Positions 1 through 64,000 of a stretch of DNA of 64,000 bases are shown here, one piece after another. The stretch lies in assembly GCA_965644315.1 (NCBI GenBank), contig CBFFRQ010000027.1:26511-90510 (forward strand). The letters are read 5' to 3'. Each line of letters starts with the position of its first letter. Positions within the stretch are counted from its first letter, which is position 1. The stretch is from Caecitellus pseudoparvulus. Lineage: Eukaryota; Protista; Bigyra: Bicosoecida. The notes under the pieces were generated by a model. It was not told where the DNA came from. It did not search any database and saw only the letters and a list, made by a program, of their open reading frames with translations. Both the position numbers and the translations under genes were made by a program.

Positions 1-612
1 CACCCACAGTAGGGACTGCAGCGCCTCGCGCATATTCCGCGTCCGCCTTTCAGGCGTGGAGATGTCTGTAACGATATCCAGCACTGGCTGGCAAAGTTCC
101 AACATGGTGGACAGGGGCCGATCGGGGCGCGCCTGCAGGGCGTGCAGCGTGTGAGCTACAGTGACGGCGACAATATCACGCGGTTCATGCCCCCGTGTGC
201 CTTCCTGCTCTTCGTGCTTGGCTGCTCGGATGCCGCTGCAGAGCGCGTCCAGGAGCGGGACACGGGACCGGTGCAACGCAGTGGCCATCGCCTCGCCGAG
301 CGACTGCACCGTGCAACGGTAGGAGAGCCCGTTGAGGAAGGCACCTGGGTGGCCGTACACGGCCGAAGCCAGCTTCGCAACGATATCCAGCCGATCTTCC
401 TGTATGGCCTGGTCCAGCAGCCGGCTGAACTGGCATTGTTGGATGCGGATCTGGGCAAACGTGAGGCCTGGCGGCGGCATCAATGTGTCCGCATCAGCTG
501 CATCGATGAGGAGCCATACATCCGCCCACTTGAAGCTAGACTCTGCCCTCATGCCCACGAAAAACGCATGCAGCCCTTTCAGGCTGATGGGGCGGGTAGC
601 GCTGGCGGCCAT
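1..612 (-). CDS. Hypothetical protein, N-terminal 204 aa; runs off the left edge of the window
   Basis: Stop-free minus-strand frame from ATG at 612 to base 1 (MAASATRPISLKGLHAFFVG...MREALQSLLWV). It is absent from the ORF track because no stop lies in the window. The first part of + ORF 142..1536 is its codon-aligned antisense shadow. No family recognised. Confidence 0.7.
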   Translation of the reverse strand, partial: MAASATRPISLKGLHAFFVGMRAESSFKWADVWLLIDAADADTLMPPPGLTFAQIRIQQCQFSRLLDQAIQEDRLDIVAKLASAVYGHPGAFLNGLSYRCTVQSLGEAMATALHRSRVPLLDALCSGIRAAKHEEQEGTRGHEPRDIVAVTVAHTLHALQARPDRPLSTMLELCQPVLDIVTDISTPERRTRNMREALQSLLWV

Positions 613-617
613 GCAGT

Positions 618-629
618 CGCGGAAATTGC
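618..629 (-). promoter_or_regulatory. Candidate core-promoter/initiator element GCAATTTCCGCG, copy 1
   Basis: Lies 5 nt upstream of the ATG at 612. An identical 12-mer is at 10975-10986 upstream of PPIL4 and a variant CAACTTCCGC at 2470-2479 upstream of GTF2H2. Confidence 0.4.
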
Positions 630-798
630 GCCTGACACGCCAATTCGCACCAACTGTCCGCGGAGCATCTGCAGCGCCTCAATCCCTGAGATACACGAAA
701 AAGCTTGGATCGACAACAATCGCTGTATTGAATTGGAACGCGACAGACAAAACGACTTGCAAGAGGCACTGGGGGCGCTGGGATTTGGGAGGGCTGCC

Positions 799-2457
799 TC
801 ACACAACGGCGGGGTTGGTGTGCAGCTGCTCGTGGATGAAGGTGTCACAGGTCTGGCAGAAGGTCTGCAGGGAGGCAGGGCACACGAAACGTGCGTGCTG
901 GGGTGGAATGACGAAGGCACACCCCGCACACACGGCCGCGTCGGTGGTCACGACGACGTGAGGAGCAGGCACGTCATCCTCCGCCTCCCCCGCTGCCTGC
1001 GCCACCACCACGCCTGGCAGCTGGCCAGCGGTGGGGGCGGAGGAGCCTGTGGCGGACGGCACACTCAGGAAGGGCGGCACTGGGTCCATGTAGTGGTGAC
1101 TGCGGGCCAGCTGGGCGGCCGCAACCAGCTGCAGCCCGCACACCTCACAGGCACTGGGCAGGGTGGGCGCGATGCTGGCGCAGCGGGGGCACAGGTATCC
1201 TTCGGCACACACGTGCCCTGCTGTGCTGAGGGCGTTGGCGTGGGCCAGCATGCGGGGAAACCCCATAAGCACCATGGCCGGGTCAGCGGCAGCTTCGGAT
1301 GCGCTGCGTGGTGGCGGCGGGATGATCTCTGCCAGCAGCCCTGTGAGGTGGTCGTACGTCTCGGCGACGCCGTACTTGCCGCCGCTCTTCTGTGGGGGGG
1401 GGGGGGGGTGGAGCGGAGGGGGTTCGTGAGGGTTGCCAGGTCGGGTGGGGCGGCACACATGGTGAGAGAGCACGAGCAAGCCTCAGACAGAAATCTCTTC
1501 TCCATGGGGTTAAGGTGTAGAAAGAGTCAGAGTTAAAAATTGTGGGATCGTCACAGGCAGCAGCGGGTGCGCTGAGCAACACACGAGCACGTACCTCAGC
1601 TATGCGGCGAGCCACAAAGACCTCCCCCGACAGCCCGATGACGTGGACAGTCGTGCCTTGCATGCCCTCCACTGTGCGCCAAATGTCCCCTGCGTCCACG
1701 CTGGACAGTGCTCCGTGCACGATCAGCACTTCGCGGCCAGCTTGCGTCGGCACGAGGCTGAGTTCGTGCGTTGCCGTCTCCAACGCCGCCTGGAAGGAGA
1801 AACTGCCGTCCAGCACAGGCCCGCCGCCACACATGGCAGTGACGGCTGCAGATGTAGTGGTTGAGGTGCCAGAGCGGCCGCGTTGTTCAGCCTGCCCGCC
1901 CAGCGCGTCGAGGGGGTCCGTGATGTGCTTTGGCGTGGCAGTGAGGGGGCTCAACACGTGGCCCATGCCTGACCGCACCGCCACGACGCTGAGACTGCCG
2001 ACGGGGTTCTGGTCGAACCACTCCTTGGTGAAGTCCTTCAAGGCCATGCACGTGGCGACGAGGCGGGAGGGGGGCAGGTCTGACGCAAGCATGGCTGCGC
2101 TGGCGTCCACTACCACAACCAAATGCCGCAGCATACCCCGCTGCACTGCGCCGAGGGACTCGCTCTTCTTAGCCCTGCAGAGGAGGCAGGAGTCACAACA
2201 GTGCAACCCATACCCGGTGTCCAGGTCGCCACACTGCAGTGCAGTCTGGCACGCACCGTGCAGCGGCTTGGCGCTCTTGCTCTGCGGCATCTGTCAGCCG
2301 GCCGTGTTCGTCCACTTGCAGGCCCTCCCAGGGCCGCTCATACGCCTGTTCCCAAGCATACTCGCCACCTGAGGATGTGTGTGTGCGCGAATTTGCGTGG
2401 GCCGTCGGCGGTAGCAGAGCAGGGGTGCTGCAGCGACGCACCAGCGCCACCCGCCAT
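799..2457 (-). CDS. GTF2H2: TFIIH subunit p44/Ssl1 (vWA domain, C4 zinc finger, degenerate C-terminal RING-like domain); 4 exons
   Basis: Exons 2457-2442, 2368-2257, 2174-1595 and 1389-799 join in frame through GT-AG introns. Motifs: YAWEQAYERPWEGLQVDEHG, RGMLRHLVVVVDAS..M...DLPPSR, WFDQNPVGSL, REVLIVHGALSSVDAGDI, GYLCPRC..LPSACEVCGLQL..LARSHH, FCQTCDTFIHEQLH. Confidence 0.95.
1480..1558 (-). ncRNA. Box C/D snoRNA in intron 3 of GTF2H2
   Basis: Minus strand reads GCC-t-GTGACGA (C box, 1554-1548), then TTTTTAACT-CTGA (D', 1530-1527), ATGGAGA (C'), AGAGATTTCTGT-CTGA (D, 1486-1483) and GGC. There is a terminal GCC/GGC stem. It forms an AT-rich island in a 205-nt intron, and both guides complement conserved rRNA sequences. 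Confidence 0.8.
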
Positions 2458-2789
2458 GATGGTGTGGCTGCGGAAGTTGGGCAAATGCCGCCGAACTTGT
2501 GGCGGCTCGCGGCACACCCCTGCAGGGGCCCACTGACTCCCCCCGAGGTGTGCACGTATCAGTCAACACACGTGGGTGTCCAGGAGATGCCTGCCTGGGA
2601 ACACGTGGCGTGGGCAGGCTGGTCACGGCGGTGCAGTCAAGCCATGCCGGCACTACCCAACCACCACGCACACACGCTGGCGCCGCACAGAGCTGCACGG
2701 CACTCACACGCGCCTGCACAGCCAGCTGAGCACACCGAGTCACTGTCACGTTTGGGAGTGTGTGTTTTGTGCCGCGGCGGGGCAGTGCC

Positions 2790-4303
2790 ATGTCGGCTGT
2801 GCCGGTTGGCGGGGAGGCTGCAGCCCCCCCTGCCGAGGCAGCTGGCAGTGGGCCAGTGACGGTGAGAGCCACGCGCCCGCGGCGAGCGTGGGCACCTGCG
2901 ACACAGCACGCGCCGCTTGCCCACAGGCGGACACCTTCCACAGCAAGACCTTCCTCACCTCCATTCGAGATGGCGGCAAGGCGTTGGACGTGGAGGAGCC
3001 GGCGTCGTGAGTGCGGCAGGTCGCAGTGCGACCAGGGCGACAGCACGTGCCGCCGCATCCTCGCCGCCACGAGTCGCCCTGCGCCCGCTGCCCTGCGCAG
3101 CATGCACCGTGTGCGCAAGTTACACGGTCAGATGAACTCGGTGGTGTCCACGCTGAACGAAAAGGTGCGTTGGCGCAGGCGTTGGCCGGTGACGAAACGC
3201 CTGAAACGCCACGCTCCTTCCTGACCCGGCAGATCGCGAGGGTGTTGCAGATCCAGGAGAAGGAGTTCCTGGAGGCATATCGTGGACACATGTACGGCGT
3301 GCAGCGGGAGCTGCGCATGTGGCAGGAGAAGGCTGACGAGGAAGCCGCCCGCGCACTGCGGGACGCCAAGGTGCAGCGCTTGGAGGAGGAGTCTGCTTGG
3401 TTCCGCGCCGAGGCGCTGCGGCTGAACAAGTACACGGGGGCCATGAAGACAGACTTGAAGAACATGCAGGGACACATGGATAGCCTGGAGGAGGACCGGG
3501 CGTGGCTGGAGAAGCAGCTCAAAGCGGCGAAACGCGAAAACGCACTGCTGCGCGCAGAGGTGGCCGTGGCGGCACAGGGCGGGCAGCAGGACGAGGCAGG
3601 GGAGCTGCTGGCTGCCCTGGCAGAAGGGGGTGGTGAAACGCCTGACGTCATTGCCCTGAAGCGCCGTGTGGAGGAGTTGACAGCGCAGGTGTCAGCGGCG
3701 CAGAGACGGGTGGCGGAGCTGTCCACTGGCACCTCGGGTGGTGTCGGAGATGGCAGCGCACACACCGGCAGCGCAGGGGGTGGCGGGGTGTCTTCACAAC
3801 AAGAGCAGATGCACGCGTTGTTTCTGAAGTGTGTGGCCAGCGTGCGGGAGGCCACTGACCCAGGCAGCGTGGTCAGTGACCTTTCATTTTCCGCATACAC
3901 ACCTCCCGAGCGACGCGCCATCATCGCGCGCCTCCTGGAAGACGACTTCATCCTGAACTCCCTGCACGCACTGGTGTTCGGGCAACAGCAGGCGGCGGCG
4001 GCAGAGGTGCCTGGCAGCGGCCCTCACAGTGCAGGCACCCCCACCGCTGCGTCACAAGCCGCCCTGAGCCGGGTGGGCAGCAGCATGCCACCGGACAGCG
4101 CACTTCACAGTGCCGTTCGCAGTCTGCCTGACTCCACGGGTGCCCCTGCATCTCTGGACGGCGGCAGTGGGAGTGGTGGGGGAGGTGGTGGTGGCGGTAG
4201 CATGTCTGGGCGGGGTGGCGGCACACCGGCGGGGTCAGCCCTTGATGCGTTACGGGCCCGCCATGCTGCGTTGGAGCAGGAGGACCAGCCGAGAGGCGAC
4301 TAG
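2790..4303 (+). CDS. Coiled-coil hypothetical protein; 4 exons
   Basis: ATG 2790 (MSAVPVGG); introns 2862-2926, 3007-3100 and 3165-3232 restore the frame. Heptad-rich core IARVLQIQEKEFLEAYRGHMYGVQRELR...VQRLEEESAWFRAEALRL; Gly/Ser-rich tail. Confidence 0.8.
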
Positions 4304-4541
4304 AGTCCACGGACACAGCGCTGCCCCCTGCTCTCAGTGCTTGCACTGGCTCGGCGTGGAGCTGCAAGTCAAACCAGTGTGCAGCGTTGGGCGGCACGTG
4401 CAAGACCTGCCCAGCGCCGCCCATCGACACTCACAGCGCCAAATCCAACTCCCCACGATACACAGGGAAGCCACCTGCTGGGCGTCCACTCGCCACGCCA
4501 GCACTGTGCCTGCTGGCGCCGCCAGCGCCCACCTTGCAGTC

Positions 4542-7500
4542 ATGCCTGGCAGCTCCCCTCGACCCAGGGCACCACGCCCAATGCCGGGGGGTGTGCCGCC
4601 CCCCCGACCGGGTCGACCACCCCCTCTGCGTCAACAACAAGCGCCGGAATCACCCCGGGCGCCGTCCCCCGCGCGGCCCCCCCGTGCGCCGCCAGCCTCG
4701 CAACCACAGCCGCGAGGGCTGCCGCCTTCAAATTCCGCAGGGAAACTGCACACTGGCGGCAGCTCTGATTCCCTGCTCTCGACACGCAGCAGCTCCAGAG
4801 GCAAGACACCGCCCGCACACGTCCCCCGGCCATCTGGGTCGCCACAGCCCCGAGGTGGCGGCGGGCCGCGACCAGGAGGTGCCAGCAGCACGTCGCAGCG
4901 CGACCAGGCCACTCCTGCAAGCACCTCCGCCAGCCCCCCCTCACGGGCATCACCCCCCCCCCGCGGCGCGAGCAGCCCCCCTCGCAGTCCACGAGGGGGT
5001 TCGCCTGCCTCTCCTGGCAGGTCGCAGTCGGCAGGTCGCAGGCGCAGCGTCGCGTCACTGCGCTCCACCACCTCAGCCCGCAGCGGTGCAAGCAGCAGTA
5101 GCCAGCGGGGAGGGGGGGGAGGCAACCGGCTGGGGAGGGGTGGGCCCACCACCCTCGCCCCGCCCCAGCCCTCCTACCGGGCTGCCGACGACTCCATGTT
5201 CGTGGCGGGGCACGTGTCAGCGCTGCAGGCGTCGTCGGCGCTGCTGGCGGAGTCACTGGAGTGGAACGCTCGACACGTCGTCAGCGATGAGGTGTCTGCG
5301 ACCGGCGTCGCGGGGCCCCTGGGTGCTGCCTGGTACAGAGCCAAGCAGGCCGCATCGGCCAGCCAGGGGACTGCCCCGCCGACACACGCATTGGAGGGTG
5401 CGACGGGGTCGCGTCGCGACGTGCTGCGCGGCTTCTCGCCCTACGACGCGACGCCCACGGCCAGCGAGGTGTGGGAGTACAGGGTGCTGGGCGACGCGGC
5501 TCGTGCGCGGGAGGCGTCTGTGGCACGCCAGGCGGTGGACCAGGCAGCGGCCATTCGAGAGGAAATTGCGGAATTTGGAGAAGGCAGCGACCTGGAGGAA
5601 GACGACGACGGAGCGGGGTCGGCGGGGGGCGCCGGCGCCGCGACCATGCGCAGCAGTGCGACCGCGGCGCGACGCCGCAGCACGGCGTTTTTCGCGAGCG
5701 ACGCGGCCTCCACCATCCTCGGGGCGGGCAGTGTAGCAGGCGGCGCCAGCACCATGTACATGCGCGTGAGGGCCAAGGGCAGCCGGACGGGGTCGAAACG
5801 CATCGTCGCGACGCCGACGGTGATCCCACTGCTGAGCGAGGACACGGACTCGCCCTCTGCGACGCGCCTGCCGCCGTTCGTGCGACCTGACCCCAACTCG
5901 CACACCGACGGCGTCATCGCCAACATGCGACGCATGGGCGGCGACGTGCGACCCCTCACCACGGGCGGCGGGGGGGGCGACGAAGTGCTGGACACGTCTG
6001 CTCGTGCGTTGCCAGAGGGAGTCACTGACGACGCGGATGCCGTCGCTGCCATGCACTTGGGGCTGCGCCAGAAGTATGGCGAGTTCCTGTACGTGCTGCC
6101 GGCTGCGGAAGGTGAGGCGAGTTTGTCCGCACACGAGGCGGCCCATGCGCCCATGCCCAACCGCGACACGGCCGCACTGGCAGATAGAACGGCTGTGCTG
6201 GGGCAGGGCCATGGCGGGGCGGGGTCGGAGGCGGGGCGCAGCGTGGCGGCCGCCGCAACGCAGCGCACGTCTGCTGCGTTTCGCCAGGAGGCCCTCGCAG
6301 GCACGTTCTCCACCCAGTGGGCCCGGGCACATGGGGGGTACTCTGTCGCACGGTCGGCTGACACGTGTGTGGAGGGAGGCAGCGACCCCGGCGTCGTGGG
6401 GGGCGGTCGCAAGACGCCCTTCGCAGTGGACCCCAATTTCGCTCTGTTCCAGGCGCTGCCGGAGGAGGCAGGTGTTCGGGCTCGCCTGGGGCAGTTGTGG
6501 AACACCTGGGCCGATGCGTGGGAGGCGGAGGCGGAGGCGGCGCTGGCCGAGGGCGACGGGGGGTCGGCACGTGCGACCAGCCGCGACGAGTCTGCGACCT
6601 TCGGCAAGCCCCGCTCGGGCGACGACCTCGTCGCGGGCGACATCGTCTCTGGCGAGGGGCGAGCTGGGCAGGGCAAGCAGCAGCAGGTCGCAGCGCGACG
6701 CTTGGCACGTCGCGCCGAGCGAGCCCGTCGCGAGGCGGTCGCAGACGCCGCAGAAGGTTCGCAGGGCGAGGGCGCAGCGGGGCACGTGGAGGACGGTGCG
6801 ACGGCGTGGGGTCCAGAGGCCGACGGCTTGGACGCGCCTGCGGAAATTGACGACGAGGAGCAGGGCGGGGACAGCGCCGGGGGGGGGCGACTGGCCCTGA
6901 CTGTGGGCGACGTGACGGGGGTCCTGCGACGTGTCGCGGCCTCGGCGACCGCGCCGACCCCAGAGGAGCGCGCCGCGGGCTCCGTCCCTGGCGCTGCCGT
7001 CGCATTCCGGTCGGCGGCGGCGGGGGTCGGCATGCGACCGCCCTCAGCGGACGCACTGGTGCCCAGTGTGTACACGGGCGCCGACGCCCGCACAGCGCCT
7101 GGTGCGACCTCTGCCGCGACAGGCGCGTCTCGCAGCGGGTCGCGCCTGGTCGCAGGTGCGCCCCTGCCCGCGTCCGCCCCCGCTGGGCTGGGATCGGTGC
7201 GAACTGCCGCAACCGGGTCCACCCACCCGCTGACAGCGGGGGGTGCGGACGTCACGTACGACGCGATGAACGTGTTGAACATGACGACGCCGACGCTGGT
7301 CGCAAGTGCGATGAACGCGCTCAACGGCCTCCTCGACGCGCTGACGGCGGAAACGTCCATGGTACTGGCAGAAGCAGCCACTGGCACAAGTGGGGGCATG
7401 CCCAGTGAGGCGGGGGTGACGGGCGACGGGGGGCCACTCACCGCCCGTGCTGGCATAAGCTCGGGGCAGCTGGAGTTGCTGCGTGCTGACTCGGGGGGGG

Positions 7501-9233
7501 GCGGCTTCAGTCCGGGTCGACGGGGGGGGGCCCCCTCGTCACCTGGCCTCCGCTCCCCAACACATGGTCGCAGCATGACGGTGGAGTCCATCCCTGAAGG
7601 CTTCGGGCGCGAGGATGACGAGGAGGAGGCGGAGGAGGGGGCGGAGGGTGTGGCTGCGGAAATTGGACCCTGGGGCTTGTCCACCGCCGCCGCCTTCAGC
7701 CCCGAGCAGCGGCTGCGGGATGAAAAGGCCGCCGCCGCAGCAGCAGCAGCAGTGGCACAGCGACGAGCAGGTGCCTTGGAGAAGGCCGACCGCTTGGCCG
7801 CCATGTCGCACCGCGTGCAGACGGTGCGGGTCGCAGTCGCCGAGATGGCGAATCGGTGGCGCACCGGCACTGCCACGGCCCTCAAGAGTCTGGCGCAGCT
7901 GGAGCACGAGGTGGAGGTGCGAGGGGAAGCGCTGGAGCTCATGCGGGACAATGCGTGGAACACGGAACAGCACATCGAGGCCCTGCAGAAACAAATCTCC
8001 ACCCTGAAGACGGCCGTGCTGCATGACTTGGCGGAGTCGGCCATGCAGCAGCGGGGCGGAGGCGGCGGTCGCGCGGCGCCGCCGGCCCCCATTGCGATTC
8101 AAGATCGCGCGTCTGCACCCCGCGTCCGCCGCAGCACCATGGCTGCCATGCCTCGCAGCCCGCACACTGGCACACCCCTGAGCCTGGCGTCCACGCCGCC
8201 GAGCAGTGCTGGGGGTGGTGGTCGGCCAGGCGGAGCACGTCGCATGGTGCGACGCAGCATGGTCGCACAGCAGGCCAAGCGGCGCCTGGCGACGGGGCAG
8301 GACTCCCCTCGGGCCCAGGCTCGCAATGCGGCGCTGCAGGGCGTATTACGCGAAGACCCCCGGCAAGCAGCTGCCGCCGAAGCTGCCGCCGCGTCGCACG
8401 CTGCAGCCTACGACGCCGCCCTTGCCGACGCCGAGACACGCCTGCAGGCGCTGCTGGAGGAACGCAAGGAGGGCACCCCAACCCAGAACAGTGGCCTGGA
8501 CACGCCGGAACACCAGCAGGTGGCCAGCATTGTAGAGGCAGGCGGCAGCCCAGCGGACGCAGCTGATGCGTTGCAGTTGGAGCTGCGCCGTCGACCAGCG
8601 CCCCCCGGCGCCAGTGACTCGCCGGCGCCCACTGCGGAGGGCAGCAGTCCCGCCTCCACAGGGCGTTTCGCGGCCCTGGGCGGCTCCCCCACGCGCTCCC
8701 CCACCCGCCCCGACATTTCCGCCATGTTGAATCGACTGGAGGTGCCACTGGCCGCTGCCACTGCCCGCCGCCAGACGAAGTCGCCAAAGTCCCCAGCTGT
8801 CAAGGGGGTCACATCACCCGCACATCAGACCACGTCTGAGCGGGAGCGTCCCCCGGCAGTGGCCCACCCCCGTCGACTGGAGGGGGGTGACGTGGACGTG
8901 GGTGGCAGTGATTCCGCACTGCGCGTCGCACCGCGAACGGGCTCCACACGCCTGCAACTGCACCTGGATGAGGCAGCACACGCCAACTCCACGTGTGCTG
9001 ACTTGTGGACGGCGGTGCGAGGTAAGGTCGCACGTCCCATCGCCGCGCTGAAGCTCGTGTTGGACGACGCAGCGGACGAGGCCATGCACGCCGCCACTGC
9101 TGGTGTCAAGGCCAGATCCAGGCGGTATTCCAGGCTGGCCGTGTCCACTCGGCCTCTGCCCAATGGACCTCTGTCACTCAAGGCGGCAGGGGTGCCGCTC
9201 ACGCCCACCCTGGAAGTGCACTTTGCCAAGTGA
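4542..9233 (+). CDS. Large low-complexity (Pro/Ser/Ala/Gly-rich) protein with a central coiled coil, ~1,563 aa
   Basis: Long uninterrupted ORF; likely start is ATG 4542 (MPGSSPRP). Coiled-coil segment ALKSLAQLEHEVEVRGEALELMRDNAWNTEQHIEALQKQISTLK. No recognised family. Confidence 0.7.
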   Translation: MPGSSPRPRAPRPMPGGVPPPRPGRPPPLRQQQAPESPRAPSPARPPRAPPASQPQPRGLPPSNSAGKLHTGGSSDSLLSTRSSSRGKTPPAHVPRPSGSPQPRGGGGPRPGGASSTSQRDQATPASTSASPPSRASPPPRGASSPPRSPRGGSPASPGRSQSAGRRRSVASLRSTTSARSGASSSSQRGGGGGNRLGRGGPTTLAPPQPSYRAADDSMFVAGHVSALQASSALLAESLEWNARHVVSDEVSATGVAGPLGAAWYRAKQAASASQGTAPPTHALEGATGSRRDVLRGFSPYDATPTASEVWEYRVLGDAARAREASVARQAVDQAAAIREEIAEFGEGSDLEEDDDGAGSAGGAGAATMRSSATAARRRSTAFFASDAASTILGAGSVAGGASTMYMRVRAKGSRTGSKRIVATPTVIPLLSEDTDSPSATRLPPFVRPDPNSHTDGVIANMRRMGGDVRPLTTGGGGGDEVLDTSARALPEGVTDDADAVAAMHLGLRQKYGEFLYVLPAAEGEASLSAHEAAHAPMPNRDTAALADRTAVLGQGHGGAGSEAGRSVAAAATQRTSAAFRQEALAGTFSTQWARAHGGYSVARSADTCVEGGSDPGVVGGGRKTPFAVDPNFALFQALPEEAGVRARLGQLWNTWADAWEAEAEAALAEGDGGSARATSRDESATFGKPRSGDDLVAGDIVSGEGRAGQGKQQQVAARRLARRAERARREAVADAAEGSQGEGAAGHVEDGATAWGPEADGLDAPAEIDDEEQGGDSAGGGRLALTVGDVTGVLRRVAASATAPTPEERAAGSVPGAAVAFRSAAAGVGMRPPSADALVPSVYTGADARTAPGATSAATGASRSGSRLVAGAPLPASAPAGLGSVRTAATGSTHPLTAGGADVTYDAMNVLNMTTPTLVASAMNALNGLLDALTAETSMVLAEAATGTSGGMPSEAGVTGDGGPLTARAGISSGQLELLRADSGGGGFSPGRRGGAPSSPGLRSPTHGRSMTVESIPEGFGREDDEEEAEEGAEGVAAEIGPWGLSTAAAFSPEQRLRDEKAAAAAAAAVAQRRAGALEKADRLAAMSHRVQTVRVAVAEMANRWRTGTATALKSLAQLEHEVEVRGEALELMRDNAWNTEQHIEALQKQISTLKTAVLHDLAESAMQQRGGGGGRAAPPAPIAIQDRASAPRVRRSTMAAMPRSPHTGTPLSLASTPPSSAGGGGRPGGARRMVRRSMVAQQAKRRLATGQDSPRAQARNAALQGVLREDPRQAAAAEAAAASHAAAYDAALADAETRLQALLEERKEGTPTQNSGLDTPEHQQVASIVEAGGSPADAADALQLELRRRPAPPGASDSPAPTAEGSSPASTGRFAALGGSPTRSPTRPDISAMLNRLEVPLAAATARRQTKSPKSPAVKGVTSPAHQTTSERERPPAVAHPRRLEGGDVDVGGSDSALRVAPRTGSTRLQLHLDEAAHANSTCADLWTAVRGKVARPIAALKLVLDDAADEAMHAATAGVKARSRRYSRLAVSTRPLPNGPLSLKAAGVPLTPTLEVHFAK

Positions 9234-9323
9234 GGGTGGGGCGGATGTGACCGCTTCTGTGGGGCGGTGTCCGCTGCAAGCCCTGCCCATGCCAATGCAT
9301 TCCCAGCAGGCTAGTGCAGGTCA

Positions 9324-10962
9324 CTACCTGTACCTCCGAGGGGGGGATCGCGACCTGTCACGGCCCCGGTGGTGTCTCCGCCGCTCCTCATACCGCCGCG
9401 CATCTGACCGCCCCTCGTCATACCGCCGCTCGTCATACCGCCGCTCACGACCCCACCTCCCCCTGTCTCCATACCGGCCGTCGTCACGGCGGCGGTGCGA
9501 TCTATGGTCGTCCTGCTCATCGTGAGCCCTGCGATCCCCACGGTCGTTGCGCGATCTCCAGTCGTCCCTCCGCCCGCCATCGTGCGTGCTGCGTTCCGCA
9601 CGCTGCCCCCCCCGCCCCACCGAGGGGGGGGCATACCCCCCTGATCCAGGAGGGTGCTGGGGCCTTGACGAGACAGGCCCATTTGCAGCTATCGCCTGGT
9701 TTGGGAGCCCGAGGTGGGCCGCACGCGTCGCTTGGCGGGCGGCGGCAGTGAGTCCACCGGCACCGCCAGCTGCCGCCCGAGCGCGCTGACTCCACAGCTT
9801 GGCGACGGATTGACTAAAGTCCACTTTGATGCGGCGATCATCTGGGGAGGGGGTGGTGGGGCATGGGTGAGCGGTGTGCACATGCGCAGGGCGGCGGCAG
9901 CGGGTCGCACGCACCGATGAGCACGTTGTTCATCTTGAGGTATGCCGCCTCACACGCGGCGCGGTCCGCGAACTCGATGAAGGCGTACCCCAAGCTGTCG
10001 CCCGTCTTCCAGTCCCGCTGGATCTCGCAGGACAGAATCTCGCCGTGTCTGGAGAAGATCAGCTCCAGGTCTCCGTCGGTGGTCACGGGGTTCAACTTGG
10101 CCACAAACAGCACCGTGTCCGGCGGCGCCAGGTCTGCGTCGGGCAGGTCCCCCACCATCTCCAGCACCACAGCACGGGAACGCGCCTCCTCAGCCGCAGC
10201 TTGCTCTGCCTTGGCTGCCCGGGCCGCTGCAGCCGCCTCGCTGTCCCCCTCTGCTTCGGCCGCGGCGGCAAGTGCGGAATTTGAAGCCGCAAACTCCAGG
10301 CGAGCCTCCACCGTCTCCGCCTCTGGGCGCCCGTCACTGGTGGCCAGGCGTGGTCGGGGCAGTTTGTCTGCGCCTGGTACGCCCGGCGTTGGGTCGAACA
10401 GCACATGGGCGGCGCGGATGCGGACGTCTTGCAGGGGGCGACCGCCCTTGTCAAGGAACAACCCCGACAACACCGGCAACACCTCCGCACCCTCCACCAC
10501 CTCCCCGAATATGGTGTGGGTCTTGTCCATGGCGGGCAGGGGCCGGTCCAGCGTGATGTAGAACTGGCTGGCTGCCGTGTGGGCACCGCCGTGCAGTGCC
10601 ATGCCCAGGAGACCGGCACCGGAGTGCTTGCGGCCGGCAGCCCCCACCTCGCTGCGAATGAACCGGTGCGCCTCGCCCTGCACCGCACTGAGAAAGGGGG
10701 GGGGGAAGGGGTGCATAGGGTACGGAGTGTGTGCACCGCCGCGCTGCGCCACTGCGCACCCGTGAATGCTCGTGCCACCACGGCCTGTGCCAGTCAAATC
10801 GCCTGTCTGCGCCAGCTGCCCAGGCAAGATGCTGAAGAAGAGACACCCGTCGTACATGCCGGCCGCTGCAAGTTTCAGGAAGTTCTGGCTGGCAATGGGG
10901 CACTCCTCTGTGAAGAGGTCCACCGTCACCGCCCCCGCTGACGTGTCCAGCAATACACTCAT
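9324..10962 (-). CDS. PPIL4: Cyclophilin-RRM protein PPIL4/CYP59 with RD/RS-rich tail; 3 exons
   Basis: MSVLLDTSAGAVTVDLFTEECPIASQNFLKL cyclophilin domain. RRM LEMVGDLPDADLAPPDTVLFVAKLNPVTTDGDLELIFSRHG...YLKMNNVLI|DDRRIKVDFSQSVAKLW. Introns 10759-10688 and 9914-9842. Confidence 0.95.
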
Positions 10963-10974
10963 GGCTGGCACGGG

Positions 10975-10986
10975 CGCGGAAATTGC
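10975..10986 (-). promoter_or_regulatory. Candidate core-promoter/initiator element GCAATTTCCGCG, copy 2
   Basis: Lies 12 nt upstream of the PPIL4 ATG; identical to 618-629. Confidence 0.4.
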
Positions 10987-11406
10987 TTGCTCCCACCCAC
11001 TCCCTCGCGGAGCAGCGGCCAGGCAGCCACACAGCCTTGCCGGAGCAGCCGTGTGCTGAATTGTGTTCCACGTAAGTTTCTTTATGTTTTCGTTTGTGCA
11101 CTGGGCAGGTGCAGGCACATGGAGCGGCAGCGCGCACGGAAGGAGCCAGCCCCCCTTCATCCAGGCGTGAGCCCCCCCCCCTGCCAAACCACTCCCAGCC
11201 CTGGCCAGGCGGTCGAAACCCCCGTACACGGCACTTCCATCCACCCCAATGCTACTTGCATTCCATTCCTCCCACAACTGCATTGGATGGCCTGAGGCAC
11301 CCATCGCCCTGGCCGAATTCGTCACGCTGCCGAGGCGTGTTGGGCTTACCCCTTTGCACCTTGCAGTGCTCGAGAACGGCGCTCCCTGTGGAACTGGGCA
11401 GTCAGC

Positions 11407-14400
11407 ATGGCCGGCCCATTTGCATCTGTTGCACCCCCCCCTCGACGGGGCCTTCCAACCACCCCTGCCCCCTTTCCTGCGCATGCTGTGGCGCTGGAGG
11501 CGGCAGCTGGCGCAGCTGCCCAAGCCACCGCCGACAAAACGGATGTGGCACCGCCTGGACACGCCGCCGGGGGGCAGACGCCGCACCTCCCCTGGACACC
11601 CCTCCAGCTGGCCGCAGCGGCGGGGGATGTGGAGGTGGTGGACCGCCTCATGCGGAGGGGTGGCGCCACCGGCTCCGCACTTGACCTGATGGCAGCGCTA
11701 CTGCCATGTGACGTGCGTACTGCGCCTGGGGTGGCTCGTGACCCCATGCTGGTGCCGTCCGAGTCAGTCATGCAACGCCGCCTGGACGTGCTGCGTTGCC
11801 TGTTGACTCACGGCTGCTCCTGCGATGAGCCCCCGCCACGCCAGGCGACTGCCTGGCGCTTCATCACCATTTTCCGCGCCTGGTCACCCCTGGCCCTTGT
11901 GAGTCACTGGGGCAGTGTGGCGGGCGTGGCCGCCTTGTTGCAGGCGGGTGCCAGCGGCACATCACCACCCCCAGGCCGCATGCAACCCCTTGTTCTGGCT
12001 GCAGCGGGCGGACACACTGACGTCTGTGCTGCGTTGCTGGATGCGGGCGCCAGCTTGCACATGCCCCAAGGCGACGACCTGCTGCCCCTCCCCGCCGCCG
12101 CCGGGTCCGGGTCACTGGACACGGTGCGGTTTCTCGCCGCGAGGTGCGGGTTGCTGGCCCGTGGCGAGCGCGAGCTGCCGCCTGTCAGCGCCTTCGCACT
12201 GGTGGAAGCGGCGACTCACGGCCACAGTGACGTCATGGAGTACCTGCTGGGGCTGGGCGTATCCCCCGACGCAGTGGATGAGGGGGGGGTCTGCGCACTG
12301 TGTGCCGCGGCCGAGGCGGGGGAGCAGGCGGCCGCCTTGCAGCTGCTGGATGCCGGCGCCACGCCCACAGGCAGCAACGAGTCAAGCAAGGCCCATGATT
12401 CGCCCCTGGCGTGTGCGGCCCGGGGGGGGTGTCTCCAGCTCACCCAGCGCCTGCTGGCAGCAGCACCTGTGCACCCGACCACCCTGCGCCTGGCGCTTGA
12501 GGGCGTGAGCAGCCAGGGCAGTCTGCCCTGCGCACAGGCACTGCTGGCAGCCCTGCCAGCAGACACACACCACGCAACCTTCCTACACCGGTCAGTGCTC
12601 ACCGCTGCCGAGGCTGGGCATGTGGGCGTTCTGGAGGCCCTCCTGCGAGCAGGCGCCCCGCCGAACGCGAGCAAGCACAACGGCTGCAGCGCCTTGTGGC
12701 TTGCGTGTGTCAAGGGACATGTGGATTGTGTGAAGGTGCTGTTGGGTGCTGGTGCGGACGTGAATGCGGAGACTTCGCGGGGCTCCACGCCGCTCACCCT
12801 GGCTGCGGAGAAATGTGGCAGCGACATCGTGCGCCTGCTGATCGACGCCGGTGCAGACGTGCACGCCATCACAAATGCTGGTACCTGCAGTGTGTACTTT
12901 GCAGCGCATGCAGGCCATGCAGACAACTTGCGCCTGCTGCTGGCGGCGGGTGCGGGGCCTTCTGTGCGGAAACGGAGCGGCGACCTGCCCCTCATCACAG
13001 CGGCGCGAAACGGCCACGCGGAGTGCGTGCAGGTGCTGCTGGAGGCGGGGGCCGATCCCAACGACACCATGCAGACAGGGGCCACCGCCATCCAGGCCGC
13101 ATCACTGCGAGGACACACGGAAGCAGTGCGCGCGCTGTTGGCCGGCGGCGCCACTCCTGACAAACGCAGCGGCAAGAACCTGGGCGCACTGGGCGGCGCC
13201 AGCGAGCGAGGGCACACGGAAATAGTCAGGCTGCTCCTGGCAGCAGGCGTTAGCCCCGATGCCGCGTACGGAAAGAGTGAGAACACGGGGCTGTGGCTGG
13301 CGTCGAGGTGGGGCAAGCCTGACGTGGTGCAAGTATTGCTGGAAGCAGGCGCTGACCCGAACTTCATCACGCACCAAGGGCACAACACCGCTCTCTGTGC
13401 GGCCTGCTGCTACAAGCACTGGGACATCGCAGGCCTGCTCCTAGAAGCGGGGGCTGACCCCAACATCCGCACTGCCGCTGGCAGCAGCATCATCTGGCAG
13501 GCGGCCACACACGGCAACCTGCCGACGCTGCAGCGCCTGATCGCAGCGGGGGCCGACGTCAACTTCGCAAACAGCAGGGGGTCCACGCCGCTGTCCGTGG
13601 CATCACAAGGGGGGTTCCTGGACATCGTGCGGGCCCTGCTGGCGGCAGGTGCGGAAGTGAACCACCGACTGCAGTCAGGGAACACCAGCCTCTTCCACGC
13701 GGCGCGGGACGGGCACTTGGAGGTCGTGCGCTTGCTGCTGGCTCACGGCGCAGACCCCACCCTCAGCGCGCGGCCGCAGCACCCACCCCTCGTCATTGCA
13801 GCCAGAGGCCGGCACTGGCCAGTGGTGCTGGAGCTGCTGCCCACCGCGACGCCAGGCGGCTTTGCCCTAGAGAGCACGCTGGAGCAAGCCGCTGAGGCGG
13901 GCCATGTGCCGACTGTGCAAGCTGTGATCGACGCGGGGGTGACCCCTGTGGCCGAAGGCGCCATCGCTTGCCTGGAGGTGGCCCTGGCACACGGCAACAA
14001 CGACTGCGCTCGCTTGCTGCGGGACGCCGGGTGGACCGTGCCTGTCATCAACCCCTTCCAGTCCAAGGCCTTTGCCCAAGTGGGCTGGCTAGATCCTGGC
14101 ATGGTGGAGTGGCTTCTGGACCTTGGCTTTTCCGCAAATGCCTCGGACGACGATGGAACGTCCGCACTCATGCTGGCAGCCAACCAGCCAGGCCCGCACT
14201 GCCCGAAAATCATGCAGCTTCTCATGCAGAGGGGTGCAGACATCTGGTGCACCAACAAGCAGGGGCTCAATGCGGTGTGTGGTGCCGTGGCATTCGGCAT
14301 TGACCAGCTGCGTGCTCTGCTCAGCGCCCTGCCCGAGGGCACCAGTCTGCACGGCATGGCCGCCCCCCGCCTTCTGGACCTGGCCATGCTGCACGAAGAT

Positions 14401-15090
14401 GAGACACAAGTGCTGCCACTCGTCCATGCGTTGCTGCGTGCCGGTGTGCACACGGGCGGCATCGTGCGGAACGGCAGCACGACGTGGCTGGCCCGGGGCA
14501 ACCCCACCGCGGCCCACACACAGGCGCTGCTGGAAGTGTTCCAAGGCACGGGCATCTCCTTCCTCCCCGCGCACTGCATTGTGACCATGTGCCAGAGCAA
14601 GGGCCTCTCCGTACCTGCTCTCTGCTGCCTGCTACTGACGCGAGTGGCGCTGTTTCGCTCCGTAGCAGAGCCTGCGGGCATTGCCTGGCCTGAGGAGGCA
14701 GAACGCGAGAACACCGGAGTGCACTTGCGCCTGGACACATGGACGAAGGATGGAATCACTGCCATGGTCAAGATCGAAGTGCCTCGGCCTGGCCCGGACG
14801 AGGACGGGGAGGAGTTGGCTTTCGCGACGAAGCCGCTCCCGCACATGCGCTTGGTGCTCAGTGCCATCAGCTACTTCTGCAACAAAGTCGCCCAGAACGC
14901 CTCTTCTCACAAAGTCATGGGGCTGGTAGCAGAGGGCATCGCTCGAGCGTTCCCTGAGGAATCTGCCGCCCTTGTGGCGGAGTCGTCTGTCCTGGAGAGC
15001 GCCCTGTTGCGAGGTGTGGCACGGCACGGCCGGTGGCACATTCGCAGGCGTGTGGTGCTGGCCATGGCGGCGCTGCAGCAGGGGCGGTGA
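11407..15090 (+). CDS. Intronless ankyrin-repeat protein (roughly 18-20 repeats), 1,227 aa
   Basis: Repeated ankyrin consensus, e.g. GSTPLTLAAEKCGSDIVRLLIDAGADVH and GSTPLSVASQGGFLDIVRALLAAGAEVN. The C-terminal region is unrecognised and ends RWHIRRRVVLAMAAL. Confidence 0.9.
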   Translation: MAGPFASVAPPPRRGLPTTPAPFPAHAVALEAAAGAAAQATADKTDVAPPGHAAGGQTPHLPWTPLQLAAAAGDVEVVDRLMRRGGATGSALDLMAALLPCDVRTAPGVARDPMLVPSESVMQRRLDVLRCLLTHGCSCDEPPPRQATAWRFITIFRAWSPLALVSHWGSVAGVAALLQAGASGTSPPPGRMQPLVLAAAGGHTDVCAALLDAGASLHMPQGDDLLPLPAAAGSGSLDTVRFLAARCGLLARGERELPPVSAFALVEAATHGHSDVMEYLLGLGVSPDAVDEGGVCALCAAAEAGEQAAALQLLDAGATPTGSNESSKAHDSPLACAARGGCLQLTQRLLAAAPVHPTTLRLALEGVSSQGSLPCAQALLAALPADTHHATFLHRSVLTAAEAGHVGVLEALLRAGAPPNASKHNGCSALWLACVKGHVDCVKVLLGAGADVNAETSRGSTPLTLAAEKCGSDIVRLLIDAGADVHAITNAGTCSVYFAAHAGHADNLRLLLAAGAGPSVRKRSGDLPLITAARNGHAECVQVLLEAGADPNDTMQTGATAIQAASLRGHTEAVRALLAGGATPDKRSGKNLGALGGASERGHTEIVRLLLAAGVSPDAAYGKSENTGLWLASRWGKPDVVQVLLEAGADPNFITHQGHNTALCAACCYKHWDIAGLLLEAGADPNIRTAAGSSIIWQAATHGNLPTLQRLIAAGADVNFANSRGSTPLSVASQGGFLDIVRALLAAGAEVNHRLQSGNTSLFHAARDGHLEVVRLLLAHGADPTLSARPQHPPLVIAARGRHWPVVLELLPTATPGGFALESTLEQAAEAGHVPTVQAVIDAGVTPVAEGAIACLEVALAHGNNDCARLLRDAGWTVPVINPFQSKAFAQVGWLDPGMVEWLLDLGFSANASDDDGTSALMLAANQPGPHCPKIMQLLMQRGADIWCTNKQGLNAVCGAVAFGIDQLRALLSALPEGTSLHGMAAPRLLDLAMLHEDETQVLPLVHALLRAGVHTGGIVRNGSTTWLARGNPTAAHTQALLEVFQGTGISFLPAHCIVTMCQSKGLSVPALCCLLLTRVALFRSVAEPAGIAWPEEAERENTGVHLRLDTWTKDGITAMVKIEVPRPGPDEDGEELAFATKPLPHMRLVLSAISYFCNKVAQNASSHKVMGLVAEGIARAFPEESAALVAESSVLESALLRGVARHGRWHIRRRVVLAMAALQQGR

Positions 15091-15212
15091 CTGCGGGCAT
15101 GTGGGGCGTGCATGGTGCCTGGCGTGTGGTTGGGAGTCAGTGCATTTGGAGCCTGTCACACATGCACCCCTTCCCCGCCCAAAGGCCGGCAATGCAGACC
15201 TCTGGGCGGCCA

Positions 15213-17685
15213 TCAGGACCGCCCCAGACCCAGAAGGTCGTCCTCCCCGCCAGAATCGTCATCGACACCCACTGCCTTCACATCTACAGTGTGCTGCGTG
15301 GTGTCACCACCCGCATCCCCTGACGGCAGCGGCGGTGCAGAGGGCTCGGGGTCGCCTGGGCTCAGCACGCCACGGCCCGCTCCCGCCGACACGATGGGAG
15401 ACGTCGGTGGGGGCACACTGGCGCCTGCACCAGCGGCGACAGGTGCCGAGTGCAGGCGGGAATGGACAGTAGCGGACAGCGGCGTGCCTGTCGTGCCGGC
15501 TCCGGCACTCACGACGCGTGGAAGTGAGGCTCGGAACGAGAACGTCCCTGTGGCTTCGTCAAAGCTGGGGCGGGAGCGTTGGCGCACGAGGTCTCCGGGG
15601 CTGCCTGAGGCAGCTGGCCCGAGGGACAGGCCGGGGGAGGAAGGAGGGGGGATGTGGGGGGGGCTCAGCACCCCACCTGCCAGCTCCGGCGACGGCGGCG
15701 CCACAGACGTCGTGCCTGACGCTTCCCCCAGACCCAGCAGGTCCACAGATGCGTCGAGGGAGGAGGCCGGAATGCCAGCCAGAGCCACCTCGCCAGCCTG
15801 CTCACGGGCCTGGCGAGCTGCCAGGATGATGCGGGTGTCCAGGCCGCCCAGCGGCGGCTTGCGCTCCTTGGGCGCAGCGGACACCACCAGGCTGTTGTAG
15901 TGGTCCCCGCCGTGGTACGTGAGGAGGATGGGCGCCACAGACGCCGCTTGCAGCTCTGCGTCGGGCAGCTCCCCGTCAAAGTGCAGTGTGGAGGGCTCCA
16001 GCACTTGCCCCCGCGCGTGGAACTCGTCGGATGAATACACGACCACAGGTCGGTCGAACACCTCCTCTGCCGCGATCTGTTCCGGGTACCCCCCCCACGA
16101 CGTGTCTGCCTGCATGCGCGTGCAGTACTCCTCCAGCGACCCAACGCCGTCCACGCCAGCGGCGATGATGCTGAAGGTGTCGGCGTGTTTCCGCATGTGC
16201 TGCAGCAGCTTGGCTTTCACTGTTCCGTACAGCTCTGCGTCGCCGTAGATCTGGTGCGCGATGGCCCGGAACAGGCACTTGTTGTCGTTGGAGATGGGCA
16301 CGACTTCGAAGCCTGCAGAGGCCAGGGCGGCCCGGAACACCTCGTCTTTCTCCCGGCGTTCCTTCTGCACTGTGCTCTCGGCGGAAGTGGTGACGGAGCC
16401 GTGCGGCTGCAGGCGCGCGGCGATGTCGGGGTTGGAGCAGTCGAACCACATGTCCGGGCGGTGGGGAGCGTCCACGAACCGCACCATGACTGCGTCTGGG
16501 TGTGTGCGCAGCACCTCACCCCACCGCCACTGCTGGTCCCACCCGCCGTGGGCGTAGGGTGCCTTGAACATGTCCAGCACATCCACGTACTGCCCAACGC
16601 CCCACGCGTGCAGGGGGGCGGATGACTTGGCCCCTGCCACCTCCACGTTGGAGGCGGTGGGGTCCACCACGATGGTTTCTGTGGCGGTGGGCCGGTTTGT
16701 GGCGTAGGAGGGGCCAGAGGTGTAGGACACCTCCAGGGCGGTGAAGTCGCCGTCACGAGTCACCGACGTAATACGCGCCAGCACCCACTTGCCGGAGGGA
16801 GTTGGCAGCTGCACGTCCACCCATGCGCCCACGGAGTACGTGTCGGGGTCGCTGGGCACGAGGGTGGCGGGGGAGGAGGGGGGGACGGGGGATGCGCCGG
16901 GGGGGGCCCCCCCCCCCCTGTCAACCAGAGTCCCCCCCTCACCACCCATGGCTTGCACGGGGGTCGTCGGCAGAGTGGGTGTGCCGCCCAGTGCCGTGGG
17001 CGAGAACGGCTGCGACTCCAGATCGCGGTACTGTGGTGTGCTGCCCGTGGAGCGCGAGCCACAGGCTGCGAGGCGGCTGGGGAAGTCGCTTGCGTCCAGC
17101 CACTTGTCGCACTCGGGCGACGGGAAGCCGTCGAACTTGATGCAGATCTTGGACCCGTCAGCCTCCATCTGCTTCACAGTGCCCTTGAACCACTGCTGCA
17201 TGGGGCGGCCGCTGCGCTCGCCTTCGAAGTAGTCCAGCACGTCCACCCGGCTGCCGACGCTGAGGGAGGCAGGCGGCCCCTGGGACGCAGGACCGCTCGA
17301 CACATGGTGTTGGCGTGGAGACTGGCGGTGAGACTCGTGGGCTTGCTGTGATGCGCCCGAAGAGTGCTGGCCCACGGCAGAGTGTGTGCCTGTGGCAGGG
17401 GAGGTGGCTGGCGTGGTGGTGGCACGAAACGCCCTCCCGGCACGCCAACTCACCCATGGGCGCGAGGAGCGACAGGTCCGTCTTGAGGTCCAGGGTGTAT
17501 GACCGACCTAGTGTGCGGTTGCCCCACTCGTCCTCAGAGCGCTCGTTGGTGGTGACAATGACCTTGTTGCGCTGGACTGAAGTTACTTCCCCGACCGTCC
17601 AGCCGCTATGCCGCGTCTTAATGTCCACGAGATCCCCCTCAGCCACGCTGTTCGCGGCGTTTGCCTTGGAAGATTTCGAGCCCAT
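15213..17685 (-). CDS. OTU deubiquitinase (OTUD5-like) with four Tudor/Agenet-like repeats and an N-myristoylation-type N-terminus; 2 exons
   Basis: Exon 17685-17454 (MGSKSSK...), 64-nt intron 17453-17390, exon 17389-15213. OTU Cys box DNKCLFRAIAHQIYGD, WGGYPEQ, His box LLTYHGGDHYNSLV. Confidence 0.88.
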
Positions 17686-18089
17686 GACTCACTGTGCAAG
17701 GGCGCCTCACAGCCGCCGACCTTTCCGGCGCAAGCCTGTGGTGCAAGCGCCAAGGGCTGTGGAGAAGTTTGCAGCGAAACTCCCCCACAACGCAAACGAT
17801 GCAAACCCCGCAATGCACGGGGCTTGGGGCCTTGCTGCAACTAATGGCTGGTGTCGGGTTCGTTGTTTGAGTATGGGCACAGTGAAAGGCTTGCAGGTGG
17901 GATTTGAATTGGTCCAGCGCGGGTGCTGTCGGGCAACGACTTGTTGTCAGGCTTGGGCCTGCGAGTGCTCGGACGGCCGCCCAGCACAGCAGCCCAATTC
18001 ACATCCCCCGGACAACCGCAACGCCTCCATGTGCCACATCGATCCAGCGTGCCACTGCCCCTCCCTGCACCCCGCCAGCCCTTTGCACC

Positions 18090-19367
18090 ATGTCTGAGGC
18101 GTGGTGCTGTGGCTTCGTGGAGACGGTGGGGTGGCTGACACTGCTGGCTGGTGCAGCTGCCGTGGTGCAGTTGATTCTCTTCATGCGCCAGGATGCCGAT
18201 AGTGGGGTGTACTACAAGGACCTTCCAGCGGGGGCGTTCAAGGGCAAGACGGTGCTGCTTGTCGGCGCCAGCAGCGGCAGTGCGTGCGGCAGCTGTAATT
18301 TCCGCACACGCCGACGGAGGCCGCCCTGCCACACACCCGGACCGCCTTGGCGCAGTTGGCGAGGAGCTCGCCTATGCAATGGCTTCGCGTGGAGCCAAGG
18401 TGCTGGCGGCTGCGCGCCGGCTGCCCTTGCTGGAGAAAGTCGTCAAGAAGTGTGCCTCCCTCGGCGGCGCCGGGTCCGAGGCAGTGCAGCTGGACATGTT
18501 GGACACTGACAGCCACGCAGGCGTCATCTCGGGCCTGCTGAAGAAGCATGGGCGCATCGATATTTTGGTGAACAACGCAGGGCGCTCGCAGCGAGCCATG
18601 GTGGAGGACACGGCTTTGGAGGTGGACGTCGGCATGCTGGCGCTGAACGTGACCGGCGTCATCTCCATTACCAAGGCCCTCCTGCCACACTTCCTGCAGC
18701 GAGGCGCCGGACAGATCATGGTGACTTCCTCTGTCGTGCGTCCTCCTTCACGGTGCCCTGCCGCTCGCGCCAGCTGACCCTGTGCCGTGCCCCGTGCTTT
18801 CCCAGGCCGGCAAGGTTGGCAGCACTATTTCCGCATCGTACTCTGCAAGCAAACACGCCATCCAGGGCTACTTCAACGCCCTGCGCTCTGAAGTGGGGTT
18901 CCGAGGCATCTCAGTGCACCTGGCCTGCCCTGGCCCGGTCGCCACACCCATCCAAGAGCACGCCTTCGCAGAGACAGCGGGGGCCAAAGTGGACACCAGC
19001 AAGCCTGACACGACGAAGCGCATGACTGCCGCTGTGCGTGCCTGCAGCGCCACACTGCCCCCACACCCTCGCCCAACCCTACACCTTGCCCCCTTTACAG
19101 CGCTGTGCACACCTCATGGCGGTGCAGCTGCACCATGGCGTGTATGAGGCTTGGATGGCGCCGCAGCCCATCCTGCTCTTCACGGCGCTTGGGCAGTACA
19201 TGCCGACTCTGTTCACGTCCCTGCAGACGCTGTGGTACGGCCCTGCCCGGGTGAACGCCTTCCGCAGTGGTGACATGGGCTACTCAGCCGTGAATTCTGC
19301 CTCGGGTGCTCTTGCTGGCATTCTCTCCGCCATTCTCGGCAAATCCCCCAAGCCAAAAGCGGACTGA
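18090..19367 (+). CDS. DHRS7: Short-chain dehydrogenase/reductase, DHRS7-like, with N-terminal membrane anchor; 4 exons
   Basis: After removing introns 18280-18355, 18736-18805 and 19034-19100: GASSGIG cofactor motif, DILVNNAGRSQRA, TSSVAGK, catalytic YSASK, CPGPV, EAWMAPQP. Confidence 0.88.
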
Positions 19368-19431
19368 CCCCCTGGCGGCCATAAATGCAACGTGTCATCA
19401 TATTTTCAATATTTTCCGTGTCTAACAGCCA

Positions 19432-19503
19432 GCTTCTGTAGCTCAGGGGTAGAGCGTCGCTTTCATAAGGCGCAGGTCAAGGGTTCGATCCCCTTCAGGA
19501 GCA
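19432..19503 (+). tRNA. tRNA-Met(CAT), elongator type, intronless
   Basis: Cloverleaf: acceptor GCTTCTG/CAGGAGC; D arm GCTC/GAGC; anticodon CAT at 19464-19466; T arm AAGGG-TTCGATC-CCCTT; discriminator A. G1-C72 and the TTCG loop argue against an initiator tRNA. Confidence 0.93.
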
Positions 19504-19505
19504 CC

Positions 19506-19511
19506 TTTTTT
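19506..19511 (+). terminator. RNA polymerase III T-run terminator for tRNA-Met
   Basis: TTTTTT two bases after the tRNA 3' end. Confidence 0.8.
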
Positions 19512-19588
19512 CCACACCATGGCTTCACGAAACGCAGCCTCCAAGCCGAACGTGCACACTCAACACGTGAGACATAATACAGATGCAT

Positions 19589-21544
19589 TCACACCTGTGT
19601 GCCTTGTTGCTGGCGCGCCACGAGCGCAGCCAAGCTGCCTTCGGGCGGCACGTCGCCGGCTGAGCCGACGTCGGCCAAGTCCGCAGTCTGCGCCTGCCCC
19701 CTCGGCAGCACTTGCGCAGCCCGAGGCGACACCCCAGACGGCACGTGAGCTATCCCTGGCAGCTGCTCCCCCTTGGTGGTGAGGGAGATGACTTGTCCAA
19801 ATGACAGCCGCTTGCCTTGCCCTGCTTGCTCGGCAGAGGATGACAAGTGGGGGGACCGAGCGAGAGGGGACACCGTGCCTGGGTGTGGCGTGACAAAGGT
19901 GGGGGGCGGTGTCCGCGCAGGGGTCGTGGGCGCAGTGCCTTGCCTCAGCATGGACTGCACCGCCCCAGCACACTTCTGCAGGAACAGCACCTGTTCCGGC
20001 GTCACTTCCGGGCCGGGCGAGGCGGAGCCCCCTGTCTGCGCCTGCACCCCCCCCCACTCCCACGCAGCGCCATCTGAGCTGTTCTGGAACCCTGCCGCCT
20101 GCATGAGGTGGGGGGTCCCAGGCAATTGCCCCAGGGACCGCTTGTACGCTGAACCCTTCGTTGACACGCGTTTGTACCGGGGCGAAGCAGGGTGCCGCGC
20201 CAGATTCTCCAGGCTCAGCAGCAGAAAACGCAGCCCCGCCGCGCCAACACTCCCTTGGTCTGTGCCTGCATGGGTGCGCAGTGCAGCCCTGAACCGCTCC
20301 AGGGCCTCCGCCAGCGGCTCAGGCAGGCTAGGAGTCGCTTCTGTAGGGGGGGTCGCAGCAGCCGCGGGGGGGGTCCATGCAGCCACCAACTGCCCCAACT
20401 GCCCCCCCTCCTCGCTGTCCACCGCACCGTCGTTGTCTTCTTCCCTGTCTGATGTGCCCGTGATGGCGCCCGCAGCAGCCGGAGGCGCCACGCCACTCGC
20501 CCCACCCCCACGCACCTTGCCAGGCGACGGCTGCTGTGGAATGGCAGAGCTCCACGTAACGCGCCGAGGAGTGGTGCCTGGCGGCGGTCGAGGGGGTGTG
20601 CCTGCGCTGGCAAGGCGCCGGCGGGGTGGCCCTCGCCGCAACGCGCTGCTGGGGGCTGGTGTCATGGCCCCCCCCTGCTTGGCTGTCGCCCACGTCTGGG
20701 CACTGCCCCCCCCGCTCACTTCCGTGGCAGTGGAGGCGCTCCCGTGCCTGCTCGCACCTCCACTCCCCTGTGCTGACAGTAGGGGCGTCGATAGGGAGCT
20801 GGCCAGTGGCGAGATGAGGCCGGTGAAGGCGCCTTGCAGGGCCCCCAACTGACCCTTGATGCTGGCCAGGTCTGCCACCATGCCCGCCAGCATCTGGGGT
20901 GTGCCTGGTGGCATGGTCTCTACAGCTGGCGCAGCGGACACGGTTGTGCCTGGTGTTGCACTGGCTTCCTCGTGTGCCTGGTGCAGCGAGGGTGCGGCGG
21001 GTGCGGGGGGCGTCACGGGCACGGCAGCTGTTTGGGACGCAGCAGCTGCCGCTGCCGTGCTGCCTGGGCCCCAGTCCGTGAGTGGGCCGGTGGAGGGTGC
21101 TGGTAGGCGTGGCAGGGTCGCGGTATGAGTTTGGCCCACGTCCGCCACCGCCTCCTCCTCGCCCAGCCACCGCCGCACCAGCGCCTGGCCACGGGAGATG
21201 AAGGACTGTGCCTGAGCCAGGGCTACATCCGGGCCAATGTCCTCCACGTGGCGCCACGCCACGCCCAGCGCAAATCCGAGCGCTGCAGTCATGGCCAGGG
21301 CAGGGGAGCTGGCTGCCGCAGCAGATGCGAAGCGGCCAGTGCTGGGCACAACGCTCGTTGTGGTGGCCCTGGCCACAGCAGCCTCGATTTGAGACGCCGA
21401 GAAGCCTTGCGACCGAAGGAAAGCCACTTTTTCTGCTAGTGGTACGTGAGCCAGCCGCTCGTGTTGCAGCAGGGCGACAGCCTGGCTTAGAGCAGGCGCG
21501 CTGGCGCTTGGCGGAATTTGGCCCCCTCCACTTGCCCCAGCCAT
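19589..21544 (-). CDS. PEX14: Pex14-like peroxisomal docking protein fused to a PUB domain and a PEX39/KPWE-domain-like C-terminal segment, 651 aa
   Basis: Pex14_N-like QAVALLQHERLAHVPLAEKVAFLRSQGFSASQIEAAVARA; hydrophobic segment ALAMTAALGFALGVAW; short coiled coil; PUB-like LRFLLLSLENLARHPASPRYKRVSTKGSAYKRSLGQLPGTPHLMQAAGF; C-terminal LSFGQVISLTTKGEQLPGIAHVP. Confidence 0.78.
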   Translation of the reverse strand: MAGASGGGQIPPSASAPALSQAVALLQHERLAHVPLAEKVAFLRSQGFSASQIEAAVARATTTSVVPSTGRFASAAAASSPALAMTAALGFALGVAWRHVEDIGPDVALAQAQSFISRGQALVRRWLGEEEAVADVGQTHTATLPRLPAPSTGPLTDWGPGSTAAAAAASQTAAVPVTPPAPAAPSLHQAHEEASATPGTTVSAAPAVETMPPGTPQMLAGMVADLASIKGQLGALQGAFTGLISPLASSLSTPLLSAQGSGGASRHGSASTATEVSGGGSAQTWATAKQGGAMTPAPSSALRRGPPRRRLASAGTPPRPPPGTTPRRVTWSSAIPQQPSPGKVRGGGASGVAPPAAAGAITGTSDREEDNDGAVDSEEGGQLGQLVAAWTPPAAAATPPTEATPSLPEPLAEALERFRAALRTHAGTDQGSVGAAGLRFLLLSLENLARHPASPRYKRVSTKGSAYKRSLGQLPGTPHLMQAAGFQNSSDGAAWEWGGVQAQTGGSASPGPEVTPEQVLFLQKCAGAVQSMLRQGTAPTTPARTPPPTFVTPHPGTVSPLARSPHLSSSAEQAGQGKRLSFGQVISLTTKGEQLPGIAHVPSGVSPRAAQVLPRGQAQTADLADVGSAGDVPPEGSLAALVARQQQGTQV

Positions 21545-21754
21545 CCTGCCCTGTCACGGAAGAAATTCAGGCTGCTGGGAGTACAAATAACGGGCTCCTA
21601 TGTGTCACTTTCCGTGAGCTGCTCAATAATATGGCAGTGGATTTCACCTTTGCCTGGCCACGGACAGTGCGAGCCGGACAGATCTGACAGAGCAGGCAAC
21701 CAAGTACATTTTACAGCCTACACCGAGCCAGGCATTCGCGCAGCGCTAACACTC

Positions 21755-23083
21755 CTACTCCTGTTTGAAGCAGGGTGGGACAGGGCTGGTGCCTCCCGTT
21801 GCCACGCCCTGCGTGTTGGTGCAAGCGTAGAACTTGTCGCCCCACGGCTCCGTGCTGGGGTTGCGCACCACGACATTGTCAAAGCGAATGCCAGTCATGG
21901 GGTTGGTCTCGTTGCCCAGGATGACACCTGGCGACAGCGCCGCGCCTTGCACCGTGATGTCCTTGAAGGTGATGTCGCTCCACGTGATGCCGGCTGGCAC
22001 AGGGCAGGGCAAGCCTGGCACGAACGGCCACAGCAGGTTGCAGGCGCCCTCGTAGCTTGCCTGCTGGGGGCCGATCCAAATGGCCCACTGGGTGGGGTTC
22101 CACAGGCTGATGTTCTGGTACGTCACGCCCGTGATCTCGCCGGTGTACCCCGCCGGTGCAGGTCGGCTCTTCATGTACAGCCCCTTGAACGAATTGGGCA
22201 TGATGCTGTCACGGAACGTGACGTTGCGGACGCAGCTGTGGTGGGCAGAGGGGCCGATGGAGCCGACGGTCAGCCCCACCCCCGACACATTCACGCGCTC
22301 CACGAGCCAGTTCTCGCTACACTGCGCGCGGATGTTGGAGGCGTCCAGCTGCTTCACACACACGCAGTCGTCGTCGTTCCACACCGTGACATCGTGCACC
22401 CACACGTTGGCGCCGGCGATGTCGAAGCCGTCTGTGTTGAAGGCACCCATATTGTACCAGTCGTGGTCGGTGGCGTTGTCGCGGTGCACCTCCACAGCGC
22501 TGTGCCGCACTTCGATGCCGTTCACGTCGTTGGCGAAAAACGTCCAGTACGGGCTCTGCTTCAGCAGCAGGTTCTCCACCAGCAAGTCGCTGGAGTTGTA
22601 AATGTGCAGCAGGCGGGGGCGGTTCTCCCCGATGAGCAGGTACGAGATGTACCCCCACCAACCCTCCCCACTGCCGTCCAGGGTGCCTGTGCCGCTGGAC
22701 GTGAAAGTGACGTTGTTGAGGTTGGACAAGTACCAGCACTCCAGCACCCTGCCGTCGGCCTGCCGCGGCCACGCTGTCTGGTTGTTGTTCCACTTCAGTG
22801 TCCCGTCAATGCGCAGCACAGCGTCGTACAGATCGCCCCCCGTCACGCCGCCAGCGACATGGAAGGTGCCATTCGGCACGAGCAGCGTGTCCCCGCGCCC
22901 CACCATGGCCAAGGCCTTGTTCATCACGGCCGTGTTGTGCTGGCAAACACGCAGAGACGGGTCATCTTCAATTGCCCCGATGTCCTTGATGTTGATAACG
23001 TTGCCTCCTGCAGCGGTGCTGATGAAACACGCTGCTGCCAGCGCACATGCAAGTGCACTGCACTTGGACCCACACCTTCGCAT
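21755..23083 (-). CDS. Secreted glycoside hydrolase family 28 (polygalacturonase-like beta-helix)
   Basis: Signal peptide MRRCGSKCSALACALAAACFISTAAGG. GH28 motifs GTLDGSGEGWW, SPYWT, NTDGFD, NDDDCVCVK, GLTVGSIG. Intronless. Confidence 0.9.
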   Translation of the reverse strand: MRRCGSKCSALACALAAACFISTAAGGNVINIKDIGAIEDDPSLRVCQHNTAVMNKALAMVGRGDTLLVPNGTFHVAGGVTGGDLYDAVLRIDGTLKWNNNQTAWPRQADGRVLECWYLSNLNNVTFTSSGTGTLDGSGEGWWGYISYLLIGENRPRLLHIYNSSDLLVENLLLKQSPYWTFFANDVNGIEVRHSAVEVHRDNATDHDWYNMGAFNTDGFDIAGANVWVHDVTVWNDDDCVCVKQLDASNIRAQCSENWLVERVNVSGVGLTVGSIGPSAHHSCVRNVTFRDSIMPNSFKGLYMKSRPAPAGYTGEITGVTYQNISLWNPTQWAIWIGPQQASYEGACNLLWPFVPGLPCPVPAGITWSDITFKDITVQGAALSPGVILGNETNPMTGIRFDNVVVRNPSTEPWGDKFYACTNTQGVATGGTSPVPPCFKQE

Positions 23084-23625
23084 GCTGCTCCAGGCTACCT
23101 GCAACGCGTCTGCGCGTGAGAACGGCTGAGGTTGCAGGAGGGGGAGTTGAAAGCCCTGCACGTTGCAGAGCAGTGCATGTCCCCAACTTCCAAGCGAGAC
23201 ACACGCACCTGGGGGAAGTGGGCAGCTTTGCAGCTCTGGCCAGGCGACTGAGCGCCGAAGATCTGGGCTGCAAGGTGCACACGACTGCCTTTGTGAAAAT
23301 AAGAGGCAAGATGGTTAGGTTTTGTATTTTTCGATACTGCCCCGTGTCTGAAATGGACCACCCAAGGACTCGGGCAGCACGCGCGTCCGTCTCACGGTAC
23401 TTTGAGTTAGACTTTTTGTGTGCCGACACCGCTCACGCTCCTTTCAGTCTTGACTAACTTGTCTCAGGCGATATCAATTCCTTTTGCTTCTCCAAGAAGA
23501 GAGCCATAAACGAGCCCCACAATCAGTACCTGCAACGTGCAGGACACTGCTGCACTTGAGCACACCAGTCCACCGCGTCACGGGCAGCGTGTGCGGTAAT
23601 TGCACCTTCCATCGGCATACACACC

Positions 23626-24051
23626 ATGCCGACTGAGACACGCGCGGAGAAGGACATCAAGCTGGGCAAGCTCATGTTCTTTGTGGGGCTCCCAGCTCTG
23701 CCCTGGATGTGGGTGGCGAACCTGCTGTACTTCCGCAAACGATGGGCAGAGGGCAAGCTGCCAGCAGAGGCGATTGGGTGTGCGTTGCACTGCGTCTGCC
23801 CGCACGCCGCCTGCACGGCACGCTGTCACCCCCCCATTTCCACCCACCCAGGGCTCAAGCTCTCCATGGTTGGCGTGCTGGTGTGGGTCATCGCCATCGT
23901 GGCCTGGATCGTGGCGTATCAAGTGGAGCGGCCTTTCCCTGGCCTGGCCGTGTGGGCGCCGCCTCGGTACTGGTTCTGGAACGAGCTGCCGTGGAAGTGG
24001 ACCAGTGGCATCCGGTCAGACTTCTCTTCCCCTGATGAAGCAGTGGCTTGA
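23626..24051 (+). CDS. PSENEN: Gamma-secretase subunit PEN-2; 2 exons
   Basis: KLGKLMFFVGLPALPWMWVANLLYF...WLKLSMVGVLVWVIAIVAWIVAYQ follows the PEN-2 pattern (GG..LP.LW.VN..WF; S..G...W......W...FQ) after removing the stop-free 72-nt intron 23780-23851. Confidence 0.85.
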   Translation: MPTETRAEKDIKLGKLMFFVGLPALPWMWVANLLYFRKRWAEGKLPAEAIGCALHCVCPHAACTARCHPPISTHPGLKLSMVGVLVWVIAIVAWIVAYQVERPFPGLAVWAPPRYWFWNELPWKWTSGIRSDFSSPDEAVA

Positions 24052-24410
24052 GCGGGGCCACGTGCTTGTCCGGCCTTGCTCCAGGAAAGCTTGCCTTGCA
24101 GAGAAGTGGCAGCCACACAGCTGGACAGGCGCAGCAGGCGACTGCCGCTCAAGCGCAGCGGATGTTAATGTCGGCAAGCTCGCGGCCTCCTCTTTATGTC
24201 ATCCGGCGCATGCTGGGCGCTTGGCGCCTGCGGCGGTGCGGGTGCGGAGGCTCGGCATTTGCTCCATCGACGCAAATCATGCTGCCCAGGACTCACCATG
24301 ACGACGCCATGAATGCATGCATGAGTCGAGAGAGGCTTGTGCATTGAGTGCACCACACAGAGTGTGGTGTGACAGCTGCGTGCTGTGCATTCCTGCCGCC
24401 AATCGCAGCC

Positions 24411-27400
24411 ATGCTGCACATGCACCTGACGCCGCTGGAGCGCAAGGCATTTGATCGGGGGGACATGCCACCGCCCAGCTCCCGCATCTGGAAGCGCGGC
24501 GCCTTTGCCGCGACGTTCGGCGATGCTTTTGTGGAAGGTGCGCCTGCCAGCTGCCGAGGCGCGTGTGTGCGCGCTCCCACCTCCTGAACGCCGCGAGCTG
24601 CGCAGGAACTGACCTTGAGGGTGGGCTCATCGCGCCGAGCCTGAAGGTGATGAGCGACACGCTGCATCGAGTCGTGGCGCGGGGCACGGACATGGAGTTA
24701 GATGACAAGACAACTTCCGCCATCCTGTGCTTTGCCTCCAAGTGCGCACGGGGGGCTGGCTTTGACAAGGTGCGCAGTGTCGGCCGCCGCATTTTCCGCA
24801 CCCTGCTCACGGCGTTCTGCATGCTCCTAGCGCAGTGGGACCGCTTTGAAATCCCAGAGTACCTGGAGCGACTGCATGGGTACCTGAAATCGCTGAAGCC
24901 CGGGGACTATGCCGTGCTGCCGGGAGGTACGTGGCGTCCGCACGCTGTCCGCGGCGTGTGTCCGCCTCACCACGCCAACTGCCTCGACCTTGCAGGGTGG
25001 AGAACCGGCGCTGGCGGCCACGCCATCATCAATGTCGTGGAGCGCAACGCAGATGGAAGTGCACGGTTCACCGTGTGCAACTCGGGGCAGGGCTTGGGGC
25101 ACCACCCTCAGTCCACGAAGGCCTTCCCAAGCATGGCTGCGTTGGGCAGCATGTCCCTGGACAACATCCCCTGGAGCCGCGTGGTGGACCCAGGCTTCCT
25201 CTTCTCCCTCGTGAACTTGTTCACCAACAACAGGTCGCACGAGAGCGTCGGGTACTTCTACGACGTGCTCATGCCGCACCTGGCAGGGGAGCCGCTGAAC
25301 ACCGCCGTGGCTCGCACAGAGCAGGTGCAGGATTGGGACACGCCCCAGCGAGCAGGGACGTGCTTTTACCGGTGCTGCCTGGTGGCCCTGCGCTACTGCC
25401 TGCGCCGTGCTGGCCTGACCAAGGTGCAGGTGAAGTCCACGAAGCTGGCCATGCGCGTAGAGTTCATGCGCTGGGCGCTGTTCGACCTGCGCCGGGGCGG
25501 GGATGTGGAGGAGGAGGACCAGGAGGCCATGGAGGAGTGGCGCCGGGGCCTGCTGGACATGTCGGGGGACGGCTCCGGCCCCCGCACCTCCCGCACCGCC
25601 CTGCGCCTGGAGCGTCTGGGCGTCCTGCCCCCACTCCGTGACGCCAAGGGGGGGCAAGAGGGGGAGGAGGGGGGGGGTGCGGCGGAGAGCAAGGAGGGGG
25701 ATGCCGCCCCTGACGTGCCTGCCCCCGTGCCAGGGCTGGAGGTGCCGCACACCCTGGACACCCTGCCCGCCCTGCCCGAGGCGGAGCCGGTGGAGGGGCC
25801 GCTCCTGCTGCCCGAGAGCCAGCTCATCATGCTGGGCATCGCTTGCCAGCAGACGGCCCACGCGGCGCTGAAGCACCGGGAGCGCGAGGGGGGCCTGGAC
25901 GAAGCTGGCCTGCAGCGCATCACGGCCGTCATCGAGGAGGTCAAGGCCGCCATGACCAGCGACAACGTCAAGGTGGTGGGCACCTCCGACGCCCTGCCGC
26001 CCAAGCTGGACCTGCGCACTGTCGCCACGGCCTTCCAGCCCTTCGGCAACATGGACCTGCTGGCCAACACAGAGGACGCCTCGCGCTTCGCAGGCAAGTC
26101 CAAGGGCGAGCTGCCCGACCCTTACGTGGACCTGTGCGAGGGCGCGCCGCCTCTGTACACGCCTGCCGGCCGCCCTGTGCCTGGGCAGTGGGGGGACATG
26201 ATGGCCCTCATGCGCCGCGTACTGCAGCGCTGCCACAAGCTGGAACAGAAGGCGTCCGTCACCTCCGCGCGGACGTCTGCGCACCAACGCCTGGCGCTGG
26301 TGCAGCACGTTATCCTGCACCGCATGCCCGTGCCTGTGGCGTGGACTGCGGAGCGGGCGGCGGCGGACCCGGCAGACGTGGCTGATGCGTGGACCCCCGA
26401 GGAGCTGTCGCTGGAGGACCAGCGGGGCATGCTGGTGTTCCTCTTCCGCCTCATGGCGTACCTCGTGTCCAGCATGAAGTCGGTGTCCTACGAGCGCCTC
26501 ATGGCGGGGGCCCACCTTATCTGCTGCGCCAAGGTCACCGCCATCATCCAGCACGTCGCGTGCCTGGTGCCCAACGTCGACCGCCCCGCTGGTGCCGACG
26601 CTGAAGCGTGCATGGCCCAGGCCAGCCCCGTCACCCAGCTGATGGTGGGCTGTGGCCCAGCGGCGGCGTTCTTGCAGGAGGTGTACGGGGAGGCGGAGGC
26701 GGCTGCCACAGCGGGCCAGGCCAAGGGAGGCCTTGTGCGCGAGGCGGTGGAGTACCACGAGACCAAGCCTGGCGCAGCTGAGGCCGCCCTGGAGTCCAAG
26801 GGTGATGGGGAGGCTTCCGCCTCGGCCAAGGCTGCGAGCAGCAGCGGGGCCGCAGGTGAAGGCGCCGACGGCGATGCCGACGCCGAAGGCGAGAAGGAAG
26901 AGGAGGAGGGGGAGGATGCAGTGGCGGCGGGCCGTGAGGCCGCTGCCACGGCGATCGGCTCCCTGGCCACCCGGGAGTCCGTCGCCATCAAGGGCACTCT
27001 GCCGCCTGTTGCGCCAGTGCACGTGCTGGGGTTCGTCAGCGCCGCCCAGTTCGACCTGGCAGGCATGACAGATACGTGCCTGGTGACGGAGCCGGCGGCT
27101 GCGGTGGCACGCGGCGACCTCATCCGCTACTTCCGTGACACGGAGAAGGGGCAGGTGGTGCGCTTGTTCCACTACAACACCGTCCTGGCCATCACTGAGG
27201 ACGACCCCGTGTTCCTCTTCTCACGCGCCCTGGCCCTGGCCCTGGGCAAGCGCTGGTCCAAGCCCTTCGGGCGGTACCGCATCCCCAAGACCGCCCTGGA
27301 GCGCACCATGATGTGGTTCACCGCGGGATTCGACCAGATGCCCGAGTTTGACATCCTGCGCGACATGGGGCTGCTGATCAAGTTGGTGACCTTCCCTGAC

Positions 27401-30400
27401 CCTTCACGGCGGCTGTTTGGCGGGGAGTTCACCTCCAGCACCTGCACGCCGCAGTGGCACGACTACTTCGACATGATGCCCCTGCCGGGGGGCAAGTGGG
27501 CTGCCGTCATCCGCGTCAGCTGCCTGTCGCGGTCCAACATGCCGCCCTTCCCCATCCCCCCCCACACCCTGGACATGTCCACAGTGTGCGCCTTCGTGGA
27601 GGGCGTGGAGAAGCGCGTCAAGGGCAAGTATGCCGGGCCGGTGGACACCACGAACATGAACTGGGACTACCCCCTCGCCACGGCGGAGACGGTGCGGCAG
27701 GCCAAGGAAGCCGCCTCTCGGACGTCGCCTGGCACGCAGCTGCACCGCCTGGTGTCTGAGGAGGACATCCTGCACGTGAAGCGCCTGCCGTTCGACGGCG
27801 TGCTGTCCCGCCAGGAGTGCGAGGAGCTCATGTGCCTGCTGACGGCGCCGTACGTCCGCATCCCGCTGGTGCTCAACTTCTTCGCCAACAACCGACTGGG
27901 GGCGCTGTTCGACCCCAGCATCCGGCGCCTCATCGAACGCATCCTGTTCGAGCCCCTCGCATACGCGCCAGAGGAGGCGAGCGCCGCGGGGGCAGCAGCG
28001 GGCGAGGCACCCCCCCTGGAAGACGCCCTGAAGACCACCACCATCTCCACCGTGCCGCTGAGGGAGGACATTGACGGCAACGTCGTGCTGCCAGATGGAG
28101 CCGGCAGCAAGCGGCAGACGACGACGGCAGCCAACACCTTCTCAGCCTTCGGCACTCGGTACGGCCTGCTAGCCAATGAGCTGCAGGCACACCCTGGGAA
28201 CGTCGTGCGGCCCATCATTGAGCTGGCGCAGCAAGTGGACGACAACTGCACGGGGTCCTTCACCTCCTCCTTCGTCACCCTGCTCGTGTACATCCTGCGC
28301 CTGGCTGTGGACGTGGAGGGGTTCCTCGTCTTCGTCTGCAAGCACGCCGATGCTATGCCGCTGGGGACCGCCAGCACTGCTGAGGCCAAGCACTGGCTTC
28401 GACAGCTGCGCCTTATTACACGAGGCGTGCTGCTGAAGCGCCTGGAAGGCTACATCAGCGAGGCAGAGGAGTGCGTGGCCAGCGAAGACTCCGGCAGCGG
28501 ACAGAAGTCTGGCAGTGTTCCCCTCCCGCCAAGCGGCGGCGGCAAGCGCCCCGGAGGGCGTGGTGGGCCTGGTAGCACCAGCCGCGCCCTGCTGGCTCTG
28601 TCCCGCTTACACGCGCACCGTGCGCTTGTGTTCAAGCACGGCGGCTTCAACCCCGACGCAGACGAGGTGGCTGTGCCTCTCTCTGCCCCCGAGGCGCTGC
28701 AGCTGCTGTCTTCCATCGCCCAGTGCAACGCCTGGACCACAACGTCCTCCTCCCCCCTCATGGAGAAGGCCCTGTCCAAGACTGCCAAGCTCGACAGCGG
28801 GCGCGGCGGCCCCAGCCACAGAGGCAACAGGGCCGGCTCCACGGCGCCAGTGTTCAAGAAGGGCACACGGGAGGCAGCGTACCCCGAACGAGACGGGCTG
28901 ACGTACTGGGTGCCCATGGCAGCTGTGGCCGCGGTGCTGCAGGCACAGCGTGAGGCAGCCATCCACGCCCTGCAGTCTGCCGCGCTCCCGAGCATCAGCA
29001 GCGCCAGCCGCCAGCTGAATGCCTCCCTGAACGCCATTGTGGCTTGTGCAGCCGGCAAGGCGGCCAGCACCTCCATGCTGTGGAAGCCCGTGTTCAAGAC
29101 CGACCTGCGGTGCAAGCGCGTCATTGAGACGCCACACCCCTGCAGCAACAGCGGCACGCAGCTGTGGCACGTGCACTTCCCCGGCTCCAAGCGCATCGTG
29201 CTGAGCGTGGACAGCAAGTCACGCATGGGGCAAGGGCACTTGACCTTCTTCAAGGACGCCAACTGCAACTCGCACTGGGGCCGGGAGAAGGTCTCAGACA
29301 ACTACGGCAGCGGTGGCAATGGCTTCTACGGTGTGGGGGGCACGCCTCCCCTCATCATCCCCACTGATGAGTTCTACGTCGGGTACATCACGCCACCCGA
29401 GCCCACCCGCCCCCTGCACCTGGCGAAGAAGGAGGAATCGCAAGCCGGCTACAGCACCCAGTACGAGAAGGTGTGGGGCTTCAAGCTCACCATCGAGGCA
29501 TCTGTGGATGCGAGCACGGCTGTGGAGCTGTCCAAGGAGCCGATTCCCGAGGGCGCCGGCACCGCGGGTGACGCTGGGCGCACGTGGCCCCTCGGCTGGG
29601 CGTATGACGCCCTGGCTCGCGCTGGGAACGTCAAGGCAGAGGCTGTGCGCCTGCTGGGGGAGCGCCTGGCGTCGGAGCCGTTGCCGCGGGAAGGGCAGGT
29701 GGACTCGGCAGGCAGCGGGCTGTTCTCCAACCCCAACGGCATGGAGCTGAACCTGCAGACGTGCGAAGTGTACCAAGGCGGCCGCCAGCTGCTGCCAACG
29801 CCACAGACAGTGCGGTCTTCCGAGGAGTACAAGGCAGTGTTCAAGAGCGAGAACCCGCTCTGTGGCGTGCACGAAATTCGCGGCCAGTGCTCGACGTACT
29901 CGCTGGACAGCGGCAAGCACACGTACTTCATGACCGAGTGGAAGACGGCACAGGCTCCCACACACGAGCTGGTGCGCAGCGGCCCCGACATCGCCCCTGC
30001 CATCGACAAGCTCAGCGCTCCAGAGTCCGAGGCAGGAGCAGCCATGCAGCGCGCCAGCTCCCAGTCTGTGCTGCATGGCCTGGAGGTGATCAACCTGCAC
30101 CACTCCAGCCGGATGTCGGCTCCCGCCTTTGGCACTGCAGATGAAGATGAAGCAGGCAGCTTCCTGCGCAACCTGCCTGACCTGCCGGCCGATTCGGAGG
30201 ATGCGCTGAGGGCGGCGGTGTCTGCCCGCACTTCTGCGGACGAGGAGCGGTACCGCGTGTCCAAGACACCTGTGGACGCGCTGGATGTCAGCACCATGAA
30301 GGAGCTGCAACAAGACGCCGCCGTGACGGACAGTGAGGTGTACTACGGCTGCCCCCGTGTGGTGGAGGGTGTGCTGCAGTGGCAAGGCGAAGCGTACAGT

Positions 30401-33400
30401 GAAGCGTACCGCCGACAGAGCTGTGGCTGGGTGAGCGACGTGCTGGAGAAGTGTGAGGACCTGCCAGACACGATGAAGGGCGACGCTTGGGTGTCCCTGG
30501 TCATCCGGCACCCAGAGGGGCTGGCTGAGAAGGTCAAGGCGCACTATGAGTCCTTCGACGCGAGCTCCCAGTCAGGCAGCGTGTCGCTGCCTGGAGCCCG
30601 GGATGAGGACGAGGTGCTGGGGCGCATGCTGCTGACGAAGACGCTGTCGTCTGACTACCACTACGACTACCGGTCAGAGACGGGGGACGACGAGGGCGGC
30701 ACCAGCACAGGCCCGCCTGACTTCTGGATGGAGATCCAAATCATGCGGTACCGCAAGGAGGTGCGCATCTTCGTCCTGAGGGAGCTCGCCCGCAGGGCCA
30801 CGCGGTCCTTCGTCTTCTCCACGGATGGCCGCTACGCCAACAAGTTCTACCTGTCCACCCTGCTGAACGCCCGTGCCTTCCCGTGGTTGAAGAATGCCCG
30901 CTTCGCCTCGTGCAACTCATCCGAGTCGTACGCTGACCGACACTACTACGGCGGCAGTCCTGACGTTGTCATTACACGGCGCTTGCAAGCGTCTCGAGAT
31001 GCAGAGGAAGGTGCAGACGAGGACTCCACCCAGGAGGATGACGACGACGCTGCCAGTGGCGCGGGCAGCTCAGACAGCGAGGGCGAAGGCGCGGGCAGCT
31101 CCGGCGCGTCGTCAGACCCAAGCTCCCTGGCCATGTCCATCCTCGCGTCTCAGGAGGAGACCTTCCTGCCACCCACCGTGCTGTCCTCCCTGCTTCCTGA
31201 CGGCATTTGCAGTCAGTACGACTTCTGGCTGTCGGGGAAACCCTCGGGCACCAGGGAGGTCGTCAGCTTCCGAGGGTACCCTAGATCTTTCCGCGCCGGC
31301 CGCACATTCCTGGAATTGGATTTGAAGCGCGTGCCCCGCCTGTCTGATGGAAAAGAGACCTTGCAGTGGGAGGCATGGGTGCGGCGGTTCACCCTTGCCG
31401 CGTCCACCCACAGACGGACCGCCTCAGGCGCTGCTGCGGGTGACGGCGACAGCGAACCCACCATCCGCATCGCAAAGATCGAGCTGCTCCTGGACGCCTC
31501 CCGTGCCGCCGTGGGCAGCACGCTGGAGAAGATCGCTTCGGTCATGCTGCGCATGGAGGGCCTGTCGGACACGTTGTTCTGGTCCGAACTGCCTGTTCCG
31601 TCTGAGGACGCGTGGACGTTCAAGCAGCCAGACGGCACGCTGGCAGTGCCGCCTTGCGAGGTGCAGCCTGGCGCAGACGTCGCCGTGAGCAAGGTGGAGG
31701 TGCTCTCCCTCGGATGCAGCTTCACGCCCAAGGGTGCGTCTGCCTGGCTGCAGTCCCGCCGCGCCGAGACGCTGGGCGACCACGCCTCAGGCGTGCGCCT
31801 CATGAGCGACGACTTCGACGGGCTGTACGTCAGCGACGCGCGGTCCTCCGAGCTGGCCCGGCACTTGCACGGCATGCCCTTCGCCATCGTGCTGGAGAAC
31901 GAGCAGCTGGAGCAGTTCATCATGGCGCCCAACTACCCCGTCGTGAACACCAAGGTGAGTCGGGGCTCCCCCTTCTCCACGGAAATCACCGCCACCCGAG
32001 ACCCAGACTGGCGGAGGTCGGTGAACACGCGGTACTACCTGTACGCGCTGCACCGTTCAGGCGCCTTCTTGACGTGCCCCTCCGTGGGTGCCGCGTTCTA
32101 CCTCGTCCGGCTCGCGATGTATGCTCGGGACTACCGTCGGGCCAGCGAGCTGCTGCGCGCCGCGTACAAGGACTCGTCCATGACTGGCGAGGAGCAGTTC
32201 ATGTTCAACGCCCTGCTGCAGTGCAGCGGCGACCAGCACCCGGATGCACATGCGCTGCGTCTGCACTGCGCCCTGATCGGCAACGCCTCCGGCATCTTCG
32301 ACTCCCTGAAAGAAGTGCGCCTCATCGGCAGCAAGCAGGGCCACCGCAACGTGGGGCGCAGCGTCAGGGGCTCAGGTGCCCGCGAGTGGCAGCGAGTGAT
32401 TGAGAACGACCTCGGGTCGTACATGGCCAAAGAAGACCACGTCGGCTTCTACGCAACCCTGACCCCTGTGCAGTTGCAAGAGCTGGGGCGTGCGGCGTGT
32501 CTCAGCGGCGCCGCCCTCATTCCTTACTTGGCTGCGGCAGTGGACTGCGGGCCCTCCCAGTCAGCCGACGTGGTGCCGCCGCCACCCTCTGGCTCCCTGC
32601 GCTTGGAGCGCCTGCCATCGCGCCTCGCCGCCACTGACGAAGGCGGACAGCTGGTGCGGCTGTACAAGGCCGTGAGCAGCAGCTCCATGTGCATGGGCAC
32701 AGCTGGCCTCGTGAAGCCCCACTTGCCCAAACCTGGCCGGTACTACATGCATGTGGCCTTTGCCAAGGCCAAGCACATGGAGTTGACAGCCAGTAAGGCT
32801 AGCGAGCTGCCACCCGGGGCGACACTGAAGTTCTTCCTGGACGCGGAGTTCACAAAGCAGGTGGGCCCCGAGTACTCAGGCTCAGCCATGGTGGTGGACA
32901 AGGAGACGAACCCCAACCTCAAGGGCCGGATGCAGTTCTCGGAGCACTCCTGGCGCCAAGGGCAGCGTGTCGTGTTCAAGCCCAACTGGTCGGGCGTCAA
33001 GGGGGAGCGCCCCGTGACCCTCTTCACAGACTCTGTGTATGTCGTCATGGACTACTTGCCGGAGGGCTGTGACAAAGATGCAGTGCTGGCAGGCGACCCC
33101 ATCGATGCCTCCGCCCAAACGGACAGCACTGCTCAGCACTTCACTGGAGTGGTGCAGGCGGGCCTCAAAGCCATTGACACCTCCGAGATCCAGCGTGGGG
33201 ACGAGGACCTCCCCTACACCTTCGACCTTCGCTTCACTGCAGTGGCGCCTGTCTCTGCCGTGCCGTGGGGCCCCAGCGTCGAGGCGGGCATGGCGGAACT
33301 GAAGGCATTGAGGGAGCGCCACGCACAGGACACCACTGAAGCCGGCAAGGGCTCCCCTCCACCGTCTGTCAGCTGGTGGCGGGACGAGGACATGATCTTG

Positions 33401-36400
33401 AAGGACCCCGACGGGCATTACGTCAAGTTGGATCTGATTGCGCAGGCTGAAGAGAGCATCACGGACTCGAACCTCTTCGCCATGCTGCATTCCTGCTTGT
33501 CAACGCTGCGCCCACGAGCGGACGGCGTCTTTTTGTCAGAGCTGTACCACGTCCTGCCCTTCCCCGGGGACTTCTCCTCCGGTCAGCGCGACTGGACACC
33601 GACTGTCACCAACGCGCTCAGTGACGCGACGTACCTGGGGCAGGCCTACATCGGCTTCTTCCTGCCTCTCTACTGCATGCTGGTCGGCCAACACCGCCTG
33701 GACATCTTCCGCGAGACGGAGACGGAGACGGAGCGACGGAAGGAGGAAGTGACGAGGAAGGCCGCCGCGGCAGCCGCTGAGAAGTGGGACATGGAAGAGG
33801 CGGAGCGCCGAAAGCGAGCTGCAGAGGCCAGTACAGAGGGTGACAGCGGGGCGCAGACCGAGGACGCTGCTGAGGCGGCAGAGTTTGCCCTCGGCGGCGG
33901 AGCCGCGGCTGCAGTCGTGGAGGATACCACGCCTCAGCCTTCCCGCGCACGCGAGGCCGCCATCGAAGCAGCTGTGACAGCGGCCCAAGAAGAGCTGGGC
34001 GCCGAGATGCTGCATGAGATGCGCCAGTTCGGCAACCCTGCTCCAGGCACTGCGACGCTGGTGAAACTCATGGCGGCAAGCATGATGGATGCTCTGGAGA
34101 GGTCCAACATGCACTCGCACAATTCGACGCTGGCGTCGCTGCAGGACCGGCGCATGGCGGTGGCGATCCTGCTCCTGTTCGCCGTCGCGGCAGAGCACGA
34201 CGCGCAGTACGGCGACGCCGTCAAGTTGACGGCTGCACTGCCGGAGTTGCCGCTGTCGCACGCTGCGGCCGTGAGGATGGTGTACGAGGATGCGGGCGTG
34301 CTGAAGCCCACGACGGCTGCTGGGATCGCCCTGCGCGAGGAGCTGGACCGCAAGATCGAAATGGTCAAGGCGTCGAGGCCGGCACTGGCTTCTGCGCGAA
34401 CGCTGCGGCACCTGAAGAACCCCTTCCGACGGGGGCGCGTCAAGTCGTCTCAGTCGCACAACCGACGTGGCGATGAGGGCGTGCTGAAGCAGACCGACGA
34501 CATTTTCCAGCGCGTGTTCGAGAAGAAGATTTTCCGTGCTGCCGCCATGATCGCCTCCTCCTCATACTTGCGCTTCAAGTACCTGCGCGAGCCCACACCC
34601 ATGTACGTCATGATCGAGGGGGCGCTTTCGCACCACGTGCGCATCCAGCCGCGGCATATTCACCCCCAGAAACAACCGAAAGCGTCCAACTACCAGCGGA
34701 GGGCGTTCTCGCTTCCCACGACTGACGTGTCCAGGGAGGTGGTGGAGACGCTGAGCCAGCCTCTCTCTGACTGCGCTGCGTTCGTGGAGGCTGAGAGCGA
34801 GGCAGCAGCAGTTGCTTCGGAGGCCGCTTCTGCAGCACTGTCACTCGACAGCCTGCCGTTTGAAGTGCGCCACCTGTCCGTGGCACACTCGCACTCTGGC
34901 CAGCAGTTCCTGGAGCGCATGGAGGGCGATCTGCAGCGCAGCAGGGGCAAGTCCTCTGCCGCTGCTACACTGAAGGCACTGACCTCCGCCACCGTGGGCC
35001 ACATGAAGGCCGCTCTGTCCTCAGCGCTCTCACAGGGCAGCTTGGCGGACCTGGATGCCGACAGCCTGCGCGCCTTGGGCCCCCAGGCCACCGAGGTTGT
35101 CGCAGGCCTGGCTGAGTTCTCGCGACACCTGCACGGCGTGCTGCACTCCTCTCAAGCTGCTACCTGGTCCGAAGCCGAGCGCCTGTACACCGACGCCAAC
35201 TCGGAAAACGTCGCCGGCACGCCCAGCACGTCAGACGCAGTGCTGTTCAGAGCTCGGCGACTCTCTGGCGTGCAGCCCATCGCAAGCCTGCTGCACGTCA
35301 TGGGCAGCGTGCTGTCCACTGCTGGCGAGGCAGACTTGCAAGACTGCAACTCCTTCATCGGCCCAGACGAGTCGGACTCGCTCTTCGAGCGAGCTGCGTT
35401 GCTGATGATGCAGTCGGTACGGGCGAGCCAGGCGGCATCTGCCATGATGGAGGTGACTGGTCTGCTGAAGAAGCTGCAGGGGTGCTTCGTGGAGGCCTTG
35501 CAGTCTCTGCTTGTGCAGCCGCACCCCGGCTCTGCATCCGCGACCACAGCCCTCCTCCCGTCCGGCGCAGAGCTGGCGGCACTGTACCGCACTGGCTTTG
35601 ACTTTGTGCAAGCGCACGCCCTGTGCATGCAGGCTGCAACCGCCGTGCGTTCAGCCGTGGACACGCTGGCGGCAGCAGCTTCCGTGTCCTCCGAGGATGC
35701 CTTGCAGGCACTGCACCTGCACATGGCTGTCGGCACTTTCATGCTGGACTTTGACACAGACAAGCTGCTGCAAGACGTTGCCAGCGGCGCCGTCCAGAAG
35801 CTACTTGACTGCTTGCCGTCAGTGCGCGCTGGGTGCTGTGTGGAGGGGCAAGCGGTGCAGGCACATGTGCACCGCGAGGAGCCCAGCGTGGTCAGCGAGC
35901 GCCGTGTGGCAGTGACGCTGGACACGCTGTCCTCCAGCTCTGCCGCTGCCGCGCGCCGTCTTCGTCAGCAACGGCACTTCTTGGAGCAGAGCGACTCGGC
36001 CATTGCCTTCGACCCTCGCTTCCTGGCCTTTGAGTTTGTGCTGGGCCTTGTGCTGCGCAAGCGCCAGGTGGAGCTGGTGGAGGACTTCTACGCGGCTGCC
36101 ATGGCAGGCAAGTCCTCTGTGCACCAGATGCTCATGGGTATGGGCAAGACCAGCGTCATTTCGCCGCTGCTGGTGCTGATGCTGGCAGACGGGCAGAGCT
36201 TGGTGACGCAGGTGGTGCCCGACGCCCTCTTGCACCAGACACAGGATGTGCTGCGGGCGCGCTTCAGCTCCATCATGCAGATCCAGATTTCCACCCTGGC
36301 CTTTGAGCGGTCCGACCCTGCGTTGGACACCGTGGACAAGCTGGAAGGCCTGCTGGACAGGGTCAACCGTGTGCGCCTGGACGGCGGCGTGATGGTGACG

Positions 36401-39400
36401 ACGCCCGCTTCCCTGAAGAGCATGATGCTGCAGTACTTGGACTACTTGCAGAGTGTGCAGGCCAGTCAGAAGATGCTGGAGGTGTCACCCGGCGACCCGG
36501 CAGTGGAGGGCAAACTGAAGCTGTTCATGAACGCCCGCACGTCCCGCAGCAAGGAGCTGAAGGCGGACGTGCTGCGGGACATCATGCGCATGTGGGGGCC
36601 CGCCACCCGCGGCCGCCTGTTGATGGACGAGGTGGACCTCATTTTGAACCCCCTCAAGTCGGAGTTGAACTTCCCCATCGGCGCCAAGGTGCCGCTGGAC
36701 TTTAGCCCCTGGCGCTGGGAGTTCGCCATGCACCTCATGGACGCGGTGTTCTATGCGAGCGGGGAGAAGCTGACGCCCGGCGCGACGGGGCACGACATGC
36801 CCATCACCATCACCGCCGAGGGCATCCTGGATAAGCTGCGCGCGTGTGTGGACGAAGGCACGCGCCAGCTGGCCATCCAGCGCAAGCCTCACCTGCTCAT
36901 TCTCCAGGAAGACTTCTTCAACACGCACCTGCGGCCGCTGATGGCGCAGTGGTCTGCTGTGTGGTTCAACTACCACGCTGACGAGTTCCACACACCAGGC
37001 GCCCCTGTCGCTGAGGCTGACTCTGCTGCCTTCATGATGTGCGACTTCACAGTCCCAGAGGGCTTGGCGGAACGCGTCGTGGCGGGCTGCACGCCCATGG
37101 GCATGCAGGCGCTGAACTTGATCCGGGACTGGATGAACTCGTTGCTGTTCTTCTGCCTGTCCAAGGTGCACCGTGTGTCCTTCGGCGTGCTGCAGCAGCG
37201 CGACATGCACCGCCTGCGAACGCAGCACACCTCCTCCTCCACCACGCCGTCCCGCATGCTGAACGCTGTGCCCTTCGTCGGCAAGGACTCCCCCAGCCCC
37301 GCCTCGGAGTTCGCACACCCTGACGTGCTGGTGGGGTTGACGGTGCTGAGCTTCCGCTACTCCGGCCTCCGTGGCTCAGACGTCGCCAAGCTCGTCACGC
37401 AGCTCAAGAAGGACCTGTCCAGTGAGCCGGGCCCCTTCGAGTCTCGCAAGTCATACCAGCTGTTCGCAAAGTGGACCTCCCTCGCCGCCGAGTCCGCCTC
37501 GGCAGGCAACTCCGCAGAGGTCTTGCCCCTGCACCTGGCCCAGCCGGCGGACCTTTCCCAGCTGAGTGGCATGACTGCGGCCATCTCGAAGATCCCTCAA
37601 GCCATCCTGTACTTCCTGCGCGTGAAGGTGTTCCCAGACACCATGCAGCACCAGCAGGTGAAGCTTACAGCCAGCGGTGTAGACTTGGGCTCGGACATGC
37701 TCTTCCACACCCGCCTGGGCTTCTCTGGCACACCATCAGACCTGCTCCCCATCGGCCTGCCATCGTGCCATTACGAGCTGGGCTCCGACGCAGCCATGGT
37801 GCGGCAGCTGGTGCGTGAGGACGTCGTCACGCCTCTCTGCCTGCCTTCTGACTGGTCGGTCAAGAGCGTGCTGAAGATGGTCGCCACGTGCACAGCGCCA
37901 GAGTACAATGCGCTCATTGACACGGGTGCCGTGGTGACGGGGCTGTCCAACTTGGCCGTGGCCAAGTTCCTCCTCAAGCACGGCCTGGACAGCAAGCAGG
38001 GCTGCGTGTACCTGAACAGCAAGGACGAGAAGATGGTATTCCTGCGAGATATGGCGACATCAGTGCCTCTGTCCCAGTGTGGCCTGGCCAAGGAGAAACT
38101 CTTCGTCTTCTTCGACCAAGTGCACACGACAGGCATGGACATTCCGCAAGCTGTCAATGCCCGTGCCTGTGCCACGCTGGGCAAGGACATGACCCTGCGG
38201 GACTACGCCCAAGGCTGCTGGCGCATGCGAGGGCTGGGCAAGGGGCAGACACTCACCGTGGCTCTCACGCCGGAGGTGGTGGAGCTGGTCCACGGCGTGA
38301 CGCCTGCCTTGGAGGATGGGCGCATGCCTGGCGACTTTGGCATGCCAGCGGCCATCCTCGCCTTCCTCGTCTCCAACTCCATGCGAGCCGAGCAGCTGCA
38401 GCACGTCGCGCTGGTGGAGCAGAACCTCTCGTACACGTGGCGCAAGCCTGCCTTTGTGGACCTGCTGAATTCTGCCAGCCCGGACGACGAGAACGCAGGG
38501 CTCGTGGCGCAGCCTGATGCGCTGCGCCTGCTCCTGGACGCCGGCGCCGCTGGCACCACCAAGCGCCGTCGGCTGAAGGAAGACAAGAAGATGGACGTGG
38601 AAGCAGAGATGCTGGACCAGACTACGTACGCGTTGGGATACGCTGCCGACTTGATGGAGGAGGCTGCGGACGATGCCATCGTGGATGCGGGCGCCGATTC
38701 CCACCGCAAGGTGGATGTCACGGCAGCTGACAAGCTGGCCACGTTTGACGCTTTTGTGCTGTCCAGGTATGGGCACGAGCGCAAACCCGAGCAGCCCATG
38801 GGCACTGGCATGCCCCTGCACCCGCCTGGCATGGGCGGCGGCGCGGCAGGTGGCGGCACGCTGTCAGCCCCAGGGTTCACCCCCGGCCTGTCACGGGCGC
38901 AGTCCATGGGTGGCGCAGCGGGCGACAGTGATGTGCCCCCTCCTCCTGCGCCTGCGATGGCGCCGCTGGTGCGGGCAGCCTCCCTGGGCTCGCCGACCCC
39001 TGCAGGAGGGGGCGCCACGCCGTCTTTGGAGGAGGACCTGAAGCCTGGTAGCTTGCACCCGCACTGGCTGAGCATGTGTGTGAAGGCCTTCCGAGACCCG
39101 CTGAACTTGCACTTGGCGTCGGACGTCCAGCAGCCAAAAGGCTTCACCGCCACACTGCTGGAAAAAAAGGAGCGGCGGCACTTGTTCATCGCGCACACCC
39201 CCGGCGCGGAGGAGGCCGCTGCCCACATGCTGGTGCTGGCGGCCAAGACCACTGGCTTGGCGTCGTCGGACGGCGTGGCTGCCTCTGACGCTGACGGAGC
39301 CCAGTTGACGCCGGAGCAGGAGACTGCTGCACTGGCCGTGCGTCGCGCGCTGCAGGGTGTGCAGGTGCTGGAAATTGAGAAAATGAAGGACGAAGAGAAG

Positions 39401-42400
39401 GAGAAGCAGAAGCAGCAGGAGAAGGAAATCGCCCGGCTGCTGGATGCAGACTTGGGCCTGGAGCTGCCTTTCCGTGTCATTGACTTCCTCGTGCACCCTG
39501 CTCGCCACCGGGAGGTGGGGCGGGGCCGCACATTCTACCCTCTCCGGGAGCTGGAGCTGGGCGGAGGACTGGAGGGTGCGGAGGAGGGGGATGCGCCTGC
39601 GACGAAGCACTCCCTCGCCTTCCCAAGCAGCGTCTGGGTGTCGGAGAACCACACAAATGAGACGAGCTTCTCCCGCTGCCGCCTGAAGAATGGCGGCCTG
39701 GCCCTGGTGTGGCGCCTGCCCGCCTCGCCGCTGTCTGAAGAGCAGTACCTGGCCCTGAACTCTGTGGAGGAGGAGCGGCAGGCGCAGAAGGAGGGCGTGA
39801 ACAAGCACGAGTTCGCCGACGGGCGGGAGGATGTCCTGGCAGCCAGGGCAAAGGCTGCCCGGGAGGCGGCTGACAAGGCGCCCAGCGCGCCGGCGCCTGC
39901 TGAGGCGCCTGTGGACCTGTCGCAGACAGAGTTCCTGGCGCAGGTGACACTGGCCGAGGCCGAGACGCTGCGGCGTGCGGTGCACACACGCCACCCCGCC
40001 TTGTCTCAAGCCGCGACTGGCTCAGCTGCAACAGTGGCGGTGGTGGCTGTGGATGGATGGGGGCTGGACTGGGCGCCGAGTGACACGGCAGCGGCCGACG
40101 CAGGCGAACCTCTGCAAGTCGCCGAGCAAGCCGCGACCGGACAGGTCTCGGCAGTGCCGGATTCTTTGCAAGTGGGTGCCAGTGCGCTGCAGTTCTACAA
40201 CTGCAACGTCTGGTACAGCGTGCAAGACCTGGCTGACCACTTGCTGCAGTGGACTGCAGAGTGCTCCCCCGAAGCGCTGGCGGGATTTTTCACACAGTGT
40301 GCTGCACTGCGCACGCGTGACCGCCGGGCGTTTTCTGGCACAGTCTTGGAGCCGATAATGGCCAAGAAGCCGAAGGACGACCTTGTCGCGGCCAGCAAAC
40401 TGGTGAAGCAAGCCACAACTGCCCTCATTGCAGCCCACGGCAGCGTCGCTGGCGCCGTGCTTAGCATGGTGGGCGACGGCAGCGAGACGGTCAAGCGGTC
40501 CGTTGTGCTGGGGGCGGTGCAGAGCGAAATCGACGCCTCTGGGCTGGATGAAGCAGCCACCCTCAGCGTGCTGTGGGGTGCCAACGAAGTGGAACTGGCG
40601 CCGGCCCTCGTCACGGCACACTTGCTGCACCTGTCTGCGCCGCGAAGCCGTTTGTTCAGAGCTGTGCTGTGTGCCGCGTCCGGCAAGCCGATGGCGAAGG
40701 AGATCGCTGGCTTGCACGCGGACGAGCTGACGAAACTCAGCGCAGACATGCCCGCCGAGGCGGACCTCTCCCTTGCAAACGCCGAGGTTGGGGATGAAGT
40801 CGTCGGCTCTGTGGATGCCGCAGCGGCTCTGGAGGCAGCAAAGCACGCACGCACCGTGCGTCGTGCTGACGCCACCTGTGGCAAGTACCTCCCCCCTGAC
40901 CAACCGTGGGTGCTGCATTCAGGGGACAGTGTCTTCATTTCCTCGGAAGGCTTCGTGTCGAGCGACCCTGCCGCAGACAACGGAGACAGCAAGCTAGCGC
41001 ACGTGGGACAGGCTGCCACAGCAGTTGTGGGGCACTCCCCCCTGTACAGCGGCGCGCATTACTACGAGTGTGTCCTGTCCCAGAACGGGCATGAAGTGCT
41101 TCACACGCTTCGGGAGGTGCACTTGGAGGTGACCCGCGCCCGGCGTCTCGCGCTGCAGGACGCCAAGAGCAAGAAAGAAGCCCAAGAAGGCGCGCCGAGC
41201 GGCACGCCGATCGGGGGGGATGCAAAAGAGGCCGACGGTGGTTCGGCTGCGGGCGTCGAGGACGGGCGCATCTTCACCGGCAGGCAGCAGCGGGCTGGTG
41301 GCTGGAAGGACGCACCGACAAAACCCGAGCCCAGCAGCACAGGCGTCGGGTGGCTGGCCAACGAGGACCAGCTCCTCGTCCTGCGCGGCGACGGCAAGGT
41401 GGCCTGTGGCGACGAGATCCTGGCCGATGCAGGCCGCGCTCTCAAGCTCGGCGACGTCGTGGGTGTGACTGCTGACTTGGGCAAGGGGCAGGTCGTGTTT
41501 TACCTCAACCACAAGTCTGTCGCTTATGTGGCGTTGGCCGACATTGAGGGCCTGGCAGGCTCCACTGACGCCCCTGTGGGCCTGCGGCCAGCGGTGCGTG
41601 TGAATGCGCACACGGCATGGCATGTCTTCCTCGGCAGCAAGGGGTGGTCGGAAGCCACCACTGCCTTGCTCATGGCCGAGTCGGGCTACCTGTCGGCTGC
41701 ACCAGCCTTCAAGGCCAGCCTCTTCTCGGTGTTCATGTCTGCTCAGCAAACCATCCCCGGCTTTGCCAACGTGCTGGAGTCCAAGGCCGGCGAGGAAGAG
41801 GAGGCGGGGTCTGGCGTGCTGCCGACCAACCACGCACCAGTCAGCGCCACCCTCCAGTGGCGTGAGGAGATGCAGGAGTTGCTGCGCAGTGGCGCCCGCG
41901 CCGGCAAGCTCGTGGAGCTGCGCGACCGCTCTGTCATCAAGGAGTACACGGCAGAGACGTCCAGCACGGACTACTCTTACTACTGCACCCTGGCTGGCTT
42001 GACCTTCAGCAGCGGGAAGTACTTGTTCGAGTTTTCGTTCGACAAGGGCGCTCAGGGTGCCCTGGGCTTCCGCACGGCCCCCTTCAGGTTCAGCGCCAAC
42101 CAGCAGAAGGGTCTGCACGACAACGCCGCCTTTGGCATCGACGGCATGACGCCCTCGTGCTCCAACCACTGGATGGGGGAGCTCTTCGTCAAGCGAGGCA
42201 TGGCCCACCAAGGCGAGCGCTGGAAGACTGACGTCACTTACTCCATTGCCGTGGACATGGATGTCGGCACCGTGTGGTACGGTGTGGACGGCAAGTGGAC
42301 TCTCCCGAATGGCCCTGCATACCGCCACATCCGAGAGGTGGCGGCGTCAGGCTTGAACATGGCAGTGCACCTGTATGCGTCCTCTCGCTGCAAGATTAAC

Positions 42401-42550
42401 GTGGGGCAGAGCCCGTTCAAGTGCGACGCGCCCCAGCCAGGCTTCCAGCCTCTACTCGCCTGGTTCTCAGAGCGGCTGGAGCTCCTGAACAAGGTGAAGG
42501 AAAGCGCAGCCGCCACAGCAGGTGCTCCTGCTGCGGAGGCAGCGCAATGA
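24411..42550 (+). CDS. Giant (~5,980 aa) protein: putative Cys-protease domain, two CUB-like domains, UBA-like segment, DUF3638/DUF3645 SF2-like P-loop ATPase, two SPRY domains
   Basis: Exons 24411-24537, 24606-24769, 24836-24926 and 24996-42550; the start is uncertain. Motifs VLPGGW...GGHA...CNSGQG...PQRAGTC; HQMLMGMGKT; LLMDEVD; AVPFVGKDSPSPASEFAHPDV; LGFSGT; ALIDTGA; FFDQVHTTGMDI; QGCWRMR. SPRY motifs GDVVGVTADLGKGQVVFYLN and SGKYLFEF...IAVDMDVGTVWYGVDG...INVGQSPF. Confidence 0.88.
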
Positions 42551-43033
42551 GTTGCCTGTGGGGCACTCAGCCTAGCGGGGCACATTTCACCCAGCAATGC
42601 AAATGGCGTGTCCGTGCTGAGATTGTGGGGGCTCATGACAAGGCGTTGAGTGTGCATTTACTGCTCCGGCGGCGCGGGGCGTCTGTGTGGGCCCCCGGTG
42701 GCCGTGCGTATGGTGTTGCGACGCCAGCACAAAGCGCCGCTGCCGCTGGCTGTCGACGTGTATGGCAGCGCTTGACGGCGAGGCAGCATCGCGCGCCGAT
42801 AAGGTTAGACCCAAGCACATGGAAGAAGGCGGGTTTGGTGCTCCTGCGCGCCATGTTCTGTGGCTCGGGGTGTGAGTGTTGGGAGCTGGATTGCTGGGGC
42901 TGCCGCTGGGCGTTTCGCGCTGCAGGCGCGACGCGCTATGGCTCGAAACTCGCCCTGGAGTTGCCGCACGCGCGAAGCCTTGAAGGAGCTGTGTCACAAC
43001 AAAGTTTCCATTGTCCTGCACAGGCGCCATGCC

Positions 43034-44977
43034 ATGGGCATCAAGTTCACGAGTTGCATGCTGGCCCTGCTGTGCGTGCCGGGGGTTTTCCTGCAGTGGT
43101 CCACCCTGCTGGCCATACAGCGCGCGAAAGCCAGCGTGGGGGTCAACGCGAGCCAGCCAATCCTCGCGGGTTCCCCCGTCCTTTACGGCCGCAGCAGCCC
43201 TGCTGTGGAGACAGCGATGCTCTTCAGCGTGTTCGGGGACGGCACTAGCATGGCGCTTGTCTCGGTGAGTGCTCGAGTGTGAGGCAACTGCTTTGGGCGC
43301 TGCGCATGCAGCAGCACCTGCCACGGGCCACATCCGCAGGGCACGCTCTCGCTCGGAGTCTTTCTTGCGTTGTCCGCCTGCGTTGTCCCATCGTGGCGCC
43401 GGGTGGGCCTCTTCGCTGTGCTGTTGTGGGGCGTCGTGCTGGGCATGGCGGCCTGTTTGTACACTTGGATTCCACAAATGTTGTTAACGAACGGAGAGCA
43501 AGGCCACATTATCCGCCTCACCTTGATTCCCCTGGCAGTGCTCCCATTCGCCGCCTCCTCGCCATTCGTGTTGAAGGAGACACGGCACCTGCTTTTCTCT
43601 AAGCCGTTCCTCGCTTGCATCGTGTTCTTTTCGACTGCTGCAGGGTGCGGCGCTCTGCTCACAGGAGTAATATTTCGAATCTTTTACGCTTCGTCAGATC
43701 TTGAGCGGGTGGCCATTCGTGTTTTCCTGCTTCCGATCCTCGGGGAAGTCGCGCAGGCCGTGGGTCGCTTCGTTTTCTCGTACTGGGGCGCAGACTCCCT
43801 GCCTGCCAGCTTCGTCACGTACTTGCTTGGACCCATCACTTTCACCATTGCAGTGACGGGGCGCATCTTCACGAGCGCCCTGTCATCAGTCGGCGCGACA
43901 GTCATGCTGGCAGTCGCTGTGTCGGTGGTTGAAGTCGTCATGCGGCTGACTGTCATCCCACGAGACGATGCGTACCGCTGGTGCGCGGCCCGCTTGCCAT
44001 GTTGTAGCATGGCACTGCGGGATGGGTCTACCAAGGCAGTGGCCCAGCGCAGGCGGGAGATGATTGGGTACTTCCACTTCCTGTCTGTGGACACGCTGGC
44101 GGAGGACGTCGCCATCTTGCTCGTGCTGCCCATGGCAGCGTTCTTCAGGTCCCCCTTATTTGCAGGAGGCCCCCCTGTCTCCCTCTCAGATACGCTGCTT
44201 AGAGTTGCACTGCAGTGGCTCCTGGAGTTGGCGACCGATGCGACCCCGTTCCTGCTCTACGCTTGCCTGCGCACTCTTGGCTCGGGGTGCGTGCCGTATG
44301 TCCCGGTCAGTCACATGGAGCTCCGGCAGCAGCGCAGCATTTCTGTGGTTAAAGAACAAGGCAGTGCTAAGGGTCAGATTGGGCACGAGGGGCTCACCCA
44401 TTCCGCTGCGTTCATCGACGACGCGGAGGGGGAAGCGGACCAGAATCCCCTTGCAGGCTATGGGGCTGGAACTCCGATGCACTCCCTGCCAACCCCGGCA
44501 GGTGCCATTGCAGGAGCTGCTGGAGACTTCCCGCTTGAGCACGAGTCCTTACAAGGAATGGCCAGCCCCTCACCACAGAGTGCGGGCGCTGAGACTGACC
44601 CTGCCACTGCCCACGTGCGAGCAGTGCAGGCTGCGATCCAGCTCCACCATGAAGCTGCCGCGCAAGGTGAGGGTGCTGGAGTGTGGGACCGATTAGAGCT
44701 GTCCAGCCTGCGTGCGGCAATGGGTATTTCCACGGCGTATTGGCAGTCCATGGGGGCAACTCGGCGCATGCTGTGGTGGTTGACTGCGACATCGGATTCC
44801 ATGGCTGGCCGCGTCGCAGCAGCTTGGCACCAACGGGATTCGAAGTGGGCACTTGTCACGGCTGGGTGGATTGTGAGTCTTGGCCTGTTCATCGTCCACG
44901 AACTGTACTATGCAGGGACGCACTGCATCTACACCGACCCGGCAGGCGCTCCGTACGCCGACCTGTGCGAACTGTAG
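43034..44977 (+). CDS. Multi-pass membrane protein of unknown function
   Basis: Exon from MGIKFTSCML (an in-frame ATG at 42938 is an alternative), intron 43265-43339, then a long exon with eight or more hydrophobic helices and a polar loop before a last helix. Confidence 0.72.
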
Positions 44978-45775
44978 TGCTGTCTGACCGCATGGTGCAT
45001 CCTAGCGTGACTATACTCTCACAGGGTGCTCGTGCTGAGCTTTGCTTTGCTTAGCGTGCATTGGCTGCTGGAGCCGCGCGCTACAGCTGAACCTTGAATG
45101 AATGTACGAGCGTGCCCTTTCGATGGACGTCGTGTCGACACATCGCCACAACAGGCAGACAGGAGCGCACAGGAACGACTGTAAGGACACAAACATGTAA
45201 GTGCTTGTTGCATCATATTGTATACCGCATCTCCCACAGTTTAACCTTGCCAAAGCCCGCATACTGCCTTCGACAGCCACCATCTTTCCGTCCTGGTGCG
45301 GAATTTGCGGGTTTTGCCTGCCAGTTTGCCTGTCACGTCGCGCGTGCACACCTGCGGGCGAGATACAAAATTACTTCTTCCCTGTGACTTGACTGCATCC
45401 ACAAGCACGTTGGGCAGACGTTTTCGCCTGCTCGATTTGCCGCACCTGCGAGGGCGCACACGGCCAGCTGGGGTTCAGGCGCAGCTGCCAATCAGAGCCT
45501 CGCCAAACGTTGCAGCTTTGCCCGCTGCACTGCACGCAGTCAGTGTGCGCGGGAGCAGCGACAGCGGCCATCCGCACGTACAATGCGTGGACTGCGCGCC
45601 CGTCTGGGCTGGGCGGCGCTGTCTGTCGGCGCTGTGTGCCTGGTCATGAGCGGAAGAGCGGCAGGCGCCGCTGCACTCCCCGCTTCCGGACACCCTGACT
45701 TTGGCGCGGATCCTGCGTCTGTGGACGAGGCAGAGGCCCTCAAAGCTGACGCCATGCAACACCCCCGGTACGATA

Positions 45776-48700
45776 ATGACGTTGTGCTGGGTCTTGCTCG
45801 CCTGGGCTGCGCCGGCGCTGATGGTGACCTCGTTCAAGCACAGCGTGCACGCCGGCCGCGTCCGCGTCCTGCGCAGGGAACTGGCTCTGTCCCACGACGG
45901 CCCTGCTCCTCGGCGGCTGTGCGGCAGTGGCGAATACAAAGGTGGATTTCTAAACTTGTTCTGCTACAATTGCCCCAAAGGGAGGTGGGGCAGCGGAGAC
46001 CACTGCCACGATTGTGCGCGGGGTGAGTTGGTGCAGGGCGGCGTTTCACGCGGCGGCAGCCTTTTCCGGCCTCCCCCTGCCTTGAGGCGGCCTCTCACGA
46101 CCTCTCGTTGTGAATTTCCACTATAGGCAAGTATGCTAACAAGGAGAAGATGGGATCGTGCAAGTCTTGCCCATCTGGTGCGTGCAGGCGTGCATGTGCC
46201 GATCCTGCGACGTGCCGAGGCAGCTCCTCCGTTCTGCTCACCTTGCAGGCGAATATCAGGAGAACACGAAGAAGTCGTTCTGTGACCAGTGTGAAGCAGG
46301 TGCGTCTGCAGCCCACGTGTCGCATTGGGGTCTGTCTTGGAAGGCCCTGCGTGGATTGTTGATGGCACACGGTGCAAATTCCGCACACACGTTTCCCTCG
46401 CGCCTTGCCGCCGTGCTCAGGTCGCTTCTCCAGCTCCACGGGGTCATCGACATGTGATGATTGCGGAATGGATACCTACACTGCGGAGCCAGGGGAGACG
46501 TCCTGCGCACAGTGCGTGCTGCTGCGCGTTGAGGGCACTCGCACTCTGAGCTGGGGCAGGCAGCCACGAGCAACCTCATATGCCCGCGCAGGTGTCCCCG
46601 GAACACCATGGCTTTCCCAGGCTCCTCATCCTGCATGGACTGTATCCCGGGCTGGGCAGCCAACGCGACTGGCGTGTGTGAGCAGTGCCCGCCTGGCCGG
46701 TACAGCAGTGGCGAAGCCGCGACAACCTGCACTGCCTGGTAAGCCACGACGACACCCATGGCCCTTGGGCGCCAGTGGCACTGCCTCTCTTCCTCCTCGC
46801 TTCGCAGCGAAGTGGGCAAGTTCCAGTCTGCCCCTGCCCAAACTGCCTGTGTGGCCTGTGTGCCGGGCAGGTACGGCATCGAGGCTGGGCTGTCGTCCCC
46901 CGCCTGCTCTGGCTCCGACGGCTCCTTCGCACCCTGCCCCGTGGGATTCGAAGAGTTCCACGACGGCGACCACGACTTTGGCTGCTTCTTGCACGTGGCC
47001 GAGGAGAAGTCCGCCGACGACGCACGTGCACATTGCGCCGCTCTGGGCGCTGACCTGGCCTCCTTTCACTCCGCAGCCACGCAGGGCTACCTCTCAGAGC
47101 TGTGCCAGGCAGCAGATGAAGGGCAAGAGGTAAGTGCCCCCCATATGTAGCGAGTGTGCGAAGCCGCAATCCCAGCACTCCTTGTGCTCGTGCGCCGCCC
47201 CCACTGCACAGTGCTGGACCGGTCTGCAGCGACTGTCCAGCACACGCTGGTCCTGGTCTGACGGCAACTCGGACACCTTCTGCGATCCGACCTCTACGAC
47301 TGGCTGCTGGGGTGCGTGCTGCATCGGGCATCTGCAACGCTGCATGCCCCGCATTCACCGCCTGCTGCCGTGTTTCACCCTGCAGGCGCTGGTGAGCCTG
47401 ACAGCTCTCCCTGTGCCGTCATGACTGACGATGGCACACTCAAAGACCTGTCGTGCGGAAACGCGAGGCAGTTCACCTGCCGGCTGAGCCCCATCAACTG
47501 CCCTGCTGGCTACGTCCTGGGCTTGCATGGCGATCCCAAGTTCGCCTGCTACAAGCACGAAGACACGGAGAGTGACTGGGCCAGCAGCCAGGCGGTGTGC
47601 GAAGCTGCTGGTGCCAAGCTTGCTGTTGTAGCGGATCGAGAGGAGCTGGAGTATGTTGCAGGGCTGTGTGGCAGGTGAGTGCAGGGTAGTTGGTGGCTGG
47701 GCGGCTGCACCTGCGCGCACCACTCTCTATGCGACCATCGCAGAGGCACGACGCGATCCCAGCGGGCATGCTGGCTTGGGGCGACGGATACGTTGATTGA
47801 AGGTCAGTGGGCATGGCATGACCCCCAGTTCATCGGCTCTGCAAGCGGCCTCTCTGGCGCGGGAAGCTACCCTGACAATTGGTGGACAGGTGGTGCAGCC
47901 GACGACGCCGCTGCCGTCTTGCCTGATGGACAAGACTGCTTGGCTACAACGACAGCTGATCATCCGTGCGTTTCAGCCGCTTTTGCACTCGTGTGCTTGT
48001 GCATATGCATGGCGTTTTTCGCGCACGCTACCACACCTCGCTGGCCGCTCGCCTCCTGCGCAGAGACATCACGGTGCAGGACTTGGAGTGCGCCTGCGAC
48101 CCCGATGCGTACTCTGCAAACCCCAAGGAGTGTGACGTGGCGTCACTTGGCGCCGTGTGCAAGGCGCCAACGATTTCTTACAGCAGGGTTCTGGGCGTCG
48201 AAGAAATGGAGTGCCCGGCAGGGACAGTTGACACGGGGCACTCCTGCGTGTTTAAAGTGGCGGTGACGCCCACGACGACGGCAGACGAGGCACGGGAACT
48301 CTGCCGAGCCCAGGCCAGCGCCGACGGTATTGTGCGGGGCGACGTGGACTTAGCCACAGCATCAGAGGCTTCATTCGCGGCCCTAGCAGCACACCTGGGG
48401 CCCTCGCTCAGTTTCATCGGCGCCCGGCGAGATGCGCGCTCAGGGCGATTCCGCTGGACTGATGATGTCGGCTTCGACGAGGCGTGGAGCCCCTTTGCCT
48501 CTGGCTCAGGTTGGGGCGAACCGGAGGGAGATGATTCAGCCGCTTGTGTGGTGGCATCAAGCACGGGCGCCTGGGCGGTGCCCTGTGCGAGCAGCCCTAG
48601 CACACCCCCGTTGCCCGCTGCCGTGTCAGACGCAGCTTGCCAGATGGCCAAGCCAGCCAATGCCTGCCCGCCAGGCTGGACTCAGAACCCATTCAGCCAC

Positions 48701-51700
48701 GCTTGTATCTTGCCACTGCCCAACAAGGTCGACTTTGCCACTGCCCAGCAGCTGTGCTCCCGTACGCACTCCCGAGGCTACCTGGCGACGTTCTCGACTG
48801 AGGCTGAGCTGCGGTTCATCACTCGTCAAGCTCATGTTGTAGACGGCTCGTTCTGGATTGGCGCTCAGGCAAACCCCGTGAATGCCAGGTTTGAGTGGCT
48901 GCCACGGTGGGGCAAGTCTGAGCCTGAGGATCCCCACTCACTGCTGGACACTGCTGCCGCGTATTGGGAGAGCACTCCCACTGTAGCCAGTGGCAATGCT
49001 GTGATTTGGAAAGACAACGCGCCCGACTCCACACCAGCGCCTGGTGGTGGTGTTATCGCGGCGGTGGACGGCGCAGCAGAGGAGCACCACATCCTGTGTG
49101 CGGTGGATGCGGCTGCCGAGCCGGACGTCGCTCGCTCGTGCCCAGAGGGCTTCGTGCGCTCCCCCGTGAGCATGCGCTGCGTTGGACTGCACCCCAGTGG
49201 GGTCGAGTCTTCTGCGGAGGGGGCGATGCAGCAGTGTGCTGCCTTGCCAGGGCACTTCACCCTGGCCTCAGCTCAAAATGGCCTGGAGGCAGCCTGGCTC
49301 GTGCGACAAGTGCACCGTATGGCAGAGGCGTCAGGCCGCAGCGTGTGGCTGAGCTGGGCCCTGGGAGGGCAGGGGGAGTGGAGGTCCAGGACGGGCGGCC
49401 TGGGGGACGCTCCGCTCCCGCCCACGTCTGAGCTGTGGAGTGCTGGAGAGCCCGCTGGTGCCGGGGAAACCTGCACTGCAGTCCCAGCTGGGGCTGCGAG
49501 CATTGACAGTGTGAGTTGCAGCGGCTTCCTCGCACTGCCCATGTGCATGACTGGCCACGCAGAGGAGGAGGCGGCAGCGGTAGGGGCGGCACCACCCCCG
49601 ACTCGAGCATTTGTCCCAACTGGGACAGCCTGCCCCGCTGGCTGGATCCGCTCGCCACTATCTGGTACGTGCCTGCAGCCTCTCCTGTCTTCGGCTGGCG
49701 AGCTGGTGTCTCGTGACGACGCACAAGTCATGTGCCAGCGAGCTTGGCCCGGCGCGAGTCTGTGGACTGGCCCGCTTGTGTCTGAAGAGCTGGGCAGTGT
49801 GACACGCCTGGTGTCGGATCATGGCGCCAGCGCTTACTGGACTGCTGCAGTGGACGGCGACGTGTCCGCTGGCGTGCAGTGGCCCGCTGGCCAGCCAGAT
49901 GGATCACCCCTCCCCTTCGTGGGGGAAGAACCCTCGAACTTGGGTTGTGTTGCCCTGGGCGCTGACGGTGAGTTGTTCAGCGCAGGCTGCGGCTGGCCGG
50001 TGGCAGCTGCCTTGTGTGCATGGACGCCAGGCTGCCCGAGTGGCTTCACACGGCACCCACGCGATGGCCAGTGCTGGAAGGCACATTCTGCCCACACGGA
50101 GGGCTGGCCAGAACGCAGGCACAGCTGGGACAGTGCTCAAAGTGCATGTGATCTGGACGGGTTCGGGCAACTCGCCGCTCCACCGGTGCTAAGCCCCGAC
50201 TCCATCGACACTGGTATGCTGTGGCTGGCGCAGCTTCCCGTCCCTCAAGGCTTGGAGTCTTCAGAGCTGGCGCACGTCGGTGCTCGGTGGGAGGCGGGGG
50301 CCTCTGCTTGGCTTTGGGCGTCAGGGGCGACTGTGGAGGCGGCGGCATGGAAGGCGGGAGCACCTCCAGCCGACTTGTCCTCAGGGGAGTGTGCGGCGAT
50401 GGAGATCGGCTCACGCTTGCTCCTGCCAGTGGCCTGTGATGCAACGCCAAGTATTGGCACTCCCAGCCACTTCATCTGCACGCGTGCCCCTCGCAGCTCG
50501 TGTTCCGGCATGGTGTCCCCCGTCTCGGGCGCCTGCTACCACCTGGACACTTCCGTGCTCCGCACCAAGGCGGACGCAGCGGCACACTGCTCATCCATGG
50601 ACGCGGCTGAGGGCCTTGCCACGCTCTATGATGCCGGCGACGCTGCATGGCTGACGGGGGTGTATGCCCGATTGGCCCCCAGCGGCCCAGGCTTGTGGGT
50701 GGATGCCCAGCGGCCGGCCGGGGCGTCCTCTGTGGCGTGGACTCGCAGCGCACATGCACCCGAATCCCTGGGTGCCTGGCAGCGCCTGACCTCGACAGCG
50801 TCAGAGACTGACCTGGCTCAAGCGTCCTGCTTCGCTGTTGGCGGCAGTGCGAGCATGGGGTGGGCTAGCGGGGATTCCGCCCTGGACCCTGGCAAGCTGG
50901 CGGCCGCCGTGGATGTCTCTTGCAGTCAGCAGGCCCACACGCTCTGCTACGACCACGCGCCGTGCCCTGACGGCTCGTGGGTGTGGTCCCCCGCCACGGG
51001 CACATGCCTGCGAAGAGAGACTGTGACTGCAGACGACTCGGCTGCTGCCCAGGCGGCCTGCTCGAGCTCTGGTGTGGCGCCGGCGCACCTTTGGACGCCC
51101 CATGATGCCATTGAGCTGTATTGGTTTGCACACACTGTGCTGCACGCGCCGTCACTGTGGCTGGGCATCGAGTTCAAGTCGTTCACTGCCGGGTGGGCAT
51201 TCGTTGACGGTTCGGATGCAAGCGTGCTGCAGGTGGATGTGAATGGCGTGCGGGCGTCAGGGCAGCATCTGCGCGGGTCTTCCCTCTTTGGCTTCTGCGC
51301 CAGCGGCTGCTCTGAGCCAGTCGCAGACTTCTCCATGCGCGGCGTGCGGTGGGCCGCCGCGGGCTTGGACAACGGTGAGCCGGTCGTCGCCTCAGCAGCC
51401 GCCCCAGGCACGCCGCTAGTGTGTGAGCACACCCCTCCTTGCAGCACAACCGGCCATGGTGATGGATCCGTGCTGCATTTCACGGAGGCGGGCCACACCT
51501 GCGTGTACACCGTACCGCCGAGCACCCCCTGGTTGGCCACCAAGGCTTGGGGAGCAGCGGGTGCGGCATGGCACGCAGAGAGCGCTGTGAGCCCCCAACC
51601 ACTGGGCGGAGGCGGCGGGCACTCCAGCGCAAACTTCGCAGTGCAGCCTGGCGACAGGCTGCTCGTGCATGTGGGAGGTGGCAGAGGCGGCTGGGCAGAC

Positions 51701-54700
51701 ACAGCAGCACCGGCACTTTCCAGCGTTCCAGCTTCAACTGCTTCGCGTGTGTTCGCGCCAGGCGGGGGTGCGTCTTCCATTTCCAAGTTGGCCGGCGCTC
51801 TTGGCGTGCTGGATCTCTCCAGGCACTCTCTGGTCGCGTCGGGCGGTGGAGGCGGCGGGTCTCACACCCACGGTGGGCCTGGAGGCGGCATAGAGGGGGG
51901 CGCCGCCCCGCTGCCAGCCGTGCTGCCCCCTCATCAGCTGGCCCTGCAGGGCAGTGGTGCCACGTCCCCAGACTCGACGAACTCGCTGCAGGGGTCAGGC
52001 GCAGGGGGCTGGGCGGTGGATGTGAGCACAAGCGGCGTGCTGCATGTGCCTGGCGTGTGCTTGTGGGGCCTGGACGGCACGCGGAACTCGGGCGGTGTCC
52101 CTGGCTGCCCTGACAGCCTCGCTGTGCAAGGCGCAGGCGGTGGTGGCGGGTACATGGGTGGTGGCGCTGGTGCGGCCTTGAGTTCGGCGGTCGGCTCTGC
52201 AGGTGGCGGCGGCGCCGGATTCCTCGGCGATGGTGCCCAGTCAGGGCGCCTGGTTGGCGGCTGGCAGTCCCTTCCGGGCCTGGTGGCGGATGTGCAGCGA
52301 GCTCCAGGAGCCGGAGCTGCGGATTCGGTGTCTGCTCTTCGAGGGCAAGTCATGCTGCGGCAGCTGTCGCGGACGCCGCAGTGTGAGCCCTCTGCAAGGC
52401 TTACCATCACGGGCCATGGCTGGAACAACATCGTGAGCCCCCCAGGTGCACTGGCAGCCGACGTGTCCATGTGGGGTGCAGGGGGCGGCGCTGCAGTCGA
52501 TGACACGTGCACTGGCGGGACAGGCGGCTTCGCCAGCGCCCGCCTGCGCTTGGATCCCGACACGCCCCTGACTGTGGAGGTCGGTGTGCCGGGGGCGAAG
52601 CACGCCCTGAGCCGGGACTACGTGTACGACTCAGAGGTGGCCACCCCCTTTGGCACTCGGCAGTTGACTGGCGCCTCCGCCCTGCCCCACGAGGTGGGCT
52701 TGCCCTTCCGGCACTCAACCACCACTGGCGGCTTCTCAGGGGCTACCTCATACAATCGAGGCGGTGGGGAGCGCACAGCTCTGTGGACAGCAGGCCCTTT
52801 CGGCGAGTGGCTGGTCGCTGGTGGCGGTGGCGGCGGCGGCACTGGGCTGCCAAGCTGCGCGAAGGGCGGTGCTGGCGGTGGCGCCAGCGGTGCAGATGGC
52901 GGCACTCGCAACCAGTCTCCAGGTGGACAAGGTGGGCAGTCAACTGGGCCTGGGGCCCCCGTGATTGCGAAGTCGAACGTCTCGCTGTCGCAGGCGGGTG
53001 GGATCGCAGGTGACCGGGGTGTGGGCGGTGTTTCCCTGGAAACCGTCTGCCTGGAAGGCCCGTGCACGGTGTATGCCGCAGGGGGTGGAGGCGGCTACTA
53101 CGGCGGAGCATCTGGCGTTGCGTCCATGCTGACTGGCAGCGGAGGAGGTGGAGGCAGTGGGTTTGTGCTTCAGGAGCAAGCCATGACGTCTGCGTCCGCA
53201 GACCCTCACCCAGTCACTGGCCAAACTCACCCCGACCCCCAGCTGCTGCAAGGCTTGCTCTCCAGCCCTGCCTCCAGCACAGACGCTGAGCTGGATGCGG
53301 TGCGCTCTGCCGTGTCTGCTGGCGAAGCAGGGCAGGGCGGCATGGCTGTGGTGGAGTTTCGATGCACAGAGTGCAGCGAGTCTGACGATTGCGCAATTTT
53401 GTCCGCGTCAGTCGTCCGGGAATGCGTCCCATACGGCACTGAGCGGCCTCGCACGAACCCAAAGGACGTGCACTCCAAGTGCTACTTCTGCGACCCGGCT
53501 GGCTCAGGCGGCTACTACGCGTGGAGTTTCCGCGGCGAAGGGTACGGGTGTGACGATGAGCTGGCGTGCACTCACAGCGACGCGTGCAGTGCAGGTGGAC
53601 TGTGCCAGGGCACGCCGTACACACACTGCTTGGACTTTGCTTTCACGCAAGATCTGTCGCAGAACTGTGAAGTGTGCGACGGTACACCTGGTGCGGACAG
53701 CACTGGCGGCTGTGCTCTGAAGCCTGGCTTTGCTGGGGGGGTTGTGGACCTCGTGCCTTCAGGCAAGAGCTGCGCGTGCAACATTGGCGGGACGCTGGTG
53801 GCCCACGGCGAGGCGAACCCAGCCCAGCCTGGCTGCCAATACTGCGACGTGACGTTGGATGCCACCGCCTGGAGCAACCGCCCAGCGGGCCTCGCATGTG
53901 ACGATGGTGACGCCTGCACTGCAGCCGATGTGTGTTCATTGTCTGGCACCTGTGAAGGCGTGTCATATTCCTGTGACGCTCAGGCCTGCCACGAGTCATA
54001 CGAGTGCAATGGGGACGGCGGCTGCACTGAGACGCTGTTCGCTGCAGGTGACAACGAAGTCTGCAGCGCCAGCGTGTCGCAGTGCTCGCTGCACGTCACG
54101 TGTGACGGCAGCATCGCCACCTGCCCTGGTTACTCTGCGCTGCAGCCTGTCACGCCTGCCTTTGCCGCTGCAGGTCTGCTGGCCCCTGCACACACCAAGA
54201 CGCTGGACACTGGCACAGCAGTGGCTGGGGCGACGTTGCTGGAGACCAACCCTGCCATGCCCGGAGGCCTGCACGGCGCAGTAACACTGGCGGACTTTGA
54301 CGTCACGTGCGACGCGCTGCAGCTGCGACTGGGCGTGCAAGCTATTTCGTCCGCTGCGGATGAGGCCTCCTGCAGTGGCAGCCTGATCCAGGACGCCCTT
54401 GATGCACGATCCGCCGAGGCGGTCATTTCCTGCCCGCCCGGCTCCACCTTGTTGCTGAGCTCTGACGGGGCGCGCCACACGTGTGCGTCAGTGCACGGAC
54501 CGGCCACGTTCACAGCTGCCGCTGCGACGTGCGACGCGGAGGGTGGCCACTTGCTCACGTCCCTGACTGAGCCTGTCATGGCAGCTGCCGCGGCGGGCCT
54601 GTGTGCGGCGTTCGACTCTGCAACATGCTGGGTGGGGGCGTCCAGTGACGGCAGTGGCGCTTGGAGCATCACAAGCCACCCACATGCAGTGCATGCTGCT

Positions 54701-57700
54701 GTGCTTGGCGTCAGTGCGCTCCCGTGGGGCGCCACGAACTACCTCCTGGCGCCTGCCTTGTCAGGCGCACGTCTGGCGGCACCGGCTCCGGGTGACGTGG
54801 CGCCCACACTGGCCACTGGGCTGCAGACTGAGGAGCACCCCTTCCTGTGTGAGCGCCCGCCGTTTGCCTGCCCGCCAGGCTTTTCCTACGTGCACAGCGC
54901 TGGCGTTTCCCGCTGTCTCGCCACAGCTGGGCCGGCAGTGCAGGACGCCAGCCTGGCGCCCATTTCGTGTGCTGCCACACCAGGCCGGGCCCTGGCGCAC
55001 ATTGGCGCAGGTGACACTGAAGGCCAGAGCATCGCGCTTGAGCTGTGCGGCGGCACGGCGTGCTGGGTGGCGGCCAAGCAGGACGTCGGTGGGGACTGGG
55101 TCTCGGGCGCCCCGGCAGCCTCTGCGGCCTGGGACCTGGGCGACGCAGCTGCAGACTCCACCCTGCCGTGGGCTGCAGGGCAGCCGACAGGGCCTGGCAA
55201 CCGAGCACGGCTCACGCCAGCAGGCCTGGTTGCCTCGGCAGTCAGCGACACTGCTGCCGCGCTGTGCGAGGCGCCGGTCTTGACCTGCGATGATTTCGGC
55301 ATCCTAGTGCAGGTGGCGCCCGGCGTGTACGAGTGCTTCACACGCCTGCCCAGCACGCAGTCGTTCGAGGACGCCATCGTCGCCTGTGCGGCAGACGGCG
55401 GCCACGTGGCTTCCCCTCGCGACGCGTCAGTCCTGGCTGCCGCGCTGCCCCTGTGCGAGCCGGCAGGGGAGTGCTGGACAGGCTGGTCCCGTGCCTATGT
55501 GAAGGGGCGCTGGACGCCCCAAGGCGGCGCCTTTGCACCCCCTTCCTCGACCTGGCTGCCGTGGGCCGCCTCCGAGCCGTCCAGCGATGTGGCGTTGGGC
55601 TGCGCCAAGCTCAAGCGCCAGGCTGATGGCCGGCCAGCCCTGCAAGCGGCCGACTGTGCAGCGCCTCTCAGCGTCATTTGTGCGGCGCCGCCACGAAAGT
55701 GCCCCCATGGGCACTACGTGAAAGTCACACAAGCTGTCGGGCCCAAGGGTGAGCCACGGTATGAGTGTGTTTCCCAAGCAGATGACACGACCACAGCCGC
55801 CTCCGTGGTGGCCATGAGTGGCAGTGCAGAGGCCGCGTCCATGTGGTTGTGGGACGACGCCATGCTGCAGTTCCAGCGCAGCAACACGCGTCTCGCGAAG
55901 GAAATGCCTGGCGCAGGCTTCACGCGCCTGCTGCCCCTCGCAAAGCGACAGCTCGACATCCCCGCCACATCACCCCTGTCTTCGTCAGGGGTGTACCGTT
56001 TCGTCGCAGACGTGAGCACCGCCACAGGCGACAGGCTAGCCGTGTGTTCTCGCCCCTTTGTCGTGGATGCGACGCCCCCGTACACGCTGAGCACTGCCGG
56101 CGTGTACATTGTGGATGCCGCGACGTTCGTCTTTGGCGACGAAAGCAGCGACGTGCACGCAGAGTACCTGCAGAGTGGGCCGTTTGCCTTCACCTGGCAC
56201 GGCTTCTACGATGCAGAGAGCTCCACAAGTGGCCTGCTGCGGTACCAGTTCTGCGTTACAGTGGGTACCGGCGACCCAGCGCTGTGCACCATTACAGCCG
56301 TAGGTTCCACAGACGCCGCCGAGTCCCCTGGGTCCGCTTCCAGCCGCTGGATTGACGTGCCGGCGACGGGGTACAAGGTGTTCGCGCGCCTTGGCCTCGT
56401 GCAAGGGCTGGTGTACACGGTGCATGTGCGGGCTGTGAACGCGGCGGGGCTGCACAGCATTCTGTCCTCGCCCCCCATGACGTACGACCTGACGCCACCC
56501 ACGCCTGGCACTGTGCTGGATGGCAGTGACGGGCCTGCAGTGCCAGAGGAGCTTGGCGGCGACGGGGTGACGGCAGACATCCAGTTCTCATCCGACGCCA
56601 ACCGCATCGTCGCGCACTGGAGTGGCTTCGCTGACTTGGAAGCCCCCATTGTGAAGTACCAAGTGGGGGCGGGCTCTGTGCCCGGTCGCCAGGTGGACAA
56701 CGTGCTGGCCTTCCAGGACGTGCCGGCGACTCAGGATGCCATTGACGCACCTCTGGGTGCGCCCCTGTCGTCCGGGTCCACGTACTACTTCCTGCTCAGC
56801 GCAATTAACGCGGCTGGTGCGGCGACAGCCCGCACGTCCTCCGGGGTGACGGTGGACACCGTGCCGCCCTCGGTGTCCGTCAGCGTCCTCGCCCCCGCTA
56901 CAGGTGCCAACGCCTTCCAGTTCGCTGTTCCTGGTGTCGAGCCAGACGACTTTGACGTGGATGCCACGCCCGTTCTAGCGACGGCCTTGACTGACAGCCT
57001 CCGTGTTCGTATTCAGTTTGCCGACTCTGTGTCGGGGTTCAGCGCCTGCTCGCTCAGCGTTGGCACTGCCGGCAGCCCTGACAGCGTTGTGTCGTCTGTG
57101 CCGCTTCAAGTTGAGGAGGCACCAGCTTTAGGTTCACTGCAAGTAGCTCGACCAAGCCTTTCAAGTGTACCCCTGGCGCTGACGGGCGGCGAGTGGCAGG
57201 TGCAAGTTGCGTGCCTGGATCGCGCGGGGAATGAAGGGGTGGGCGTGAGTGTGTGGCCGCTGATTGTGGAGGAGTCTCCACCATCCACTGCAACGGCGCA
57301 GGTGCACGATGTAGCATCCATTTTCCCAGGCGTGGAGGCAGACATAACGACAGATTCTGTCTTGCGGGTGCAGTGGTCTGGGTGGGATGCGGGCCTTGCT
57401 GTTGTGTCAGGCTTCAGCGTCGCCATTTCAACAACAGCTCCACAGGTTGGGCTGAATGATCTCTCCAGCCACGTGACTGATGTCGTGGATTGGACCTTCC
57501 TTGGGCAAGTGAGCAGCACGGACTCGGGTGTGCTGGGCGCGGAAGTCTTGGATGGGCAAACGTATTTCTTCCTTGTGCGAGGTTACAGCACGAACGGACT
57601 GTTCGCTGATGCCGCCAGCGATGGGGTGACAGTCTCCCGCGTGGCTCTCTCGACAGCTGGCGTGGTGGTTCGGAATATCGTTCCTTCTGGCCTGCCCAAC

Positions 57701-60700
57701 CAAACCTTTACCCCCAGCTCTGAGGAGCTCACAGTCAGTTGGTCAAGTTTCGCTGCGCGAGGCGGAGCAGTTCTCAAGCACCAGGTGGCTGTGAAGCTGT
57801 GCGAAGACGCAGACCCAGATTCGTTCACTGTTGCGCCGTGGCAAGATGTGTCCAGGGAGACGTTCACAGCTTCGATTGCAGGGCTCGCGTTGCAAGCGGG
57901 CATCGCGTACTGTGTAGCAGTCCGCGCTGAAGGCCCTGTGTCAGGACTGACACAGCCAGTATACGCACCTCCCATTCGCGTTGATGCTATTCCCCCCTCG
58001 ACCGGTCAGCTGTTCCCTTCTCTTTCTTTTGAAACTGCGCGCTATCAAACCGACGCATCTGATTTGCTTGCATCGTGGCCGTGGCTTACCGGCGACGTTT
58101 TGGTTGTTGACGCGACGTCTCGGGCTGCATCTTGGTTTGATGAGGGTTCAGGCATAGTTGGTTGGGAATGCTGTGCTGGCACGTCACGTGGCGCCTGCGA
58201 TGTGCACGCCCGCACCGCAGTGACCATTCCCGCCTCAGCCTCAAGCGGCAGCTGCACGCTGACACCTGCTGGTGGTCTGGTGCAGGGTTCGCAGTACTTT
58301 GTGACGGTGTTTGCGACAGACGCAGCTGGGCAAGAAGCGTCTGCCAGCACGGACGGCATTGTGGTGGACCTCACCCCGCCCGAGGCAGGGTCCGAGCTGG
58401 CTGCGACGATGCGCCCGGCCAGCTACGGCAGTTCCAATGGCTCCGTGCACGTGGTGTGGGACCCATGGGAGAGTGCAGACGCCCTGCACACTGCCGAGAG
58501 CCTGCGGCAGCTCACCTACGCGTGGTCCATAGGAACCAGCCCAGGCGGTGCCGCAGTGCTCCCGCTGACATTTGTGGGCACTGCCACACAGGCCAGTGCG
58601 ACTGGCCTTGATTTGCTGACTGGAACGGAGTACCATGTGACAGTCGTCGCGTATGACGAGGACGGAGCGCTGCTGGGTGCAGAACACACCTCCTTCACCC
58701 CTGACGAGACAGCGGCGACCTTTGACGGCACTGCGGCAGTGACGGACGGGCAGCTGGTGGATGGCGTGTACTATGCGCCCTCCACCAGCGCTGTGGCCCT
58801 GTCCTGGGCGCCGTTCCTGGACGCAGAGGGCGATGTTGCCTACTCCGCTGCCCTGGGCACGTCGCCTTACGGGGAGCAGGTGCAGGAGTATTCCACACCC
58901 CTCGCCAGCCCAGCTGCCTCCTGGAGTGGTTTGCACCTGGTCACTGGCACCAAGTACTACATGTCCGTGATTGGCACCAACGAAGCTGGTCTGCGCACAG
59001 TGTTCTCCAAGCCCGTCGTCGTGGACATCACCCCGCCAGACATCGGCAGCGTGTACTTCCTGGACGCCTCTGGCAGTAACGCGCCCCTGCTGAGCGATGC
59101 GGCACAGGTCACGTGTGGATGGGCAGGCGTGGAGGACGCCCAGGCACCAGTAGTGGGCATTGGCGTGGAGTTGGTGGAGGTGACGGCAGGTGGGACTGGC
59201 TCCATCGTGCCGCTGTCCAATGTGCTGTCCCTGGGACCAGGTGAGGGCCAAGCCACCTTCACCCCTGGGAGCGATGGGGTGCCGGACCCCCTCCCCGAAG
59301 GCCGCTTCTTGGCCTGCAACGTCAAGGCGACCAACGCAGCAGGCCTTGCGCGGCGAACACTGGGGCGCCCTGTACCCTTGGTCACAAGTGGACCCACTGC
59401 CGGCATCGTGCGTGATGGCGCTCGACTGGGCGGCGACGTGGACTTTACCGCCGACTGCAGTCAGGCGGCTGCGAACTGGGACTCCTTCGTGGACCCCTCT
59501 GGCATCGCAACGTACGAGGTTGCGCTGGGCAGCGCGGCAGGGCTGGACGACGTCATGCCCTGGACAGTCGTGGCGCAACGCACGGCATGGGCAGCAACAG
59601 GTCTGGCGTTGACACCTGGGAGCACAGTGTTCACCAGTGTGCGCGCCACGAACATGGCGGGGCACGCCAGTGTCGCCTCCTCGGATGGCTTTGCCTGTGA
59701 CGAGACGCTGCCTTCCCTGGCTGGTGCGAGCGCACAGACCCTGTTGTTGACGGCGTTCGGGATCGGGGATCCTGCGGGGCGCAGCACGTGCGCTTGTGCC
59801 GACCCCAATGCCGCATTTGTGCCCGACTTCACGCACGGCGGCGGCGTGTGCCAGTGTGAGCCGGGCTTCGTGCTGAACGCGACGAGCAAGTCTTGCCGCC
59901 CCTGTGCTGTGCCCGCCTGCAAGCAAGTGCTTGGCAACGACCCCGCCCTCTGTGACGCCTGCAACTCGGGTGCCACTGGGATTGCTGCCCCCAGCCCGAC
60001 AGTGTCTTCAGATGCCCCAGCTCTACAGTGTGCTCCAGGCACGTACCGAGAGGCGGCCAGTGGCGCCTGTGCCCCGTGCCCCCTCGGCACGTACAAGGCC
60101 ACTCATGGCGCCTCCATCACTGAGTGCATTCCCTGTGCACCCTCCATGTCTGGCACAGCAGGCGCCTTTGCACTGACGCTTGATGCCGCTGCAGATGCCG
60201 AGAGCGGCCTGGCTGTGGTGGTCGTGTCAGCAGGCACTTCCCAAGGCGGCACACAGCTTGCGCCCCCTGCCGCTGTGCCTCTGGACTCCCTCGACACATT
60301 CCTGGCCTCCAACATCGTGCACGGGCAGCGGGCCTACTTCTCCCTCACTCTCGCAAATGGCGCTGGCGAGTACACCACCAGCACCGCTCGCACGGGTGCT
60401 GTGGACGCCACTGGCCCCACACTGCTGCGGGTGTGGGATTCGCTCCGGGCGCCCCTGGATAGGGACGAGCTGGCTGCATCCTTCGACGCGGCAGCCACGG
60501 CGTCTGCTGATTTCATAGCGCTGGCGTGGGAGGGCGCGGCGGATGCCGAGTCTGGCCTGGAACGCGTGCAGTGCATGTGGGGTACCAGCCCCGGTGCAGA
60601 GGACGTCGTGCCAGCGTCCCAGGCAGTCGTGCATGCGCTGCCTGGTCTGGTCTCAGGCACGTGCTCTGCTGTGCCCGGGTTTACTCCGAGCCAGGGCGAC

Positions 60701-63700
60701 GTGCTATACGGAACAGTCGTGCTAACCAGCGCCGCTGGCCTGCAGACATACGCCTTCACAGACGGCATCGTGGTGGATACGGCAGCTCCTGTGCCCACTT
60801 GGCTGTCAGTGTCTGCTGCCTGTAGGGGGCATGCAGGGTCCACACCGCCTGTCGAGAGCTTGTTCCTTCCGATCGGGGCACCAGTGCACGCCTGTTGGCG
60901 GTGGCACGACGCCGTCGCGACTGCGGGCTCCGTGACATACGAGGTGTCTGTTGTGAACGCCTCTTCTGGAGCTGCAGTGCTGCCGTGGACTGCCCTGGGC
61001 ACGGCACAAGAGGTGTCGCTGCTTCCGTCTGCAGCTGGACTGGGCACAAATGCCACCCTGTCCGCCACATCCCTGTCCTTGCCCCTGGGCAGTGGGCAGG
61101 AAACGCTGACGCTGTCAGTGAGGGCGACAGACAGCGCAGGGAATGTAGCCAGCACGAGCAGTGGAAGCATCTTCATCGGGCAAGAGGCAGCCTTCTCAGG
61201 TTCCATTTCACTTGTGCCGCTGACTGCCAGCGGCAGTGCAGGCGAGCTGTGCTGCTTCCAGCAGAACACAACTGCCGTGGCTGTGCAGTGGTCTGTGGCT
61301 TCTCAGGCTCCTGTACACTCTGTGCAGATCTCCCTTGGCTCCCAGCCTGGCTTACGAGACTTGCGAGGCGCACAGCCAGTGCCGCTGGACCAGCTGCAGG
61401 CTCTGCAAGGCGAGCTGCTGGTGTCTGACTTGAACCTCGCGAGTGGCTCACAGGTGTTCCCCAACCTCCACGTGCAGTCCAGTGACGGCTGGACGAGTGT
61501 CGCCTCCAACGTGGGTGTGACCGTGGATGCAGCTTGGAGTGCGCCAGTGCAGCAGCCGCAGTCCATGGCGCTTGCGGCGAGCAGCACCCTGGATGCGGAT
61601 GGCGTCTGGCAGGGCACAGTGCACAATCAGCGTGCTCTGGCCGATGCCCTGCACTCCCTTGCCGCGTCCATCCTTGGAGAAGCACCTTCTGCCGTGGAAG
61701 GGCAGCTGGCATTCGTGCCAGCCCAAGGCACCCAGCTCAACGAGGGGTCTCTGGCCGCTGCGGCGTTCACGCAGGCCACAGGCCTCACCTTCACAGCTGA
61801 TTCGCCGTGGGACGCCCAGTCAGGCATCGCAAGCGCCGCATGGGCGCTGCTGCCTGTGAACGCCTCTGCATGTGCCGAGGCAGCCGCTTGCGCTGCACAT
61901 GCTCAGGACATTGTCATTGACTGGAACGCCATCCCCTCGTCCGCTCTGGCCACCACGGACGGCCGCATGCGATTCGAGGTCGGACGTGACTTCATGGTCG
62001 GAGCAAGCGGCCTGCCTCATGTTGTGGCTGTGAAGGTGGCGAATGGTGCAGGTGCCGCATCTCTGGCACTGTCCCCTCTGCTCATCGTGCAGCCGCCTGT
62101 GCTGGTGCCTGGTCGCGTCGCCTTCCCTTCGGCACACCCAGTGGCACATCTGCCTGGCGTGATGACGGCCCAGCATGGCAACGCCCTGCACGCGACGTTG
62201 CGACTGCCCCTGCTGCCCTTGGTGCCGCTGACCAGCGTTCAGTACCAAGTGAGTCTCCTGGCAGACGACGGTTCCATCACACGAGTGTCAGGTGGCGCGT
62301 TTGATCCAGCCACACTGGCGTCTGCCACACAAGGCAACGCAGTGGAGCTGGCCCTGCAAGACTTGTCCCTGCCAGCGACCCTCGTGCCAGGTGGCTCAGT
62401 CGTGCGAGTGGACGTCACGACGGTGACGGCCTTGGGCGCCGACCTCCTCACCAGCTCGCCACCCCTCCTGTTGGACTCCAGCATACCGGAGGGCGGGCAG
62501 GTGCACTTCGCAAGCCGCGCCCTGGAGTTGAGCATCAGTGCTGTCCAAGACACCGTCCAAGCAGGCAGCACACTTGCCCTGGACCCGCTGCCAGTCGCGG
62601 ACGTTGAAAGCTTGGAGCCGTTGGCATGGGTGGATGCGCTGGAGCATGGCGTGGAGGTGCAGCTTGGGCAGTGGAGTGACGCCCAGAGCGGCATGCGGCA
62701 GGTGTGTGCCTTCCTATCCACGACACCTGCGGGCTGGACCCAAGGCTCCGAGCTTGACAGAGTTTGTGTTGCGACCACCCCTGCAAGTGTCGTGCTGAAT
62801 GTGACGAGCATTGTCCCAGAGCCTGCAGCTGTTATCTGGCTCACGGTGGTCGCGGAGAACGGGGCCGGCATCGCAACACGCGGTGTCGCTCCACTGGCCC
62901 TGCTGGACACAACCCCGCCTGCAGAGGACGCTCCAGCTGGACTGTGGGTGGGGGCTTTGGCTGCAGAGCAGGCCAGCGCCTGCACCCATGCTGCACAGCT
63001 GGCCGCAGTTGAGGCGGATACTGCGCTGAGTGAACGCGCCCCGCAAGTGGTGGCCCGTGCTGGTCACGTCACGTACCGCGCACAAACCGATGCGCCTGTC
63101 GTGCTGCATTGGGCTGGCATCGCAGACCCCGAGACTGGCGTCGCTGGGCTGGAAGTCCTGCTGGTCACTGGCGCAGGTTTGTCGGCTCCCACAGCGCTGG
63201 GTGTGGCAGCCAATGATTCAATCAGCCAAGATAGCTGGATCTTCCTCAACACAGATGGTCTCTCGACCCCCCAGGAGTTCGTCGGACTATCCATGGATGC
63301 CCGCCCCCTCTTCGGCACTTTGAGCATGTGCCAAGGCAGCACGGCGTCTGACGGAGCAGTGGTCCTGTCGCCCATTCCAGCCGCCGAACGCGCCGCGTCC
63401 GAAGCCTGGTTGCTGCACTCTGAGCGCCTTGCCCTCGTTCTGAGGGCGACGAACGGCGGCGGGCAGCAAACGCAGCTGAGTGCGCCTATCAGCATCACCG
63501 ACGGCACGGGTCCAGTGTGGCCTGGCGGCATCACTGCCGTGGTGGACGGTGCCGTGCCTGGGCTGGATGCTGACTGCATCGTCGCCCCCACAGCCTTGCA
63601 CATTGCCTGGGCCCAAGCCACGGATGTCGAGAGTGGGCTGGCTGGCTACTGGTGGTGTCTGGGCAGCATCCCTGGCGCAGATGACAAGCACCCCTGCACC

Positions 63701-63943
63701 TGGGCACCGGCATCAGCTGAAGGTGTGTCAGTTCCGGCAACCTTTGAAGGCGTGTCAGATGCAGCAGATACGCCAACTGTCACCTTGCAGCGCGATGAAG
63801 TGATCTTCGCAACTGTGCGAGCGGTTAACAACGCTGGGCTGGAAACCCGGGCAGATTCAGACGGCATCCGTACCTTGTGTGACCCAGAGGCTGACTCCAC
63901 CTGTGAAGATGGTGGCCACCGAGTGCTGTGCTTTGCGCTTTGA
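45776..63943 (+). CDS. Giant (~5,800 aa) secreted mosaic protein: Cys-rich (GCC2/TNFR-like) repeats, ~12 C-type lectin domains, two glycine-rich domains, Cys-rich repeats, ~19 FN3/Ig-like repeats; 10 exons
   Basis: Signal peptide MTLCWVLLAWAAPALMVTS. Nine GT-AG introns between 46023 and 48063 join short exons in frame to the 15.9-kb last exon. Lectin pattern CPxG..C....A...C....LA....W.G...W.W....EP..C...C...FxC. Repeated W.GF.DAESG...Y...GT.PG..DV...L..G..YY..V.A.N.AG...SDG..VD.TPP. Confidence 0.9.
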
Positions 63944-64000
63944 GCTTGCCTGAGGTTGAGAGGGCTCCGCTTTGCAGGCGCCAAAGGTCATGAAATGCAC

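What the first reader, a model, noticed from the sequence alone, without database searches (positions are those of the whole stretch)
24411..42550. 6,000-aa protease / SF2-like ATPase / SPRY giant: candidate single-chain sensor-motor-effector system
Seen: one chain carries (i) an N-terminal His...Asn...Gln-x4-Cys module; (ii) two CUB-like beta domains (IETPHPC at ~29120 and a second at ~32700-33250); (iii) a UBA-like segment (~29580-29670); (iv) a full set of helicase-like motifs, namely Walker A QMLMGMGKT (36125-36151), Walker B DEVD (36626), GFSGT, TTGMDI and QGCWRMR; and (v) two C-terminal SPRY domains. Established: the DUF3638/DUF3645 core has no known function; SPRY domains are target-recognition modules; the ExPHP-type CUB-like domain occurs in giant E3 ligases. 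Inference: an ATP-driven, ubiquitin-linked machine that binds targets via SPRY, translocates or unfolds them and cleaves or deconjugates them. It may be a protist cell-autonomous defence factor analogous in logic, not homology, to RNF213 or ZNFX1. This is the best candidate for an undescribed system in the window.
Basis: partly seen in the sequence, partly recalled or inferred. Interest (0 to 1): 0.8.

Follow-up and report, generated by a model that had tools for sequence, protein, structure and literature searches.

The report
Giant protease-plus-motor protein of protists
This 6,000-residue protein joins a cysteine-protease-like domain, shaped like two Legionella effector domains, to an ATP-driven helicase-type motor; the same pairing occurs in many protists and in giant viruses, and I found no paper that has studied it.

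Summary
In detail: one gene of about 6,001 aa (ATG 24411, two short predicted introns) whose strain differences are mostly silent. It belongs to the uncharacterised DUF3638/DUF3645 family and is not unique. One paralog exists in the genome; 16 of 127 sampled proteins (Thecamonas, Bigelowiella, Chlorarachnion) share catalytic Cys + CUB + SPRY. New here: (1) the core folds as a two-lobe superfamily-2 ATPase (pLDDT 91; SecA, FANCM, INO80 tie at Z 16-17) with invariant, SecA-like motifs; (2) the N-terminal domain folds like the cysteine-protease-like domains of Legionella AnkH and LegA15/AnkD (Z 15-16), and only weakly like CE-clan ubiquitin-like proteases (Z about 5); (3) giant viruses (Hokovirus, Fadolivirus) keep both protease triad and motor; (4) most protist members lost the Cys but kept the motor. 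Best reading: an ATP-driven protein-remodelling machine tied to ubiquitin signals (0.45). A defence role is plausible for the wider family but unsupported for this two-copy, conserved gene. No activity is shown; AnkH showed no protease activity in vitro and LegA15 was reported as a GTPase. The scan also noted the motif set on another piece of this genome (s1-668923).

The parts
24411..24537 (+). Exon 1, with the start codon (42 codons plus 1 nt)
   Evidence: Sequence; same start and junction in the 98% identical gene model P0121; the paralog is similar just upstream of the TDLEGG motif
24538..24605 (+). Predicted intron 1, 68 nt, GT-AG
   Evidence: P0121 translation skips it; no RNA junction seen
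24927..24995 (+). Predicted intron 2, 69 nt, in frame and without a stop
   Evidence: GT-AG ends coincide with a 23-aa insertion absent from at least 5 of 6 aligned relatives; pLDDT under 50 there; no RNA junction seen
24996..42550 (+). Main exon to the stop codon; whole product about 6,001 aa. Further small in-frame introns are not excluded
   Evidence: marine metatranscriptome contigs at mostly 95-99% identity lie on 25095-29953 or a little beyond (presence only)
24608..25501 (+). Cysteine-protease-like domain of AnkH/LegA15 type; His 25019, Asn 25079, Gln 25346, Cys 25361
   Evidence: AlphaFold pLDDT 83.5; AnkH 6mca Z 16.2, rmsd 3.0 over 209 aa; AnkD 7ew8 Z 15.3
26033..28504 (+). Conserved scaffold region of unknown fold (aa 527-1350)
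   Evidence: Three blocks found in 114-117 of 120 protist relatives, none in the viral or DUF6606-type sets; no Pfam hit
29111..29524 (+). CUB-like domain 1 (ExPHP type)
29588..29677 (+). UBA-like helical segment (weak)
   Evidence: Orthologous segments give weak UBA_7, UBA, EF-Ts_N and CBL-UBA hits
30710..32494 (+). Second conserved region of unknown fold (aa 2086-2680)
   Evidence: 117 of 120 protist relatives; Atlas search uninformative
32711..33259 (+). CUB-like domain 2 (profile match over 32711-32932)
   Evidence: E 7.5e-10 to the CUB1 family profile
35957..38464 (+). Superfamily-2 ATPase core with two RecA-like lobes and a helical insertion; holds DUF3638 and DUF3645 (37247-37342)
   Evidence: pLDDT 90.8, pTM 0.89; Foldseek best hit SecA 5eul E 2.5e-5; VIA Z 17.0 SecA, 16.8 FANCM, 16.3 INO80; motif counts
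41018..41671 (+). SPRY domain 1
   Evidence: Pfam PF00622 E 1e-6; family profile
41981..42475 (+). SPRY domain 2
   Evidence: Family profile; matches the paralog's second SPRY at E 6e-12

Best explanation
A soluble, ATP-driven protein-remodelling machine linked to ubiquitin or ubiquitin-like signals. Shown by prediction and conservation: an intact superfamily-2 motor and an N-terminal cysteine-hydrolase fold with His-Asn-Cys plus Gln sit on one scaffold, and this pair is the unit shared with giant viruses. Inferred: SPRY, CUB and UBA-like domains select a substrate; the motor grips and moves polypeptide as SecA does; the N-terminal domain cuts a peptide or isopeptide bond (removes a modifier, or processes the substrate or itself) where its Cys is kept, and acts as a binding module where it is lost. 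In this organism it most likely does steady, low-copy cellular work.
For: Core fold: (SecA gives the longest alignment, 398 residues). Motifs resemble E. coli SecA more than DinG or RecG: DEVD/DEVD, GFSGT/GMTGT, GMDI/RGTDI; the DUF6606-type sister group has MGEGKT and RGTDL. GKT/S in 120 of 120, DEVD 118, GFSGT 120. Protease fold and motifs match AnkH's published patterns rGHa, D/NRg, GNC (PMC6712400); weaker matches to XopD, NEDD8 protease, RavZ, OtDUB. Accessory domains of relatives, hand count: UBA about 50 of 120, RanBP-type zinc finger about 22, plus Ubl, PUB, AZUL, MIB-HERC2, WWE, ZZ; a RING follows the domain in P0259. No nuclease or dedicated nucleic-acid-binding domain is common there. 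One marginal hydrophobic stretch only.
Against: SecA, FANCM and INO80 tie in the structure search (Z 17.0, 16.8, 16.3) and profile tests against E. coli SecA were not significant, so a protein substrate is not shown. CE-clan proteases match only at Z 4-5. AnkH had no detectable protease activity in vitro (PMC6712400); LegA15 was reported as a GTPase using the same Cys (PMC9757750). 84 of 113 proteins with the domain lack the Cys motif, so cleavage is not the family's core job. The UBA call in this protein is weak.
Confidence: 0.45

Rival explanations
1. A nucleic-acid motor or sensor: the core tracks on RNA or DNA (RIG-I, DinG or FANCM-like) and switches on the N-terminal cysteine hydrolase, the reverse of ZNFX1's helicase-plus-ligase logic.
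For: Most superfamily-2 ATPases act on nucleic acids (established knowledge). FANCM Z 16.8, INO80 16.3, DRH-1 15.2; DinG, LGP2 and MDA5 among the top Foldseek hits; the weak profile match to DinG (P 0.004) beats SecA.
Against: Motifs II, III and V have SecA's pattern, not DinG's or RecG's. Accessory domains in relatives are protein- and ubiquitin-binding types.
Confidence: 0.22
2. A cell-autonomous defence factor of protists against intracellular bacteria or giant viruses, with SPRY domains as pathogen sensors.
For: Giant viruses carry the pair, four copies in Hokovirus. The protease fold is shared with Legionella effectors. The DUF6606-type sister group shows many copies in bdelloid rotifers, Hydra and a sponge, and occurs in mosses and fungi. 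Accessory domains are shuffled between members. SPRY domains are the least conserved parts (19-40% against 44-52% for the motor). A DUF3638 gene is among the most polymorphic predicted effectors of Plasmodiophora (10.64898/2026.10.14.759018).
Against: Only two copies in this genome; mostly silent strain differences in the 5' 5.9 kb; oomycete members form one clade with short branches; no induction data. SPRY domains diverge fast in housekeeping proteins too (own knowledge).
Confidence: 0.2
3. The N-terminal domain is not a protease but a nucleotide-binding switch, as reported for LegA15, which regulates the motor.
For: LegA15 7xql (with GTP analogue) matches at Z 14.9; its GTPase activity needs Gln356 and Cys361, which have the same spacing as Gln298 and Cys303 (PMC9757750). 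A basic residue three positions after the Cys is kept in 59 of 60 members, and the domain persists when the Cys is lost.
Against: By sequence spacing, the positions of LegA15 Arg291 and Lys367 hold Thr/Ser and mostly Leu here (no residue-level superposition was available). His and Asn, nearly dispensable for LegA15's GTPase, accompany the Cys in 22 of 24 virus-type proteins that keep it, as expected of a protease triad.
Confidence: 0.1
4. Artefact: a chance open frame in GC-rich DNA or an assembly chimera.
For: GC is 65% and long spurious frames abound on the other strand.
Against: Full-length colinear paralog and relatives; one contig of another run spans 24300-30200; synonymous bias.
Confidence: 0.01

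Closest known systems
DUF3638/DUF3645 family (Pfam PF12340, PF12359; UniRef automatic name 'ubiquitinyl hydrolase 1')
   Same: Both domains above the curated cut-off; 37-52% identity over the core to the 120 best of 261 long relatives.
   Different: The family has no described fold or function in the papers found (6 mention DUF3638, all in passing in the four I read). No OTU or UCH catalytic Pfam domain appears in any hit list, so the automatic name has no visible basis in those domains. This member belongs to the subfamily with intact Cys, CUB and a SPRY tail.
Cysteine-protease-like domain of Legionella AnkH (6mca) and LegA15/AnkD (7ew8, 7kj6, 7xql)
   Same: Same fold over about 210 residues (Z 15-16, rmsd 3.0-3.4); His...Asn/Asp...G-x-C order and local motifs.
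   Different: About 15% identity, undetectable by profile search; here fused to a motor, not to ankyrin repeats; LegA15's GTP-contacting basic residues are apparently absent.
CE-clan ubiquitin-like proteases (XopD, SENP8, RavZ, OtDUB, CidB, I7L)
   Same: His, Asn/Asp, Gln, Cys order; partial fold match over 133-178 residues.
   Different: Only Z 4.4-5.2; substrate unknown.
SecA translocation ATPase
   Same: Two-lobe fold, top structural rank, similar motifs I, II, III and V.
   Different: No significant sequence-profile match; rmsd 4-5; motif VI differs (QxxxRMR); embedded in a 6,000-aa eukaryotic chain; no SecY-type partner known.
RNF213 and ZNFX1
   Same: Giant single chain coupling an ATPase to a ubiquitin-system enzyme.
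   Different: RNF213 has an AAA core and ZNFX1 an SF1 helicase, both with E3 ligase activity (abstracts); here an SF2 motor with a predicted hydrolase and no ligase domain. Analogy only.
p97/Cdc48 with its OTU deubiquitinase and UBA/NZF cofactors (own knowledge)
   Same: Logic of an ATP-driven extractor plus a deconjugating enzyme plus ubiquitin-binding adaptors.
   Different: Multi-subunit AAA ring there; a single-chain SF2 motor here.

Membership tests
DUF3638/DUF3645 family | PF12340 and PF12359 above curated cut-offs | tested here: met
   113.5 bits against 31; 48.2 against 25
Superfamily-2 helicase-like ATPases | Two RecA-like lobes | tested here: met
   Model pLDDT 90.8; the 50 listed VIA hits are helicase-type ATPases at Z 12.8-17.0
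Superfamily-2 helicase-like ATPases | Motifs I, II, III, V, VI intact and conserved | tested here: met
Superfamily-2 helicase-like ATPases | ATP hydrolysis | not testable with these tools
   Needs a biochemical assay
SecA family | Sequence-profile match to SecA | tested here: not met
   no significant match
SecA family | Structure closer to SecA than to other SF2 families | tested here: inconclusive
   Z 17.0 SecA against 16.8 FANCM and 16.3 INO80; best Foldseek E-values are for SecA
SecA family | Polypeptide translocation through SecYEG | not testable with these tools
   Not expected for a cytosolic protist protein
AnkH/LegA15 cysteine-protease-like domain | Fold | tested here: met
   Z 16.2 and 15.3; next best 7.4
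AnkH/LegA15 cysteine-protease-like domain | Motifs rGHa, D/NRg, G-x-C in order | tested here: met
   GGHA, NSG, GTC in the window protein; published patterns in PMC6712400
LegA15-type atypical GTPase | Basic residues equivalent to Arg291 and Lys367 | tested here: not met
   Thr/Ser and mostly Leu at the same spacing; judged by spacing, not by superposition
CE-clan ubiquitin-like proteases | His-Asp/Asn-Gln-Cys order on the CE fold | tested here: inconclusive
   Order met; fold matches only Z 4.4-5.2
CE-clan ubiquitin-like proteases | Cleavage after a ubiquitin-like C-terminus | not testable with these tools
   Needs activity probes
OTU or USP deubiquitinases (implied by the UniRef name) | OTU or UCH catalytic domain | tested here: not met
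   No such Pfam hit in the window protein or in the hit lists; no OTU fold among the listed structural matches
RNF213/ZNFX1-type immune ATPase-E3 ligases | E3 ligase domain with an AAA or SF1 core | tested here: not met
   SF2 core; no RING, HECT or RZ-type hit in the window protein
Arms-race defence genes | Copy-number expansion or excess amino-acid change | tested here: not met
   Two copies; 30 synonymous to 8 non-synonymous in the 5' part; SPRY region not sampled
DUF6606 (PF20255) as a decayed form of the same N-terminal domain | Profile-profile homology | tested here: inconclusive
   Colinear, P 0.0017, probability 15.6%; reversed control P 0.36

The most novel reading that the evidence does not exclude
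DUF3638/DUF3645 proteins are an undescribed class of single-chain machines in which a SecA-like motor threads polypeptide into an AnkH-type cysteine hydrolase, used on both sides of the conflict between protists and their giant viruses or intracellular bacteria; this gene is the SPRY-armed host version.
Probability: 0.2. Interest if true: 0.88.

Novelty: new variant of a known kind. Interest (0 to 1): 0.6.

Why it matters
It gives the first concrete, testable anatomy that I could find for a large eukaryotic family that databases auto-label as a ubiquitin hydrolase without a visible catalytic basis. It links that family to the Legionella core effector AnkH, whose protease-like domain has no known substrate, and to giant viruses, whose 2,000-2,900-residue versions are a compact form for biochemistry. 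If the motor moves polypeptide, it would be a SecA-like protein translocase outside secretion. The window gene itself is an ordinary member of an old subfamily; the interest is at family level.

Tried and rejected
Sequence searches of solved structures with the core, the N-terminal domain and a deeper protist-virus-DUF6606 profile found nothing significant; only fold comparison worked. Profile comparisons with E. coli SecA, DinG and RecG did not separate them. Pfam has no family for the N-terminal domain. The Atlas search of the middle region was uninformative. The bacterial-genome scan gave one 9.9-kb, 65% GC contig in a metagenome-assembled genome, probably eukaryotic contamination; its patterns were tuned to protist members, so bacterial relatives are not excluded. 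RNA evidence is contigs only, with no junction, level or strand. Contexts of the two closest relatives could not be fetched (too long). The organism was not identified. The tree is a fast one and its root on the viral protein is unsure, so the order of events is not claimed. Rejected: chance ORF; uniqueness of the architecture; expansion in this genome; membership of OTU/USP or RNF213/ZNFX1 families.

Full report
Observation. The + strand holds one open frame of 6,031 codons at 24455-42550; residue numbers here count from 24455. The genome is a 30.6-Mb eukaryote in 215 contigs with short GT-AG introns. The start at 24411 lies in a 127-nt first exon. Intron 1 (24538-24605) is also used by a 98% identical public gene model. 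A second, in-frame intron (24927-24995) matches a 23-residue insertion missing from relatives and is disordered in the model. The product is about 6,001 aa. Neither junction was seen in RNA. Contigs from two marine metatranscriptomes lie on the coding part, mostly at 95-99% identity, which shows presence and not expression level. Among 39 listed strain differences, 30 are silent and 8 change an amino acid. Pfam finds DUF3638, DUF3645 and SPRY. Family profiles confirm two CUB-like and two SPRY domains. The CUB call is supported through relatives; the UBA-like segment is only weakly supported.

Family. The genome has exactly one paralog, 6,719 codons on contig 18, colinear over protease, CUB, motor and SPRY regions. 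A search with the core returned 261 long relatives from oomycetes, Thecamonas, Bigelowiella, Bodo, Pelomyxa, Hondaea and many unnamed protists. They share the scaffold blocks (114-117 of 120) but differ in accessory domains: UBA (about 50 of 120 by hand count), RanBP-type zinc fingers (about 22), thioredoxin, EF-hand, SPRY, Ubl, PUB, AZUL, MIB-HERC2, WWE. The motor motifs are almost invariant. The N-terminal domain is detected in 113 of 127 sampled proteins, yet 84 of these lack the catalytic Cys motif. Sixteen proteins, including this one, its paralog and members from Thecamonas, Bigelowiella and Chlorarachnion, combine intact Cys, CUB and SPRY. The architecture is therefore old and shared, not a local invention.

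The core. AlphaFold gives a confident model (pLDDT 90.8, pTM 0.89). Foldseek ranks SecA first, then DinG and RIG-I-like helicases. The wide search ties SecA (Z 17.0, up to 398 aligned residues), FANCM (16.8) and INO80 (16.3). The core is thus a superfamily-2 ATPase. Its motifs II, III and V follow SecA's pattern, most clearly in the DUF6606-type sister group, but profile tests against SecA are not significant. 'SecA-like' is a lead, not membership.

The N-terminal domain. The model (pLDDT 83.5) matches Legionella AnkH (Z 16.2, rmsd 3.0, 209 residues) and LegA15/AnkD (Z 15.3), far above the next hit (7.4); CE-clan proteases XopD, SENP8, RavZ and OtDUB follow at Z 4.7-5.2. AnkH's published motifs match ours; its triad is needed for function, but no protease activity was detected in vitro (PMC6712400). 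LegA15 was reported to be a GTPase using the same Gln and Cys (PMC9757750). By spacing, its GTP-contacting Arg291 and Lys367 are not kept here, while His and Asn travel with the Cys. A hydrolase role is more likely than a GTPase role, and the substrate is unknown.

Wider range. A 408-kb, 20% GC viral contig encodes a 2,691-aa relative. Searching with it found 31 proteins of 1,850-2,900 aa; the named ones are from Hokovirus, Hyperionvirus and Fadolivirus, and the viral fold library adds Harvfovirus and Yasminevirus, with four copies in Hokovirus. Most of the 31 are unnamed, so their viral origin is inferred. Twenty-two keep His, Asn and Gln-x-x-Gly-x-Cys, and nearly all keep the motor motifs. 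The protist scaffold blocks were not detected in them, and Pfam lists no CUB, UBA or SPRY. Protease plus motor is therefore the conserved unit. A sister group with DUF6606 at the N-terminus is abundant in bdelloid rotifers, Hydra, a sponge, mosses and fungi; DUF6606 may be a decayed version of the same domain (P 0.0017; inconclusive).

Mechanism. Shown: the fold and conservation of both enzymatic modules, and their stable pairing. Inferred: substrate capture by SPRY, CUB and UBA-like domains; ATP-driven movement of polypeptide; cleavage or deconjugation where the Cys survives. Because the motor is kept in every member of the core-selected set and the Cys often is not, the motor is probably the family's main activity (the set was found by searching with the core, which favours this). 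I give 0.45 to a ubiquitin-linked protein remodeller, 0.22 to a nucleic-acid motor, 0.2 to a primary defence role and 0.1 to a LegA15-like nucleotide switch; the role and substrate questions overlap. For defence speak the viral copies, the effector fold, the expansions in the sister group and a polymorphic DUF3638 effector candidate in Plasmodiophora (10.64898/2026.10.14.759018). Against it, for this gene: two copies, mostly silent variation, and a short-branched oomycete clade.

What is known. Six papers in the library mention DUF3638 and two DUF3645; the four I read do so in passing, and a 2025 Tetrahymena study calls its mechanism undefined (PMC12615304). None of the family's other database identifiers gave a relevant paper. 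Subscription journals are largely missing from the library, so prior description is not excluded. UniRef names many members 'ubiquitinyl hydrolase 1', though no OTU or UCH domain is present in any hit list.

Verdict. Real, and a member of a known but uncharacterised family. The window gene is not special within its subfamily. The family-level anatomy (AnkH-type protease fold plus SF2 motor, shared by protists and giant viruses) appears undescribed and is directly testable. Interest 0.6.

Noticed in passing
window 47960-63943 (+): A second giant open frame (5,327 codons) with C-type lectin, ALK/LTK glycine-rich, fibronectin-III, Ig-like and ephrin-receptor-like domains: probably a surface protein, unrelated to the finding.
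   Followed up: partly
L010:5330-13405 (IMG/VR contig of 408,141 bp): Giant-virus family member with an intact motor and a decayed N-terminal domain; the contig length equals that of the contig carrying Hokovirus_3_18, so it is probably Hokovirus.
   Followed up: yes
L011 (GCA_905221625, 5.9-kb contig): The 'Symbiodinium sp. KB8' assembly holds a contig 97-98% identical to window 20525-25630, and also a protein of a Cafeteria cluster: signs of contamination of that assembly by heterotrophic protists.
   Followed up: partly
L009 (PABI01000099.1): A contig filed under an Anaerolineaceae metagenome-assembled genome carries a protist-type family member at 40% identity and 65% GC; likely eukaryotic contamination.
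   Followed up: partly
window about 23627-24030 (+): A small spliced gene just upstream that looks like the gamma-secretase subunit PEN-2 (read from the sequence; identification from memory).
   Followed up: no
window 19589-21553 (-): Pex14-like protein with a Pex14 N-terminal domain, a PUB-like domain and a weak KPWE domain.
   Followed up: no
window 11296-15090 (+): Ankyrin-repeat protein of about 1,230 aa.
   Followed up: no
window 43283-44977 (+): A multi-pass membrane-like protein without a Pfam match, directly downstream.
   Followed up: no
L012:10001-22671: Cafeteria roenbergensis has a more divergent 4,139-aa member with intact Cys and no CUB or SPRY.
   Followed up: partly
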